Shown here piece after piece: positions 1 to 54,649 of a stretch of DNA of 54,649 bases; position 1 is the first letter of the stretch; each line of letters opens with the position of its first letter. The DNA is from Bacteroidales bacterium. Its GTDB lineage: Bacteria > Bacteroidota > Bacteroidia > Bacteroidales > UBA4181. The notes beneath the pieces are model-generated. The model did not search any database. It worked only from the letters and a program-made list of their open reading frames with translations, and was not told the DNA's origin. Location: assembly GCA_031551935.1 (NCBI GenBank), contig JAVBMZ010000088.1, positions 1 to 54,649 on the forward strand, given 5' to 3'. Made by a program: the position numbers and the translations under genes.

Positions 1-1521
1 ATAGCTTTTGGGTGTCGCTAGTAATTGTTCATTTGGGGGATCGGCGTAAATACGTAGGGTATCACCCGGACATGACCTCAGGTTTTGCGTAGGTGGTACA
101 CTCAATTCCTCACGGGCTTCGAAAATAATTTTAGACCACTCACTGTCACAAGAGTATGCGTTAAATTCAGTGCTTTCAGGAGTTTCCTGGTTGTATTTTA
201 CCCAGTATACTTTTCTGTCGCCATCACGCGATGGAGACAAACGGTATGCTGCATATTGTGATGATTGCAACTGAGGTTGCGTCACCGGATTGAAATTTTT
301 GCTGGTTGTTTCGAAAAGGGAAACGGTCGGTCCGGCATCGGTGCCTGCACACCAGGTATAGGTGCCTCCTGCTTTGAGGTAAGGGCCGGTATGCTCCAAC
401 GTAATACTATAACCGGAATTCGAGGTGCCATAACAGAATCTGTGCGTCGAATCTTTAGGCGCCGGTGGAGACGGAACTATCCGGATAATCGCTTCTGTAG
501 TGATAGCAGCGTTCCTATCGGTATGATCCGGATTACAATAGTTCCAATTGTATAAGGTAACATGAAACTCTTTCCCGATATCTGCGTTGGTGGTTATTCC
601 TCCGGGTATTTCAATAAAGCTGGTTTTAGCGCGTGCCACATTTTGAAGTACCGGTGCGACATATTGTGTTTTTGAATTTACTGCCGTACCCATACCTCCA
701 TCGTATCGTGTGTCTCCTATATTTACAGATACACCAGCCACCTTAACGCCCGGAATGTTACTTGAAGTACCTCCATACCCAAACTGAATATGTCGCGTAC
801 CAGCATTTCTATCATTTACTTTATCCAGGGATTCGGGAAGGCAGTTTAGTTGGCTGAAATCTTCGAACTGAATGCGTGCAGGCTGTCCCACGCAAACCGG
901 ATATACCTTGGTCTTGGCGTTGGTTTCTTTTAATAGTAATGGCTGGATGCCACTATAATCATCTGTTTGCCAAAAGTTTGAAAATTTTAATTCGTCCGCG
1001 GGTAGAAAATTATGTCCGTTATAGGAAAGCCATATTTGTGCAGTATAATCGCACTCCAATCTTCCCGCGACATATTCATGTGCAAATCGGCTGTCGGTAT
1101 AGGGGGCTTGATTATTATAAGAATATTTATATACGTTTCCAGTTACTTTTATGTTAGCAATATCTACAGGTATAGTCACCACAGGGCTTCCATCACCCCA
1201 ATTAATATTAAAAGACACGTTTTTATATCCTTCGCTTTTAAAATAATTGATGCCATTGTCACAACCAGTTTTAATTTCCAAAGCTATGGCTCCATGCACA
1301 AATATTTTTTTTCCATTTCCAACACCAAGGTGTAAGCATTTTTCGAAAGGAACTTCTGCCCCTAAAACACCGTCCGTCTGTAGCTCAAGACAATCTTGTC
1401 CTTTCAATGGTTGGCCTAAGGCAAAGCATATTGCTACTAACCACAGTAGCACTTTCCATAAACGTACGTATTTGGCTGTTTGTTTGGAAAAGATTCGTAT
1501 CCTATTGTTCAATAATAACAT
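1..1521 (-). CDS. N-terminal 507 codons of a second giant cell-surface protein, a paralog of the adjacent 1624..11397 gene; the C-terminal part runs off the left window edge
   Basis: Absent from the ORF track because there is no stop in the window. Manual minus-strand translation from the ATG at 1521..1519 gives MLLLNNRIRIFSKQTAKYVRLWKVLLWLVAICFALGQPLKGQDC... and stays open to position 1. It aligns with the giant protein N-terminus: LLLKETNAKTKVYPVCVGQPARIQFEDFSQLNC vs LILKESNAKTHIYPVCVGQEATIRFTDFSRLNC; IGKEFHVTLYNWNYCN vs IGKEFYVTMYNWNQCN; KVYWVKYNQET vs KIYWVKYVQTNQET. An in-frame TGA lies 7 codons upstream of the ATG. Confidence 0.85.
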   Translation of the reverse strand, partial: MLLLNNRIRIFSKQTAKYVRLWKVLLWLVAICFALGQPLKGQDCLELQTDGVLGAEVPFEKCLHLGVGNGKKIFVHGAIALEIKTGCDNGINYFKSEGYKNVSFNINWGDGSPVVTIPVDIANIKVTGNVYKYSYNNQAPYTDSRFAHEYVAGRLECDYTAQIWLSYNGHNFLPADELKFSNFWQTDDYSGIQPLLLKETNAKTKVYPVCVGQPARIQFEDFSQLNCLPESLDKVNDRNAGTRHIQFGYGGTSSNIPGVKVAGVSVNIGDTRYDGGMGTAVNSKTQYVAPVLQNVARAKTSFIEIPGGITTNADIGKEFHVTLYNWNYCNPDHTDRNAAITTEAIIRIVPSPPAPKDSTHRFCYGTSNSGYSITLEHTGPYLKAGGTYTWCAGTDAGPTVSLFETTSKNFNPVTQPQLQSSQYAAYRLSPSRDGDRKVYWVKYNQETPESTEFNAYSCDSEWSKIIFEAREELSVPPTQNLRSCPGDTLRIYADPPNEQLLATPKSY

Positions 1522-1584
1522 AACAAGTATTCTATTTTCTCATATACGGCCGCAAACGACTCAGTAAGTGTAACCCCTATTATT

Positions 1585-1620
1585 CATATACGAAATATTG
1601 GTGCAAAAAGTTTCAACAAA
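1585..1620 (-). promoter_or_regulatory. Conserved 36-nt upstream box, copy A, in front of the partial paralog
   Basis: CATATACGAAATATTGGTGCAAAAAGTTTCAACAAA (plus strand) matches 30 of 36 positions of 11452..11486. It lies about 60 nt upstream of the ATG at 1521 and 4 nt downstream of the giant gene stop. Confidence 0.4.
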
Positions 1621-1623
1621 CTC

Positions 1624-4600
1624 TTACCGCAACAACAGTAAATCCCCCATTTTCGAGAAGGATTGGCCGGTTTCGAACACACCTTCTATCTTATAAATAT
1701 ATATTCCCTCGTCGCACAAACGTCCATTATGGTAACCATTCCATCCCTTGGTCGGATCCTTGGTCTCAAAGATCATTTGTCCCCAACGGTTGAAAATCGT
1801 CAAGGAATATTTCCGTACTGGACTCAATACCGGCGGATAGAACAAATTATTCTGGTACCCGGAAGGATGGATGTCGTTACTTGGTACCCCATCGATTGAA
1901 GGTTTAAAGGCATTCGGAAGTACGATATCTTCCGTATCATTCACTTGTAAGGTCTTGGTAAGACTTACACTGGCGACACATTGCGGATTCGTATAAGTAC
2001 CGGCAGTCAGGGTAATCGTGAAATCCCCCGCTTTTTGGTACACATGCAACGGGTTCGCCAGCGTATCCGTTGGGGAATTGTCTCCCCAATCCCACCGATA
2101 CCAAACCGGATAGCTTTGTCCCGTGCTGGTAGCATGATTGGTATAATTGAACGCACGCACGGACTGTCCTACCGACATAGATTCCGGTTTTACTTCGAAA
2201 ACTATTTGTGGAGTGGGATTTACCACCACCGTGTGTTCAATGCTGTCTGCTTGTCCGTTGCTATTCCTTACAATCAGTTTTACCACATATGTCCCGGCAT
2301 CCCAATAGGTATGTTCCGGATTTGTAGCGTAAGAAGCATATGATCCATCGCCGAATTTCCATTCATAATAATCGGCATAGGAAGGGGCTTGCGGGATGAA
2401 TTGCACTTTATACGGCGCACAACCAGGCGCTACCGGTTCAAAACCCGCAACAGGTGCAGGCGCTATGATGGTAACGGTTACCTTCAAACTATCGGGGCAT
2501 AAACCGGCATTGTTGGTAATCTTCTGCTGAAAATCAAACTTACCCCATGTGTCGATCATATATGGCGAAGGATGAGCATCGTGGGAAATAACGTTGCCAC
2601 GGGTGTACGATCCGTACGGTGCCACACTCCAGGTATATTGGAGAGGACTGTCCGATATCAAATGATTCATCGCAATAGGTGCTCTGCCAATATAATCCTG
2701 GGTTAACGGGCTAAGAGTGAATTGTGCTTTGGGGGTACCATATACTTTTACTGTTCGGGTCATGGTGTCGGTACAACCGCCTACGCCTCCTGTACTGACG
2801 ATCAAAGTAACTTTATAATTGGCATCAACAGACATGCTGGGATTGTTAAAGGTATGCCGGGTATTTTTATCCAAGGATGTCGTTCCGTCACCAAACCACC
2901 ATTCACTATCCATATATCCTTCGGAACCATTGGTGAAATCAATTCTTAATGGGGAACATCCGGCATCTTTATTCATGATAAAATTGGCTTTGATATATGG
3001 TGCAACAATGATGTCGGTACTGTGTGTTGCAATGCAACCCCATTCGTTCGTCGCTGTCAATGTAGGCTGTTTCCTGATGCTTTGTCCCGAAAGGTTGGGG
3101 TATTCATGAGGTATCAGCACATCACCGGAAACATCGACAAACGTATCGTCAAAATTGTAGGCATATGAAATGTCGGAAGCAAGGTTATTGGAGGTATTGT
3201 TGAAAATAACCACCAAAGGTTGGCATCCTTGGGAAACATCTACTGAAAAATCCGCATTAGGTTTCGGGTAAATATGCACTGCATGGGATACAGAATCGCT
3301 ACACCAACGGTTAGAGGTCACCAGCCGCACGTCATATTTGAGCTCAGAAATAGTATTGTTGTTAAACAGGTGATTGGTTGTCTTTTTGTCAATGTCATCT
3401 GGTTCGCCGTCGCCATAACGCCACCGGTATCCGGTAGCCCCAATGGTTGTGGAAACAAATTGTATGTTCACAGGTGCGCATCCGACTGTATCTGCCACAA
3501 ATTCGGCGATCACCTGAGGCCCTACTGATAAAAATTGATCCGTACTCTTGACACAACCAAATGAATTGGTGGCTGTCAGGAAAATATGTTTGGTGGATAA
3601 CTGGGTAGTACTGTTGGTATACCGGTAAGTAATCGAGTCCAGGGTATTTACCGGATAAAGAGCGGATCCGTCTCCAAAGTCCCACACGTAAGTTACCAGA
3701 TCGGTATTTACGGATTTGTTGGTAAATATTACCGGCGTTGGCGGGCAAACACGGCTATTAGGAGACATGAAATTATGTTCAAAATCCACATCCGGAGCAG
3801 GATATATCGTCAAGTTGGCTTCGGTCATCTCACTATGGCAACCGCTGGTACCAATAGCTACTGCATAATATTTGAATGGTACATAATTGACACCATTAAA
3901 TGTACTCGAACCGGCCTGGAATATGTCGTAACCTATCCCGTCACCTAAACGGTTTTGCTTGCCTGCATCCTCATACCAGGCAATGTACGAATATTGACCT
4001 TGGGGAATGGCCTGTGCTTCCAAATGATATATATGTTGTTCTTTATAACAATACGCGACATCTTGAATCACTGGTCGTTCGGGCACTTGTTTGATAAGCA
4101 TCTGGGCTACGGAAACAGGACTGGTACATCCGGTAATCTGATTTATTTGGTATACCTGATACATGATGGTGGTATCTGTTGTAAAATGACTGTTTGGCAA
4201 TGCGTTGGGGTGTATACTTGCCAGGTTCATTGACAAAGAAACAGAATCCGTGCTATTGTTGATGTTCTGGTAAATATAAGGAGCGGTGGTTCCTTCTATG
4301 CGTTGCCAATGTACCTGGTGAGTGATCCCTCCGGATATATCCATTTTCATGAATTTATCCGAGGTACAATAAGCTTTGTCTTCGAAATTAAGCGCTTGCG
4401 GCGTAGGATTAACCAGGATACGGATGGTGTCAAAATCGCCTTGGCACGAGCCATCCAAAATAGCGCGGAGGTACATAGAAACAACAGTTGGTGTGGTATA
4501 GGTGAGATTAATCACCGGATGCAAACTATTCCTGTCGCTACTGATAGATCCGCCATTCCATTCGTAGGTCACATTAGACGAGTGTCCCCTGACGAGCTTT

Positions 4601-7600
4601 GCGTTTAATACAAGGGCTTGTCCTGAACAAATCACCGTGTCGGGGCCTGCATCTACAATAGGCTTAGGCATTACAGCAATATGTTTGAAAACCTTCTCAC
4701 CGGTACACCCGAAAACATTCTGTTCCACAAGTGTTAAATCGGCCTCCCAGACACGATCAAAACCAGCGTCGAATTGGAGTCTCACCCTTCCGCCGGTATT
4801 AGCTCCATTCATAAAGACTGGCTGAATTCCTGTGCTGGGGTTAGGGTGTTCTATTCCCCAGGTATACTTGGAGTCTGCCTTGTAAGAATCCACATCATAT
4901 GCTTTGATACCATCGGCAGGGATACAATTATCTCCAAAAGCTGAAATGGCGGTTTGAGGAATGGGGTTCACCGTGAGCAGGATGTTCTTACTCTCTCCGG
5001 GACAATTATTCAATTCCGGCGTTACCCGGATGACGATCGATTGTGGCATATTTCCCCAAATGGTATCTGGGGTAAATGTAGGCAAGTAACCTCTAACGGG
5101 GCCAAACGGAGGGCCAGGAATACCAGATTCCGGGAACCATTGACTGGGAGAAGTAATTTCCCAACTAAAATAATCCGGATTGGTATCGGCATCGGCAGGT
5201 AATGGCTCAATGGTCGGTAGTAATCGGAATTCATCGGGAGTAATTTCTGTGCCACTACAGGATGCTATATGAGCAATATCGTACATTTGTGGCACAGGGT
5301 GTACGGTAAGTTGGAAAGACATGGTGTCGCCCACACAACCGTTTAAGGTAGCATATACCCTATATTCATTGCTTACTTCTTTCAATTTGTTTTCCGATGG
5401 GTTCTTCGCCTCAAAGAATGGAATATGGGTGGTCACATGATTGGAAGATGTGGTACCAGATGCTGCTCCTCCGATATTCAATAATTGGGATGGCCTTTCC
5501 CAATGATAGGTAATCGTACCTAATCCGTTCAAGATGGGGTTACTTTTGAAATCAGGTAACGTTACGTTACTACCGTCACAATAAGCCAATCGGGGCGTTC
5601 CTTCAAAAAACACATCCGGAGTAGGGTTAAGTACAACCTTTATTTTTTTATCGGGTGCCGTACAAGCATATTGGGTATTGGATGTCTTTAAGGTGTAATA
5701 CCGCTCTATGGGCGATCCGGTATGGTTGGGTACCGCCCAAAAACTTGGGGGAGTTCCGGTTCCGGATGATGGATAATTGTCTGATTTTACAGGATCTATG
5801 ATATCGCTGACCCCATCGAATGTCCAATAAATGGGATCTGAAGTCGAATTAGAGATGCCGCTCAACAATACCCATTTACCGGGGCACACGGCAACAGAGG
5901 CCGGCGCTGTGATGCTTGGAGCTTGTTGGACGGTAATTTGGTAGCTGGCGGAAGAAGTACATCCCAGTCCGTTATATGTTGCCGCAGCAGTTACATTAAT
6001 ACGGGCAGTTGGCGCCGGATTGGCATGATATACCGCTGTGAAGCCGGGTATGCTATCGCCATATCCATATCCACTGGATATGCTGGAGTTGGAAAATATA
6101 TTCAAATTACTACCCATGATGGTATTCCATGCATAGGTCACTTGCACTTGTGGATCTGTCAGTTGGGTAGTCAATGGCACTTTTGGAACCCGCACGCCTG
6201 CACAAATCGTCTGATCATTCGGTATATTTTTCAATTGCGGCCTGGGATTGATTGTTAAGGTAGTTGTTTGTTCTGGGCCGACACAATAAGCAGTAGCACC
6301 TTCTTTGACATACGGATAACTTGCCCTGACACGGATATTTCCTTGGATAAAGGTCGTATTAGCACTGTTCGTGGCAATAAAGGATGGGATGTTTCCTTGA
6401 ATTACATTGCTCGCATCTGAAAATCCGATAACACTTCCCGACGCCGATAAACCGGTTGCCGTCTCATCGTTGTTCCATACAAAACTATAGTTAGAAACGC
6501 CTGAGACTTGTCGCGATCTGAATGTGATGTTCACTTGGTCTCCGGGGCAAGCCACTTGAGGGGTTAATTCTATGATCGGACGGGCTTTGATGATCAATTT
6601 AGCGGTTGCAGTCCCGACACACCCGTTAGCAGATCCTTCAACCACCATATTCAATTCCTTATCGTTCAAGGTGAGGTTATCTAACATAAACCGGGTGGCA
6701 TCGGGGTTAAATATGGTGTTTTCAAAATTACCTGTGCCGTCTTTTTCCATGTGATTTGAAGCGTCATATACAGCCCATGTGTACGTGACACTGGCAGGAA
6801 GCGCAACATTATTCGATACGAAAAATCTCGGGGCAAAGGTCACACTGCCATCGTCTTCCGGACACGCCGTTTGATTATTGATGCTAAAGTTAGGCCGTTG
6901 ATTCACGCTGATTTTAAAAGTTTTGTCCGGAGAAGTACATCCGTTAGCCGTACCTGATACCCGGATGGTTTCAGAGATGGAAGCGGACGTATTATCTATT
7001 GTGGTAAAGGCATCTAAAGCGACTGATAAATCAGATCCGGTGGCGGTTTTGCTTCCTTGAAGCAGTGGAGCACTGGTATAGGAACCCGATTGATGGCCCC
7101 AGATAAATTCTGTTTTTTTCACTGTACTTGAGAACACAATGGTACCAGCCGGTACAGGCGTGTTGGGACAATAACCCATATCTGCCGGCACTGTAATGTT
7201 AGGAATGGGATTGACTTGTACCATCAATCGTAGTATATCGCTTACACAACCATTAACATTAGCCGATATTTTGAACAAACCTGTGATAGAATCGTTACCG
7301 ACATTAGTAGTCGGCAAAGAGTATGTAAAAGGATTATTATTAATTATTTGTGGACTAACGGCAGAGGTAATGGCCGGATTCCCTGTATTCTCCCATTGAT
7401 AATTTACCGGATAATCCCCGGCAATATTTTTTGCCAGTTTAAAAACAACAGGAGTTCCTGCACAAACAGTGCTATCAGGACGACTCATTTGTGGTTTGGG
7501 TTTGACTGTCAAGGTGAAAGATACCGAATCACTGATACAACCGTTGTTTTTAGCCACCACACCTATACGGTATGCATCTTTATTCACACCATCAGCATTG

Positions 7601-10600
7601 GTAAACACTTTATTAGTGTAATTTCCTGTTCCTGTATTCAATGCACCGGTAGGCAAACGTTTTTCAGACCATCCGAATGTCACACCTGCTGTTGTTGAGG
7701 TAAAAGGAGCAATATTGGATGAAGCGCCCGAACATATCTCCTGGTTAGCTACTGGGTTGACTACCGGAGATTCTATAAAGGTCAGGATCACCTCATCCGA
7801 TTGGCTGGGCAAACCGCATGGGGTACTGAGTGTCCATCTGAATTTATATTCTCCGTAAGTTACCACTTGCACCCTTGTTTGATGGCTATGCACATCGGTA
7901 AAGGAAACAGGTTGTGCCCCCGGCGGACTACTAGTCAATATCCATTTTCCTTCCTCACCGGCCGAGGCTACATTGCCCTTCAATATGGCTGTTGTCCCAC
8001 AAATGCGCTGATCCTTATCTCCTATGATCGATGCTGTACCTGGCAATGAACCGAATGTTAATTTTACCGTATCCCTAGAAGGCGGGCATACCGATCCGTT
8101 GGATAAAGACCATTCCAACAGATATATGCCTGCACAACCCGAGGTAAAAACAGCATTAGGATCGGCAAGGTTACTAAATGATGTGCCGGCACATGTTGGC
8201 CCGGAAATGGTTCGCCATGCACCGTTGTGACCCGAAGGCGAATTGGCAACTAACGAGATCGTTTTTGTTGTTGGTGTCCAGCATACTCCATCATCCGCTC
8301 CTGCATTGGCCGCCGTAGGCTTGGCTACAGTAGTAATGGTATATACATTCGATAATGAAGTGGTACATTCTATCAGTATGGTACCTCCGGTATCTTTAGT
8401 AATTTCCGTAACACTCGTCAAAGTGATATAAGTTTGCGCTCCATCTGCCTGATTGATGATGGTTTTATCGATAATCAGTTGATGATTGCCCGTGCCACGG
8501 AATCTTTGCGGAGGTTGGGAGCCTGCCATATAACTGCTTGTATACGTTACCAAGAATTCAGTAGCATTATTATACCCTGCACCTGATATGGTGATGGGTA
8601 TGGTCGCATTGGCAGCCTCGCAATTAGGAACATTTGCTGCAATAGTGACATTCGGTGATTGCATCACTTCAATTTGGATCGTTGCATTGTTCAGGGAACT
8701 ATTGCTGCATTGTCCCTGAGATACAGAGTCAAGCGTGAAGGTATAAGTACCTGCTGTCGGGAAAGATAAGTTGCCGCCATATGGCGTATGATTGGCCACT
8801 TTGCCTGAACCATTACCAGGCACCAGCGATTGATAAGGAGAAGTGTATGAAGAACCAGGAGTATTTTTTAGAAAATATTTCCAATCCTTATTAGGAGTTC
8901 CGGTAAAATTAACCAATATATCCCCTTGAGCGCCCACACAAAGGAACAATTCGGCGGGGTGTATGATGGCCGTGGGTTTGGGCAATACCTGGATGGGTTT
9001 ATTCAAGGTATTGGAAGGACAATAATTGGTTGATGCACTGCCATTGATCACTGTAGGCGTTGTGTATTGCCATTGTACGGATACATTCCTCACCCCGTTG
9101 GTAATACGGTCGACAGCCGAACCGACTTGAAAAGTTGCCGGTGTTGAGGTGGAAGGCTGTACAGGATTGCTGTCAAATGTCCATTTAAACTGTGTAGTAC
9201 GGGTTGTCGTATTGCTACCGCCATCTGTGATGGTTTTGGTATCTGCAGATGCCCCGGCCATGGTATATGGCACACTACTTCCTTCGCACACTTCATCCTT
9301 GCCGCTGATAGCTGCCGGAGTTGTTAAAGTAAGCCTAGGCCTGGTCACCACTTGCACACTGGATGTCAATCCATCATTCACACACCCCGTAACCATATCC
9401 ATTAGCGTGAGAACACGGATCTCGTGAATACCGCCGGAGGCTAATGGGTCCAATCCACTATACGGAATAGACGTTAAACGTTCCTGAGGATTTGTTGAGG
9501 GAACGGTAAACGTACTAGCAGTGGCTTGTCCGGTTAGTTGTATTTTAAAACTTCTGTCAGCCACCAAACTTCCGCCAAAATTCTTGACAATGATAGTAGC
9601 CGACTCTCCTTCGCAGAGATCATTGATACCCGAAATGTTTACGGTTGGAAGCGCATGTACGGTGATGATTTTCATTGCGTTAGGTGGTGTGCAGATGTCT
9701 GGGTATTCTCTCCAACGTTTGGTGACAGTGGCTGTAAGCGCCCCCGTCGCGGTTAATTTCACCTTTACCTGGGTACTGTCGGCATTGGCATCCACAAATA
9801 TAACGCCTGACCCAAACGTCCACCGGTACTGAACATGAAAACGGGTAGGATCAGCCACGCTTTGTTGTAAAGTGCCTCCGGCACCCATTGCGTATAAGGT
9901 GATTGTTTCACCGATACATGCTTGTAAGAACTCCGCAGGCGGCGGAGTTAACTGGTCGAGGTTGAAAAAAACTATCTTGGCATAAGGACTTTCACAGTTA
10001 TATTCATTAAATACATTGGTCTCCTGGTTGGTTTGAACATACTTTACCCAATAGATTTTTTTCGCAGCAACCGACGGGTACAGCCGAGCTTCATCAATAT
10101 ACTTTATAAACTGCGCATCGGTGGGGTTGAAATTTTGAGTAGTCGTCGAAAAAATAACCCCTTTAACTTCATCCGGCTGTGTTCCTGTACCATCATCCAG
10201 ATACCATTCATATTTACCATTGGTAAGGGGCGCTGAATGAGTCAATGTAATATTATAGGCTGCAGGTTCGCTGCCAACGCAGACTATTTTTTCCTGCTCT
10301 TCAGGCTTCTCAGGTGCAGGTACAATACGCACAATCGCTTCAGTTTTTATGGCTATAGCTCTGTTGCCGGGATCCAGATTACATTGGTTCCAGTTGTACA
10401 TGGTTACGTAAAATTCTTTTCCTATATCTGCTACTGTAGTATTACCGGGTACAAAAATCTGACTGGTCGAAATACCAGTGCTTGGATAATCATCATTGGA
10501 ATTTAAGATAATTTTTGCTTTGTCTCCGTCGTTTTGCTTGGTGCCACCGTCGTAGAAGGTGCTGGTAAAAGGAAGACCGTTAATCTTGATTCCATCAATA

Positions 10601-11397
10601 TTACTGCTGCCAGAACCTTCTCCATAGCCAAATTGGATATAGCGTGGATCAAGATTTCGCGCAAGATCTCCCATTTTTGCAGCACAATTCAACCGGCTGA
10701 AATCAGTAAATCGAATGGTAGCCTCCTGTCCTACACATACCGGATAAATATGCGTTTTAGCGTTGGACTCTTTTAGAATCAAAGGGCTTGATCCTGAATA
10801 ATCGTCTGTTTGAAAGTATTGGGCAATATCTTTGATTTGCACAGCATTGTCAGACGAAAAAATAATGGCGTCTGATGGACGATGGCTACTTTTATATTTA
10901 AGATATACGTGTAGTTGAAAGGAGCATACATCGTGCCCTTTAGCATAAATATGTTCAAATTCACTGTCATAGTTGGCATTGAGATCATCACCATCACTGA
11001 AATAATATTTATAAGTGTTTTTCGTACGCGTAACCCTACCCGGTTTGATATTGATTTGAGACGACGTACCATCGCCCCATTCCACCACAATGGCCATATC
11101 TGTTGCTAAATTCGGATAGTTAACGCTATCACATCCTTGTGCGCCAAATGTTGTTCCGAGACTAAAAGAGCCGGCAATCTTTAATGTGATGGGTGCACAT
11201 TTTCCATCCCGATTGACATCGATAGATTTAGCATACACATCTAAACAGTCCGTACTTTGTCCATGAGCGTTTTCGCTTATGGTAAATCCAATAATCGCAC
11301 ACATCAACAGACACTTCCACAGGATCGTCAATTTGGCTTTTTTGCCAACAGATGTTTGTCTCATATTCATATACGACAGTTGTGTTTCATTAAGCAT
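1624..11397 (-). CDS. Giant secreted Ig-like/PKD-repeat adhesin-like protein with a T9SS type-B (gliding-motility-associated, CHU_C-like) C-terminal sorting domain
   Basis: Single ORF 1624..11442. The C-terminus LPNAFKPS.DG..ND...IFNRWGQMIFE....GWNG......EGIYIYKIEG......SKMGDLLLLR fits the type-B CTD pattern. Upstream of it are 6-7 PKD-type domains (VWDFGDGS, WRYGDGE, WWFGDGT, WKFGDGS, WDWGDNS). The centre holds about 20 tandem 75-100 aa modules ending in NGC.S/GC..-...-P.P boundaries. There is a signal-anchor LTILWKCLLMCAIIGFTISENAHGQ. I placed the start at the ATG at 11397 (MLNETQ...) by homology with the paralog leader; 11442 and two downstream ATGs remain possible. Confidence 0.9.
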   Translation of the reverse strand: MLNETQLSYMNMRQTSVGKKAKLTILWKCLLMCAIIGFTISENAHGQSTDCLDVYAKSIDVNRDGKCAPITLKIAGSFSLGTTFGAQGCDSVNYPNLATDMAIVVEWGDGTSSQINIKPGRVTRTKNTYKYYFSDGDDLNANYDSEFEHIYAKGHDVCSFQLHVYLKYKSSHRPSDAIIFSSDNAVQIKDIAQYFQTDDYSGSSPLILKESNAKTHIYPVCVGQEATIRFTDFSRLNCAAKMGDLARNLDPRYIQFGYGEGSGSSNIDGIKINGLPFTSTFYDGGTKQNDGDKAKIILNSNDDYPSTGISTSQIFVPGNTTVADIGKEFYVTMYNWNQCNLDPGNRAIAIKTEAIVRIVPAPEKPEEQEKIVCVGSEPAAYNITLTHSAPLTNGKYEWYLDDGTGTQPDEVKGVIFSTTTQNFNPTDAQFIKYIDEARLYPSVAAKKIYWVKYVQTNQETNVFNEYNCESPYAKIVFFNLDQLTPPPAEFLQACIGETITLYAMGAGGTLQQSVADPTRFHVQYRWTFGSGVIFVDANADSTQVKVKLTATGALTATVTKRWREYPDICTPPNAMKIITVHALPTVNISGINDLCEGESATIIVKNFGGSLVADRSFKIQLTGQATASTFTVPSTNPQERLTSIPYSGLDPLASGGIHEIRVLTLMDMVTGCVNDGLTSSVQVVTRPRLTLTTPAAISGKDEVCEGSSVPYTMAGASADTKTITDGGSNTTTRTTQFKWTFDSNPVQPSTSTPATFQVGSAVDRITNGVRNVSVQWQYTTPTVINGSASTNYCPSNTLNKPIQVLPKPTAIIHPAELFLCVGAQGDILVNFTGTPNKDWKYFLKNTPGSSYTSPYQSLVPGNGSGKVANHTPYGGNLSFPTAGTYTFTLDSVSQGQCSNSSLNNATIQIEVMQSPNVTIAANVPNCEAANATIPITISGAGYNNATEFLVTYTSSYMAGSQPPQRFRGTGNHQLIIDKTIINQADGAQTYITLTSVTEITKDTGGTILIECTTSLSNVYTITTVAKPTAANAGADDGVCWTPTTKTISLVANSPSGHNGAWRTISGPTCAGTSFSNLADPNAVFTSGCAGIYLLEWSLSNGSVCPPSRDTVKLTFGSLPGTASIIGDKDQRICGTTAILKGNVASAGEEGKWILTSSPPGAQPVSFTDVHSHQTRVQVVTYGEYKFRWTLSTPCGLPSQSDEVILTFIESPVVNPVANQEICSGASSNIAPFTSTTAGVTFGWSEKRLPTGALNTGTGNYTNKVFTNADGVNKDAYRIGVVAKNNGCISDSVSFTLTVKPKPQMSRPDSTVCAGTPVVFKLAKNIAGDYPVNYQWENTGNPAITSAVSPQIINNNPFTYSLPTTNVGNDSITGLFKISANVNGCVSDILRLMVQVNPIPNITVPADMGYCPNTPVPAGTIVFSSTVKKTEFIWGHQSGSYTSAPLLQGSKTATGSDLSVALDAFTTIDNTSASISETIRVSGTANGCTSPDKTFKISVNQRPNFSINNQTACPEDDGSVTFAPRFFVSNNVALPASVTYTWAVYDASNHMEKDGTGNFENTIFNPDATRFMLDNLTLNDKELNMVVEGSANGCVGTATAKLIIKARPIIELTPQVACPGDQVNITFRSRQVSGVSNYSFVWNNDETATGLSASGSVIGFSDASNVIQGNIPSFIATNSANTTFIQGNIRVRASYPYVKEGATAYCVGPEQTTTLTINPRPQLKNIPNDQTICAGVRVPKVPLTTQLTDPQVQVTYAWNTIMGSNLNIFSNSSISSGYGYGDSIPGFTAVYHANPAPTARINVTAAATYNGLGCTSSASYQITVQQAPSITAPASVAVCPGKWVLLSGISNSTSDPIYWTFDGVSDIIDPVKSDNYPSSGTGTPPSFWAVPNHTGSPIERYYTLKTSNTQYACTAPDKKIKVVLNPTPDVFFEGTPRLAYCDGSNVTLPDFKSNPILNGLGTITYHWERPSQLLNIGGAASGTTSSNHVTTHIPFFEAKNPSENKLKEVSNEYRVYATLNGCVGDTMSFQLTVHPVPQMYDIAHIASCSGTEITPDEFRLLPTIEPLPADADTNPDYFSWEITSPSQWFPESGIPGPPFGPVRGYLPTFTPDTIWGNMPQSIVIRVTPELNNCPGESKNILLTVNPIPQTAISAFGDNCIPADGIKAYDVDSYKADSKYTWGIEHPNPSTGIQPVFMNGANTGGRVRLQFDAGFDRVWEADLTLVEQNVFGCTGEKVFKHIAVMPKPIVDAGPDTVICSGQALVLNAKLVRGHSSNVTYEWNGGSISSDRNSLHPVINLTYTTPTVVSMYLRAILDGSCQGDFDTIRILVNPTPQALNFEDKAYCTSDKFMKMDISGGITHQVHWQRIEGTTAPYIYQNINNSTDSVSLSMNLASIHPNALPNSHFTTDTTIMYQVYQINQITGCTSPVSVAQMLIKQVPERPVIQDVAYCYKEQHIYHLEAQAIPQGQYSYIAWYEDAGKQNRLGDGIGYDIFQAGSSTFNGVNYVPFKYYAVAIGTSGCHSEMTEANLTIYPAPDVDFEHNFMSPNSRVCPPTPVIFTNKSVNTDLVTYVWDFGDGSALYPVNTLDSITYRYTNSTTQLSTKHIFLTATNSFGCVKSTDQFLSVGPQVIAEFVADTVGCAPVNIQFVSTTIGATGYRWRYGDGEPDDIDKKTTNHLFNNNTISELKYDVRLVTSNRWCSDSVSHAVHIYPKPNADFSVDVSQGCQPLVVIFNNTSNNLASDISYAYNFDDTFVDVSGDVLIPHEYPNLSGQSIRKQPTLTATNEWGCIATHSTDIIVAPYIKANFIMNKDAGCSPLRIDFTNGSEGYMDSEWWFGDGTTSLDKNTRHTFNNPSMSVDANYKVTLIVSTGGVGGCTDTMTRTVKVYGTPKAQFTLSPLTQDYIGRAPIAMNHLISDSPLQYTWSVAPYGSYTRGNVISHDAHPSPYMIDTWGKFDFQQKITNNAGLCPDSLKVTVTIIAPAPVAGFEPVAPGCAPYKVQFIPQAPSYADYYEWKFGDGSYASYATNPEHTYWDAGTYVVKLIVRNSNGQADSIEHTVVVNPTPQIVFEVKPESMSVGQSVRAFNYTNHATSTGQSYPVWYRWDWGDNSPTDTLANPLHVYQKAGDFTITLTAGTYTNPQCVASVSLTKTLQVNDTEDIVLPNAFKPSIDGVPSNDIHPSGYQNNLFYPPVLSPVRKYSLTIFNRWGQMIFETKDPTKGWNGYHNGRLCDEGIYIYKIEGVFETGQSFSKMGDLLLLR

Positions 11398-11451
11398 AGC
11401 ATGTATACAATGTTTTTCACCATATACACGAGATGATAACATCCCTTAATC

Positions 11452-11486
11452 CATATACGACATATCCGTTAAAAAAGTTTCAACAA
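11452..11486 (-). promoter_or_regulatory. Conserved upstream box, copy B, in front of the giant gene
   Basis: CATATACGACATATCCGTTAAAAAAGTTTCAACAAG. The downstream leader is also homologous between copies (CGTATATGAGAAAA vs TGTATATGGTGAAAAA on the minus strand). Confidence 0.4.
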
Positions 11487-11639
11487 GAAACAAAGGCAAG
11501 CGATAAACACCTAGGCTTTGTATATTTCGCTACTATATATAATATGCATTGAAATACAATAGCTTAAAGCAAAAATCAGACGCTGCCACTCACCTCCGGA
11601 TTTTTGTATCTGTTTTTATCGTATATTGCGGTTCCATCA

Positions 11640-11668
11640 TCACGGTTTCCACTCATAGCGTATTTTTG
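11640..11668 (+). promoter_or_regulatory. Candidate Bacteroidota sigma-A promoter for the relA/spoT-family gene
   Basis: TATTTTTG at 11661..11668 fits the -7 consensus TAnnTTTG, about 30 nt upstream of the ATG at 11699. A TTTC lies near the -33 position. Confidence 0.3.
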
Positions 11669-11698
11669 CCAATAATTCGGAAATAATTTTATCTGGCG

Positions 11699-13906
11699 AT
11701 GAAAAAAACATCAGAAAAAATATTCGTTAATCGAGAGACCGAACGTAAATATCGGGCTTTGTTGCGGGCTGGAAAAACAGTTTTACAACCGGATGGTCAT
11801 CAGGATATCCGCAAAACGTTCAGCATGGTGCTCCAGGCGACTTCTGATGACAACACGATTTATGGACAGTCTGCCATAGATTTCGGACTCGATTTAGCCT
11901 TGATCGCTATTGATGAGTTGGGACTCCGTAAGCCAGCCGTATTAGCATCGTTGCTCTACCATTTTGTGCCGTCGGGCGCTATACAGTTAGCGCAAATACG
12001 AGAAACTTTTGGGGAAAAAGTGGTTGTGATTACCAGTGAGTTATCCCGTATATCCGGGATTAGTGTCAATGACACGGTACATCAAGCCGAAAATTTTCGA
12101 AATATGTTGATGTCAATGATCTCCGACATCAGTGTTATCCTAATCAAACTTGGTGAACGTCTGCAATTGATGCGTATGTTGGATCAGTTTCCCGAGAATG
12201 AACGTTACCAGTTTGCTTCTGACACTTTTTACTTGTTTGCTCCTCTGGCGCACCGATTAGGGTTGTACAATATCAAATCGGAAATGGAAGATTTGTCATT
12301 AAGACAGATTCAACCTGATGCTTACCAAACCATCACCCGTAAATTGGCTGAAACAACGACCAAGCGGAACCGGTTTATCCGAGAATTCATACAGCCTATC
12401 AATGATGCATTAAAACAACAAGGGATGGATTTCGAGGTAAAGGCAAGGCTAAAGTCTGTATACTCCATCTACAACAAGATGGTAAAACAACAGGTTGATT
12501 TTGAAGAAGTATACGACCTGTTTGCTATAAGGGTCATCATTCATTCCGAATCCAGTAAAGAAAAATCAGATTGTTGGCACGTATATTCTGTCATCACAGA
12601 CTTGTATCAACCTAACCCGTTGCGTATGCGCGATTGGATTTCGGTACCCAAGTCCAATGGTTATGAATCGCTACATACTACCGTCATCGGACCCGAAGGA
12701 AGATGGGTCGAAGTTCAGATACGTACCGTACGGATGAATGAGGTGGCCGAAAAAGGTTTGGCTGCTCATTGGAAATATAAGGGCGGACAAGCTGATGAGC
12801 AAATGGAGAAATTGTTGGAACAGATACGTGAAAGCTTGGAATCAACCGATTCAGAGTTGCCTGATCGCTTGGACAACATGCAATTGAATCTTTATGCAAA
12901 GGAGATTTTTGTGTTCACACCCAAAGGAGATTTGCGTAAGCTACCTGTAGGGTCTACGGTACTTGATTTCGCCTTCGACATTCATTCAGGCATAGGTGCT
13001 ATTTGCGTGGGAGCAAAAGTGAATGGAAAAAATATGCCCATCCGACATGTACTACAAAACGGCGATAAAGTGGAAATCATTACCTTCAAAAACCAGAAGC
13101 CTAATTCCGATTGGTTGTCATTTGTGGTGACATCCAAAGCCCGTAGCAGGATCAAGGTATTGCTGAAAGATGAAGAACGTAAGGTTTCTGAACAGGGGCG
13201 CGAAATATTGATGCGCCGTTTCAAAAACTGGAAGATGACATTGGATGACAATGTGTTGAAAATCATCCAAAAAATGTATAAGGTGAAGACTTACACCGAA
13301 GTATATGCTTTGGCTGTTGATGATAAAATTGATTTTTCCGCACTCAAAGAACAGATCTTAGAAAAAGAAGACAAACAAAAATCCCCTGAAAAAATTGACG
13401 AGCAGGCAGTGGTAAAACTTGCCCGGCCAGGACATATGAAAGGGAGTGGTAAGGATTTTGTTGTCATCGATGGCAAAGTGGGTGGATGGGATTATAAATT
13501 ATCCAAATGCTGTAATCCGGTATATGGTGATCGTATTTTTGCTTTTGTAACCATCAACGAAGGAGTGAAAATACACCGGGAAAATTGTCCAAATGCCAAA
13601 CAAATGGTCGAAAAATTCGGATATCGGATTTTAGATGCACGGTGGTTAGACACCGAACAGGATTCATTATATCAAGCCGACCTTTGGGTGAGCGGATATG
13701 ATGAAATAGGGATTGTGAGTCGACTGACCGATGTTATTTCCAAAGAAATGAACACACAAATTCGTTCCATTGCATTGCACACCAACGATGGTATTTTTGA
13801 AGGCACCATTTCTGTTTTGGTAAAAGATACCAATTACTTGAATACCCTGATCAACAGGATGAAAAAGGTGAAGGGAATTATCAGTGCCAACAGAACCGCC
13901 ACATAA
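11699..13906 (+). CDS. relA: RelA/SpoT-family (p)ppGpp synthetase with TGS and ACT domains; the N-terminal HD hydrolase motifs appear degenerate
   Basis: Synthetase motifs are present: RLKSVYSIYNKM, DLFAIRVI, NGYESLHTTV, EVQIRT..M...AEKGLAAHWKYKG. A TGS-like block is IFVFTPKGDLRKLPVGSTVLDFAFDIHSGIG, and there is a C-terminal ACT-like region. Confidence 0.85.
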   Translation: MKKTSEKIFVNRETERKYRALLRAGKTVLQPDGHQDIRKTFSMVLQATSDDNTIYGQSAIDFGLDLALIAIDELGLRKPAVLASLLYHFVPSGAIQLAQIRETFGEKVVVITSELSRISGISVNDTVHQAENFRNMLMSMISDISVILIKLGERLQLMRMLDQFPENERYQFASDTFYLFAPLAHRLGLYNIKSEMEDLSLRQIQPDAYQTITRKLAETTTKRNRFIREFIQPINDALKQQGMDFEVKARLKSVYSIYNKMVKQQVDFEEVYDLFAIRVIIHSESSKEKSDCWHVYSVITDLYQPNPLRMRDWISVPKSNGYESLHTTVIGPEGRWVEVQIRTVRMNEVAEKGLAAHWKYKGGQADEQMEKLLEQIRESLESTDSELPDRLDNMQLNLYAKEIFVFTPKGDLRKLPVGSTVLDFAFDIHSGIGAICVGAKVNGKNMPIRHVLQNGDKVEIITFKNQKPNSDWLSFVVTSKARSRIKVLLKDEERKVSEQGREILMRRFKNWKMTLDDNVLKIIQKMYKVKTYTEVYALAVDDKIDFSALKEQILEKEDKQKSPEKIDEQAVVKLARPGHMKGSGKDFVVIDGKVGGWDYKLSKCCNPVYGDRIFAFVTINEGVKIHRENCPNAKQMVEKFGYRILDARWLDTEQDSLYQADLWVSGYDEIGIVSRLTDVISKEMNTQIRSIALHTNDGIFEGTISVLVKDTNYLNTLINRMKKVKGIISANRTAT

Positions 13907-14125
13907 TAATCATTCATACTAAGAAATCGAAATCTGGCCTTTTTTGTAACCTATAGAACCGTTTTACCGTATAATATTATATGGCCATGTCTCATTTAAC
14001 AACTGATAAGTTTTCAAATAGGTAACAATGAAGATATAGCAGATAAATTAGATAAAATCGTAGTTTTTTTTATTTTTATGAGTTTTTTTTGTTATTTCGC
14101 AAACAATTAATTTATTCGTTTTCTC

Positions 14126-15040
14126 ATGCGATACACCCATTACCCAATTTACTTACTGATTATCAGCGTTTTCGCATTATTATGCAATTCTTGTAGCACC
14201 TGCAGCAGGCAGCAGAAAATTGAAGAAATAACTGTCGATATTGCTGATTTGGCAATAGATTCAAGTCGGATAAATCTGGCACATAGAGTATTTTATGCAT
14301 TACCAACCCCAATCGAAGTGTCGATGTTGATAAAAAATTCCGGTATCGGATATCAACCGGTATTGTTGAACGACGCATCCAATGCATCAAAATATTTGAC
14401 ACATCGTAAAATGGCACTCAATTTGGGTGTTTATACTACCGATTTGACTTATGCCGGGCTTTTCGAACAAGTGCAAACAGTTTTGCGTTATAAGCAGGCA
14501 ATATTATTGTTGACAGAAGGGTTAGGAATTCAAGCGGCAATGGACCAAAAGACCATGCAGGATTTGGAAGCCAATATCAACGATAAAGACAAAATTTTGC
14601 GGATCGTTTCCGATATTTATGCTTCATGTACTGCGTATTTGGATGAGGACGAACGTTACTTCCTGACTTTATCTGTTTTGGCTGGCGGTTGGGTCGAAGG
14701 GATGTATATTGCCACCAGTCTTACTGACGAAAAATTAGCTTTAACAGAAGATCGGATGAAACAACTGGTGATAGATCAAAAATTAACTTTTGATTTAATG
14801 TGGCAAGCAATGTCAGATGTGAGTGATATTCCAGAGGTTGCGAGTCTGATGTCTGATATGACTAATTTAGCCCAGGCTTTTGATAAAATCAGTGTCGATC
14901 AGACAACAAATACAGTGATTCAAACGGATGAAAAAGCGACAGAAATCAAGTCTGCAGTGGTCAACAATGTCACTCCTGAATTATATGTAGAAATCAAAAA
15001 CCAAATACAGGCTTTGCGCCATCGTTTTACAAAAAATTAA
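14126..15040 (+). CDS. Hypothetical lipoprotein, predicted helical
   Basis: 304-aa ORF with a signal peptide and Cys lipobox-like LLCNSCS. I recognised no catalytic motif. Confidence 0.6.
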   Translation: MRYTHYPIYLLIISVFALLCNSCSTCSRQQKIEEITVDIADLAIDSSRINLAHRVFYALPTPIEVSMLIKNSGIGYQPVLLNDASNASKYLTHRKMALNLGVYTTDLTYAGLFEQVQTVLRYKQAILLLTEGLGIQAAMDQKTMQDLEANINDKDKILRIVSDIYASCTAYLDEDERYFLTLSVLAGGWVEGMYIATSLTDEKLALTEDRMKQLVIDQKLTFDLMWQAMSDVSDIPEVASLMSDMTNLAQAFDKISVDQTTNTVIQTDEKATEIKSAVVNNVTPELYVEIKNQIQALRHRFTKN

Positions 15041-15046
15041 ACTCCC

Positions 15047-15508
15047 ATGCGACAAAAACATACACTAGCTTTGGCCATTTTATGGGTTTTAGGGATAACG
15101 GCATTATTTTCTTCCGAGGTTCAGGCACAATGTAAATCTTTTGTAAAAAATAATTGCCAACCAAATCTGATGCCATATATTCATGACGGCAGTTATCAAG
15201 CAGTCATCATGAGCGAAGGAGAAGAAGCGGAACTGTATAAAACCATATTTGCAGGACAACAATACCGTTTGTATGTCTGTGTTGACGATAATCTACCCAA
15301 CGTAGAGTTTGTTGTCACCGACATTCATCGAAACATATTGTTCGATAATCGAAAAAATGGTAATGTGAAACAATGGGATTTTAAATCTGATGCCAGCCAA
15401 CAAATTAAAGTCACCATTCGTATCCCTAAAGCGAAAAAGCAAGGTGATAGCGAGCAAGAGCTTATATTCGGGTGCGTTGGTATTATGTTTGGGATATTGG
15501 ATAAATAA
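15047..15508 (+). CDS. Hypothetical secreted protein
   Basis: 153-aa ORF starting 6 nt after the previous stop, with signal peptide ALAILWVLGITALFSSEVQAQ. Confidence 0.6.
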   Translation: MRQKHTLALAILWVLGITALFSSEVQAQCKSFVKNNCQPNLMPYIHDGSYQAVIMSEGEEAELYKTIFAGQQYRLYVCVDDNLPNVEFVVTDIHRNILFDNRKNGNVKQWDFKSDASQQIKVTIRIPKAKKQGDSEQELIFGCVGIMFGILDK

Positions 15509-15569
15509 CATATTTGAAACACCATAAAACTGGAATAACGTATCTCATACGATGAATTCGAATAATTAA

Positions 15570-16253
15570 ATGGGATTAATTGTCATAGAAGGATTAGACG
15601 GTGCAGGTAAGTCAACACAAATCAACAGATTGCGAGATTTTTTGGTTGACCATGGATACCGATGTCGTATGTTACATTTTCCACGTACCGATAGCCCTAT
15701 ATATGGCGATTTAATTGCAAGATTTCTCCGCGGAGAACTTGGAGATATCGAACAAGTCAACCCTTATTTGGTTGCATTAATATATGCAGGCGATCGGTTA
15801 GATTTCAAACCTGAGCTTGAAAATTGGTTGCAGGGAGGTGATATGGTGTTGTTAGACCGATATGTATACTCCAATGTTGCCTATCAGTGTGCCAAGGTGC
15901 AAGATAAAAAAGAGTGTAAGGCTTTGCGTGACTGGATATTTCATTTGGAATTTGAATATCATGGTTTACCCAAGCCCGATTTAAATATCTTTCTCGACGT
16001 GCCTTCTGTATTTACTCGTCAAAAGCTGACGGCCGACAGGAAAGGAAACGAGCGTCATTATTTGCAAGGGAAGAGGGATATACATGAAAATAACCTTGAT
16101 TTCCAGAAAAATGTACGCGATACTTACCTGTCAATGTTGGGTGAAGATGGTTTTGTGAAAGTTGACTGTAGCGACGGACATGTCATGTTGCCTGTCGAAG
16201 AGGTATTTAGCAAAATATTGAACGTGTTAAGTGAAAAAAATATAAAGTTTTAA
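15570..16253 (+). CDS. tmk: Thymidylate (dTMP) kinase
   Basis: P-loop IVIEGLDGAGKSTQ and DRYVYSNVAYQ. The length is typical of the family. Confidence 0.85.
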   Translation: MGLIVIEGLDGAGKSTQINRLRDFLVDHGYRCRMLHFPRTDSPIYGDLIARFLRGELGDIEQVNPYLVALIYAGDRLDFKPELENWLQGGDMVLLDRYVYSNVAYQCAKVQDKKECKALRDWIFHLEFEYHGLPKPDLNIFLDVPSVFTRQKLTADRKGNERHYLQGKRDIHENNLDFQKNVRDTYLSMLGEDGFVKVDCSDGHVMLPVEEVFSKILNVLSEKNIKF

Positions 16254-16268
16254 CTAAATAAGACAACC

Positions 16269-17243
16269 GTGAATAGATTAGTGGTCATAATATTTGTATT
16301 CGCTTGCCTTAGCCCCATCAGGGCGCAACAATACGATTCCGATGCTGTAGAAAGGAACCGTATGGCAAAAGCCAGGGTGAAAGCGCAAACACAATACACA
16401 CATGATTATGTAGATGGTAAACCTTCTGCACAAGGGTATAAATCATCTGTAACACAGTATAATAATAAAGGAGATGCTACTGAGATCACCAATTATAACG
16501 AAGAAGGAAAGGTGATTTCTCTGATCCTTTACCAATACGACAATAAGGGTAACAAGACCAGCTATGAACGTTATCAAGGTAATCGTGAGAAACTGCAATA
16601 CAGTCAAAAGACTGCGTATGATGCCAAAGGGAACAAAGCCAGAGAAAATGGATTTGACGGTGCATCTTTGTATAACAACACGTATAAGTATGATGCGGCA
16701 GATAAACTTATCGAAATATCATATACAGTGGATAACGCCTTAGTCGAAAAACGGACACTCTCATATTCGGGAAATAAAACCATTATTAAGATTTTTAATG
16801 CCAGCAATGTACTGACCTTTAGCCAAGAAAACATCTATAATGCTAAGGGGTTATTGGTCGAGGAAAGAAAACTCAGTGATAATGGTGGGTTGGTGCATAC
16901 AATTGGTTTTCAGTATAATAATGTAGGAAATATTTTGGAAGAAACCAAAAAGCGTGCAGGAGAAAAATTAGATTATCAAAAATTATATGTGTATGATGAT
17001 GCCAATCGCCCTATCAAGGAGGAAACGGTTAATTTAGACGGGACAAGGTTTATTTCGCATGAATATACATATAACAATCTTGGCGATTTGATATTGGAAA
17101 AGTGGAAGAAAAACAATAAGGCAAAAGAAGACTCTACCAAAAAAATCACGTACGATTCTAAAGGCCTCTATACGGAAATGGAATGTTATTTTGCTTCGTA
17201 CAAATTGTTTTCTTTATATAAATATACTTACGAGTTTTTTTAA
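16269..17243 (+). CDS. Secreted protein made almost entirely of YD/RHS-like short repeats
   Basis: GTG start and signal peptide VVIIFVFACLSPIRAQQ. Recurring repeats include YQYDNKGNKTS, AYDAKGNKA, YKYDAADKLIEISY, IYNAKGLLVEE, FQYNNVGNILEE, YVYDDANRPIKEE, YTYNNLGDLILE and ITYDSKGLYTE. Confidence 0.65.
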   Translation: MNRLVVIIFVFACLSPIRAQQYDSDAVERNRMAKARVKAQTQYTHDYVDGKPSAQGYKSSVTQYNNKGDATEITNYNEEGKVISLILYQYDNKGNKTSYERYQGNREKLQYSQKTAYDAKGNKARENGFDGASLYNNTYKYDAADKLIEISYTVDNALVEKRTLSYSGNKTIIKIFNASNVLTFSQENIYNAKGLLVEERKLSDNGGLVHTIGFQYNNVGNILEETKKRAGEKLDYQKLYVYDDANRPIKEETVNLDGTRFISHEYTYNNLGDLILEKWKKNNKAKEDSTKKITYDSKGLYTEMECYFASYKLFSLYKYTYEFF

Positions 17244-17270
17244 TCGGAAAGTTTCACCTAAACATTGAGG

Positions 17271-17309
17271 AAGGACAAACGGATTAAACTGTGTTGTCCT
17301 TTTGTTTTT
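17271..17309 (+). terminator. Candidate intrinsic terminator of the 16269..17243 gene; it overlaps the 3' end of the convergent EamA gene
   Basis: AAGGACAA-15 nt-TTGTCCTT followed by TTGTTTTTC. Confidence 0.45.
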
Positions 17310-18207
17310 CTGCCTCCATCTGAGCACGGGATTTACTTTTGTTGACAATATATACACCCGTAAACACCAATACTGCTGCAACGCATTTTACCCAAGTAAA
17401 GGTATCCTGCAAAACGATAACGGCGATAATCGACGCAACTAATGGTTGCACATAATTATACATACTCATGGTAGTCGGACGCAATCTTTTCAACGACATC
17501 GGTATCAGCAAATAAGGAATAAAAGTACCAAATATCAAGGCGTAAGAAATCTGCATCCATAGTTTTGTGTCAATTTCCCAGTAAGGAATTGCAGTTAATT
17601 CCCTAATACCGGTAGGAAACAGAAAAGCTGTCGAAAATAGAAAGGTCCATTTCATAATGGTAACAGACGAATAACGTTGTACCAATGGTTTAGAAATCAC
17701 TAAGTAAATAGCGTACGACAGGCAACTGAGCATGCAGAGCAAATCACCGTGTAAGCCATTTCCACCGATAGTGTGGTGAGAACCAGACATAATCAACAAT
17801 AATGCACCAAAGGCACCGACCAGAACTCCGGTAACTTTTGTTGGCGTAATGGGTTCTTTGAGTACAAGCGCAGCAATAAGCATCACTATCACGGGAGTAG
17901 ACGTCGTAATGATAGATGCATCGATAGGTGAAGTCTGTGCCAAACCAACGATAAAAGACAATTGATTAAGTACCATGCCAAAAAATGCACATACCAAAAG
18001 TAATCCAAGATCAGATTTTTGAACAAGCCGTTCACGGGGAAGCAACAAGGAAGCTATCCAAAAACACAGGCAAGCAAAGGAAGCCCGGGCAAGCGACCAC
18101 CCGAAAGGCCCTATCGAAGCCAACAGACTCTTAGAAATGGGGATATTCAGTCCAAAAAATACATTTGTAGCCAATGCTATTAAATGCCCTTTCGTTTTTT
18201 CATTCAT
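17284..18207 (-). CDS. DMT superfamily (EamA-like) transporter
   Basis: 307 aa with about 10 hydrophobic helices in a two-repeat EamA-like layout. Confidence 0.7.
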   Translation of the reverse strand: MNEKTKGHLIALATNVFFGLNIPISKSLLASIGPFGWSLARASFACLCFWIASLLLPRERLVQKSDLGLLLVCAFFGMVLNQLSFIVGLAQTSPIDASIITTSTPVIVMLIAALVLKEPITPTKVTGVLVGAFGALLLIMSGSHHTIGGNGLHGDLLCMLSCLSYAIYLVISKPLVQRYSSVTIMKWTFLFSTAFLFPTGIRELTAIPYWEIDTKLWMQISYALIFGTFIPYLLIPMSLKRLRPTTMSMYNYVQPLVASIIAVIVLQDTFTWVKCVAAVLVFTGVYIVNKSKSRAQMEAEKQKDNTV

Positions 18208-18534
18208 ACCCGAAATATTTATCCAAAAATATAAATGCCCATATTATATAGATTCCAATATCTCTGATTCCATGATTCCAACATTTGTTTTTGGTTATCA
18301 TCCATTAAAGTGTTTTATCTGTAACCATTGATGAGAAATTATCCATGTTATCTGTTTTTCAACTTCAATGTTTTATTTAATACTAACCATACCATACCGT
18401 ATAGTGTAGTCAGCAAATGGGCACGCTAAAAAATAACCACATTACTGATTGACATAACATATTGTTTTTTCACATTATTGAATTTTGAACAGTAAATCTT
18501 TGTATGGAATTTATTTAACCTATTATGTACACAT

Positions 18535-18565
18535 TAAAAAAGGCTACCTGATGGGCAGCCTTTTC
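18535..18565 (-). terminator. Intrinsic terminator downstream of rplT
   Basis: The minus-strand RNA is AAAAGGCUGCC-CAUCA-GGUAGCCUUUUUU. The single imperfect position is a G.U wobble only on the minus strand, which matches the rplT orientation. Confidence 0.7.
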
Positions 18566-18600
18566 GAACTATGAATCCAATATAAATGTAAAATGATTAT

Positions 18601-18945
18601 CTACTTGACTGCTTTTACAACGGCTTCGAATGCTTTGGGATGATTCATTGCCAGGTCGGCCAGCACTTTACGGTTGAGCGCTACCCCAGTCTGATTGATT
18701 TTTCCCATGAATTCCGAATAAGACATATCGAACGGCCTGACGCCTGCGTTGATACGTTGTATCCATAAAGCGCGGAAACTACGTTTTTTGTTGCGGCGGT
18801 CGCGGTAAGCATATTGTTGACCTTTTTCCCAAGTATTCTTGGCTACGGTCCATACATTTTTACGGGCTAAAAAATTACCCCGCGTAAGTTTAAGAAGTTT
18901 TTTACGGCGTGCACGTGACGCTACTGAATTTACTGATCTTGGCAT
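18601..18945 (-). CDS. rplT: 50S ribosomal protein L20
   Basis: [30 protein letters not shown]... is a typical L20 N-terminus, and the gene sits in the infC-rpmI-rplT context. Confidence 0.95.
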
Positions 18946-19078
18946 GATTTCAAATTTTCGAATGGTCAGCGTTCTTTTTTGAAAGACTCTTTATGGCTGA
19001 TTCACTCTTGATGATTACTATACTATTTTTGATTTTCAATTTTCGATTGACAATTAAAAATCATCAATCAAAAATGGC

Positions 19079-19276
19079 TTACTTCATTGCAAGCATTTTC
19101 TTTACATTACCCTCGTCGGATTTATCTACCAACCCCATGTGGGTAAGGTTACGTTTTTGCTTGATCGTTTTCTTGGTCAATATATGACTTTTGAAAGCGT
19201 GTTTGCGTTTGATTTTACCGGTTCCGGTGAGTGCGAATCTCTTCTTGGCACCGGAATTTGTTTTCATTTTTGGCAT
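19079..19276 (-). CDS. rpmI: 50S ribosomal protein L35
   Basis: [36 protein letters not shown]. Confidence 0.95.
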
Positions 19277-19321
19277 TTGCTTACTTTTATTTAACTTACA
19301 TTTATATGGATATTCAATAGG

Positions 19322-19876
19322 TTATTTCTTTTTGGGCTTAGGCGATAAGAACATGATCATCCGTTTACCTTCAAGTTTTGGCATTTGATCTACTTTGCCA
19401 TATTCCTCCAAGTCTTGAGCAAAACGTAAAAGAAGAATTTCGCCCTGTTCCTTGTATACAATGGAGCGTCCCTTGAAAAACACAAACGCTTTTACTTTAG
19501 CTCCTTCTTCAAGGAAATTAATAGCATGCTTCAATTTAAAATTATAATCGTGATCATCAGTATTCGGCCCGAAACGTATTTCTTTCACCACGACTTTGAC
19601 CGTTTTGGCTTTAATTTCTTTCTGTTTCTTTTTTTGTTGATACAAAAATTTTTGATAATCAACAATCCTACATACAGGAGGCTCTGCCGTGGGAGAAATT
19701 TCCACCAAATCCAATTCTAATTCTTCGGCCATTTTCAATGCCGTAGCAATAGGAACTATCTGATTAGGATTTTCGACGTTGTCGCCGACCAATCGAATAG
19801 TTTTCGCACGTATTTCACGATTGATTTTCAGTTCGGGCGTAGCCGATTTTTGAGGTCTGGGTTGTGGATATGCCAT
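19322..19876 (-). CDS. infC: Translation initiation factor IF-3
   Basis: [16 protein letters not shown]... and the C-terminal domain [17 protein letters not shown], located directly downstream of thrS. Confidence 0.9.
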
Positions 19877-19947
19877 CTAAAATTTAGCAGGGTTATACAA
19901 ATCAGTATTTTACGAAATATTTTTGATGATTTTGATGTTACAAATAT

Positions 19948-21891
19948 TTACAATGAACTCATTTGTCGGTCTACTTCTTCTTGCAATAGACTGGCAAATT
20001 CTTTCATGGGCATGGCGCCTTTGTCGCCTTCTCCTTGTTTACGAACAGAAACACTTTGGTCTTGTTCTTCTTTTTCACCAACCACCAACAGGTAAGGAAT
20101 ACGCTTTAATTCATTATCACGTATCTTCTTGCCTATCTTTTCGTTTCTATCGTCAATGAAGGTGCGAATATCGCAATTATTTAAATAATCAACAACTTTT
20201 TTTGCGTAATCGTTAAATTTTTCACTAAGAGGCATGACCACTACCTGATCGGGTGTAAGCCACAGTGGAAATTTACCGGCGGTATGTTCCAATAGCACCG
20301 CTACGAAACGTTCCATTGAACCAAAGGGGGCACGGTGAATCATCACCGGACGGTGTTTTTGATTGTCGGCGCCGGTATAATCCAGTTCAAAGCGTTCTGG
20401 CAGATTATAATCCACTTGGATAGTTCCTAATTGCCATTTACGACCGATGGCATCACGCACCATAAAATCAAGTTTCGGACCATAAAATGCAGCTTCGCCA
20501 AGTTCTACCACTGTATTAAGACCTTTTTCGGCAGCAGCTTCAATGATGGCTGCTTCAGCTTTCTCCCAATTTTCGTCACTACCAATATACTTTTCTTTGT
20601 TTTCGGGATCACGCAACGACACTTGTGCAATAAAATCATGAAAATCCAATGCTTTGAAAATACGGAAAATAATCTCAATCACTTTGATAAATTCCTCTTT
20701 CAACTGGTCAGGACGACAGAAAATATGTGCGTCATCCTGGGTAAACCCACGAACACGGGTTAATCCATGCAATTCGCCGCTTTGTTCGTAACGATATACT
20801 GTGCCGAACTCTGCAAAACGCACTGGTAAATCCTTATACGAACGTGGCTTGAATTTATACATTTCACAATGGTGCGGGCAATTCATGGGTTTCAACAAAA
20901 ATTCCTCACCTTCCTGAGGTGTGGTAATAGGCCGGAAACTGTCTTTACCATATTTTTCGTAATGTCCTGAAGTTACATACAGTTCCTTTTGCCCGATATG
21001 CGGCGTGATCACTTGTTCGTAACCATATTCTTTTTGTACATTCCTAAGGAAATTTTCCAGCCGTTCGCGAAGTTTGGCCCCTTTGGGCAACCACATCGGT
21101 AAACCTTGTCCTACCTTTTGCGAAAACATGAATAATTCCAATTCACGGCCTAACTTCCGATGATCGCGCAACTTGGCCTCTTCCAGCATTTTCAGATAGT
21201 CGTCCAACATCTTTTGCTTCGGGAAAGTAATACCATACACGCGCGTAAGCTGTTTGCGATGCTCGTCGCCACGCCAATAAGCGCCAGCAATACTCAACAA
21301 TTTAATGGCTTTTATTTGTGAAGTATCCGGTAAATGAGGCCCACGACACAAGTCGGTGAAGATTCCCTGGCTGTAAAATGAAATGGTGCCGTCTGCCAAA
21401 TCGGAAATCAGTTCGGTTTTGTATTCATCTCCTTTTTTGGCAAAATAGTCCAAAGCTTCGGCTTTTGAAACCTCGCGACGTTTGTATGATTCCTTGCTAC
21501 GTGCAAGTTCCATCATTTTTTGTTCGATCTTAGGCAAGTCCGCATCAGTCAAATGACGATCATTTCCTAAGTCGATATCATAATAAAAACCATTTTCAAT
21601 GGCCGGACCAATACCAAATTTAGTTCCCGGGTATAACGCTTCAATGGCCTCAGCCATCAGATGCGACGACGAATGCCAAAACGCATGTTTGCCTTCGGCA
21701 TCATCCCACTTATAAAGTTTCAGCGAAGCATCTTCGTTGATGGGGCGCGTCAGGTCATATGTTTCGCCATTGACGCTGGCAGCCAATACTTCTTCGGCCA
21801 ACCTGTGGCTAATGCCCTGCGCAATCTCCAGCGCTGTGATTCCTTGATGGTACTCCTTGACGTTGCCGTCCGGAAAAGTAATTTTAATCAT
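19948..21891 (-). CDS. thrS: Threonyl-tRNA synthetase
   Basis: TGS start [14 protein letters not shown], and class II core motifs ([39 protein letters not shown]). The track ORF extends to 21936, but I prefer the MIKITF start at 21891. Confidence 0.95.
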
Positions 21892-22155
21892 ATATTTTTC
21901 TTTTCTAAGAGGATGCAAAGGTATTTTTTTTACCAAAAGTTTGCAAATTATTCTCTATCTTCGAAAGGGTAAACGCATCTAATTTTGTTTTTATTCATAC
22001 TGTGCCTGTAATCATCAGTATTGATGTTCAAAAAGCCTATATTTTCACGGCTTCACCGTTTGTCCAAAAATTAACTTTTTGAATAACCTCAACCCGTTTT
22101 GGACACGGTTCGTCTGTGAGTCGCACAACTTCCTTTCCTTTGGGGAGAGAGGCCT

Positions 22156-22322
22156 CTATAAAATAGCTATTGTTGACAATTTTATAGCTTTTTTTAGCTA
22201 TTTTATAGCGAAAGATCGCTATAAATATGTTATTTTTAGCTATGATATAGTGGTCTTCCGCTATATAATAGCGGAACTTAGCTATTCTTTATTGGTTTTA
22301 TAAATCAATATATCAGATATTT
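22156..22322 (+). repeat. Dispersed phased-palindrome element, copy 1 (chain of ATAGC/GCTAT half-sites)
   Basis: TAGC/TAGT cores at 22164, 22185, 22195, 22206, 22237, 22248, 22269 and 22279, giving spacings of 21, 10, 11, 31, 11, 21, 10. Overlapping palindromes include ATAGCT-T6-AGCTAT, GCTAT-TTT-ATAGC, ATAGCGA-AAGA-TCGCTAT and CCGCTAT-ATA-ATAGCGG. It is homologous to the reverse complement of 32979..33150. Confidence 0.8.
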
Positions 22323-22451
22323 CGTACTGTACGTCGAAGTTTTCAGCATCGGCGCAACAAATAAGTGGTTCTTCAGGCGACTCGCAGCCGGCCTTGCCGG
22401 ACTTCATATGTATGAACCGGCGATTGTTCTTCGACGAATTTCGGCACGTAC

Positions 22452-22973
22452 TCAAAAAATCTGTTGTATTTCCCTTTTGAGTTCGTAAATAGCCTTTTCA
22501 GTCGGTGGTTGTTCCAGTCCCATGGTCATATTGAGGATAGTTCTACTCAATTCGATAGAAGGAGCTCCGTCCTCAACATCTTTTGCAGCGTTGTTGATCA
22601 GTGTAACGGTATAATTCTTGGCATTCTTCACGCTTTCCCATGCTTCTGGAGATAAATACAATTGTTGTGACAGGTTGTGCTCAAATTCAGCGCGAATCGT
22701 TTGCAATAGTTCCGCATGTAATTGTGCACATGTGCTGACCGGATAATTAGCACGCATCACCAATGATTCCGGCGAAATACGTTCTAAAAATAGTATCAAC
22801 CGCTCGTATGCCTGTAATCGGATGGGCGTAATCAGCTTTTGATTTCCCCTGATAACTTTTAATTTTTGGCGGCTTTCGCTGTTACGGAAAAAACTTCCTA
22901 CAATGTAGTAAATGGCCATCAACATGATGATAGATGGCAATGTGATCTTGATAATTTCAATAAAGTCTTTCAT
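22452..22973 (-). CDS. Hypothetical N-terminally membrane-anchored protein
   Basis: 173-aa ORF with the TM segment LPSIIMLMAIYYIVGSFF. Confidence 0.6.
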   Translation of the reverse strand: MKDFIEIIKITLPSIIMLMAIYYIVGSFFRNSESRQKLKVIRGNQKLITPIRLQAYERLILFLERISPESLVMRANYPVSTCAQLHAELLQTIRAEFEHNLSQQLYLSPEAWESVKNAKNYTVTLINNAAKDVEDGAPSIELSRTILNMTMGLEQPPTEKAIYELKREIQQIF

Positions 22974-23064
22974 TATTTTTAGGTTTCAAATGTGAAATTT
23001 CCAAATTTCCGATTGAACAGTTTTACCAATATTTAAAGTTCAACCGGAAATTTGAACCGTTTCA

Positions 23065-23574
23065 CTACCAGTGATTCAAATGTATCCGTTCCGGGTAAAA
23101 ACGTTCAGGTTGTGGTAATTGTTGATCTGGATATCCCACCGAGATGATGGAAAAAGCGTGAATGTATGCTGGCAGGCTGAGCAACTCTTTCATAGCTGAC
23201 ACTCGTTCGGGGCGGGGATATATGCCAAGCCAGACAGCGCCAAATCCCATACCATGTGCCGCCAAAAGGATGTTCTCAGTAGCAGCGGCACAATCCACCG
23301 GCCAATAATCAGGCGTGTGGGCTAATTGTTCATCACCGCATACCACAATACCCCATTGGGCATGTTCCAGCATTTTGGTATATGGTTGGAACTCCAAGAT
23401 TTTTTTGAAAATTTCCTTGTCATTCAATAAGATAAAATGCCAAGGTTGCTTGTTACGTGCTGAAGGTGCATACATGCCGTATTTGATCAGTTCTTCGATT
23501 TGTTCGCGCGTAATCACCTTGTCGGTATATTTCCTGATACTGCGCCGGGAAAGAATTCCTGTTAATATGTCCAT
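23065..23574 (-). CDS. Nitroreductase family protein
   Basis: ILSRRSIRKYTDK...APSARNKQPWHFILL is a typical nitroreductase signature. Confidence 0.8.
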   Translation of the reverse strand: MDILTGILSRRSIRKYTDKVITREQIEELIKYGMYAPSARNKQPWHFILLNDKEIFKKILEFQPYTKMLEHAQWGIVVCGDEQLAHTPDYWPVDCAAATENILLAAHGMGFGAVWLGIYPRPERVSAMKELLSLPAYIHAFSIISVGYPDQQLPQPERFYPERIHLNHW

Positions 23575-23642
23575 AGATTATTTTTTCAATCAATCATTTT
23601 AACGACACCTGGCCATAAAGGTCAGCGTCATATGAGGTTATT

Positions 23643-24917
23643 CTATTGCAATGCTTGATATACCGTATTGAGAAATTTTTCCCAAACTTTGGTATCGGGG
23701 ACACGGTTGGTATACAACAAAATAATCAATCCTTCTTTTGGATCGATCAAATAGTCGGTATTATACATACCGCCCCATTGGAGCGATCCTGGAGACACCA
23801 TCGGCGTAAAATTGGCAACACCTTTACGTTCTGTCTCCTTGCAGGGATAGATTTCGAATCCTAGTCCAAAATGAAAATCTGGTCCTCCGTTGTTGGGATG
23901 AGGAAGTTGGTCGACACTCATCATTTCGATGGTACGCCGGCCCAGGATGCGCTTTCCGTTGAATGTACCATAGTTGAGAATCATTTGGCAAAAACGGGCA
24001 TAATCTTCAATCGGACCGTTCAATCCGGTTCCCGCTTGACAATAGCGGGTGTCAGCGGAAAACGGATTTCTGCCACTCCATACGTCGCTTTGAGGTACCA
24101 ATTTGCCGTCTTTCTCGTTATATGCAGTGACCATCCGCGAACGATAGCTTTCGGGATAGTACCAATCAGAGTTGCTCATGCCCAATGGATTCAGGATGGT
24201 TTCTTTTACATAGTCGCGCAGCGATTTTCCCGAAAAATATTCCACCAAATAACCCCATACATCCGATGCAGGGTGATAGTTCCACTGCGTGCCAGGATCG
24301 AAAGCCAAAGGAAGTTGTACCAGATCTTTGACCTCTTCGGCCAGAGTCTCGTATGGTTTGTTGTTGCGTTTCTTTATCTGTTCCTGTCGAAGTGTCTGTA
24401 ATTCGCGGGTACCCATGATACCCGACGTATGACTGAGCAGATGCCGGATGGTGAGTGGCGAAGCGGCAGGACGTGTAGTGTATGTCCCGTCTGGTTTTAA
24501 CTGCACCAATACCAGATCAGTGCATTCAGGAATATATTTCGAAACAGGATCGTCTAATTGGAATTTACCCTGTTCAAACAAGGTCATCAGTGCTACCGTG
24601 GTAACAGCCTTGGTTTGGGAATAGTTCCGGAAGATATCATCTTTTTTCAGCGCTTTCTTACTTTCGATATCGCTCCATCCAAACGCTTTATAGTGAATCA
24701 CTACGCCATTTTTTGCGACAAAAGTAAGTGCTTGGGGAATGATTCCTTTATCAACATATTCCTGTAACAATTGATCAATATAGGATAAACGGTCAGCAGA
24801 TACGTGCAATGCCTGGGGAATGGTAGTTGCATATTCGAATTTTTGCGGTTTAGGCTGTGCCAATGCAACATAAAAAGTGCAACATAGAGTAATAAAAAAA
24901 GCGAATGATGTTTTCAT
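23643..24917 (-). CDS. Serine hydrolase of the beta-lactamase/PBP4*-like family, secreted
   Basis: SxxK motif YSQTKAVT and signal peptide MKTSFAFFITLCCTFYVALAQ. I prefer the start at 24917 over the track start at 24974. Confidence 0.75.
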   Translation of the reverse strand: MKTSFAFFITLCCTFYVALAQPKPQKFEYATTIPQALHVSADRLSYIDQLLQEYVDKGIIPQALTFVAKNGVVIHYKAFGWSDIESKKALKKDDIFRNYSQTKAVTTVALMTLFEQGKFQLDDPVSKYIPECTDLVLVQLKPDGTYTTRPAASPLTIRHLLSHTSGIMGTRELQTLRQEQIKKRNNKPYETLAEEVKDLVQLPLAFDPGTQWNYHPASDVWGYLVEYFSGKSLRDYVKETILNPLGMSNSDWYYPESYRSRMVTAYNEKDGKLVPQSDVWSGRNPFSADTRYCQAGTGLNGPIEDYARFCQMILNYGTFNGKRILGRRTIEMMSVDQLPHPNNGGPDFHFGLGFEIYPCKETERKGVANFTPMVSPGSLQWGGMYNTDYLIDPKEGLIILLYTNRVPDTKVWEKFLNTVYQALQ

Positions 24918-25019
24918 AAGCGATGAATGATTAACAATTAAATAATGACGTAAATGATACAAAACCAGCATCAAGCAAGCATATCAATGTATGGCATGTG
25001 ACAAACTTGTTGTGGCAGG

Positions 25020-25667
25020 TTATTTATGTATCCATATATCATCATAATACAATTCAAGTTTATCGGCAACTACATTATTATCGTTCTGAATTATAGTCTT
25101 TTCTATTTCAACATTCTTATTATCTATCCAATTAATTTTAGATGGGCCCCAATCATCCGGATAAAGTTCATACTCTTTGATAAAAGAACCATTTTTTATT
25201 TGATAAATCACGAATCCATTATCCGAATATCCAGCTTCAAGGTCAACATTATAAGATATGATTCTTTTTTTGTCTGGTGATATTTGAATTAATCCAGGTA
25301 TATCAATTGAATTACCAGTAATCTTATGAATCAATACATATGAAAGGCCTTCATAGTGTTGGATGGTAATTAAATAAGAATTGATATCTTTAAAGTAATC
25401 TCGAAACGTATACCATTTACCATCATCTGTTTCTTTATCTGCATCTTTAAATATTAAATTATCAGATTTATCAATAGTAATTATTAGTTGATCATTGTCT
25501 CTTTTTACTATCTTGTTAAATCTTTTAAGTTGATATTCTTCAATCTTTTGTGAGCACTCGTATGAATTACCAATATCATTACAGATTGTAGAAAAATCAA
25601 TTTCGCTCGTTCTGTTACAAGCAATATTTAAGATGAGCAATACAAATAAAATATACTTCATATTCAA
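25020..25667 (-). CDS. Hypothetical lipoprotein encoded by a markedly AT-rich gene
   Basis: 215-aa ORF with signal and lipobox FVLLILNIACN. The composition is visibly more AT-rich than both neighbours. Confidence 0.6.
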   Translation of the reverse strand: MNMKYILFVLLILNIACNRTSEIDFSTICNDIGNSYECSQKIEEYQLKRFNKIVKRDNDQLIITIDKSDNLIFKDADKETDDGKWYTFRDYFKDINSYLITIQHYEGLSYVLIHKITGNSIDIPGLIQISPDKKRIISYNVDLEAGYSDNGFVIYQIKNGSFIKEYELYPDDWGPSKINWIDNKNVEIEKTIIQNDNNVVADKLELYYDDIWIHK

Positions 25668-25753
25668 AATTTTTGGCCAGATGTCATTTTTAAATTGGCC
25701 ACAACATGATGTTGGTGGTAAACATATTCCGATTTTTTAAAGGCTGATCGATA

Positions 25754-26707
25754 CTAAACGATATTTAGCTTTGTCAAGCACTCCGTTACATTCCTTTCAA
25801 TACGTTGTGCTAAGTTCCCGATATCGCTTCTTTGAAAAGGTTCGCCGGTAATGTTTTCATACAATTCGATGTAACGTTCCGACACTTGATGGACATATTC
25901 ATCAGTCATTTCGGGAACCTGTTGGCCTTCCTGCCCTTGAAATCCGTTTTCGATAAGCCACTGGCGTACAAATTCTTTCGACAGTTGTTTTTGTTGCTCT
26001 CCTTTAGCCAAACGCTCTTCGTAACCTTTAGCGTAGAAATAACGCGACGAATCCGGCGTATGTATCTCGTCTATCAAATAAATCTTGCCGTCCCTTTTTC
26101 CGAACTCATACTTGGTATCAACCAGTATCAACCCTTTTTCAGCCGCCATCTGGGTTCCTCGTGCAAACAAGGCCTGTGTGTATTTTTCCAATTGAACATA
26201 ATCTGTTTCCGACACAAGTCCCTGTTCGATAATTTCTTCACGCGAAATATCCAAGTCATGTCCTTCTGCCGCTTTAGTCGTTGGAGTGATGATCGGGCGG
26301 TCGAATTTTTGATTTTCTTTCATCCCGTCGGGAAGCGGAATGCCACATAAAACACGATTACCATCTCTATATTCGCGCCAAGCGTGCCCTGTGAGATAAC
26401 CGCGGATGACCATCTCCACTTTAAATGGATCGCAACGAACGCCAACGGTTACCATCGGATCAGGCGAAGCTACTTTCCAGTTAGGAACAATATCGGCAGT
26501 GGCATCCAAGAATTTGGCGGCAATTTGATTCAAAACCTGCCCCTTGTATGGAATACCTTTAGGTAATACCACGTCGAATGCAGAAATACGATCGCTGACC
26601 ACCATCACCAAATAACGGTTGTCAATATCATAAACGTCCCTTACTTTTCCTACGTAAAGGCCTTTTTGTTTTGGAAAATGAAAATCAGTTTTTACTAATG
26701 CGTTCAT
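25754..26707 (-). CDS. purC: Phosphoribosylaminoimidazole-succinocarboxamide (SAICAR) synthase
   Basis: GKVRDVYDI...[13 protein letters not shown] and [11 protein letters not shown]. Confidence 0.9.
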
Positions 26708-26786
26708 GTTTTATGATTTCAAGTTTGGTGTTCCGGGTTTTGGTCTACAAGCTTTATGAGTACTCCACCCGAAACTTTAAGCGTCT

Positions 26787-27692
26787 TTATTTAAGTTCTT
26801 TATTGGTTGTTTTCGTTTTTGAAGCAATATCCATCAAAACATCCATACCATTTGCCTTGAGAGAACCTTTGATATTTTGCGACAATTCGGAAGATATGGG
26901 CATTCCTGTTTTGACATTGACCTCCATGGTACCCGTTTGTATCCCACTTAATTTGCCTTCCATTCCCGCCGAAGGAACCATACTAATTACAGATTCGATA
27001 CCAATGCTTGCTGTATTCCGTTGCACATTTTTTAAAGTATACTTGGTCTTCATTTCCAAATTCATGCCTGAAACAGACATGACTTGACTTGCTTCCCAAC
27101 TATCACCTTCTTTGACAAGATTGGCAGGGTATATTTTCAGTGATTGTTCAAATTGGTTTTTTATAGTTTCATTATTAAATTGTTGCTTCATGGAAGCACC
27201 AACCTGCATGGCCATTGGTCCATCGGCAGCTACGGCTTGGGACATACTTTCGGCAATGGCATCCATACCTGTCACCGAGCTTACCGAACCGTCGGATGCA
27301 ATGTGCATTTCGAAAGGTTTCCCGATCAAACTACCTAACATTTTTCCCATCATCTTGTCCATTTCCGAAGGATTTTCGAGCGGATTTTTTGAATCGTAGC
27401 CCATTTTCATCATAGCGCTCGAAAGCACATAAGATATATCCTGATACGTACATTGTGCTACTGTTTCTTTAGTATTTTTTTCTTTAATATTCATGATATA
27501 GCTCATGGTCACATCCATTTCCATAGGTATTTCCTGACCCATTGCTGTTTGTTTGAGCAATTGAACTGTTTCTTGCGTGTATTGGTATTTCGTTCCTTTT
27601 TCAGGGTTGAACGATAATTTAACCTGTGCCGATGCCGTAGATAACATCAACGAAAGGGATAAAAAAGCAAATACAATTTTTCTCATTTTCAT
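26787..27692 (-). CDS. Hypothetical secreted Met-rich protein
   Basis: I prefer the start MKMRKIVFAFLSLSLMLSTASAQ at 27692, which is 4 nt after the phoH stop. The track start at 27749 would overlap phoH. There are many Met clusters, such as SSAMMKMGYD and EMDKMMGKMLG. Confidence 0.6.
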   Translation of the reverse strand: MKMRKIVFAFLSLSLMLSTASAQVKLSFNPEKGTKYQYTQETVQLLKQTAMGQEIPMEMDVTMSYIMNIKEKNTKETVAQCTYQDISYVLSSAMMKMGYDSKNPLENPSEMDKMMGKMLGSLIGKPFEMHIASDGSVSSVTGMDAIAESMSQAVAADGPMAMQVGASMKQQFNNETIKNQFEQSLKIYPANLVKEGDSWEASQVMSVSGMNLEMKTKYTLKNVQRNTASIGIESVISMVPSAGMEGKLSGIQTGTMEVNVKTGMPISSELSQNIKGSLKANGMDVLMDIASKTKTTNKELK

Positions 27693-27696
27693 TTTT

Positions 27697-28665
27697 TTAG
27701 TTTTTAAGGTGGTTATTTTTCTCTTCTTGTGTTTCGTATGCTGCAACAATATCTTTTACCAACGGATGTCGGATAATATCACGTTGGTCGAAATAAATCA
27801 CCGATATTCCCTCGATGTTTTTCAAGATTTGGACAGTAGAACTCAGTCCTGAAAGGCTTTTGTTGGGAAGGTCAATCTGGGTAATGTCCCCGGTAACGAT
27901 AAATTTAGCATTCCGTCCCATCCGGGTCAAGAACATTTTCAATTGGTTGACGGTTGCATTTTGCGCTTCATCAAGTATCACAAAAGCATTATCGAGCGTT
28001 CTTCCCCGCATGTAAGCCAAAGGCGCTATTTGTACTGTTCCTTCTTCGATAAGATCAATCAGTTTCTTCGGTGGAATCATATCATGCAGTGCGTCATACA
28101 GTGGTTGCAGGTATGGATCAAGTTTTTCCTTCATATCGCCCGGTAAAAACCCAAGTTTTTCACCCGCCTCCACGGCTGGTCGCGTGAGGATAATTTTTTT
28201 CACCGCCTTACTTTTGAACGCAGCTACTGCTAAGGCAATGGCTGTATATGTTTTACCTGTTCCGGCAGGTCCAATGGCAAAAAGCAAATCGTGGGTTTTA
28301 TATTCATCCGCCAAACGTTGCTGGTTGACTGTTCGAGCACGGATACTTCTACCATTGTTGCCATATACAATCACATCGTCTTCCCCTTCAGGCAAATTCA
28401 ACCGAGAGGACACTGTGTCGTTCATGATGTTGATAACGTCGGCTTCCGTGAGGCGTTGGTATTTTTGGTGGTAGTTTATCAGGAGAGTCAGGGCGTTTTC
28501 AAAACGTTGCAACTCGGAAGCTTCGCCCATCACCTTAATTTCATCGCCACGTGCAACGATCTTAAGTTTAGGAAAAAAACTTTTTATTTTTTCATACAAC
28601 AAATTATTGACGCCATACAGTTCAAGAGGGTCGATTCCCTCCAAATATACCACTTTTTCTACCAT
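27697..28665 (-). CDS. phoH: PhoH-family ATPase
   Basis: Walker A GPAGTGKTY, and ILDEAQN. Confidence 0.9.
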   Translation of the reverse strand: MVEKVVYLEGIDPLELYGVNNLLYEKIKSFFPKLKIVARGDEIKVMGEASELQRFENALTLLINYHQKYQRLTEADVINIMNDTVSSRLNLPEGEDDVIVYGNNGRSIRARTVNQQRLADEYKTHDLLFAIGPAGTGKTYTAIALAVAAFKSKAVKKIILTRPAVEAGEKLGFLPGDMKEKLDPYLQPLYDALHDMIPPKKLIDLIEEGTVQIAPLAYMRGRTLDNAFVILDEAQNATVNQLKMFLTRMGRNAKFIVTGDITQIDLPNKSLSGLSSTVQILKNIEGISVIYFDQRDIIRHPLVKDIVAAYETQEEKNNHLKN

Positions 28666-28929
28666 CGAAACATAGTATCACTAAATATCCACGGCCAATA
28701 ATTTTAATAATTTAGCCCAGACGATGCAAAAATAATAAAATAATGAATGAATGTTGACAATACAGGATGTAAAACTTTTTTCACAACTCATTTGTGATAA
28801 ATTTTTGATTTTCAAAGTAATAATATATATTGTCAAATCTCAATAATTCAAAGCCGTTTGACGTATATCTATTTTAGGTACTTTTGTACGGAAAACCCAT
28901 ACGGGTTTTCATGTTATTTACACACGCAA

Positions 28930-29928
28930 GTGAAACAGACAAAAAAAATAGGTAAAATCGTTACATTGACGGTATTAACCGTTGTGATCTTATTTTATCT
29001 ATTGCCAAACGTCACCCATATTGAGCAATCGCTGGAGATCGATGCGCCACCTGATAAAATATTTGATCTCATCAACCGGCCGGATAGATGGGCGGAATGG
29101 TATGTACCGCTTCAAGATAAAGCAGGTGTCCAAATCCGATTTTCAGGCCCTTCAGAGGGTAAAGGAGCTAGTATGAGATGGGTGAGTGATGGCGCCAAAA
29201 TAACGGGCGGAACAATGACCATCAGGAACTCGAGAAGTAACCGGAATGTATCGACGGTGGTTGATATTGATAAGAGGCATTCGGCGGTGATGACTTTTTC
29301 TATAAAACCGTTCAAAAAAGATGCTTCATTACTGACAGTTACTTCGCGGTTGCGATTTCCGCAAGACAGTTTATTACACTACCTCCGGATGATGTTCGAT
29401 AGGTCGGAAGAATTAGAAATCATCGATTATCTTGAAAACATCAGTGATGTAGCTACTGCAAAAGCTGAAGGCATCACAGTGCGTCTACAGCAAGTTGAAC
29501 CATTCACATACATCAGCATTATCGATAGTTGTGCGTGGGAGCATGTTTCATTGCGCATGGGAGGTTTGTACGAGGAATTGAATGCATTTATAGCAACATC
29601 TGGTATCACAACCATCAATAAACCAATTGCCATATACCATCAACTCAGTGCGGGAAAAGTTGTTTATGAACTGGGGATACCTGTCAACGAGGAGGTCCAA
29701 CCTACCGGACGGATACAGAAAAAAATAATGCGTGGGGGAAATAATGTGGTAGCTGATTATTACGGCCCATATGATACTTTGGAAGACGGACATAATGCCG
29801 TCCAGCAGTGGCTGATCCGTTACGGACGAAGAATTAACGGTTATCCGTGGGAAATGTATGTAATCAATATAGCTACCGAATCTGATCCCCACAAATGGTT
29901 AACCCGTATTTTTTATCCTGTGGATTGA
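28930..29928 (+). CDS. SRPBCC (START/polyketide-cyclase-like) domain fused to a GyrI-like small-molecule-binding domain, with an N-terminal TM anchor
   Basis: C-terminal GyrI-like block GPYDTLEDGHNAVQQWL...GYPWEMYV. The N-terminal anchor is IVTLTVLTVVILFYLL. I prefer the GTG start at 28930, because the track TTG at 28858 would read through a strong hairpin at 28891..28910. Confidence 0.6.
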   Translation: MKQTKKIGKIVTLTVLTVVILFYLLPNVTHIEQSLEIDAPPDKIFDLINRPDRWAEWYVPLQDKAGVQIRFSGPSEGKGASMRWVSDGAKITGGTMTIRNSRSNRNVSTVVDIDKRHSAVMTFSIKPFKKDASLLTVTSRLRFPQDSLLHYLRMMFDRSEELEIIDYLENISDVATAKAEGITVRLQQVEPFTYISIIDSCAWEHVSLRMGGLYEELNAFIATSGITTINKPIAIYHQLSAGKVVYELGIPVNEEVQPTGRIQKKIMRGGNNVVADYYGPYDTLEDGHNAVQQWLIRYGRRINGYPWEMYVINIATESDPHKWLTRIFYPVD

Positions 29929-29989
29929 ATCGTTGAAAACAATATATAGGTTGTCCTTGTTGTTTAATAAACAATCAAAAAGAACGTGT

Positions 29990-30532
29990 ATGAAAAAGAT
30001 AACTTTATTGATTTTAGTATTTTGTTGTTGGACAAGTTTTACTCAGGCGCAAATCCACTTAGGGATTAAGGGTGGTCTCAATTTTGCCAAATTCAATACC
30101 GACGACATGACATTGGATAATGCCACCGGTTGGCAAGCTGGTTTATTACTCCAATTTAAAGTTCCCATCATTGGTCTTGGTCTGCAACCCGAATTACTCT
30201 ATTCTGTCAAAAAAGCAGATGTTGATGGCCAATCTAACAGCATCGGCTATTTTGAAATCCCAGTAAACATTAGATGGGCAATTGAATTACCATTGATTCG
30301 TCCGTATATCTTGGTGGGGCCGTATTTTAGTTACGCCGCTGATTTTAGCGGAGACGCTTTTAAAAATGGGCTTGATCGTTTCGACTGGGGTATTGGCTTA
30401 GGCGGTGGTGTCGAAATTTGGAAAATACAAATAGGAATACGTTATTCCTGGGGGTTACAGAATATTTCCAGCGTGGACGACTTCAAGCTGAAAAATAACA
30501 CATTCTCCTTGTCAGCAGCATTTTTATTTTAG
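29990..30532 (+). CDS. Small outer-membrane beta-barrel protein (OmpA-like/porin-family barrel)
   Basis: Signal peptide MKKITLLILVFCCWTSFTQAQ, alternating beta-strand pattern, and a C-terminal ...FSLSAAFLF aromatic end. Confidence 0.7.
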   Translation: MKKITLLILVFCCWTSFTQAQIHLGIKGGLNFAKFNTDDMTLDNATGWQAGLLLQFKVPIIGLGLQPELLYSVKKADVDGQSNSIGYFEIPVNIRWAIELPLIRPYILVGPYFSYAADFSGDAFKNGLDRFDWGIGLGGGVEIWKIQIGIRYSWGLQNISSVDDFKLKNNTFSLSAAFLF

Positions 30533-30558
30533 CGTTATCACAATGTGTCACTCATGTT

Positions 30559-30594
30559 AAAACCTATCGAACTTTCAAAGTTAGATAGGTTTTT
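30559..30594. terminator. Bidirectional hairpin between the convergent OMP and dprA genes
   Basis: AAAACCTATC-15 nt-GATAGGTTTTT. Confidence 0.55.
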
Positions 30595-30617
30595 CCCTTT
30601 ATATACAGAATCCATTC

Positions 30618-31721
30618 TCAAACGGTTCGGTACATTTTCCCGGGAAGGCTGCGTATACAGCCCGACAATTCAAGGTTCAATAACAACGGTGATACTTTGC
30701 TGACGGGCATATTGAGCAAGACGCTCAAATTATCGATGGCGCATTCGCCATGTTGTTTCAAATGAAGTAAAAGCATCTCTTCTTCAGGAGATACGGAAGG
30801 AAATAATTCTCGTTGTGTAGGTGTTGTATTCAGTGGTATTTTGTCATCATCCCAATTCATCAGGTATTCGATATCTTTCACGGACTGCAATAGGCTGGCT
30901 TTATTGGTTTTTATCAGCCAGTTACATCCGGAGGAATATTCATCCGTTAATCGGCCGGGAAAAGCGAAGACATCGCGATTATATGAATTGGCAATATCAG
31001 CAGTAATCAATGCGCCTCCGCGCATGTTGGATTCAACTACAATTGTCAAATCAGCTAATCCGGCAATCAAACGGTTGCGACGAACAAAATTATTGCGGTC
31101 GATAAGACTGTCACTCAGAAATTCAGTAAGTAAAGCGCCTTGTCCGGCAATTTCACGGGCAGTGGCGGCATGTGTTGCAGGATAGATTTGTGATAGCCCA
31201 TGCCCTAATACTGCGATTGTCGGCAACCCGTTACGTAGCGCTGCCCTGTGTGCACATATGTCGATACCATAAGCCAAGCCACTCACCACAATAGGATGAT
31301 GAGGATAGAGTTCGTCAACAATTTTGTTGCAGAGTTCTTTTCCATATGACGTCGCTTTTCTGGTGCCTACAATGCTCACAATTTTCGAGTGTTCAAAATC
31401 TACATTGCCTTTATAAAAAAATATCACTGGTGAGTCTGGACAATTTTTCAGCCGCCGTGGATAATTATCGTCTAAATAAAAGGAATAGTTGATTTGATGG
31501 CGATGCATAAAATCAATTTCTTTTTCAGCCCGCTTTAATATATCCTGATTGACCACCGACGTAGCCAATACTTCTCCTACATTCGGTATTTTCAGTAAAT
31601 TAGCTTTTTTCTCATGAAACACGGCCTCAACACCTCCACAATATGAGATGAGTTTTTTAGCCATCATATCCCCAATACCGGGAATCAAACCGATACCAAT
31701 TTTGTATATCAAATCATCCAT
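30618..31721 (-). CDS. dprA: DNA-processing protein DprA/Smf
   Basis: IVSIVGTRKATSYG...VVSGLAYGIDICAHRAAL...AVLGHG is a typical DprA Rossmann core. Confidence 0.85.
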   Translation of the reverse strand: MDDLIYKIGIGLIPGIGDMMAKKLISYCGGVEAVFHEKKANLLKIPNVGEVLATSVVNQDILKRAEKEIDFMHRHQINYSFYLDDNYPRRLKNCPDSPVIFFYKGNVDFEHSKIVSIVGTRKATSYGKELCNKIVDELYPHHPIVVSGLAYGIDICAHRAALRNGLPTIAVLGHGLSQIYPATHAATAREIAGQGALLTEFLSDSLIDRNNFVRRNRLIAGLADLTIVVESNMRGGALITADIANSYNRDVFAFPGRLTDEYSSGCNWLIKTNKASLLQSVKDIEYLMNWDDDKIPLNTTPTQRELFPSVSPEEEMLLLHLKQHGECAIDNLSVLLNMPVSKVSPLLLNLELSGCIRSLPGKMYRTV

Positions 31722-31729
31722 ATACGGAT

Positions 31730-32776
31730 TTATCCGATTTCGATGTTTTGTCCGCTCCGGCTGCTTTCCATGGCGGCTTCAATCAGGTGGATTACATTTA
31801 AGGCTTGTTCCGGACGCACCTCTAGTTCAACATGATTCCTGATCACATCGTAAATGTTGTCGTAATAAGCAGCATAATTACCCGCAATAGTTTCCACTTT
31901 ACCGCGTATGTGCATTCCGTTGATGTCGGTGTTCAATAATCCCCAATGTGCCCCATCCTCCTTTCCCCAATTGGGCATCGATGGATTGCCACCTTGATTT
32001 AACATTTCTTCTTGCGGATCAATACCATATTTCAGGAATGAGCCAAGGGTACCGTGCAAGGTGTAACGGGCACTTTCTTCGCGAACCAGATAGCTCGCCC
32101 TCAGCGTAACTTTAATTTCAGGGTATATCAATTTAATGTGGTAAAAATCATCTACCTCACTTCCCGTACGCATGCTATCAATATCAGCCCATACGGCTTC
32201 CGGCATACCAAACAACACCAACGCCTGGTCAATCATATGTGATCCCAGTGCATAGGTAATCCCTATACTTTGTATCGCTGATTCTTTCCATGAGTTGGGT
32301 TGTATATAATTACGATACCGCATATAATTTGACTCAAATTCCACCAATCTCCCTAACCATTGGTTTTCAATAATTTTGCGCACCGTCAGGAAATCGCCAT
32401 CCCATCTCCGGTTTTGAAAAACACTCAACATTTTGTTGTGTTTGTCCGCTAAATTGATCAAATCCTCGCCTTGCCCAATGGTATGTGTAAAAGGCTTTTC
32501 TACAATGACGTGCTTCCCTGCCTCAAGTGCTTTATGTGTATATTCGAAATGGGTAGGATCCGGTGTATTGACAACGATTAATTCGATATTATCATCCTTG
32601 AGTAGCTCATCAAACGAACGAACAACGGTAACATTCGGATAATATTTTGAGGACTCGTTTTTAGTACGTTCCACAATTTTGTCCAGATGAAACCCAGGAT
32701 GATTGGCTAAAATAGGGGCATGGAACACTTTTCCCGACATTCCGAAAGAGGCTAAACCAACTTGTATCTTATGCAT
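31730..32776 (-). CDS. Gfo/Idh/MocA family oxidoreductase
   Basis: N-terminal Rossmann segment IQVGLASFGMSGKVFHAPIL and EKPF motif VIVEKPFTH. I prefer the start at 32776 (MHKIQVG). Confidence 0.8.
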   Translation of the reverse strand: MHKIQVGLASFGMSGKVFHAPILANHPGFHLDKIVERTKNESSKYYPNVTVVRSFDELLKDDNIELIVVNTPDPTHFEYTHKALEAGKHVIVEKPFTHTIGQGEDLINLADKHNKMLSVFQNRRWDGDFLTVRKIIENQWLGRLVEFESNYMRYRNYIQPNSWKESAIQSIGITYALGSHMIDQALVLFGMPEAVWADIDSMRTGSEVDDFYHIKLIYPEIKVTLRASYLVREESARYTLHGTLGSFLKYGIDPQEEMLNQGGNPSMPNWGKEDGAHWGLLNTDINGMHIRGKVETIAGNYAAYYDNIYDVIRNHVELEVRPEQALNVIHLIEAAMESSRSGQNIEIG

Positions 32777-32978
32777 ACGCTGAAAATTTGGAGATTCAAT
32801 TGATGCGTCCAAGTTACATCATTTATCAACAAACCACAATGGTTTTTGCAAAATTATTGCGCGCTAAGTTTTTTTGCGACATGATATCAGTGTTTTTTAT
32901 GAACAAGGCACTTTAAAAAAGACCGCCACCTGCCAGACAGACGAAGTAGTCTCAAGCAGATCAAGATCATCAAGGTGT

Positions 32979-33150
32979 AAATGTCTGACATATTGATTCG
33001 TCAAATGACCACAAAAATAAAAATAGCTAAATTCCACTATAAAATAGTGAAAAATCGCTATAAAATAGCTAAGAAAAACATAATAGTAGTGATATGCTAT
33101 TATATAGCTAAAAATAGCTATAAAGTTGTCAAAAACAGCTATTTTTATGA
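32979..33150 (-). repeat. Dispersed phased-palindrome element, copy 2, inverted relative to copy 1
   Basis: The reverse complement aligns by hand with 22156..22322 over these blocks: ATAAAAATAGCTGTTTTTGACAACTTTATAGCTATTTTTAGCTAT, TTAGCTATTTTATAGCGA, CACTATTTTATAGTGGAATTTAGCTATT and AATCAATATGTCAGACATTT. TAGC/TAGT cores lie at 33024, 33045, 33066, 33084/33087, 33105, 33115 and 33136. Confidence 0.8.
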
Positions 33151-33177
33151 ATACCGCTCAATACTGGGGAGTGGTAT

Positions 33178-34599
33178 TTATTTAACTATTTTGAGTATCC
33201 AATCTGCCAAGTCGTTCAGAACCACTGGTGAAAAAGTTTGTTCGATTGAGGCATATTCGGCGGGAGAACCGGTAGTACATTCTTGGAATAAGTGGTTCAA
33301 TCCGGGATACTCTTTGATGGTGAAATTTTTATTTCCCCCTTTTTCCAGAGACCTCCGGATGGCAGAGAGATTTTCTTTAGCCGGAACTTGCAAGTCTTTG
33401 TCGCCATTAACAGCCAATACCGGACACTTTACTTTTTCAAGTGCAGGGGCAGGATCATAGCGAAGGAAGTACTGCATCCATGGAGTCGACAGACTTGCGG
33501 TAAACTGGTTGATATAATTGTCCACCGTCATCCCGTCGGGTAGGAGCGGAGCGATATCATTTTTCAGTTTTGATGTCATAAAATCTGTAAGCTCTTGTTG
33601 TAAAACCAATTTTTGGGTACTGACTACTTTACGAAATACCTGTGAATTAATTCCGATCATCTTTGCAATATTGTCTTCTGGCATTCCCGAAACTCTGTAT
33701 ACTAATTCTTCTTGTAGCAATAGTAATGAATCGCCACGTATGCCTGTACCGGCAAGCATCACGATAAAACCAACATCTTTTGACTGTGCAGCCACCATTG
33801 GCGCGATGACTCCACCTTCGCTATGACCCATCAATCCTATTTTGTGTGGATTGATCTCTTTACGGGTTTTTAACCAAGCAATAGCGCTTTCTACATCTGT
33901 AGCAAAGTCGGTTGTAGTCGCAATTTTGAAATCACCTGTCGATTGTGCGGTACCACGATCGTCATAACGTAGCACAGCAATTCCACGTCGCGTGAGATAA
34001 TCAGCGATCACTAAAAATGGCTTGTGACCCATCAGTTCTTCATCCCTGTTTTGAGGCCCGCTGCCGGAAATTAAAATTACAGCAGTAAAGTTGCTGCCTG
34101 TTGCTGGCTTGGTTAGCGTACCAGCCAAAGTAATGCCGGCAGTTTTATTCTCGAAGGTAACATCTTCTGAAATGTACGGATAAGGTGGTTTGGGTTCCTG
34201 TGGCCTGGAAACGGGTTTTATTTCTACCGGTGTGCGTTTCAGCGTCATCGGGAACGACGCGCCGTTTTGTTTCAGCGTTCCCACAACGGAATCGGTCTTG
34301 AACTCGCCTTCGTATATCAAACCGATATTGGGAATCGCCAATGACAGCTTGGAGTCATCGAAGGTGGTGGTGGCTACCGGGATCCCTTTGGCACCTTGGT
34401 CGGGACTATCCATGGTGGAGGCATAACCTTCTCCCAACGTGTTAATGTGAAATACAATTTTTAGCTGTATTCCGGAAACTGTTAAGACTCCGTTCCATGT
34501 TCCCGTAATATCTTGAGCATACGATAACATACTGGTAAAGAATAGCGTCAAAAATGGAACAACTAACCTTACTTGATGATGAATGGATGATTTTTTCAT
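33178..34599 (-). CDS. Secreted alpha/beta-fold hydrolase (serine hydrolase with an N-terminal beta-rich domain)
   Basis: Signal peptide VVPFLTLFFTSMLSYAQ and nucleophile elbow GHSEGG. Confidence 0.8.
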   Translation of the reverse strand: MKKSSIHHQVRLVVPFLTLFFTSMLSYAQDITGTWNGVLTVSGIQLKIVFHINTLGEGYASTMDSPDQGAKGIPVATTTFDDSKLSLAIPNIGLIYEGEFKTDSVVGTLKQNGASFPMTLKRTPVEIKPVSRPQEPKPPYPYISEDVTFENKTAGITLAGTLTKPATGSNFTAVILISGSGPQNRDEELMGHKPFLVIADYLTRRGIAVLRYDDRGTAQSTGDFKIATTTDFATDVESAIAWLKTRKEINPHKIGLMGHSEGGVIAPMVAAQSKDVGFIVMLAGTGIRGDSLLLLQEELVYRVSGMPEDNIAKMIGINSQVFRKVVSTQKLVLQQELTDFMTSKLKNDIAPLLPDGMTVDNYINQFTASLSTPWMQYFLRYDPAPALEKVKCPVLAVNGDKDLQVPAKENLSAIRRSLEKGGNKNFTIKEYPGLNHLFQECTTGSPAEYASIEQTFSPVVLNDLADWILKIVK

Positions 34600-34634
34600 T
34601 GGATATTGAATGAGTGATTGTTATTATTAGGTGA

Positions 34635-35561
34635 TTAAGGCTGTATAAACATGCCGCTAATAGTTCCATCTTGATTGAAAGCCAACCGTAGATAGAGTGT
34701 ATTTTTTCCAAAAGCACATGGTACTTCTATTCTTCGGTATTCTCCTACCGTGGACTCCTTTACATTTTCCCAATCGGCGCCTTCGAAAGATCCATAGGTC
34801 ATACATATTTGTAGCCACCCCATTTTTAATCCACTGGCTGATAATCCTTTTTTCATCTTATCATCAAAATAGGCGACAATAGCATCAAAATTACCTTGTT
34901 CAAGATGTTTCATCACCTTTTCTGTCGTTTGGTGGATATTTGACAAATCAACAACAACGGTATCAGCCTTAAGAATATCATCGGTACTTTGGCTATTTCC
35001 TGTTTTCGGGCTCAAAAACAGGCTGCTCAATAGGAAGATAAAGATACACTTGGATATAACTTCAGCAACCAGCAGTGCGCCGATGAACGAGACAACTGCC
35101 CGTGTGCCTTTTATATGGCATGATACGGTATATGCATGGTACATTAAGGCTATCATCCATATAGTTAAAGGTATGCTAATAATGGAAAAGATGATGATGC
35201 GAGGAACATCATATAAGCCAATAGGAGCTATAGGCAGGAAACAGATAATAGCCAGCAACAACATAGGTGCTCGGGACAACGATATAGTTCCTGCTACGTC
35301 AATAGCGCGTACCTTTGATTTGGAAAAGCAAACGCCGGCCAACCACATCGCTAAAAACAGGCTGAGTAAATCAACAAATTGCATCAGGAAAGCCAGAGCG
35401 AAACTATGCGATCCACCTACGTGGGCATCCAATGCTCCATCAAAAGCCACATGGTTAATTTTGCCCAATATGGCCGTGAGCGACATGATGATCAGGCCAA
35501 GAATTAACGCTTGCCAGCCGGCAATACGTTCAAAAGGATTAATGAACCATTTCATTTTCAT
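34635..35561 (-). CDS. Multi-pass membrane protein (Yip1-like N-terminal half) with a C-terminal DUF3887-like soluble domain
   Basis: About 5 TM helices followed by ...FDDKMKKGLSASGLKMGWLQICMTYGSFEG...LRLAFNQDGTISGMFIQP. Confidence 0.6.
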   Translation of the reverse strand: MKMKWFINPFERIAGWQALILGLIIMSLTAILGKINHVAFDGALDAHVGGSHSFALAFLMQFVDLLSLFLAMWLAGVCFSKSKVRAIDVAGTISLSRAPMLLLAIICFLPIAPIGLYDVPRIIIFSIISIPLTIWMIALMYHAYTVSCHIKGTRAVVSFIGALLVAEVISKCIFIFLLSSLFLSPKTGNSQSTDDILKADTVVVDLSNIHQTTEKVMKHLEQGNFDAIVAYFDDKMKKGLSASGLKMGWLQICMTYGSFEGADWENVKESTVGEYRRIEVPCAFGKNTLYLRLAFNQDGTISGMFIQP

Positions 35562-35586
35562 AAAGTGAAGGTGTTAAAGTTTGTAT

Positions 35587-35709
35587 TTAGGTTTGTAATT
35601 TTTCAAATGTCCGGCGCGCATCGTCCGGTTCTTTCCAGTTGATGTAATAAATCATGCCCGTTTTGTCGGTTATTTTGATTACCGGACTGGTCAATAAGAT
35701 TTGTTCCAT
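35587..35709 (-). CDS. Candidate 40-aa micro-ORF translationally coupled to the DUF2089 gene
   Basis: Manual translation gives MEQILLTSPVIKITDKTGMIYYINWKEPDDARRTFEKLQT. Its ATG starts 1 nt after the upstream TAA. It falls below the ORF-track length cutoff. Confidence 0.3.
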   Translation of the reverse strand: MEQILLTSPVIKITDKTGMIYYINWKEPDDARRTFEKLQT

Positions 35710-35710
35710 A

Positions 35711-35992
35711 TTATTGGGGATTGGTTTCTTCTTTTTTCAAACGCTCGATGATATCATCCAACAAGTTGCGAACAGTCGGATAGCTCATATTCAGGTGTTT
35801 GGCCATATCCTTGAGACTTCCGCTGTATTGAACAAATTGCAGGATAAACTGCTGGTCGTCGGGTGATAAGCGGGCCAGCACCGGCAATTCATATAATCCG
35901 GATACTTCCGTCTGGCAATTTTCACATTTTAAACTTTTTACTTTGAGTTGCGACTGGCAACTTGGACAAATACATGGTAACATGATATTCAT
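35711..35992 (-). CDS. DUF2089-type zinc-ribbon plus HTH small regulator
   Basis: CPSCQSQLKVKSLKCENCQTEVSG followed by LSPDDQQFILQFVQYSGSLKDMAKHLNMSYPTVRNLLDDIIERLK. Confidence 0.7.
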   Translation of the reverse strand: MNIMLPCICPSCQSQLKVKSLKCENCQTEVSGLYELPVLARLSPDDQQFILQFVQYSGSLKDMAKHLNMSYPTVRNLLDDIIERLKKEETNPQ

Positions 35993-36341
35993 TTTTCACA
36001 AAGATAAAAATAAATTGAATAAAATTAAAGTATATTTTAATAAAATTAAAATTAAATTGCATTTTATGTAATGAAGTTGAAAAATACTTAAATATTAAAA
36101 GTATCTCACATCAATGATTTGATGTATTTTCTCTGTTTTTACAATCGATATTCGATGTAATTACCCGATTTCCATCAAAAGTCATTCGATTTTGTCAAAA
36201 AGATTTTTATTTTTGAAGCAGGAAAATTATTCTTTAATCACAGTGATACTTATGTGGCTTTCAGCATCAGGCTTCAGATTTTTTATCGCGGAGGTCATTT
36301 AGCGCCATTCCACAACGTATCATTTTAAATCGCTATTATTT

Positions 36342-38144
36342 ATGTTTAAAGGACACCCCAAAGGACTTTTCGTCGCATTTTTCACCAACATGGGCGAGCG
36401 TTTTGGCTTTTATACCATGATGGCTATTTTAGTGTTGTTTCTTCAGGCGCGTTATGGACTCACAACAGAATCTGCCGGAAATTATTACAGTTGGTTTTAT
36501 TATGCCATTTATGCCTTAGCGCTTATCGGCGGTATGTTGGCCGACTGGAGTAAGAAATACAAGATGGTTATTTTTGCAGGGCAGATCATTATGTTTGCCG
36601 GTTATTGTGTCATTGCCATTCCTGGGATGTCGCTCTATGGAACATTGGTAGCCCTGTTCATCATCGCCTTCGGAAATGGTTTATTCAAAGGTAACTTGCA
36701 GGCAGTTGTAGGGCAGTTGTACGACAACGAGAAGTACGCCAAAATACGTGATAATGCTTTCATGATTTTCTACATGGGGATCAATGTTGGTGCATTCTTT
36801 GCACCTTTCGTGGCAACAGGCATTCGTAATTGGTGGTTGAGGAGTAATGGTTTTGAGCATGATGGTAGCTTGCCGGCGTTGTGTCATCATTTTCTCGATG
36901 GAAAATTGCCCGATGCCTCACAATTACAAGAATTGGCTGACAAGGTCAGCGGGCAATCTGTAGCTGATCTGACTTCTTTTGCGCATCAATATTTAGATGT
37001 ATTTTCAAAGGGATATAATTACGCTTTTGCTATAGCCGCCGGCGCCATGATTGTTTCGTTGGCTATCTATCTTATTTTTAACAAATCGCTACCCACTGTC
37101 GAGAAAAAAGCGAAAGCAGAAAACGTGTCGAACGATAAAGCGCTCAAAGCAGGTAATAATGTAACGGCATTATTGATCTCATTGGGTTTGATTTTCGTAG
37201 TTGCTTTGCTATTCCATTTTGCAATGGGCGACTTCGCATTGGGTGCAGCCATGGGATTGTTCGTTGGTTTTGTATCCTTCATTTTCCAAATTTCCACTAA
37301 AGATGAGCGTCCACGCATTATGGCGCTGACATTGGTTTTTGTGGTAGTAGTTTTCTTTTGGATGTCTTTCCACCAGAATGGGTTGACATTAACATACTTT
37401 GCACGCGATTATACGGCTAAAGTCGTTTCCCCATTCACCAGCTTGTTTTTTAACCTTAACTCTTTACTTTGTGTGATTGGTACTATTTCCGGGCTTGTGT
37501 TGATGTTTGGTAAACGTAACAAAATATCTACCAAAGGTATCGGATTGGCTATGTTCGTTGTTTTTGGTTATTTGTGTTATCATTTCATCGCAGGCGCAGA
37601 GCCGTTAAATTCCATCAATCCGGAAGTATTCCAGGCATTTAACCCATTGTTTATTGTAGCGTTAACGCCTTTAGTGATGGGTGTGTTTGACTGGTTACGC
37701 AATAGAGACAAGGAGCCTTCGACGCCTCGGAAAATCGGTATCGGGATGATCATCGCAGCCGTAGGATTTGTAATCGTATTAATTGGATCCATCGGGCTGA
37801 TTGCTCCCAAGGATTTAGGCGGTGTAGATATTCCGGAAGATATGCGCGTCTCGCCATATTGGTTAATGAGTAGTTATTTAATTCTGACCATTGCCGAACT
37901 ATTCCTCAGTCCAATGGGGTTATCGTTTGTTTCGAAAGTTGCTCCCGTACGTTTCCAGGGATTGATGCAGGGCGGTTGGTTATTGGCAACAGCTACTGGT
38001 AATAAGTTACTCTTCATCGGAAGTTTCATGTGGGGCAGGGTGGAATTATATATGCTTTGGGGAATATTTGTGATTTGTTGTATGGTGTCGGCCATATTTA
38101 TTTTCTCTATCATGAAACGTCTTGAAAAAGCGACCAATGGATAA
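36342..38144 (+). CDS. Proton-dependent oligopeptide transporter (POT/PTR2 family)
   Basis: GHPKGLFVAFFTNMGERFGFYTMMAILVLFL matches the ExxERFxYY-type signature, and the protein has more than 12 TM helices. Confidence 0.85.
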   Translation: MFKGHPKGLFVAFFTNMGERFGFYTMMAILVLFLQARYGLTTESAGNYYSWFYYAIYALALIGGMLADWSKKYKMVIFAGQIIMFAGYCVIAIPGMSLYGTLVALFIIAFGNGLFKGNLQAVVGQLYDNEKYAKIRDNAFMIFYMGINVGAFFAPFVATGIRNWWLRSNGFEHDGSLPALCHHFLDGKLPDASQLQELADKVSGQSVADLTSFAHQYLDVFSKGYNYAFAIAAGAMIVSLAIYLIFNKSLPTVEKKAKAENVSNDKALKAGNNVTALLISLGLIFVVALLFHFAMGDFALGAAMGLFVGFVSFIFQISTKDERPRIMALTLVFVVVVFFWMSFHQNGLTLTYFARDYTAKVVSPFTSLFFNLNSLLCVIGTISGLVLMFGKRNKISTKGIGLAMFVVFGYLCYHFIAGAEPLNSINPEVFQAFNPLFIVALTPLVMGVFDWLRNRDKEPSTPRKIGIGMIIAAVGFVIVLIGSIGLIAPKDLGGVDIPEDMRVSPYWLMSSYLILTIAELFLSPMGLSFVSKVAPVRFQGLMQGGWLLATATGNKLLFIGSFMWGRVELYMLWGIFVICCMVSAIFIFSIMKRLEKATNG

Positions 38145-38171
38145 GCCGGTGACAAATGGTATTTCGTCATC

Positions 38172-38942
38172 ATGAATAAAATTCGTATTTCCGCCATATC
38201 CTATCTCAACTCCCTGCCGTTTGCCTATTGTCTGGAACATTCGGCCATCGTGGATGAGATCGAGTTGTCCTATGATATCCCCTCGCAATGTGCTGACAAA
38301 CTGTTGTCAGACAAGGCTGATATTGGATTGATCCCTATTGTGGAGACGTTACGCATGCCGGAATATTATATTGTTTCCAATTTGTGCATTGGGGCCAACG
38401 ATGCGGTACGAACAGTAATATTGGCCAGCGATGTGCCGTTACAGGAAATTTCAACCATATACCTGGATAGCCATTCGCGCACATCGGTGATGCTGGCAAA
38501 AATATTGGCTCGTCATTATTGGAAAATTACACCGGAATGGGTACACTATTCAGGGGATATTACAAAATTTCCTCTACATCAACAAGCAGCAGCGGTAATT
38601 ATTGGTGATAAGGCATTTGAAATTGAATTGCCCTATATCTACGATTTAGCAAGCGAATGGAAAAAATTTACCGGATTACCGTTCGTTTTTGCTTGTTGGG
38701 TTGCCAATAAACAAGTTGATAAAGAATTTATTAATCGGTTTGATCAAGCAATGAATTTCATGCTTGCCAACATGTTTGTTATTGTGGAGCATTATAAAAA
38801 TATTACACCTATTGGAGTAGACTTATTGGAGTATTGGACAAATAACATTAGTTATCCGCTCACTGATGATAAACGCAGAGGATTGGAATTGTTTTTACAA
38901 TATGCCAAAGAGATGATGCAAACAGGCAATATTACGCCATAA
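38172..38942 (+). CDS. mqnA: Chorismate dehydratase MqnA (futalosine menaquinone pathway)
   Basis: N-terminus IRISAISYLNSLPF, with family-typical length and layout. Confidence 0.65.
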   Translation: MNKIRISAISYLNSLPFAYCLEHSAIVDEIELSYDIPSQCADKLLSDKADIGLIPIVETLRMPEYYIVSNLCIGANDAVRTVILASDVPLQEISTIYLDSHSRTSVMLAKILARHYWKITPEWVHYSGDITKFPLHQQAAAVIIGDKAFEIELPYIYDLASEWKKFTGLPFVFACWVANKQVDKEFINRFDQAMNFMLANMFVIVEHYKNITPIGVDLLEYWTNNISYPLTDDKRRGLELFLQYAKEMMQTGNITP

Positions 38943-39048
38943 ATGATAATTTTTGTTAAGACAAAGATAAAGTCAGCATTAGTTATTACTTTTGTGGCTG
39001 TACAGTTGTTTTTGTAACCACATCATCGAAACAATTTCAATATTTCCA

Positions 39049-40488
39049 ATGACCAGATTCATCGTCCACTTCCAATTGCTGTCGGCACGTTTCTACATAG
39101 TTATGTTGTGTTTGTTGACCATGTTATGTGGTTCATTCTGTCCGGCCAAGGCAAATGACAGCATAGCCTCAAGTAAAACAGTGTATGTATTCGACCTCAA
39201 GCAAGAGATTGGGCCGGCTACATGGCGTACTACCATGCAGAGCATTGATCATGCGGTTGAGATGAAAGCCAAGCTCATCATTATCCATATGAATACTTAC
39301 GGTGGAATGGTAGATGCAGCCGATTCCATCCGTACCAAAATACTCAACTGTCCGATTCCTGTGTACGTTTTTGTGGATAACAATGCCATTTCGGCCGGTG
39401 CATTGATCGCGATTGCTGCCGACAAAATATACATGCGCGAAGGCGCCAGCATCGGTGCAGCAACTGTTGTGCACCAAACCGGGGAAGCCGCTCCGGATAA
39501 ATACCAATCGTTTATGCGATCGATGATGCGTGCTACTGCCGAAGCGCATGGAAAAGATACAGTCATTACAGGAAAAGATACCGTATACCGCTGGCGACGC
39601 GATCCACAAATAGCCGAAGCGATGGTAGATCCGCGTGTTTTCATCAAAGGAGTCATTGATTCTACAAAAGTGCTGACTTTAACGGTAGACGAGGCTATCA
39701 GGCTACGTTATTGCGAAGGTAAAGCAGAAAAAATAGAAGATATTTTGACAGCCAACCATATGAGCGATTATCAGGTATCTCATCATGTATTGACGCCATT
39801 GGAAAAGATCATACAGTTTCTGATGAACCCGTACTTGCAAAGTATCCTGATTATGGTCATTATTGGCGGAATCTATTTCGAGTTGCAGACACCGGGCATT
39901 GGATTTCCCCTGGCTGCTGCTGTTACGGCAGCATTGCTCTATTTCGCTCCACTCTACCTTGAAGGCATTGCCAATAACTGGGAATTATTGGTCTTTTTTA
40001 CTGGTCTAATCTTGATTGGGGTGGAAATATTTGCCTTACCAGGGTTTGGTGTGGCGGGTATTTCTGGGATCATTCTGATGGTATTGGGCCTTAGCTTGGC
40101 CATGGTGGACAATATCATTTTCGAATGGGATTTTACTGCCGGATTGGTTGCTGTTTTCAAATCCATTTGTATTGTCATTGCTTCTGCTGCTGCCGCATTA
40201 ATCCTTTCGATATGGCTCGGCAAATCTTTCCTTGATAACCCGCGATTGAAAAGGGTAATGCTTCAAGCCGAACAAAAAAGCTCGGAAGGATATGTTAGTT
40301 TCGACGATTTATCGGGTATGATAGGTACTACCGGAACGGCTCGTTCTATGTTGCGTCCCGCAGGAAAAGTCGATATTGACGGGCGACTGTATGATGCCAT
40401 TTGCGAAATCGGATATATCAACCCGGGTGAACAAGTAAAGGTTGTCCGTTATGAAACCGGTCAGTTATATGTCATCAAAATAAGTTAA
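39049..40488 (+). CDS. NfeD-family membrane-bound ClpP-class serine protease (long form)
   Basis: ClpP-like N-domain (IIIHMNTYGGMVDAA...ISAGALIAIAADKIYM), central TM block, and a C-terminal OB-fold (GTARSMLRPAGKVDIDGRLYDA). I prefer the ATG at 39049 over the TTG at 38992. Confidence 0.8.
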   Translation: MTRFIVHFQLLSARFYIVMLCLLTMLCGSFCPAKANDSIASSKTVYVFDLKQEIGPATWRTTMQSIDHAVEMKAKLIIIHMNTYGGMVDAADSIRTKILNCPIPVYVFVDNNAISAGALIAIAADKIYMREGASIGAATVVHQTGEAAPDKYQSFMRSMMRATAEAHGKDTVITGKDTVYRWRRDPQIAEAMVDPRVFIKGVIDSTKVLTLTVDEAIRLRYCEGKAEKIEDILTANHMSDYQVSHHVLTPLEKIIQFLMNPYLQSILIMVIIGGIYFELQTPGIGFPLAAAVTAALLYFAPLYLEGIANNWELLVFFTGLILIGVEIFALPGFGVAGISGIILMVLGLSLAMVDNIIFEWDFTAGLVAVFKSICIVIASAAAALILSIWLGKSFLDNPRLKRVMLQAEQKSSEGYVSFDDLSGMIGTTGTARSMLRPAGKVDIDGRLYDAICEIGYINPGEQVKVVRYETGQLYVIKIS

Positions 40489-40497
40489 TACCATACC

Positions 40498-41208
40498 ATG
40501 ACATCCATCAATATATTGCTAGCGACGGCAGCCAGTGCAGCTTTCATACATACCCTTCTGGGGCCAGATCATTATGTGCCGTTTATTGTCATGTCCAAAG
40601 CTCGGAAATGGAACCTTGGCCGTACTTTGCTCACGACTCTATATTGTGGAGTAGGGCATGTAGCCAGTTCGGTCATCATTGGTTTTATTGGTATAGCCTT
40701 GGGAATAGGCATTTATCATATTGAGGGATTCGAATCGTTCCGCGGGAATTTGGCCGGATGGGCTTTTTTTATTTTTGGTTTTGCATACATGTCTTGGGGA
40801 ATCTTCAAGGCTATCAAAAATAAACCACATACACATGTTCATCTGCACGAAGGGGGAAACACACATGTACATGAACATACGCATCATACCGAACATGCAC
40901 ATGTGCATGTTAAAAAGAATACCAAAAGCCTTACGCCATGGGTATTGTTTATTATTTTTGTTTTAGGACCATGCGAAATCCTGATACCTTTGGTGATGTA
41001 TCCTGCGGCACAGCATAATACCAGTGGCGTACTTGCAGTTACTTTGTTGTTTTCCACGATTACTGTAATGACCATGTGTGCAGCGGTAACGGTGGGATAT
41101 TATGGTCTTAAAATCCTGCCCACCGCGAATATTGATCGGTTCATGCATGCTATTGCAGGCGGAACTATTTGTTTGAGTGGATTTGCTATTCTGTTCTTGG
41201 GCTTGTAA
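40498..41208 (+). CDS. HupE/UreJ- or NicO-like metal-ion (Ni/Co-type) transporter with a His-rich loop
   Basis: HTLLGPDH fits the HxxxGxDH signature. The central loop is HTHVHLHEGGNTHVHEHTHHTEHAHVHV, and there are about 6 TM helices. Confidence 0.5.
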   Translation: MTSINILLATAASAAFIHTLLGPDHYVPFIVMSKARKWNLGRTLLTTLYCGVGHVASSVIIGFIGIALGIGIYHIEGFESFRGNLAGWAFFIFGFAYMSWGIFKAIKNKPHTHVHLHEGGNTHVHEHTHHTEHAHVHVKKNTKSLTPWVLFIIFVLGPCEILIPLVMYPAAQHNTSGVLAVTLLFSTITVMTMCAAVTVGYYGLKILPTANIDRFMHAIAGGTICLSGFAILFLGL

Positions 41209-41317
41209 AGACGGACAACACAATTACAATATCGACGCTTTAATAAATAAGATTGGTAAATGTTAACTTTCTACAAATAAGCAAATATATTCAATCATCA
41301 TTAGTCAATTACTTAGC

Positions 41318-42487
41318 ATGTATCCCTTTTCGTTTTTCGACGAAGTTGTCAACCGGTATGGTACGCACTCTATTAAATTTGATGCGCTGAACCATATTTT
41401 TGGCGAACCGGATGTGTTGCCGATGTGGGTGGCTGATATGGATTTTCGCGTAGCCACCGAAATATCCGACGCTATAAAAGCTCGTGCAGAACACGATATT
41501 TATGGTTATACATTTCATCCGCCATCTTTTTTCCAGTCGGCTGTCGAATGGGTTCAACGTCGTCACAATTGGACTATTCAACCGGAATGGCTTTCCTTTT
41601 CACCAGGTATTGTTCCTGCACTGAACCTATGCATGTTGGCGTATACCGAACCAGGTGATAAAGTAGTGATACAAACGCCCGTTTACCATCCGTTTTATAC
41701 CGCTATCAGCGACCATGGCCGTGAAGTGGTTTGCAATCCGCTTGTCAAATCGGGCAATGGCTATGAGATGGACTTCGATCATTTGGAACATCAAATCGAC
41801 CAGCAAACCAAGATGCTGATTTTGTGTCATCCGCATAATCCGGTTGGTAGCGTGTGGACACAGCAAGAATTAGAGCGCTTGGCTGATATTTGTGTTTGTC
41901 ATCGGTTAATTGTGGTGTGCGATATGATTCATTCCGATTTAATCCTGAATAACCAGGCATGCCCTTCGTTTGCAGGAATTTCCCCAGAAATTGCAGCACT
42001 TACCGTATCGCTTATTGCACCAAGTAAAACATTCAACCTTGCGGGTTTGAGTTCTTCATTGATGTTTACATCCAATGTCGTATTGAAGACAAAATTCGAT
42101 CAGGTGAGAGACGGGCTGCATGTTGGTTTAGGAAATGTTTTTGGAACAATTGCCCTTGAAGCCGCATACAAACATGGTGATGCATGGTTAGACGGTTTAT
42201 TGACATATCTCAATGCCAATTTCGATATATTAGACGAATGGATCAACCATTCTTCATATGTACAGTACATTCGTCCCCAAGGAACCTATTTGGCCTGGCT
42301 GGATTTTTCTCCTTCCGGTTTGTCGGGCGACCAATTATATGATACTATCATTCATAGAGCAAAAGTAGGCATGAACAAGGGTTTGGAATTTGGCACTGAA
42401 GGGGAGTCCTTCATGCGGATGAATGTCGGTTGTCCGGCTTCAATTGTCCGGAAGGCCATCCAACAAATCGATGCAGTGATGAAATAG
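41318..42487 (+). CDS. patB: PatB/MalY-type PLP-dependent C-S lyase (cystathionine beta-lyase-like aminotransferase class I/II)
   Basis: SIKFD...DVLPMWVADMDF and the PLP-lysine block APSKTFNLAG. Confidence 0.8.
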   Translation: MYPFSFFDEVVNRYGTHSIKFDALNHIFGEPDVLPMWVADMDFRVATEISDAIKARAEHDIYGYTFHPPSFFQSAVEWVQRRHNWTIQPEWLSFSPGIVPALNLCMLAYTEPGDKVVIQTPVYHPFYTAISDHGREVVCNPLVKSGNGYEMDFDHLEHQIDQQTKMLILCHPHNPVGSVWTQQELERLADICVCHRLIVVCDMIHSDLILNNQACPSFAGISPEIAALTVSLIAPSKTFNLAGLSSSLMFTSNVVLKTKFDQVRDGLHVGLGNVFGTIALEAAYKHGDAWLDGLLTYLNANFDILDEWINHSSYVQYIRPQGTYLAWLDFSPSGLSGDQLYDTIIHRAKVGMNKGLEFGTEGESFMRMNVGCPASIVRKAIQQIDAVMK

Positions 42488-42526
42488 ATCGTTTGACTGA
42501 TAGATATAAGAAAAAACATTACACCA

Positions 42527-43213
42527 TTGAATTCAACAAAATACCATCGTATTGCTGCCTTCATTTTCGACATGGACGGAGTGATTGTCGACAACAGCAA
42601 ATACCATAATTTATCGTGGATTGAGTTTTGTAACAGGCATGGCAAACATGTTACTTCTCAGGAAATAGAAGATCGTTTCGGAAATACCAATATCGAATAT
42701 ATCCGGCATATTTTTGGAAGTGACGCTACTGAGGAGGACGCTATCCGTTATGGGGAAGAGAAGGAAAAGATCTATCGCGAAATGTTTGCTGCTTACCTGC
42801 GTCCTGCAAGAGGTTTGGTTACCTTACTCGAACAAGCAGCTGAAAAAAATATCCCATGTGCAATAGCAACTGCTGCACCCACTTCAAATGTCGATTTTGT
42901 ATTAGATGGAACCCATGTTCGTGGCTATTTCCGTCTGATTGTAGATGCGGATCAGGTGATTAAGGGGAAACCCGATCCTGAGATATATCTCACTACGGCA
43001 GCCTTGCTTGGAGTTGATCCTGAAGATTGTGTTGTTTTCGAAGATTCAATTTTCGGCATACAATCTGGAAAAGCGGCTGGAATGAAAGTTGTGGCCATCG
43101 CCAGCACGTATCCTGTGTCAAAAATACAAGCTGAAACATCTCCAGATATGATTGTCAACAGTCTTGAAGCATTAGATATTAGCAAGATCGAAAGCTTGTA
43201 TACAGATGAATAG
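42527..43213 (+). CDS. HAD-superfamily hydrolase, beta-phosphoglucomutase-like
   Basis: Motif I FIFDMDGVIVDN and motif IV VVFEDSIFGIQSGKAAGM. A TTG start is required because the first ATG lies inside motif I. Confidence 0.8.
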   Translation: MNSTKYHRIAAFIFDMDGVIVDNSKYHNLSWIEFCNRHGKHVTSQEIEDRFGNTNIEYIRHIFGSDATEEDAIRYGEEKEKIYREMFAAYLRPARGLVTLLEQAAEKNIPCAIATAAPTSNVDFVLDGTHVRGYFRLIVDADQVIKGKPDPEIYLTTAALLGVDPEDCVVFEDSIFGIQSGKAAGMKVVAIASTYPVSKIQAETSPDMIVNSLEALDISKIESLYTDE

Positions 43214-43691
43214 CATGATACATTTCATCTTTCTAAATAAATATATCTCCCCTTCTGGGATGCGAATGCTTTGGTTGGTAGCATTAACGGTAGTTGTACT
43301 GTCTTTTTTTTGGCTATGGCGCGTCTATCGCCGTCATAAAAATAATCCGTTACGTATCAAAAAATGGATCTGGTATTCGGGAGGATTGAAAATGTCGGTG
43401 AACGTTCGCAACATTCGTGGAAAAGTGGTCGAAATAAATACGCCGGAGATTGAGTTTCTCCAGCCACACATGGGAAAGCGGCGGTTTAAAATTGTGACTC
43501 CTGGTGACAAAAATATTTTTCCGCTTGGCCTGTCGCCACAGACCAGTTATGACTTTGTCGTGGAATTTACCCGACTGTACGAACGCGAACCTATTTTGAG
43601 AAAGTACCGGCAAGCAGTTATCTGGGTGAAAGACAGGGACGGGAAAACGATTACCAAAAAGAAAGTGAAAATATCGCTGCCATCATCTTGA
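43206..43691 (+). CDS. Hypothetical membrane-anchored protein
   Basis: 161-aa ORF overlapping the HAD stop by 8 nt (ATGAATAG), with TM segment MLWLVALTVVVLSFFWLW. Confidence 0.5.
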   Translation: MNSMIHFIFLNKYISPSGMRMLWLVALTVVVLSFFWLWRVYRRHKNNPLRIKKWIWYSGGLKMSVNVRNIRGKVVEINTPEIEFLQPHMGKRRFKIVTPGDKNIFPLGLSPQTSYDFVVEFTRLYEREPILRKYRQAVIWVKDRDGKTITKKKVKISLPSS

Positions 43692-43746
43692 TAACAAAAT
43701 CATCAATAGTTGAATTTCTTCTAATGTATTCTGTTCATTATTAATA

Positions 43747-43784
43747 ATTTACAAAACATACCGACCAGTCGGTATGTTTTGTAA
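43747..43784. terminator. Palindrome P1 (CCGACCAGTCGG core), a bidirectional intrinsic terminator
   Basis: TTTACAAAACATACCGAC-CA-GTCGGTATGTTTTGTAAA. The stem CATACCGAC/GTCGGTATG is followed by TTTTGT on both strands. Confidence 0.7.
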
Positions 43785-43921
43785 AAGACAAATATCTGCC
43801 AATCAGAAAAATCTGTATTAAAGTAATGAACCCTGCATCAATGAGTGATGCGTCTATGCGCAGGGTTTCTTTCGTCAAACCGATATCCTGATTTATTCAA
43901 TGATAACCGGTTGACAAACTG

Positions 43922-46900
43922 TCAATCATCCATCCCAGCGTACCATTTGCTTGCCTTTTTGTCCCTCAGGTATTTCTTTTTGTATGCGAAATAGAATACT
44001 TGCGGCAGCACACTAAACGATAAAATCATCGAAATAATCATTCCGCCTACAATCATGATAGCCAGTGGTTTTTGTATCTCCGATCCCATGCTTTGCGACA
44101 TGGCAGCAGGCAATAATCCCATCGAACCCATCAGGGCAATCATCAGGACAGGGCGTACACGGCTTGAAACTGCTGAGGAAATAGCTCGTTTGAGATCACG
44201 CATAGTACGCAAGTTGTTTTTGATGACAGCAATCAGCAGGATGCTGTTGATGGCTGTGACTCCGAATAAAATAATAAACCCTATACCTGCCGATATACCG
44301 AAAACGGTACCTGTAACCCACAGTGATATAAACCCGCCGATGAAAGCGTAAGGGATGGCGCTGGCCGCAATTAGGGTGTCTTTCACTGTGCCAAAGTTCA
44401 TGTAAAGCAGAAATAGAATGAGCAACAGCACGGCAGGCACGATGACTGCCAAGCGTTTCGTGGCGCGTTCCTTACTTTCGAATTCGCCCGCCCATACGAT
44501 TTTATTTTCGGATCGTAGCTTTATGGCATCCTTCACCTTGGTTTGTGCTTCGGCAATAGTGCTGCCCAGGTCACGTCCGCGGATACTGAACCCCACGCCC
44601 ACATATCGGCTACTACCTTCGCGGTAGATGAACGTAGGGCCGGTGAAGAACTGTATGTCCGCGATTTCTTTCAAAGGGACATGTTTGCCATCCTGTGTAG
44701 GAATAAGTATGTTGCCGATTTTCGTTTCGTCATTACGGTATTCTTCCTGAAAACGTAAACGGACGTCGAAGGTACGTTCATCTTCGTAGAACTTGGTCGC
44801 TGCCTTTCCGCCGATGGCCATTTCCACTACGGCCTGTGCATCAGCCATCGAAATAGCGTAACGCGCCATACGCGCCTCATCAAGTTTGATTTGCAGTTCC
44901 GGTAGTCCTACGCTGCGGTATACATTGATGTCCTCTATGCCGCGTACATCACGAATGATAGTGGCTACCTCGTTTGCCATACCTTCCAACTGGAATAAAT
45001 CGTTGCCAAAGATCTTAATGACCAGCGAACTTTTTACTCCGGCTACATATTCCTCTACATTGTCCTGTATCGGTTGACTAAAACCAAAGTTAATGCCGGG
45101 ATATACATCGAGCGTCTGTTGCAACTCGTCAGTCAGCTCGTTTTTTTTGATCTTGCGCTTCCAATCTTTTTCGGGTTTTAACTGGATATGAAATTCGATA
45201 TTAAAGAAACCTGTGGGGTCGGTGCCATCGTTGGGGCGGCCTGTTTGTGAAAGGATAAATTGAACCTCATCAAAAGCGCGTAACTTTGCTTTCATTTCTT
45301 TGGTAAGCCGCACCGATTCATCCAGATTAATACTGTTGGGCAAGGTGGCACGCACATAAACCGCACCTTCGTTGAGTTGCGGTATAAACTCAGTGCCATA
45401 GTTCATGAACCGTACTACACAAACAGCCAGCAATACGCAGAAAGCTATGATCACTGTGCGCTTGTAACGCGCACTGATTTCGTACAGCCAATAACTCCAT
45501 TTGATACAGAAACTGCTTACGATATTATGTTTGTCGCGGATGGATTTGGTGAGAAGTACCTTGCACATCACGGGAACGTATGTCAAACTCAATATCAATG
45601 ACCCCAAAAGTGCATATCCCAGTGTGAATGCCAATGGTGAAAACATCTTGCCTTCCACTTTCTGAAATGAAAAGATAGGCAATAGAGCGACCATCAGGAT
45701 GACTTGGGCAAAGAAAATATATGATGCCACACTTCCTGCGCTACGCTTGATGAGTCCGGCTTTTAAGATTTTGTCATAACGTTCGGGACCTAATTCTTTT
45801 GTCTTCATTTCCATTTCTACAAATACCCTCTCCACAATGACTAATGTACCCTCAAGCAATAGTCCAAAATCAAGAGCACCCATCGAAATGAGGTTGGCCG
45901 GAAGCCCTTGTATCCGCAACATGATGATGGCAAAAAGGAATGACATGGGAATAACGGTGGCTACGATAAGTGTGGTGCGCCAGTTGAACAGGAACAGGAA
46001 TACAACGAACGACACAAGGAGAACGCCTTCGAGCAGATTGCGGCTCACGGTATGTACGGTAGCATCTACCAGTGTGGTACGGTCGAGAAATGAATGAATG
46101 CGTACATCAGCAGGTAGGATGCGGTCGTTCAACTCGTCAATTTTTACCTTGAGATTCTTAATCACTTCGCCTGGGTTCTGCCCACGTAGCATAATCACAA
46201 TGCCCTGTACCACATCATCGGCATCGTCGAGTCCCACCTGACCCAGTCGGGGCATGGAAGACACGCTTACCGTAGCTACTTGCTTCACGCGTACCGGCGT
46301 GGATCCTTTCACCTGTATGAGGGTATTTTCGATGTCTTCGATGCTTTCAAGCAAGCCGATACCACGTACGACATAAGCCTGATCGCCTTTTTGGATGATG
46401 TCTCCACCTACGTTAATATTACTTTTCGATACGGCTTCATACACTTCCAGCGGAGAAAGATCATAATTATTCAGCTCCACGGGATTCACCCGTATCTCAT
46501 AAATCTTTTCCTCGCCGCCAAAGCTGACAATGTTCGCTACACTGGGAACAGCAAGCAATTCACGTTCAACTACCCACTCATTGATGGCGGCAATTTCGCG
46601 TATCGGGCGCGGACTTTTCAATACATATCGGTAAATCTCGCCTGTGGCTCCTGACGGTGGTTCAATACCAGGATCGGCACCTTCGGGCAGATCGAGTTCT
46701 TGCATACGATTGGAAGCATATTGCTGGGCAAAGAAATCATCCACGTCATCTTCAAAAATGACGGTAACTACAGACAACCCGAACAACGAAGTCGAACGGA
46801 CTTCAGCTTTTCTCGGTATGGTGTTCATGACGCGCATCACCGGAAGGGTGATGAATTTTTCTACTTCTTCGGCACTGCGGCCAGGCCATTGCGTGATAAT

Positions 46901-47053
46901 GCGTGCACGGGTATTGGTAACGTCCGGATATGCCTCTATGGGTGTATGGATGTAGCTGATGATACCCGCTACTACCAATAAACCGGACAGGAACAACACT
47001 AAAACGTGATTGCACAAGGCAAAGGCGACTATATTTTGTACGAACTTATGCAT
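43922..47053 (-). CDS. czcA: CusA/CzcA-family heavy-metal efflux RND permease
   Basis: About 1040 aa with 12-TM RND architecture. The N-terminus MHKFVQNIVAFALCNHVLVLFLSGLLVVAG is typical of the family. The TTG-extended track start at 47164 reads through a repeat-like spacer and I rejected it. Confidence 0.9.
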   Translation of the reverse strand: MHKFVQNIVAFALCNHVLVLFLSGLLVVAGIISYIHTPIEAYPDVTNTRARIITQWPGRSAEEVEKFITLPVMRVMNTIPRKAEVRSTSLFGLSVVTVIFEDDVDDFFAQQYASNRMQELDLPEGADPGIEPPSGATGEIYRYVLKSPRPIREIAAINEWVVERELLAVPSVANIVSFGGEEKIYEIRVNPVELNNYDLSPLEVYEAVSKSNINVGGDIIQKGDQAYVVRGIGLLESIEDIENTLIQVKGSTPVRVKQVATVSVSSMPRLGQVGLDDADDVVQGIVIMLRGQNPGEVIKNLKVKIDELNDRILPADVRIHSFLDRTTLVDATVHTVSRNLLEGVLLVSFVVFLFLFNWRTTLIVATVIPMSFLFAIIMLRIQGLPANLISMGALDFGLLLEGTLVIVERVFVEMEMKTKELGPERYDKILKAGLIKRSAGSVASYIFFAQVILMVALLPIFSFQKVEGKMFSPLAFTLGYALLGSLILSLTYVPVMCKVLLTKSIRDKHNIVSSFCIKWSYWLYEISARYKRTVIIAFCVLLAVCVVRFMNYGTEFIPQLNEGAVYVRATLPNSINLDESVRLTKEMKAKLRAFDEVQFILSQTGRPNDGTDPTGFFNIEFHIQLKPEKDWKRKIKKNELTDELQQTLDVYPGINFGFSQPIQDNVEEYVAGVKSSLVIKIFGNDLFQLEGMANEVATIIRDVRGIEDINVYRSVGLPELQIKLDEARMARYAISMADAQAVVEMAIGGKAATKFYEDERTFDVRLRFQEEYRNDETKIGNILIPTQDGKHVPLKEIADIQFFTGPTFIYREGSSRYVGVGFSIRGRDLGSTIAEAQTKVKDAIKLRSENKIVWAGEFESKERATKRLAVIVPAVLLLILFLLYMNFGTVKDTLIAASAIPYAFIGGFISLWVTGTVFGISAGIGFIILFGVTAINSILLIAVIKNNLRTMRDLKRAISSAVSSRVRPVLMIALMGSMGLLPAAMSQSMGSEIQKPLAIMIVGGMIISMILSFSVLPQVFYFAYKKKYLRDKKASKWYAGMDD

Positions 47054-47137
47054 TTCTTGATTTTTGATTTTCAATTGTTGAATCGTTGATTTGTTGAATC
47101 CCGCAACATTTGTGAAATGTCCTCTCCTTCTCCATTT

Positions 47138-47158
47138 GGGGGGGAGGGAGGGGTGGGG
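47138..47158 (+). other. Canonical G-quadruplex motif (G7-A-G3-A-G4-T-G4) in the czcB-czcA spacer
   Basis: GGGGGGGAGGGAGGGGTGGGG has four G-runs of at least 3 with 1-nt loops. It is preceded by the pyrimidine tract CCTCTCCTTCTCC. Confidence 0.7.
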
Positions 47159-47160
47159 CT

Positions 47161-48240
47161 TCAATCTTTCAGTTTGGCGTACATCAACAAGTTATCTTTT
47201 ATCACAACCTTGTCGCCAGACTCGACGCCTGATTCGATGTAACTAGTATCTCCGGTTTGGATATACAGTTCCACTTCAGTAACAACAAAACCACCTTCCG
47301 CTTGCTTCACCACGAAATAGCGGTTGTCATCGAAAATTAATGTTTTGGTTGGCACAGTAGCCATCAGTGTTTCGCGACTGTCGCGTAATGTCAGGTCTAC
47401 AGCCATTTCCGGTTTGAACCGTAAGTCAGCGTTGGGCATCACGATACGCGCTTTCAGCACATGTTCTTCCGGATCAAATACCTGAGACATTGCATCAATT
47501 TTTCCGTGGAATACTTCGCCGGGATAGGCCGACGCTCGGATGTCGACTGGCAATCCCAGTTTTACAGAAGCAAGGTTGCCGGCATATACATTGGCGATGA
47601 TCCATACATGACTGATGTCTGCTACGGTAAATAATGGTTCGTTCTCGGCAGCAATCTGCGCTCCTGGAGCGATGTTTTTATCTACCACAAAACCGCTGAT
47701 GGGTGCCTTGATGACGAATGTACCGTCATGTCCCGATGATCCATAGAGCGACAGGTTAATTTTTACCTTTTCCAATTCTGCTTCAGCTTGTCTCAGACGA
47801 CCCTGAGCTTCCAGCAATTCTTTTTGTGACGACAAGTTGTCCTGGTACATGCTTTGTATGCTTTCCACGTCTCGGGTTAGGGTTTTCACTTCTGCTTCGA
47901 GTCCTTGCCGTTCTGCTTCCATTGCACTTAGTTCAGCGCTGCGTATCATAGCCATCGGCTGTCCTTGTTGGACACGATCGCCCAGATTGAAATTTGTGTT
48001 GATCACCATGCCACTGGCCAACGAAATATAACGGATCAGTCGGTCAGGGTCGTAATCTACCTTACCGGTCAGTTTTAGCTGTTGTTCCACATTTTGTGAG
48101 GTAACCGAATATGTTTCCACGTTTTTGAGAAATTCAGGGTCAAACATTTCTTCGGCTGGTTTCGCCTCCTGCGGTTTCGTTCCGCACGATGTGGTGATAA
48201 GCATTATGATAATGAATAAGATGTATTTTGTGGTTTTCAT
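47161..48240 (-). CDS. czcB: RND efflux periplasmic adaptor (membrane fusion protein, CzcB/HlyD-like)
   Basis: Lipoprotein-like signal IIIMLITTSCG, a coiled-coil hairpin (AELSAMEAERQGLEAEVKTL...RLRQAEAELEKVK), and position between the OMF and RND genes. Confidence 0.85.
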   Translation of the reverse strand: MKTTKYILFIIIMLITTSCGTKPQEAKPAEEMFDPEFLKNVETYSVTSQNVEQQLKLTGKVDYDPDRLIRYISLASGMVINTNFNLGDRVQQGQPMAMIRSAELSAMEAERQGLEAEVKTLTRDVESIQSMYQDNLSSQKELLEAQGRLRQAEAELEKVKINLSLYGSSGHDGTFVIKAPISGFVVDKNIAPGAQIAAENEPLFTVADISHVWIIANVYAGNLASVKLGLPVDIRASAYPGEVFHGKIDAMSQVFDPEEHVLKARIVMPNADLRFKPEMAVDLTLRDSRETLMATVPTKTLIFDDNRYFVVKQAEGGFVVTEVELYIQTGDTSYIESGVESGDKVVIKDNLLMYAKLKD

Positions 48241-48335
48241 TTTGAAAGATTTTTTGATTTGATAGATGCCCCTAAATCCCCTAAGGAGACTTTGCGAAAA
48301 GCGTGATATATCGTACTCTCTTTAGGGATCGGGGA

Positions 48336-49628
48336 TTATAATTCCGTTCCCACTGCGTATTGCAACTCCTCGAAACTTACTTTTATGTCCTTTTGCGCAG
48401 CTAATACGGTGTGTTTGTTTTCCTTGTAAGCCTCGAAGAAGTCGAGAAATTCCACGATACCAATATTTTTATTGATGAAATTACGGGCATAGCTGTCCTG
48501 TATCTCGTCTAAGTTCGAAATAAACTCTTCAGCTATTTGGCGGTTGAAATCGTATGCCAGTGTATAATTTTGCAGGGCGTGAGCTACCTCGCTATGCACT
48601 TCTAATTGCTTGTATTCGGTTATCGTTTGGCTTTGCCTGATGTTGATTTGTGCCGCTTTGATGTTTCCTTGATTGCGGTTGAAAAACGGCAAGTCCATAC
48701 TGACTCCGAAACCTACGAAATCATTCATGGCGTTGCCGGCACGGTCATACGCTGCAATGAACGTAAGGTCGGGCATCCGTTGAGCTTTTTCGTACCGTAA
48801 TGATTTTTCGTAATAATCCTTCTGGAACATTGTTTCCTTCAAATCGGGACGCGAAGATTCAGCTAATTTGATCAATTGTCCGTATGATAGGCTTTCTGGC
48901 GCTTTTGCGCTTGTCTCCGATGTGTTCAGTACAATATATACTGGTGTAGCAATATTCAGCAGTACCTTCAGGTTTTTCTGCTGCTGGTTCACGTCTTTCT
49001 GCAGGTCGTTTATTTCCGAACGTACCCCGAGCAAGGATGCTTGCAGACGCAACAACTGGCTCTGCGACACATTGCCCTGCATGGCCTGGTTGCGGTAATT
49101 GACAATCAGGACATCGAGATTAGAGTGCTGTTTTACCAATATTTTGCAGTATTCCTGCAAGTAAACCATCTCGGCACAGGTATTTCGCAGCTCTGTTTTG
49201 AGGCTGCGCAACAACTCCTCGAAGTACTGTACGGCAATATCGCGCGAAACCACTTCCATTTCCACTAATTTGCGACGTTTGCCGCCCAACACGATGACTT
49301 GTTCCAGTCCGATAGCAAATTCGGTATTCCGTGCAAACGAACCAAACAGGGGTGGAATGATTTCGTCTTGTCCTTGGCGCTGGGCATCGGTAGCCCACAG
49401 GTTAACCTGATCGAGCGTAAGAGTTGGATTGGGCCACAGCTTTGCCTGTATAATTGCTGATTCGGCTTTGTCGATATTCAACTTTTCGGCAATTAATTGT
49501 AGATTTTGCTTGATAAAAATGTCTTCGGCTTGTACCGGCGACAAATAAATGGTATCCGTCTGCGCCAAAGCATAACTGCCTGAAAACAGCAGGCACGCGC
49601 ACACCAGCAGTTTGATGAATGCATTCAT
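48336..49628 (-). CDS. czcC: TolC-family outer-membrane efflux protein (CzcC-like)
   Basis: 430 aa with signal peptide LLVCACLLFSGSYALAQ and a duplicated helical/beta repeat. It is the first gene of the CBA-type order. Confidence 0.8.
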   Translation of the reverse strand: MNAFIKLLVCACLLFSGSYALAQTDTIYLSPVQAEDIFIKQNLQLIAEKLNIDKAESAIIQAKLWPNPTLTLDQVNLWATDAQRQGQDEIIPPLFGSFARNTEFAIGLEQVIVLGGKRRKLVEMEVVSRDIAVQYFEELLRSLKTELRNTCAEMVYLQEYCKILVKQHSNLDVLIVNYRNQAMQGNVSQSQLLRLQASLLGVRSEINDLQKDVNQQQKNLKVLLNIATPVYIVLNTSETSAKAPESLSYGQLIKLAESSRPDLKETMFQKDYYEKSLRYEKAQRMPDLTFIAAYDRAGNAMNDFVGFGVSMDLPFFNRNQGNIKAAQINIRQSQTITEYKQLEVHSEVAHALQNYTLAYDFNRQIAEEFISNLDEIQDSYARNFINKNIGIVEFLDFFEAYKENKHTVLAAQKDIKVSFEELQYAVGTEL

Positions 49629-49798
49629 TAGTTTTTGAATTATTTAACGTATTGAGAAGTGTTATTCGACTTGAAGCTTTAATAACACAATATTGAAATG
49701 ATCCATGAGCAATCACACCATAGCATGGGTTGCTGTTTTTATGTTTATTGACTCAGGATTTTACCAGTTTAAGAGTACTTAGACTGGAAAGGTAGTTT

Positions 49799-50176
49799 TT
49801 ATGATGCCAGTTCGGGCGGGTGGTCGATAGTTCCGTAAGTATATAACGAAGACATAGTTTCTTCGATGAGGAGAAATATTTTATATGTCAACACATACGG
49901 GCGTTCCAGCTCAGTAAAAGTCATCAAGCTCTGGTCGATCAAAGGCTGTGCAGTCTTTGCAGAATTGTATGATTCCGGAGAATCACCATCTTCATCAATG
50001 TAGTTGTACCAGCCAGCCCAGCCAATAATCAATTCGAGAAGGCTGTTAATTTCGGAGCTCGATACGGCTTGTGTGTTGTATATTTCGGTGCCGGGCATAG
50101 CCACAAAAAGTCCCCTGTTGATATAGAATATCAACAGACAAGCCATCATGAAATATTTAAACCACGTGCGACACAT
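49799..50176 (-). CDS. Hypothetical small membrane-anchored protein upstream of the czc operon
   Basis: The first ATG, at 50176, gives MCRTWFKYFMMACLLIFYINRGLFVAMPG; the track start at 50215 is TTG. There is an acidic stretch YIDEDGDSPESY. Confidence 0.5.
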   Translation of the reverse strand: MCRTWFKYFMMACLLIFYINRGLFVAMPGTEIYNTQAVSSSEINSLLELIIGWAGWYNYIDEDGDSPESYNSAKTAQPLIDQSLMTFTELERPYVLTYKIFLLIEETMSSLYTYGTIDHPPELAS

Positions 50177-50246
50177 TATGTTGCAAAAATAAGATATTTC
50201 GAAATAATATTGCAAAAATAATATGTTGTTTGTCTTTTTTGATACA

Positions 50247-50284
50247 TGATTTTTACAGACCGACCAGTCGGTCTGTAAAAATCA
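50247..50284. repeat. Palindrome P2 (CCGACCAGTCGG core) with non-terminator flank geometry
   Basis: TGATTTTTACAGACCGAC-CA-GTCGGTCTGTAAAAATCA has 18-nt arms. On both strands the T-run lies 5' of the stem and the A-run lies 3'. Confidence 0.75.
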
Positions 50285-50705
50285 AATCATGGAACAGTAA
50301 GCGATTTTCCAAAACTTTATTGAAGTCATTGTGGCATTTGTACAAATTATTACGAAATTCGCACGAAATTGGTAAAACACGAACAGAATACCATGCATTA
50401 TTATAATAATCAAACTCTTGAGAGTGAAACAATCATTCGGACAAAAATATTTTTTCCACTCATGTGTCAGCATTCATAAGCGTTGAACCATTAATAACAA
50501 AGTGAACAGTTGACACATGCTGGGACATATCCATCATTGAAAAAGGGTTACCGGTACTTATCAAGTTGCTGAAACTGGACAATACAACAAATCAGGAATA
50601 AATATTTTTATTTTTCAAATCCGTAAAATATTTTCCTTTCTCATTTGTCTGCAATAGTAGCAGCAATATTCAAATTTAATTTTAACAAATATAAATATAT
50701 ACATC

Positions 50706-51080
50706 ATGAAAGAGAGAGGTATTAAATTGGCGCTTTTGGGATTGGCAGCCATTACCGGATTTAGTGCGGCAGTCATGTTTATCTGGAATTGGTTGATGCC
50801 AAGCATTTTCGGTTTAGTAACCATTGGTTTTTGGCAAGCATTAGGTATGCTTGTATTGGCTCGCATATTGTTTGGAGGCATTGGAGGTGGCAGGGCGTGG
50901 ATGGCAGGTGGAATGCATGCCAATATGCGGGATCATAATCCCATCCGCGAAAAATGGATGAAAATGACTCCCGAAGAACGGAAAGAATTTATCAAGAACA
51001 GACATCGTCATTTTCCCGGAAATGAGTATTTTGGGCGTCCTCCCTTTGATATGGGCGATGAACCGAAAAAAGAAGAATAA
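50706..51080 (+). CDS. Small two-TM membrane protein with a Gly-rich segment and a charged His-containing tail; candidate anti-sigma partner
   Basis: 124 aa. The stop TAA abuts the ATG of the ECF sigma gene (TAAATG). TM segments are LALLGLAAITGFSAAVMFIW and LVTIGFWQALGMLVLARILF. The tail is MTPEERKEFIKNRHRHFPGNEYFGRPPFDMGDEPKKEE. Confidence 0.6.
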   Translation: MKERGIKLALLGLAAITGFSAAVMFIWNWLMPSIFGLVTIGFWQALGMLVLARILFGGIGGGRAWMAGGMHANMRDHNPIREKWMKMTPEERKEFIKNRHRHFPGNEYFGRPPFDMGDEPKKEE

Positions 51081-51647
51081 ATGTCCGTATTCGAAGAAAA
51101 AAAAGTCGAAGAACTGATTATCGAATATCAGCCGCGTCTGAAATCGTTCATCCGTAAACGGGTGGCGAATAAGGAAGATGCGGATGATATTCTACAAGAG
51201 GTTTTTTACCAGTTGGTGAAGGCTGACAGCCTTGTGACGCCTATTGAACAGGTCTCGGCTTGGCTTTACCGGGTAGCACGCAACCTTATCATCAACAAAA
51301 GTATTAAGAAAAAGGAAGAAGAACTACCCTATTACCACGATAGCGAAAGCGATGATGGTGTCCTGAAAGATTTCTCTGAAATCCTGTTCAGCAGTGAGGC
51401 ATCGCCATCGCCTGAAACAGAATACCTTCGTTCTTTGGTTTGGACAGAATTAGATAATGCACTTTCGGAATTGCCTCCTGAACAGCGGGAAGTATTTGAA
51501 CTGATGGAATTAGATGGAATACCGGTAAAAGAGTTATCACAAACGACAGGCGTCTCCGTCAATACACTGCTTTCGCGAAAACATTATGCGGTGCTACATC
51601 TTCGCAAACGGCTGGCTGAGTTGTATCAGGATATTATCTGTACATGA
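51081..51647 (+). CDS. ECF-type RNA polymerase sigma-70 family factor
   Basis: Region 2 is DADDILQEVFYQLVK...WLYRVARNLIINK, and region 4 is LPPEQREVFELMELDGIPVKELSQTTGVSVNTLLSRKHYAVLHLRKRL. Confidence 0.85.
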   Translation: MSVFEEKKVEELIIEYQPRLKSFIRKRVANKEDADDILQEVFYQLVKADSLVTPIEQVSAWLYRVARNLIINKSIKKKEEELPYYHDSESDDGVLKDFSEILFSSEASPSPETEYLRSLVWTELDNALSELPPEQREVFELMELDGIPVKELSQTTGVSVNTLLSRKHYAVLHLRKRLAELYQDIICT

Positions 51648-51658
51648 TTTTTTATGCC

Positions 51659-51690
51659 AAAACAGACCGACCGGTCGGTCTGTTTTTTTT
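51659..51690. terminator. Palindrome P3 (CCGACCGGTCGG core), a bidirectional terminator between the sigma and CofE-like genes
   Basis: AAAACAGACCGACCGGTCGGTCTGTTTT is a perfect 28-nt palindrome, extended by a T8 run on the plus strand. Confidence 0.8.
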
Positions 51691-51759
51691 GTTGTGTTAA
51701 ATATCTTTACAACAGTTGTTTAGGGAAAATAGTTCTCAGTGATCTTTGCTGCGAAATAA

Positions 51760-52935
51760 CTAATCGGAAAAATTCTTGAAATAATTTTGGATAAGGATGA
51801 TCGGTGTTCCCTTATCACCACTACCACTGGTCAAATCCGAGAGACTACCGATTAAATCCACCAGCCTGCGCGGGGTAGTTCCCTGAGAAACAAAGGTATT
51901 CTGTTCCTTCAGTTTTTTTGCTGCAATGATTTTTTTGATTTCTGTAACTGCGTCTTCACCATTTAATGCCTTTAAATCGTTATCAGCAATATATTTCAGT
52001 TTGAGTTCATTGGGTAATCCCTCCAAACCAGGCGTATAACCGGGACTTACCACCGGATCAGCAAGTTCCCAAATACCTCCTGCAGGATCTTTAAAGGCGC
52101 CATCTCCATATACCATACATTCCATCATTTTACCTGACGCTTTGTTCAATGAATGTTGTAGATCCGAAGCAAATCCCATGGCGTCGCGAGGAAAAAGTTT
52201 TACAGTTTCGGAATCAGAAAGATTACTTCCCAAGAGACCATATTGCGGGTGATAACCACTACCATCCACACTTGCGGTCATCAAATCGGATAAACTATAA
52301 ACTATTTCTGCACCTGCTTTGTACAGTAACCGTTTTGTCCGCTCACGGGTGTGTATATCGGCATTGATGATGTATTTGGAAAATTTCAGGATGTAAGCCG
52401 GATCATTGGATAAAACAATTTCAATGTTTGGATGTAATTCTTTGTAATATTGAATATAATCGATCCCAGTAAAAGGATGGGCAAAGGTTGGAAAATATTT
52501 TCTGAACTCTTTTTCGGTAAAGTTGGTCACAGCAGGATTAATGCCAAACTCGTCAAGTAAATCCATGCTGATTAACTGATTGCCCACTTCATCTGAAGGA
52601 TAAGACAATTGTACCACCAACTTTTTCACGCCCATGGCTGCAGCCTTTAACAGAAGAGAAAAACGGTTCCGTGACAGAATGGGAAAAATCAATCCTACCG
52701 TTTCATTGCCGAACTTGCTATGAATGTCTTTGGAAATTTGCGTAACGCTTGCATAGTTTCCTTGTGCGCGGGCTAATACAGCTTCTGTAACCGAAACAAT
52801 ATCCCTGTCGTTCAGGATAATACTATTTTCTTGTACAGCTTTCATGACGCTGTCTGTTACAATTTTAACAAGATCATCGCCTTGTCTGATAATGGGCGCT
52901 CGTATGCCACACGAAATGGTTCCTAATGTGTTCAA
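51760..52935 (-). CDS. CofE-like (F420-0:gamma-glutamyl ligase family) protein
   Basis: The N-terminal block GIRAPIIRQGDDLVKIV...IVSVTEAVLARAQG resembles the CofE fold. The start is apparently TTG. The family call rests on recall only. Confidence 0.4.
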   Translation of the reverse strand: MNTLGTISCGIRAPIIRQGDDLVKIVTDSVMKAVQENSIILNDRDIVSVTEAVLARAQGNYASVTQISKDIHSKFGNETVGLIFPILSRNRFSLLLKAAAMGVKKLVVQLSYPSDEVGNQLISMDLLDEFGINPAVTNFTEKEFRKYFPTFAHPFTGIDYIQYYKELHPNIEIVLSNDPAYILKFSKYIINADIHTRERTKRLLYKAGAEIVYSLSDLMTASVDGSGYHPQYGLLGSNLSDSETVKLFPRDAMGFASDLQHSLNKASGKMMECMVYGDGAFKDPAGGIWELADPVVSPGYTPGLEGLPNELKLKYIADNDLKALNGEDAVTEIKKIIAAKKLKEQNTFVSQGTTPRRLVDLIGSLSDLTSGSGDKGTPIILIQNYFKNFSD

Positions 52936-53059
52936 AATATTTTTTCTAAAAATATGGATATAGATGCAAATTTAGACAATAAAGTGATTTAAATTTTTTC
53001 AAACATAAAAGCAATTCAAAAAAATATATTTTTATCTGATTATCAATAAATTATAAATG

Positions 53060-53872
53060 TGGATTGTTTATTGGAAAAAGTAACCAAAAAGCAAATAGAA
53101 GAATGTAGTTTACCATTTATCCGGTCAATAAAAAGGATTTAAGTCCAAAGTAAGTTTGGTGGAAGTGTTTCAATGCATCATCCATAAACTAAAAACAGGG
53201 GTTCAATGAAAGTTTTTATTTGCAGATATAGAATCAGATTAATATCCATTTTAGTGGCAGTTGGTTTGTTATTACCGGAAATAGAGTGATTTTGGAGTTT
53301 TTGAACAAATGTTTTGGACTTATTTGGAAATTCAAAAAGACAAATTGGGTACAGAGAATTTGAATCTGGAAGGGACTCACAGTTTATCCAAAAAAGCAGG
53401 AGAATCTGTGCTTATCAATCCCGTAAACTGGGGCAGATATCCAATGTTTTGATCATCACCGATGGTAAAGCTACCCTCATCCGTCTGGGAAACATTTTAC
53501 CAGGTAAATCATCATGATGAATATCGGATAATACCTCAACTTTCCCAAAAAGATAAAAAATTTGAAGCAATCGAGTATTTTTGTAAAAAACAGTTTACTG
53601 AATGCTGACAAAGGCTTTGGCTATAAAATTGCGGGCTTGTTTCAGAAGAAAGATAGCGCTAAATATTAAGGGAGGCCCAAGAAACAGAAAAACAATCAAA
53701 AGAGGATGCAAACGCCTTTTTGATAAGAAAATTCATCAAAGAAAATTCATTTCTGAAAGGTTTTTTGCTTGGATAGACAGTTTAAACAAAATTGATACGT
53801 TTTGACGTTTCAGATAGAGTCTGGTTTAATTGGTATTATTTGGCGTTTGCTCTTACCCTTTTTAAAGTTTAA
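53060..53872 (+). pseudogene. Degenerate IS5-family (DDE_Tnp_1-type) transposase relic, multiply frameshifted with internal stops
   Basis: Transposase-like pieces are spread over three frames: KKQIEECSLPFIRSIKR, VSLVEVFQCIIHKLKTG (across stops), LNLEGTHSLSKKAGESV / AYQSRKLGQISNVLIITDGKATLIRLGNILPG, LLNADKGFGYK, RRKIALNIKGGPRNRKTIKRGCKRLFDKKIHQRKFISERFFAWIDSLNK and NWYYLAFALTLFKV. Confidence 0.75.
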
Positions 53873-53960
53873 ATAAAAAATCCGTCTTTCAAAATATTTT
53901 TTTACAACATTGTAAGTTTTTTATGATTATAGCAACTAATAGCGTAAATAATCAATTCAA

Positions 53961-54461
53961 ATGGAAAATTTAGAAAATACTTTTCTGGCTGTCATCAAGG
54001 ATTACCAAAATATCATTTACAAGGTGAGCAGGATGTATAGAGATACTAAAGAAGACCAGGAAGATTTGTTTCAGGAAATTGTTTTTCAATTATGGAAAGC
54101 TTTTCCCGGCTTTCGCAATGAATCAAAAATAAGTTCATGGATGTATCGGATTGCTTTAAATACCGCGATTAGTGTATTCCGAAAAAAAAATGTAAAAATG
54201 ATTTATGCTGGATCATTTCCCGAACAAATACATCCATTAGACAAAAATGAAATCTCCGAAAATGAAGAGTTGATGTATGAGGTCTTAAGGCGGTTAAATG
54301 ATGCTGAAAAAGCACTTATATCCCTTTACCTGGAAGATTATTCATATCAGGAAATTGCCACAATAGCCGGGATAAGTGAAGCCTATGTAGGTGTGAAATT
54401 AAATAGAATAAAAGACAAATTAAAATTAATCTTAAAAACTATAAATAATGGAAACAAATGA
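53961..54461 (+). CDS. ECF-type RNA polymerase sigma-70 family factor
   Basis: Region 2 is DQEDLFQEIVFQLWKAFPGF....SWMYRIALNTAIS, and region 4 is LNDAEKALISLYLEDYSYQEIATIAGISEAYVGVKLNRIKDKL. Confidence 0.85.
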   Translation: MENLENTFLAVIKDYQNIIYKVSRMYRDTKEDQEDLFQEIVFQLWKAFPGFRNESKISSWMYRIALNTAISVFRKKNVKMIYAGSFPEQIHPLDKNEISENEELMYEVLRRLNDAEKALISLYLEDYSYQEIATIAGISEAYVGVKLNRIKDKLKLILKTINNGNK

Positions 54462-54594
54462 TTTAAAGTCGATTTGGAAAGAATCAGGCACAAGCCGGAA
54501 AAGCGAATCATCATTAGCCCCAATGACAAAAATAGCCGCCACGAACAAAACCAGTATTTTCTTCATGTCGGGCCTCCCTTCGTTGCAGAGTTAA
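54448..54594 (+). CDS. Possible truncated remnant of the sigma-associated downstream (anti-sigma-like) gene
   Basis: The ATG overlaps the sigma stop by 14 nt. Manual translation gives METNDLKSIWKESGTSRKSESSLAPMTKIAATNKTSIFFMSGLPSLQS (48 aa) with no TM segment. The opposite strand carries a signal-peptide-like start, MKKILVLFVAAIFVIGA, at 54566. Confidence 0.25.
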   Translation: METNDLKSIWKESGTSRKSESSLAPMTKIAATNKTSIFFMSGLPSLQS

Positions 54595-54649
54595 AAGCTA
54601 TTTAAGCTTGGTTTCCTTAAATTCGACGTGTTTTCTGACCTTTTTATCA

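Follow-up and report, generated by a model that had tools for sequence, protein, structure and literature searches.

REP/BIME/REPIN, BOX, Correia and ERIC elements are short, palindrome-rich repeats dispersed in intergenic DNA, which act chiefly through a single long hairpin or a pair of them and of which a genome typically has tens to hundreds of near-identical copies; REP/BIME/REPIN elements are marked by an imperfect palindrome of 20–40 nt with a conserved head tetranucleotide and by a RAYT gene, and some repeats of these types carry IHF or gyrase sites and influence neighbouring transcription. Iteron and centromere arrays, such as parC/ParR and the 20-bp repeats of pSK41, consist of 5–10 phased sites of 10–22 bp, usually direct repeats, which are occupied cooperatively to give a curved filament and which adjoin rep or par genes on plasmids. 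To our knowledge, a strict 10.5/21-bp lattice built from one 13-bp dyad is not reported for any REP/BIME/REPIN, BOX, Correia or ERIC element. In the Bacteroidales, BrickBuilt and MITE464/PgRS repeats have been described from Porphyromonas gingivalis (Klein et al. 2015, PMC4596501). BrickBuilt consists of 1 to 23 nearly identical direct repeats arranged head to tail, between a leader and a tail that end in the IS5-type terminal inverted repeats GAGACCTTTGCA/TGCAAAGGTCTC (PMC4596501). Dimers of the Lrp/AsnC (feast/famine regulatory) proteins, in turn, occupy 13-bp dyads of the form abcdeWWWe'd'c'b'a' (Yokoyama et al. 2009, PMC2715240). For the element analysed here, BrickBuilt-type Bacteroidales repeats are the closest analogues in genomic behaviour, and Lrp/AsnC-type dyads in the form of the sites.

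The window, i.e., the whole 54,649-bp stretch of DNA that was analysed, is ordinary Bacteroidales chromosome with relA/spoT, tmk, thrS-infC-rplT, purC, phoH, dprA, an RND efflux system and ECF sigma factors. The element occurs in it twice, as copy 1 between thrS, which starts at 21892, and the gene for a DUF7935 membrane protein, which stops at 22452, and as copy 2 between the stop of an alpha/beta hydrolase gene (33178) and a GFO/MocA oxidoreductase (GFO) gene. The features of copy 1 are as follows.

22156 to 22293, plus strand: array of seven 21-bp units, one 13-bp RCTAT-WWW-ATAGY dyad at the centre of each
22161, 22182, 22203, 22224, 22245, 22266 and 22287: centres of the seven dyads
22197 to 22209, no strand: best dyad, GCTAT-TTT-ATAGC
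22155 to 22167, 22239 to 22251 and 22260 to 22272: further dyads
22294 to 22302, plus strand: short, T-rich linker joining array to tail, 8 nt shorter than in copy 2
22303 to 22322, plus strand: non-repeat tail, AATCAATATATCAGATAT(TT), common to copy 2; homology stops here

The seven dyads of copy 1 stand on a lattice with a period of 21 bp. A single good half-site is left in units 2, 4 and 7, and the dyad at 22260–22272 extends to TTCCGCTAT-ATA-ATAGCGGAA. Ten exact ATAGC/GCTAT 5-mers fall within 22163–22285, against a background of 122 in the 54,649 bp of the window, or ~0.33 per 150 bp; likewise, the dyad GCTATNNNATAGC (GCTAT-N3-ATAGC, up to one mismatch) occurs seven times in the window where 1.15 are expected, and six of these matches lie inside the clusters of copies 1 and 2. 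The original prediction, made on copy 1, of a chain of ATAGC/GCTAT palindromes was essentially right in sequence and coordinates. All five palindromes that it listed are present and its end coordinate, 22322, is where homology to copy 2 ends; the 'TAGC core' that it placed at 22248 actually reads TAGT. Its proposal that the half-sites share one helical face is borne out by Rayleigh analysis of the implied centres in copy 1, which gives R=0.996 at 10.5 bp, a value as high being reached by 0 of 20,000 random placements, and R=0.82 at 21 bp. In both copies, AAA/TTT tracts are phased at 10.5–11.5 bp with a power above that of all 500 of 500 dinucleotide shuffles, and the DNA is therefore predicted to be intrinsically bent. 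The units of copy 1 are only 64–73% alike (TRF scores 2.2 copies), and the linkers inside one copy have diverged almost to randomness while ~11 of 13 half-sites are still near-perfect.

A scan of the window for half-site density gave one further cluster, at 33023–33142, and the two copies align in inverted orientation (22160–22322 with 33145–32979) at 76% identity over 171 bp (E 2e-28).

32979 to 33150, inverted relative to copy 1: full extent of copy 2, seven units and an 18-nt tail as in copy 1
33016 to 33150, minus strand: array, seven units in the order of copy 1
33144, 33123, 33102, 33081, 33063, 33042 and 33021, minus strand: centres of the dyads
33057 to 33069, no strand: best dyad, GCTAT-AAA-ATAGC
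33036 to 33048 (ACTAT-AAA-ATAGT) and 33096 to 33108: further dyads
32999 to 33015, minus strand: linker, with a TATTTTTG box at 33012–33019 (minus strand) that is absent from copy 1
32979 to 32998, minus strand: tail, AATCAATATGTCAGACAT(TT), 16 of 18 positions matching copy 1

Homology between the copies is not confined to the motif. Unit-specific features recur in both, for example TTGACAA (unit 2), TATGTT (unit 4) and, within unit 6, the extended TTCCGCTAT/ATAGCGGAA dyad, and the 18-nt non-repeat tail AATCAATATRTCAGAYAT, which follows a linker of variable length, is found in the window at these two copies alone. Shared linkers and a shared tail indicate that the copies descend from one another, and are not operators that evolved independently. 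Copy 2 keeps the seven units and their 21-bp lattice except at unit 4, which has lost 3 bp, so that its spacings run 21, 21, 21, 18, 21 and 21 bp and its R at 10.5 bp drops to 0.61. As this deletion turns one half of the array by ~100 degrees against the other half, strict phasing of the whole array appears not to be essential. As a minor observation, the tail contains a stretch, AATCAATATATCA, that differs by one mismatch from WATCAANNNNTTR, an IHF-type sequence.

Three further members were found by searching protein databases with translations of the element. These are translations of spurious ORFs, P0121, P0122 and P0125, each a singleton at NCBI, on contigs of 16.4, 8.9 and 15.9 kb, which match the window at the two copies only, with 57–79% amino-acid identity, and keep a 7-codon register of IA/IV (Ile-Ala/Ile-Val, i.e., ATAGY) and xY (x-Tyr, i.e., RCTAT); the translation of P0122 also spans the tail. 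All three copies presumably belong to the same assembly as the window. The DNA-level comparison accordingly rests on two copies, the other three being known as protein translations. Searches of other collections returned nothing related: a protein search with the translated frame of copy 1 had no match, plasmid and phage BLAST with the element had none, the exact pattern TTTATAGCTNTTTTTAGCTAT gave nothing but chance matches in GTDB representative genomes, IMG/VR and JGI metagenomes, ATAGCTAANTTCCNCTAT gave chance matches in IMG/VR, and two dyads set 8–38 bp apart retrieved from GTDB genomes many unrelated tandem repeats that contain the palindrome by chance. The GTDB, IMG/VR and JGI scans used exact patterns, which the P0121 copy at least would escape, and absence from other species is not proven by them. 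TATAGC/GCTATA-type palindromes recur in tandem arrays of many phyla, with no homology to the window element; two unrelated arrays of this kind (L005 60–250 and L092 1–420) were encountered, one upstream of an ORF in a Chloroflexi MAG and the other in an iteron-rich, plasmid- or phage-like metagenome contig. In the window itself, an isolated near-dyad, GCTATAAAATTGC, is present at 53620 inside an ORF-poor stretch of ~1 kb (52936–53960) that has fragmented frames and no ORF of 100 aa or more, and that may be a decayed gene or an IS remnant.

The nearest relatives are uncultured Bacteroidales MAGs, whose DUF7935 and GFO proteins are 78–85% identical to those of the window at the amino-acid level, and in the closest of them the matching loci are free of the element. 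These relatives keep the gene orders phoH-DUF6263-purC-nitroreductase-DUF7935 and GFO-dprA, and synteny with the window breaks exactly at the positions of copy 1 and copy 2. In one relative the order is DUF7935-M16 peptidase-thrS, and in five the gene immediately upstream of GFO is a divergent one for a LytTR response regulator, conservation of the GFO promoter region extending to about window position 32890. Directly 3' of DUF7935, short tandem arrays unrelated to the element occur in several relatives (L010 4624–4768, L020 4515–4635, L044 4539–4681, L074 4524–4646 and L021 4721–4948) with periods of 23, 7/21, 21, 10/20 and 46 bp, the units of the L010 array containing a CACAT...ATGTG dyad. 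Since the array is downstream of DUF7935 in 5 of 12 array-bearing loci, this spot seems to be repeat-prone across the clade. In one MAG, GCA_031554535.1, two contigs (L200 6522–6737 and L201 6552–6768) carry different DUF7935 genes, 84% and 83% identical to that of the window, and both stop ~215 bp downstream of DUF7935 with no ATAGC array; these ends hint at a strain mixture and at assembly-breaking sequence past the contig ends.

Taken together, it can be stated with high confidence that the element is a small, lineage-restricted, non-coding dispersed repeat. It shares with MITEs small size, lack of coding capacity, several dispersed copies and presence or absence between relatives. A classical MITE is nevertheless rejected, because terminal inverted repeats and target duplications are lacking: the left end (TATAAAATAGCT...) and the right end (...TCAGAYATTT), compared in both copies, have motif-derived similarity alone, and the flanks of copy 1 (GGCCTC|...|CGTACTG) and copy 2 (GGTATT|...|ACACCTT) contain no target-site duplication. 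No transposase was found near either copy within the 54.6-kb window. Membership of a MITE or IS-related repeat had been named as an outcome that would overturn the first interpretation; dispersed-repeat behaviour was indeed found, but in an element unlike any named repeat.

What has been conserved between the copies is informative as to function. CTAT/ATAG core positions are identical at 45 of 48, other positions at 61 of 91 (Fisher p=3e-4), and the symmetrised profile of 14 units is RCTAT-WWW-ATAGY, with C-5/G+5 and A-3/T+3 each present in 25 of 28 cases and the three central positions A/T in 26–27 of 28. The consensus folds equally well on both strands (-28.25 vs -27.9 kcal/mol). Moreover, among the 65 complementary pairs of the lattice-defined dyads in copy 1, 49 are unchanged in copy 2, 3 are compensated and 13 are broken, and the number compensated is not above chance (3 vs a null of 1.9, p=0.29). 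Conservation of cores over linkers, strand symmetry and the lack of excess compensation favour recognition of duplex DNA by a protein. The conserved property would thus be half-site sequence on one helical face of duplex DNA, resembling a cooperative protein-binding array, although some of the core conservation may be owed to recent common ancestry or to gene conversion.

Coding and CRISPR interpretations were rejected. In both copies a single open frame spans the array, the 3-bp indel being in frame, because the 21-nt lattice keeps TAG out of that frame; 52% amino-acid identity at 76% nucleotide identity is the neutral expectation, and the frame of copy 2 has no start codon there. CRISPR arrays have repeats of 24–48 bp set apart by unique spacers, together with cas genes; with a period of 21 bp, no spacers and no cas domains among the ORFs scanned, the array is not a CRISPR array, and the earlier statement that the element is non-coding, not a CRISPR array and not a simple terminator stands, the frame being neutral and the strands folding equally. 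A minus-strand ORF of 57 aa (22282–22455) that begins with TTG shares 4 nt with the stop of DUF7935 and runs to the array's first TAG; it gave no Pfam match and is probably spurious.

At about even chances, the reading that we favour is that this ~165–175-bp dispersed repeat carries its phased dyad array as a platform for one sequence-specific protein. The element comprises a fixed seven-unit 21-bp dyad array, a short linker and a unique 18-nt tail. The array would act as double-stranded DNA, along which dimers of the predicted protein line up next to one another, one per two helical turns, all on a single face of a duplex that is intrinsically bent. We infer with moderate confidence that the array is a platform of this kind, with dimers of a single DNA-binding protein two turns apart. 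Copies would have spread via duplication or mobilisation of the whole unit, and any influence on thrS or other neighbours, through bending, insulation or occlusion, would be a side effect of the landing site. The candidate binder may be a host nucleoid or regulatory protein, as the Lrp/AsnC-type site form suggests, or the enzyme that mobilises the element. Among the window ORFs scanned near the copies, no candidate binding protein or transposase was found; the DNA-binding proteins detected among scanned ORFs were two ECF sigma factors only, ~18–21 kb from copy 2. DUF7935 was rejected as the binder: it lacks a DNA-binding domain and has a membrane helix at its N-terminus.

The original prediction had likewise proposed a protein-binding array and had named iterons and centromere-like sites among its models. 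Recognition of the duplex is favoured here, but the iteron or centromere model is weakened, no rep, par or other regulator gene adjoining either copy. Phased sites on one DNA face are common to such arrays and the element; the latter differs in being chromosomal and multi-copy, with no rep or par gene within 54.6 kb and no plasmid or phage match. It resembles REP/BIME/REPIN, BOX, Correia and ERIC elements in being dispersed, short, palindrome-rich and intergenic, but its copies are only 76% identical, and no RAYT or parent IS was seen in the 54.6-kb window. OxyR-type sites, an ATAG-N7-CTAT tetrad with a core-centre spacing of 11, were also considered and rejected, since the core-centre spacings here alternate between 7 and 14 bp.

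A bolder extension, which we hold to be rather unlikely, is that scattered seven-dyad arrays serve as chromosomal 'landing pads', each bound on one face by a protein filament or wrap. The protein could be Lrp/AsnC-like, a new nucleoid-associated factor or a domesticated mobilisation protein. Such arrays would give shape to the chromosome locally or insulate the transcription units beside them. Catalogues of small dispersed repeats are poor for uncultured Bacteroidales, common as these repeats are; there they interrupt assemblies and mark points of rearrangement. The unusual trait of this family is its fixed, almost crystalline lattice of a single dyad, which leads to the testable prediction of a cognate binding protein. 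If that prediction is true, the family would open a way into how the nucleoid is organised, or repeats are mobilised, in a lineage without genetics; if it is false, nothing sets the thrS neighbourhood apart in regulatory terms, and the element joins the other selfish repeats that are specific to a lineage.

That second outcome is the alternative that survives best, possible though on balance unlikely. It holds that the element, MITE-like or derived from a minisatellite, is a dispersed repeat of selfish or neutral nature that binds nothing, the dyads being relics of an ancestral 21-bp tandem duplication and core conservation a reflection of shared ancestry, gene conversion or mutational bias. 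The family is indeed multi-copy, lineage-restricted, always intergenic and placed at synteny breakpoints, unrelated tandem arrays occupy the same spot downstream of DUF7935 in relatives, and Bacteroidales have species-specific repeats with ~23-nt tandem units (BrickBuilt, PMC4596501). The likeness to BrickBuilt concerns genomic behaviour, no sequence similarity being seen: both belong to Bacteroidales, both are small, non-coding, species-restricted, multi-copy and always intergenic, both lie tens to hundreds of bp from flanking genes among which those for aminoacyl-tRNA synthetases and peptidases are frequent, and both combine units of about two helical turns (23 nt in BrickBuilt, 21 nt here) with a non-repetitive flank, here the tail. 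In contrast to the near-identical BrickBuilt units, those of the window element have only the dyad cores in common, and both DNA copies have seven of them in the same order. A BrickBuilt-type minisatellite was rejected because the units are not near-identical, their number is fixed and IS5-type ends are lacking. The terminal repeats GAGACCTTTGCA/TGCAAAGGTCTC were not found in the window element, and an IS5/BrickBuilt-like terminal repeat, GAGGCCTC, which adjoins copy 1, has no counterpart at copy 2, nor does any other part of the window match it well. What speaks against a purely selfish or neutral repeat is that linkers are near-random beside near-perfect half-sites, within a copy and likewise between copies, that unit number is constant at seven, and that there are no terminal inverted repeats or target-site duplications.

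A function at the level of RNA, as a small RNA, a 3'-UTR stabiliser or a (bidirectional) hairpin terminator, is considered improbable. It would account for the folding of either strand of either copy, much stronger than that of shuffled controls (z from -4.9 to -7.9), for a terminator-like site in copy 1, for the 9-bp stem of the dyad at 22256–22276, which survives a G:C to A:T double change, and for the arrangement in copy 2 of the TATTTTTG box, the tail and then the following hairpin.

32926 to 32944, minus strand: terminator-like hairpin followed by a T-run, separating the copy 2 tail from the GFO promoter

On the minus strand, this arrangement (32926–33019) could yield a transcript of ~80 nt; copy 1 has neither the TATTTTTG box nor such a terminator. 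The minimum-free-energy folds, however, differ between the copies (copy 1 folds to a 107-nt imperfect hairpin, copy 2 does not), there is no strand preference, compensation is at chance level with 13 of 65 dyad pairs broken, and candidate promoters and terminators are not common to both copies. No Rfam family matched at gathering score, relaxed thresholds giving plant miRNA/snoRNA noise. In addition, as the four flanking genes are all on the minus strand and copies 1 and 2 are oppositely oriented, orientation relative to flanking transcription is not conserved.

Equally hard to sustain, and very unlikely, is the idea that the array serves a regulator of thrS, or of a regulon, as a dedicated operator, e.g., an Lrp/AsnC-type feast/famine regulator wrapping upstream DNA. 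Bacteroidetes promoters follow the consensus TAnnTTTG/TTTG, and likely promoter boxes of the two downstream genes can be placed as follows.

21916 to 21923, minus strand: likely thrS -7 box of Bacteroidetes type, TACCTTTG, with the thrS ATG at 21892 and TTTG ~20 nt upstream; outside the element
32849 to 32856, minus strand: likely GFO/MocA oxidoreductase -7 box, TAATTTTG, in a promoter region conserved in relatives that lack the element

The operator model draws on multiple sites phased at two helical turns, on the position of one copy upstream of an aminoacyl-tRNA synthetase operon, and on dyads that have the abcdeWWWe'd'c'b'a' form of Lrp/AsnC dimer sites (PMC2715240). The likeness to Lrp/AsnC sites, one of form only, lies in a 13-bp dyad with an A/T centre and in the presence of several sites, bound cooperatively by a DNA-wrapping multimer in the case of Lrp/AsnC. 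The RCTAT half-site, however, matches no listed optimum (PMC2715240), the arrays lie far from promoters, 160–370 bp from the -7 boxes of thrS and GFO (230–370 bp for copy 1 and the TACCTTTG box), the copies share descent and not the motif alone, their homology running through linkers and the non-motif tail, and no Lrp/AsnC regulator gene is present in the window. Relatives have no element upstream of thrS and GFO, yet promoter-proximal sequence is conserved; the genes downstream of the copies are unrelated in function, and none of those nearby encodes a regulator. Promoter distance, paralogous copies beside unrelated genes and absence upstream of the thrS of relatives together make a dedicated thrS operator unlikely. 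The description of the element as thrS-upstream is therefore sound as to its intergenic position and loose otherwise, the likely -7 box being 230–370 bp away, and the view of it as a locus-specific array gives way to one in which a second, inverted copy lies 10.7 kb away, at least three more are inferred and the loci of relatives do not have it. The plus-strand promoter box, TAATTTTG, that had been thought to point toward copy 1 sits at 21980–21987 with no TTTG at the usual -33; boxes of this type number 84 in the window and copy 2 has no equivalent promoter, so that it is weak evidence.

That the inverted copies are recombination sites or transposon-like ends of an invertible or mobile 10.7-kb segment (22323–32978) is extremely improbable. 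In its favour, the copies are inverted with their tails pointing inward to that segment, both lie on synteny breakpoints, and Tn7-, Mu- and IS21-type elements typically have multi-site ends. Against it, the segment encloses housekeeping genes, the orders phoH-DUF6263-purC-...-DUF7935 and GFO-dprA are conserved in element-free relatives, no recombinase or transposase was found inside or nearby, GC skew and gene strand are continuous across both copies, and more copies exist on other contigs. Inversion of the segment was rejected as well, there being no skew or strand discontinuity and the gene order of relatives not needing it.

Some other features of the window were noted. A 59-nt stretch at 50175–50233 is 76% similar to 32829–32885, both being upstream of minus-strand genes, and this likeness may be one of shared promoter-type sequence; a 14-bp tandem repeat, TTGCAAAAATAATA, is located at 50181–50224. 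A giant ORF of 3,272 aa occupies 1624–11442 on the minus strand.
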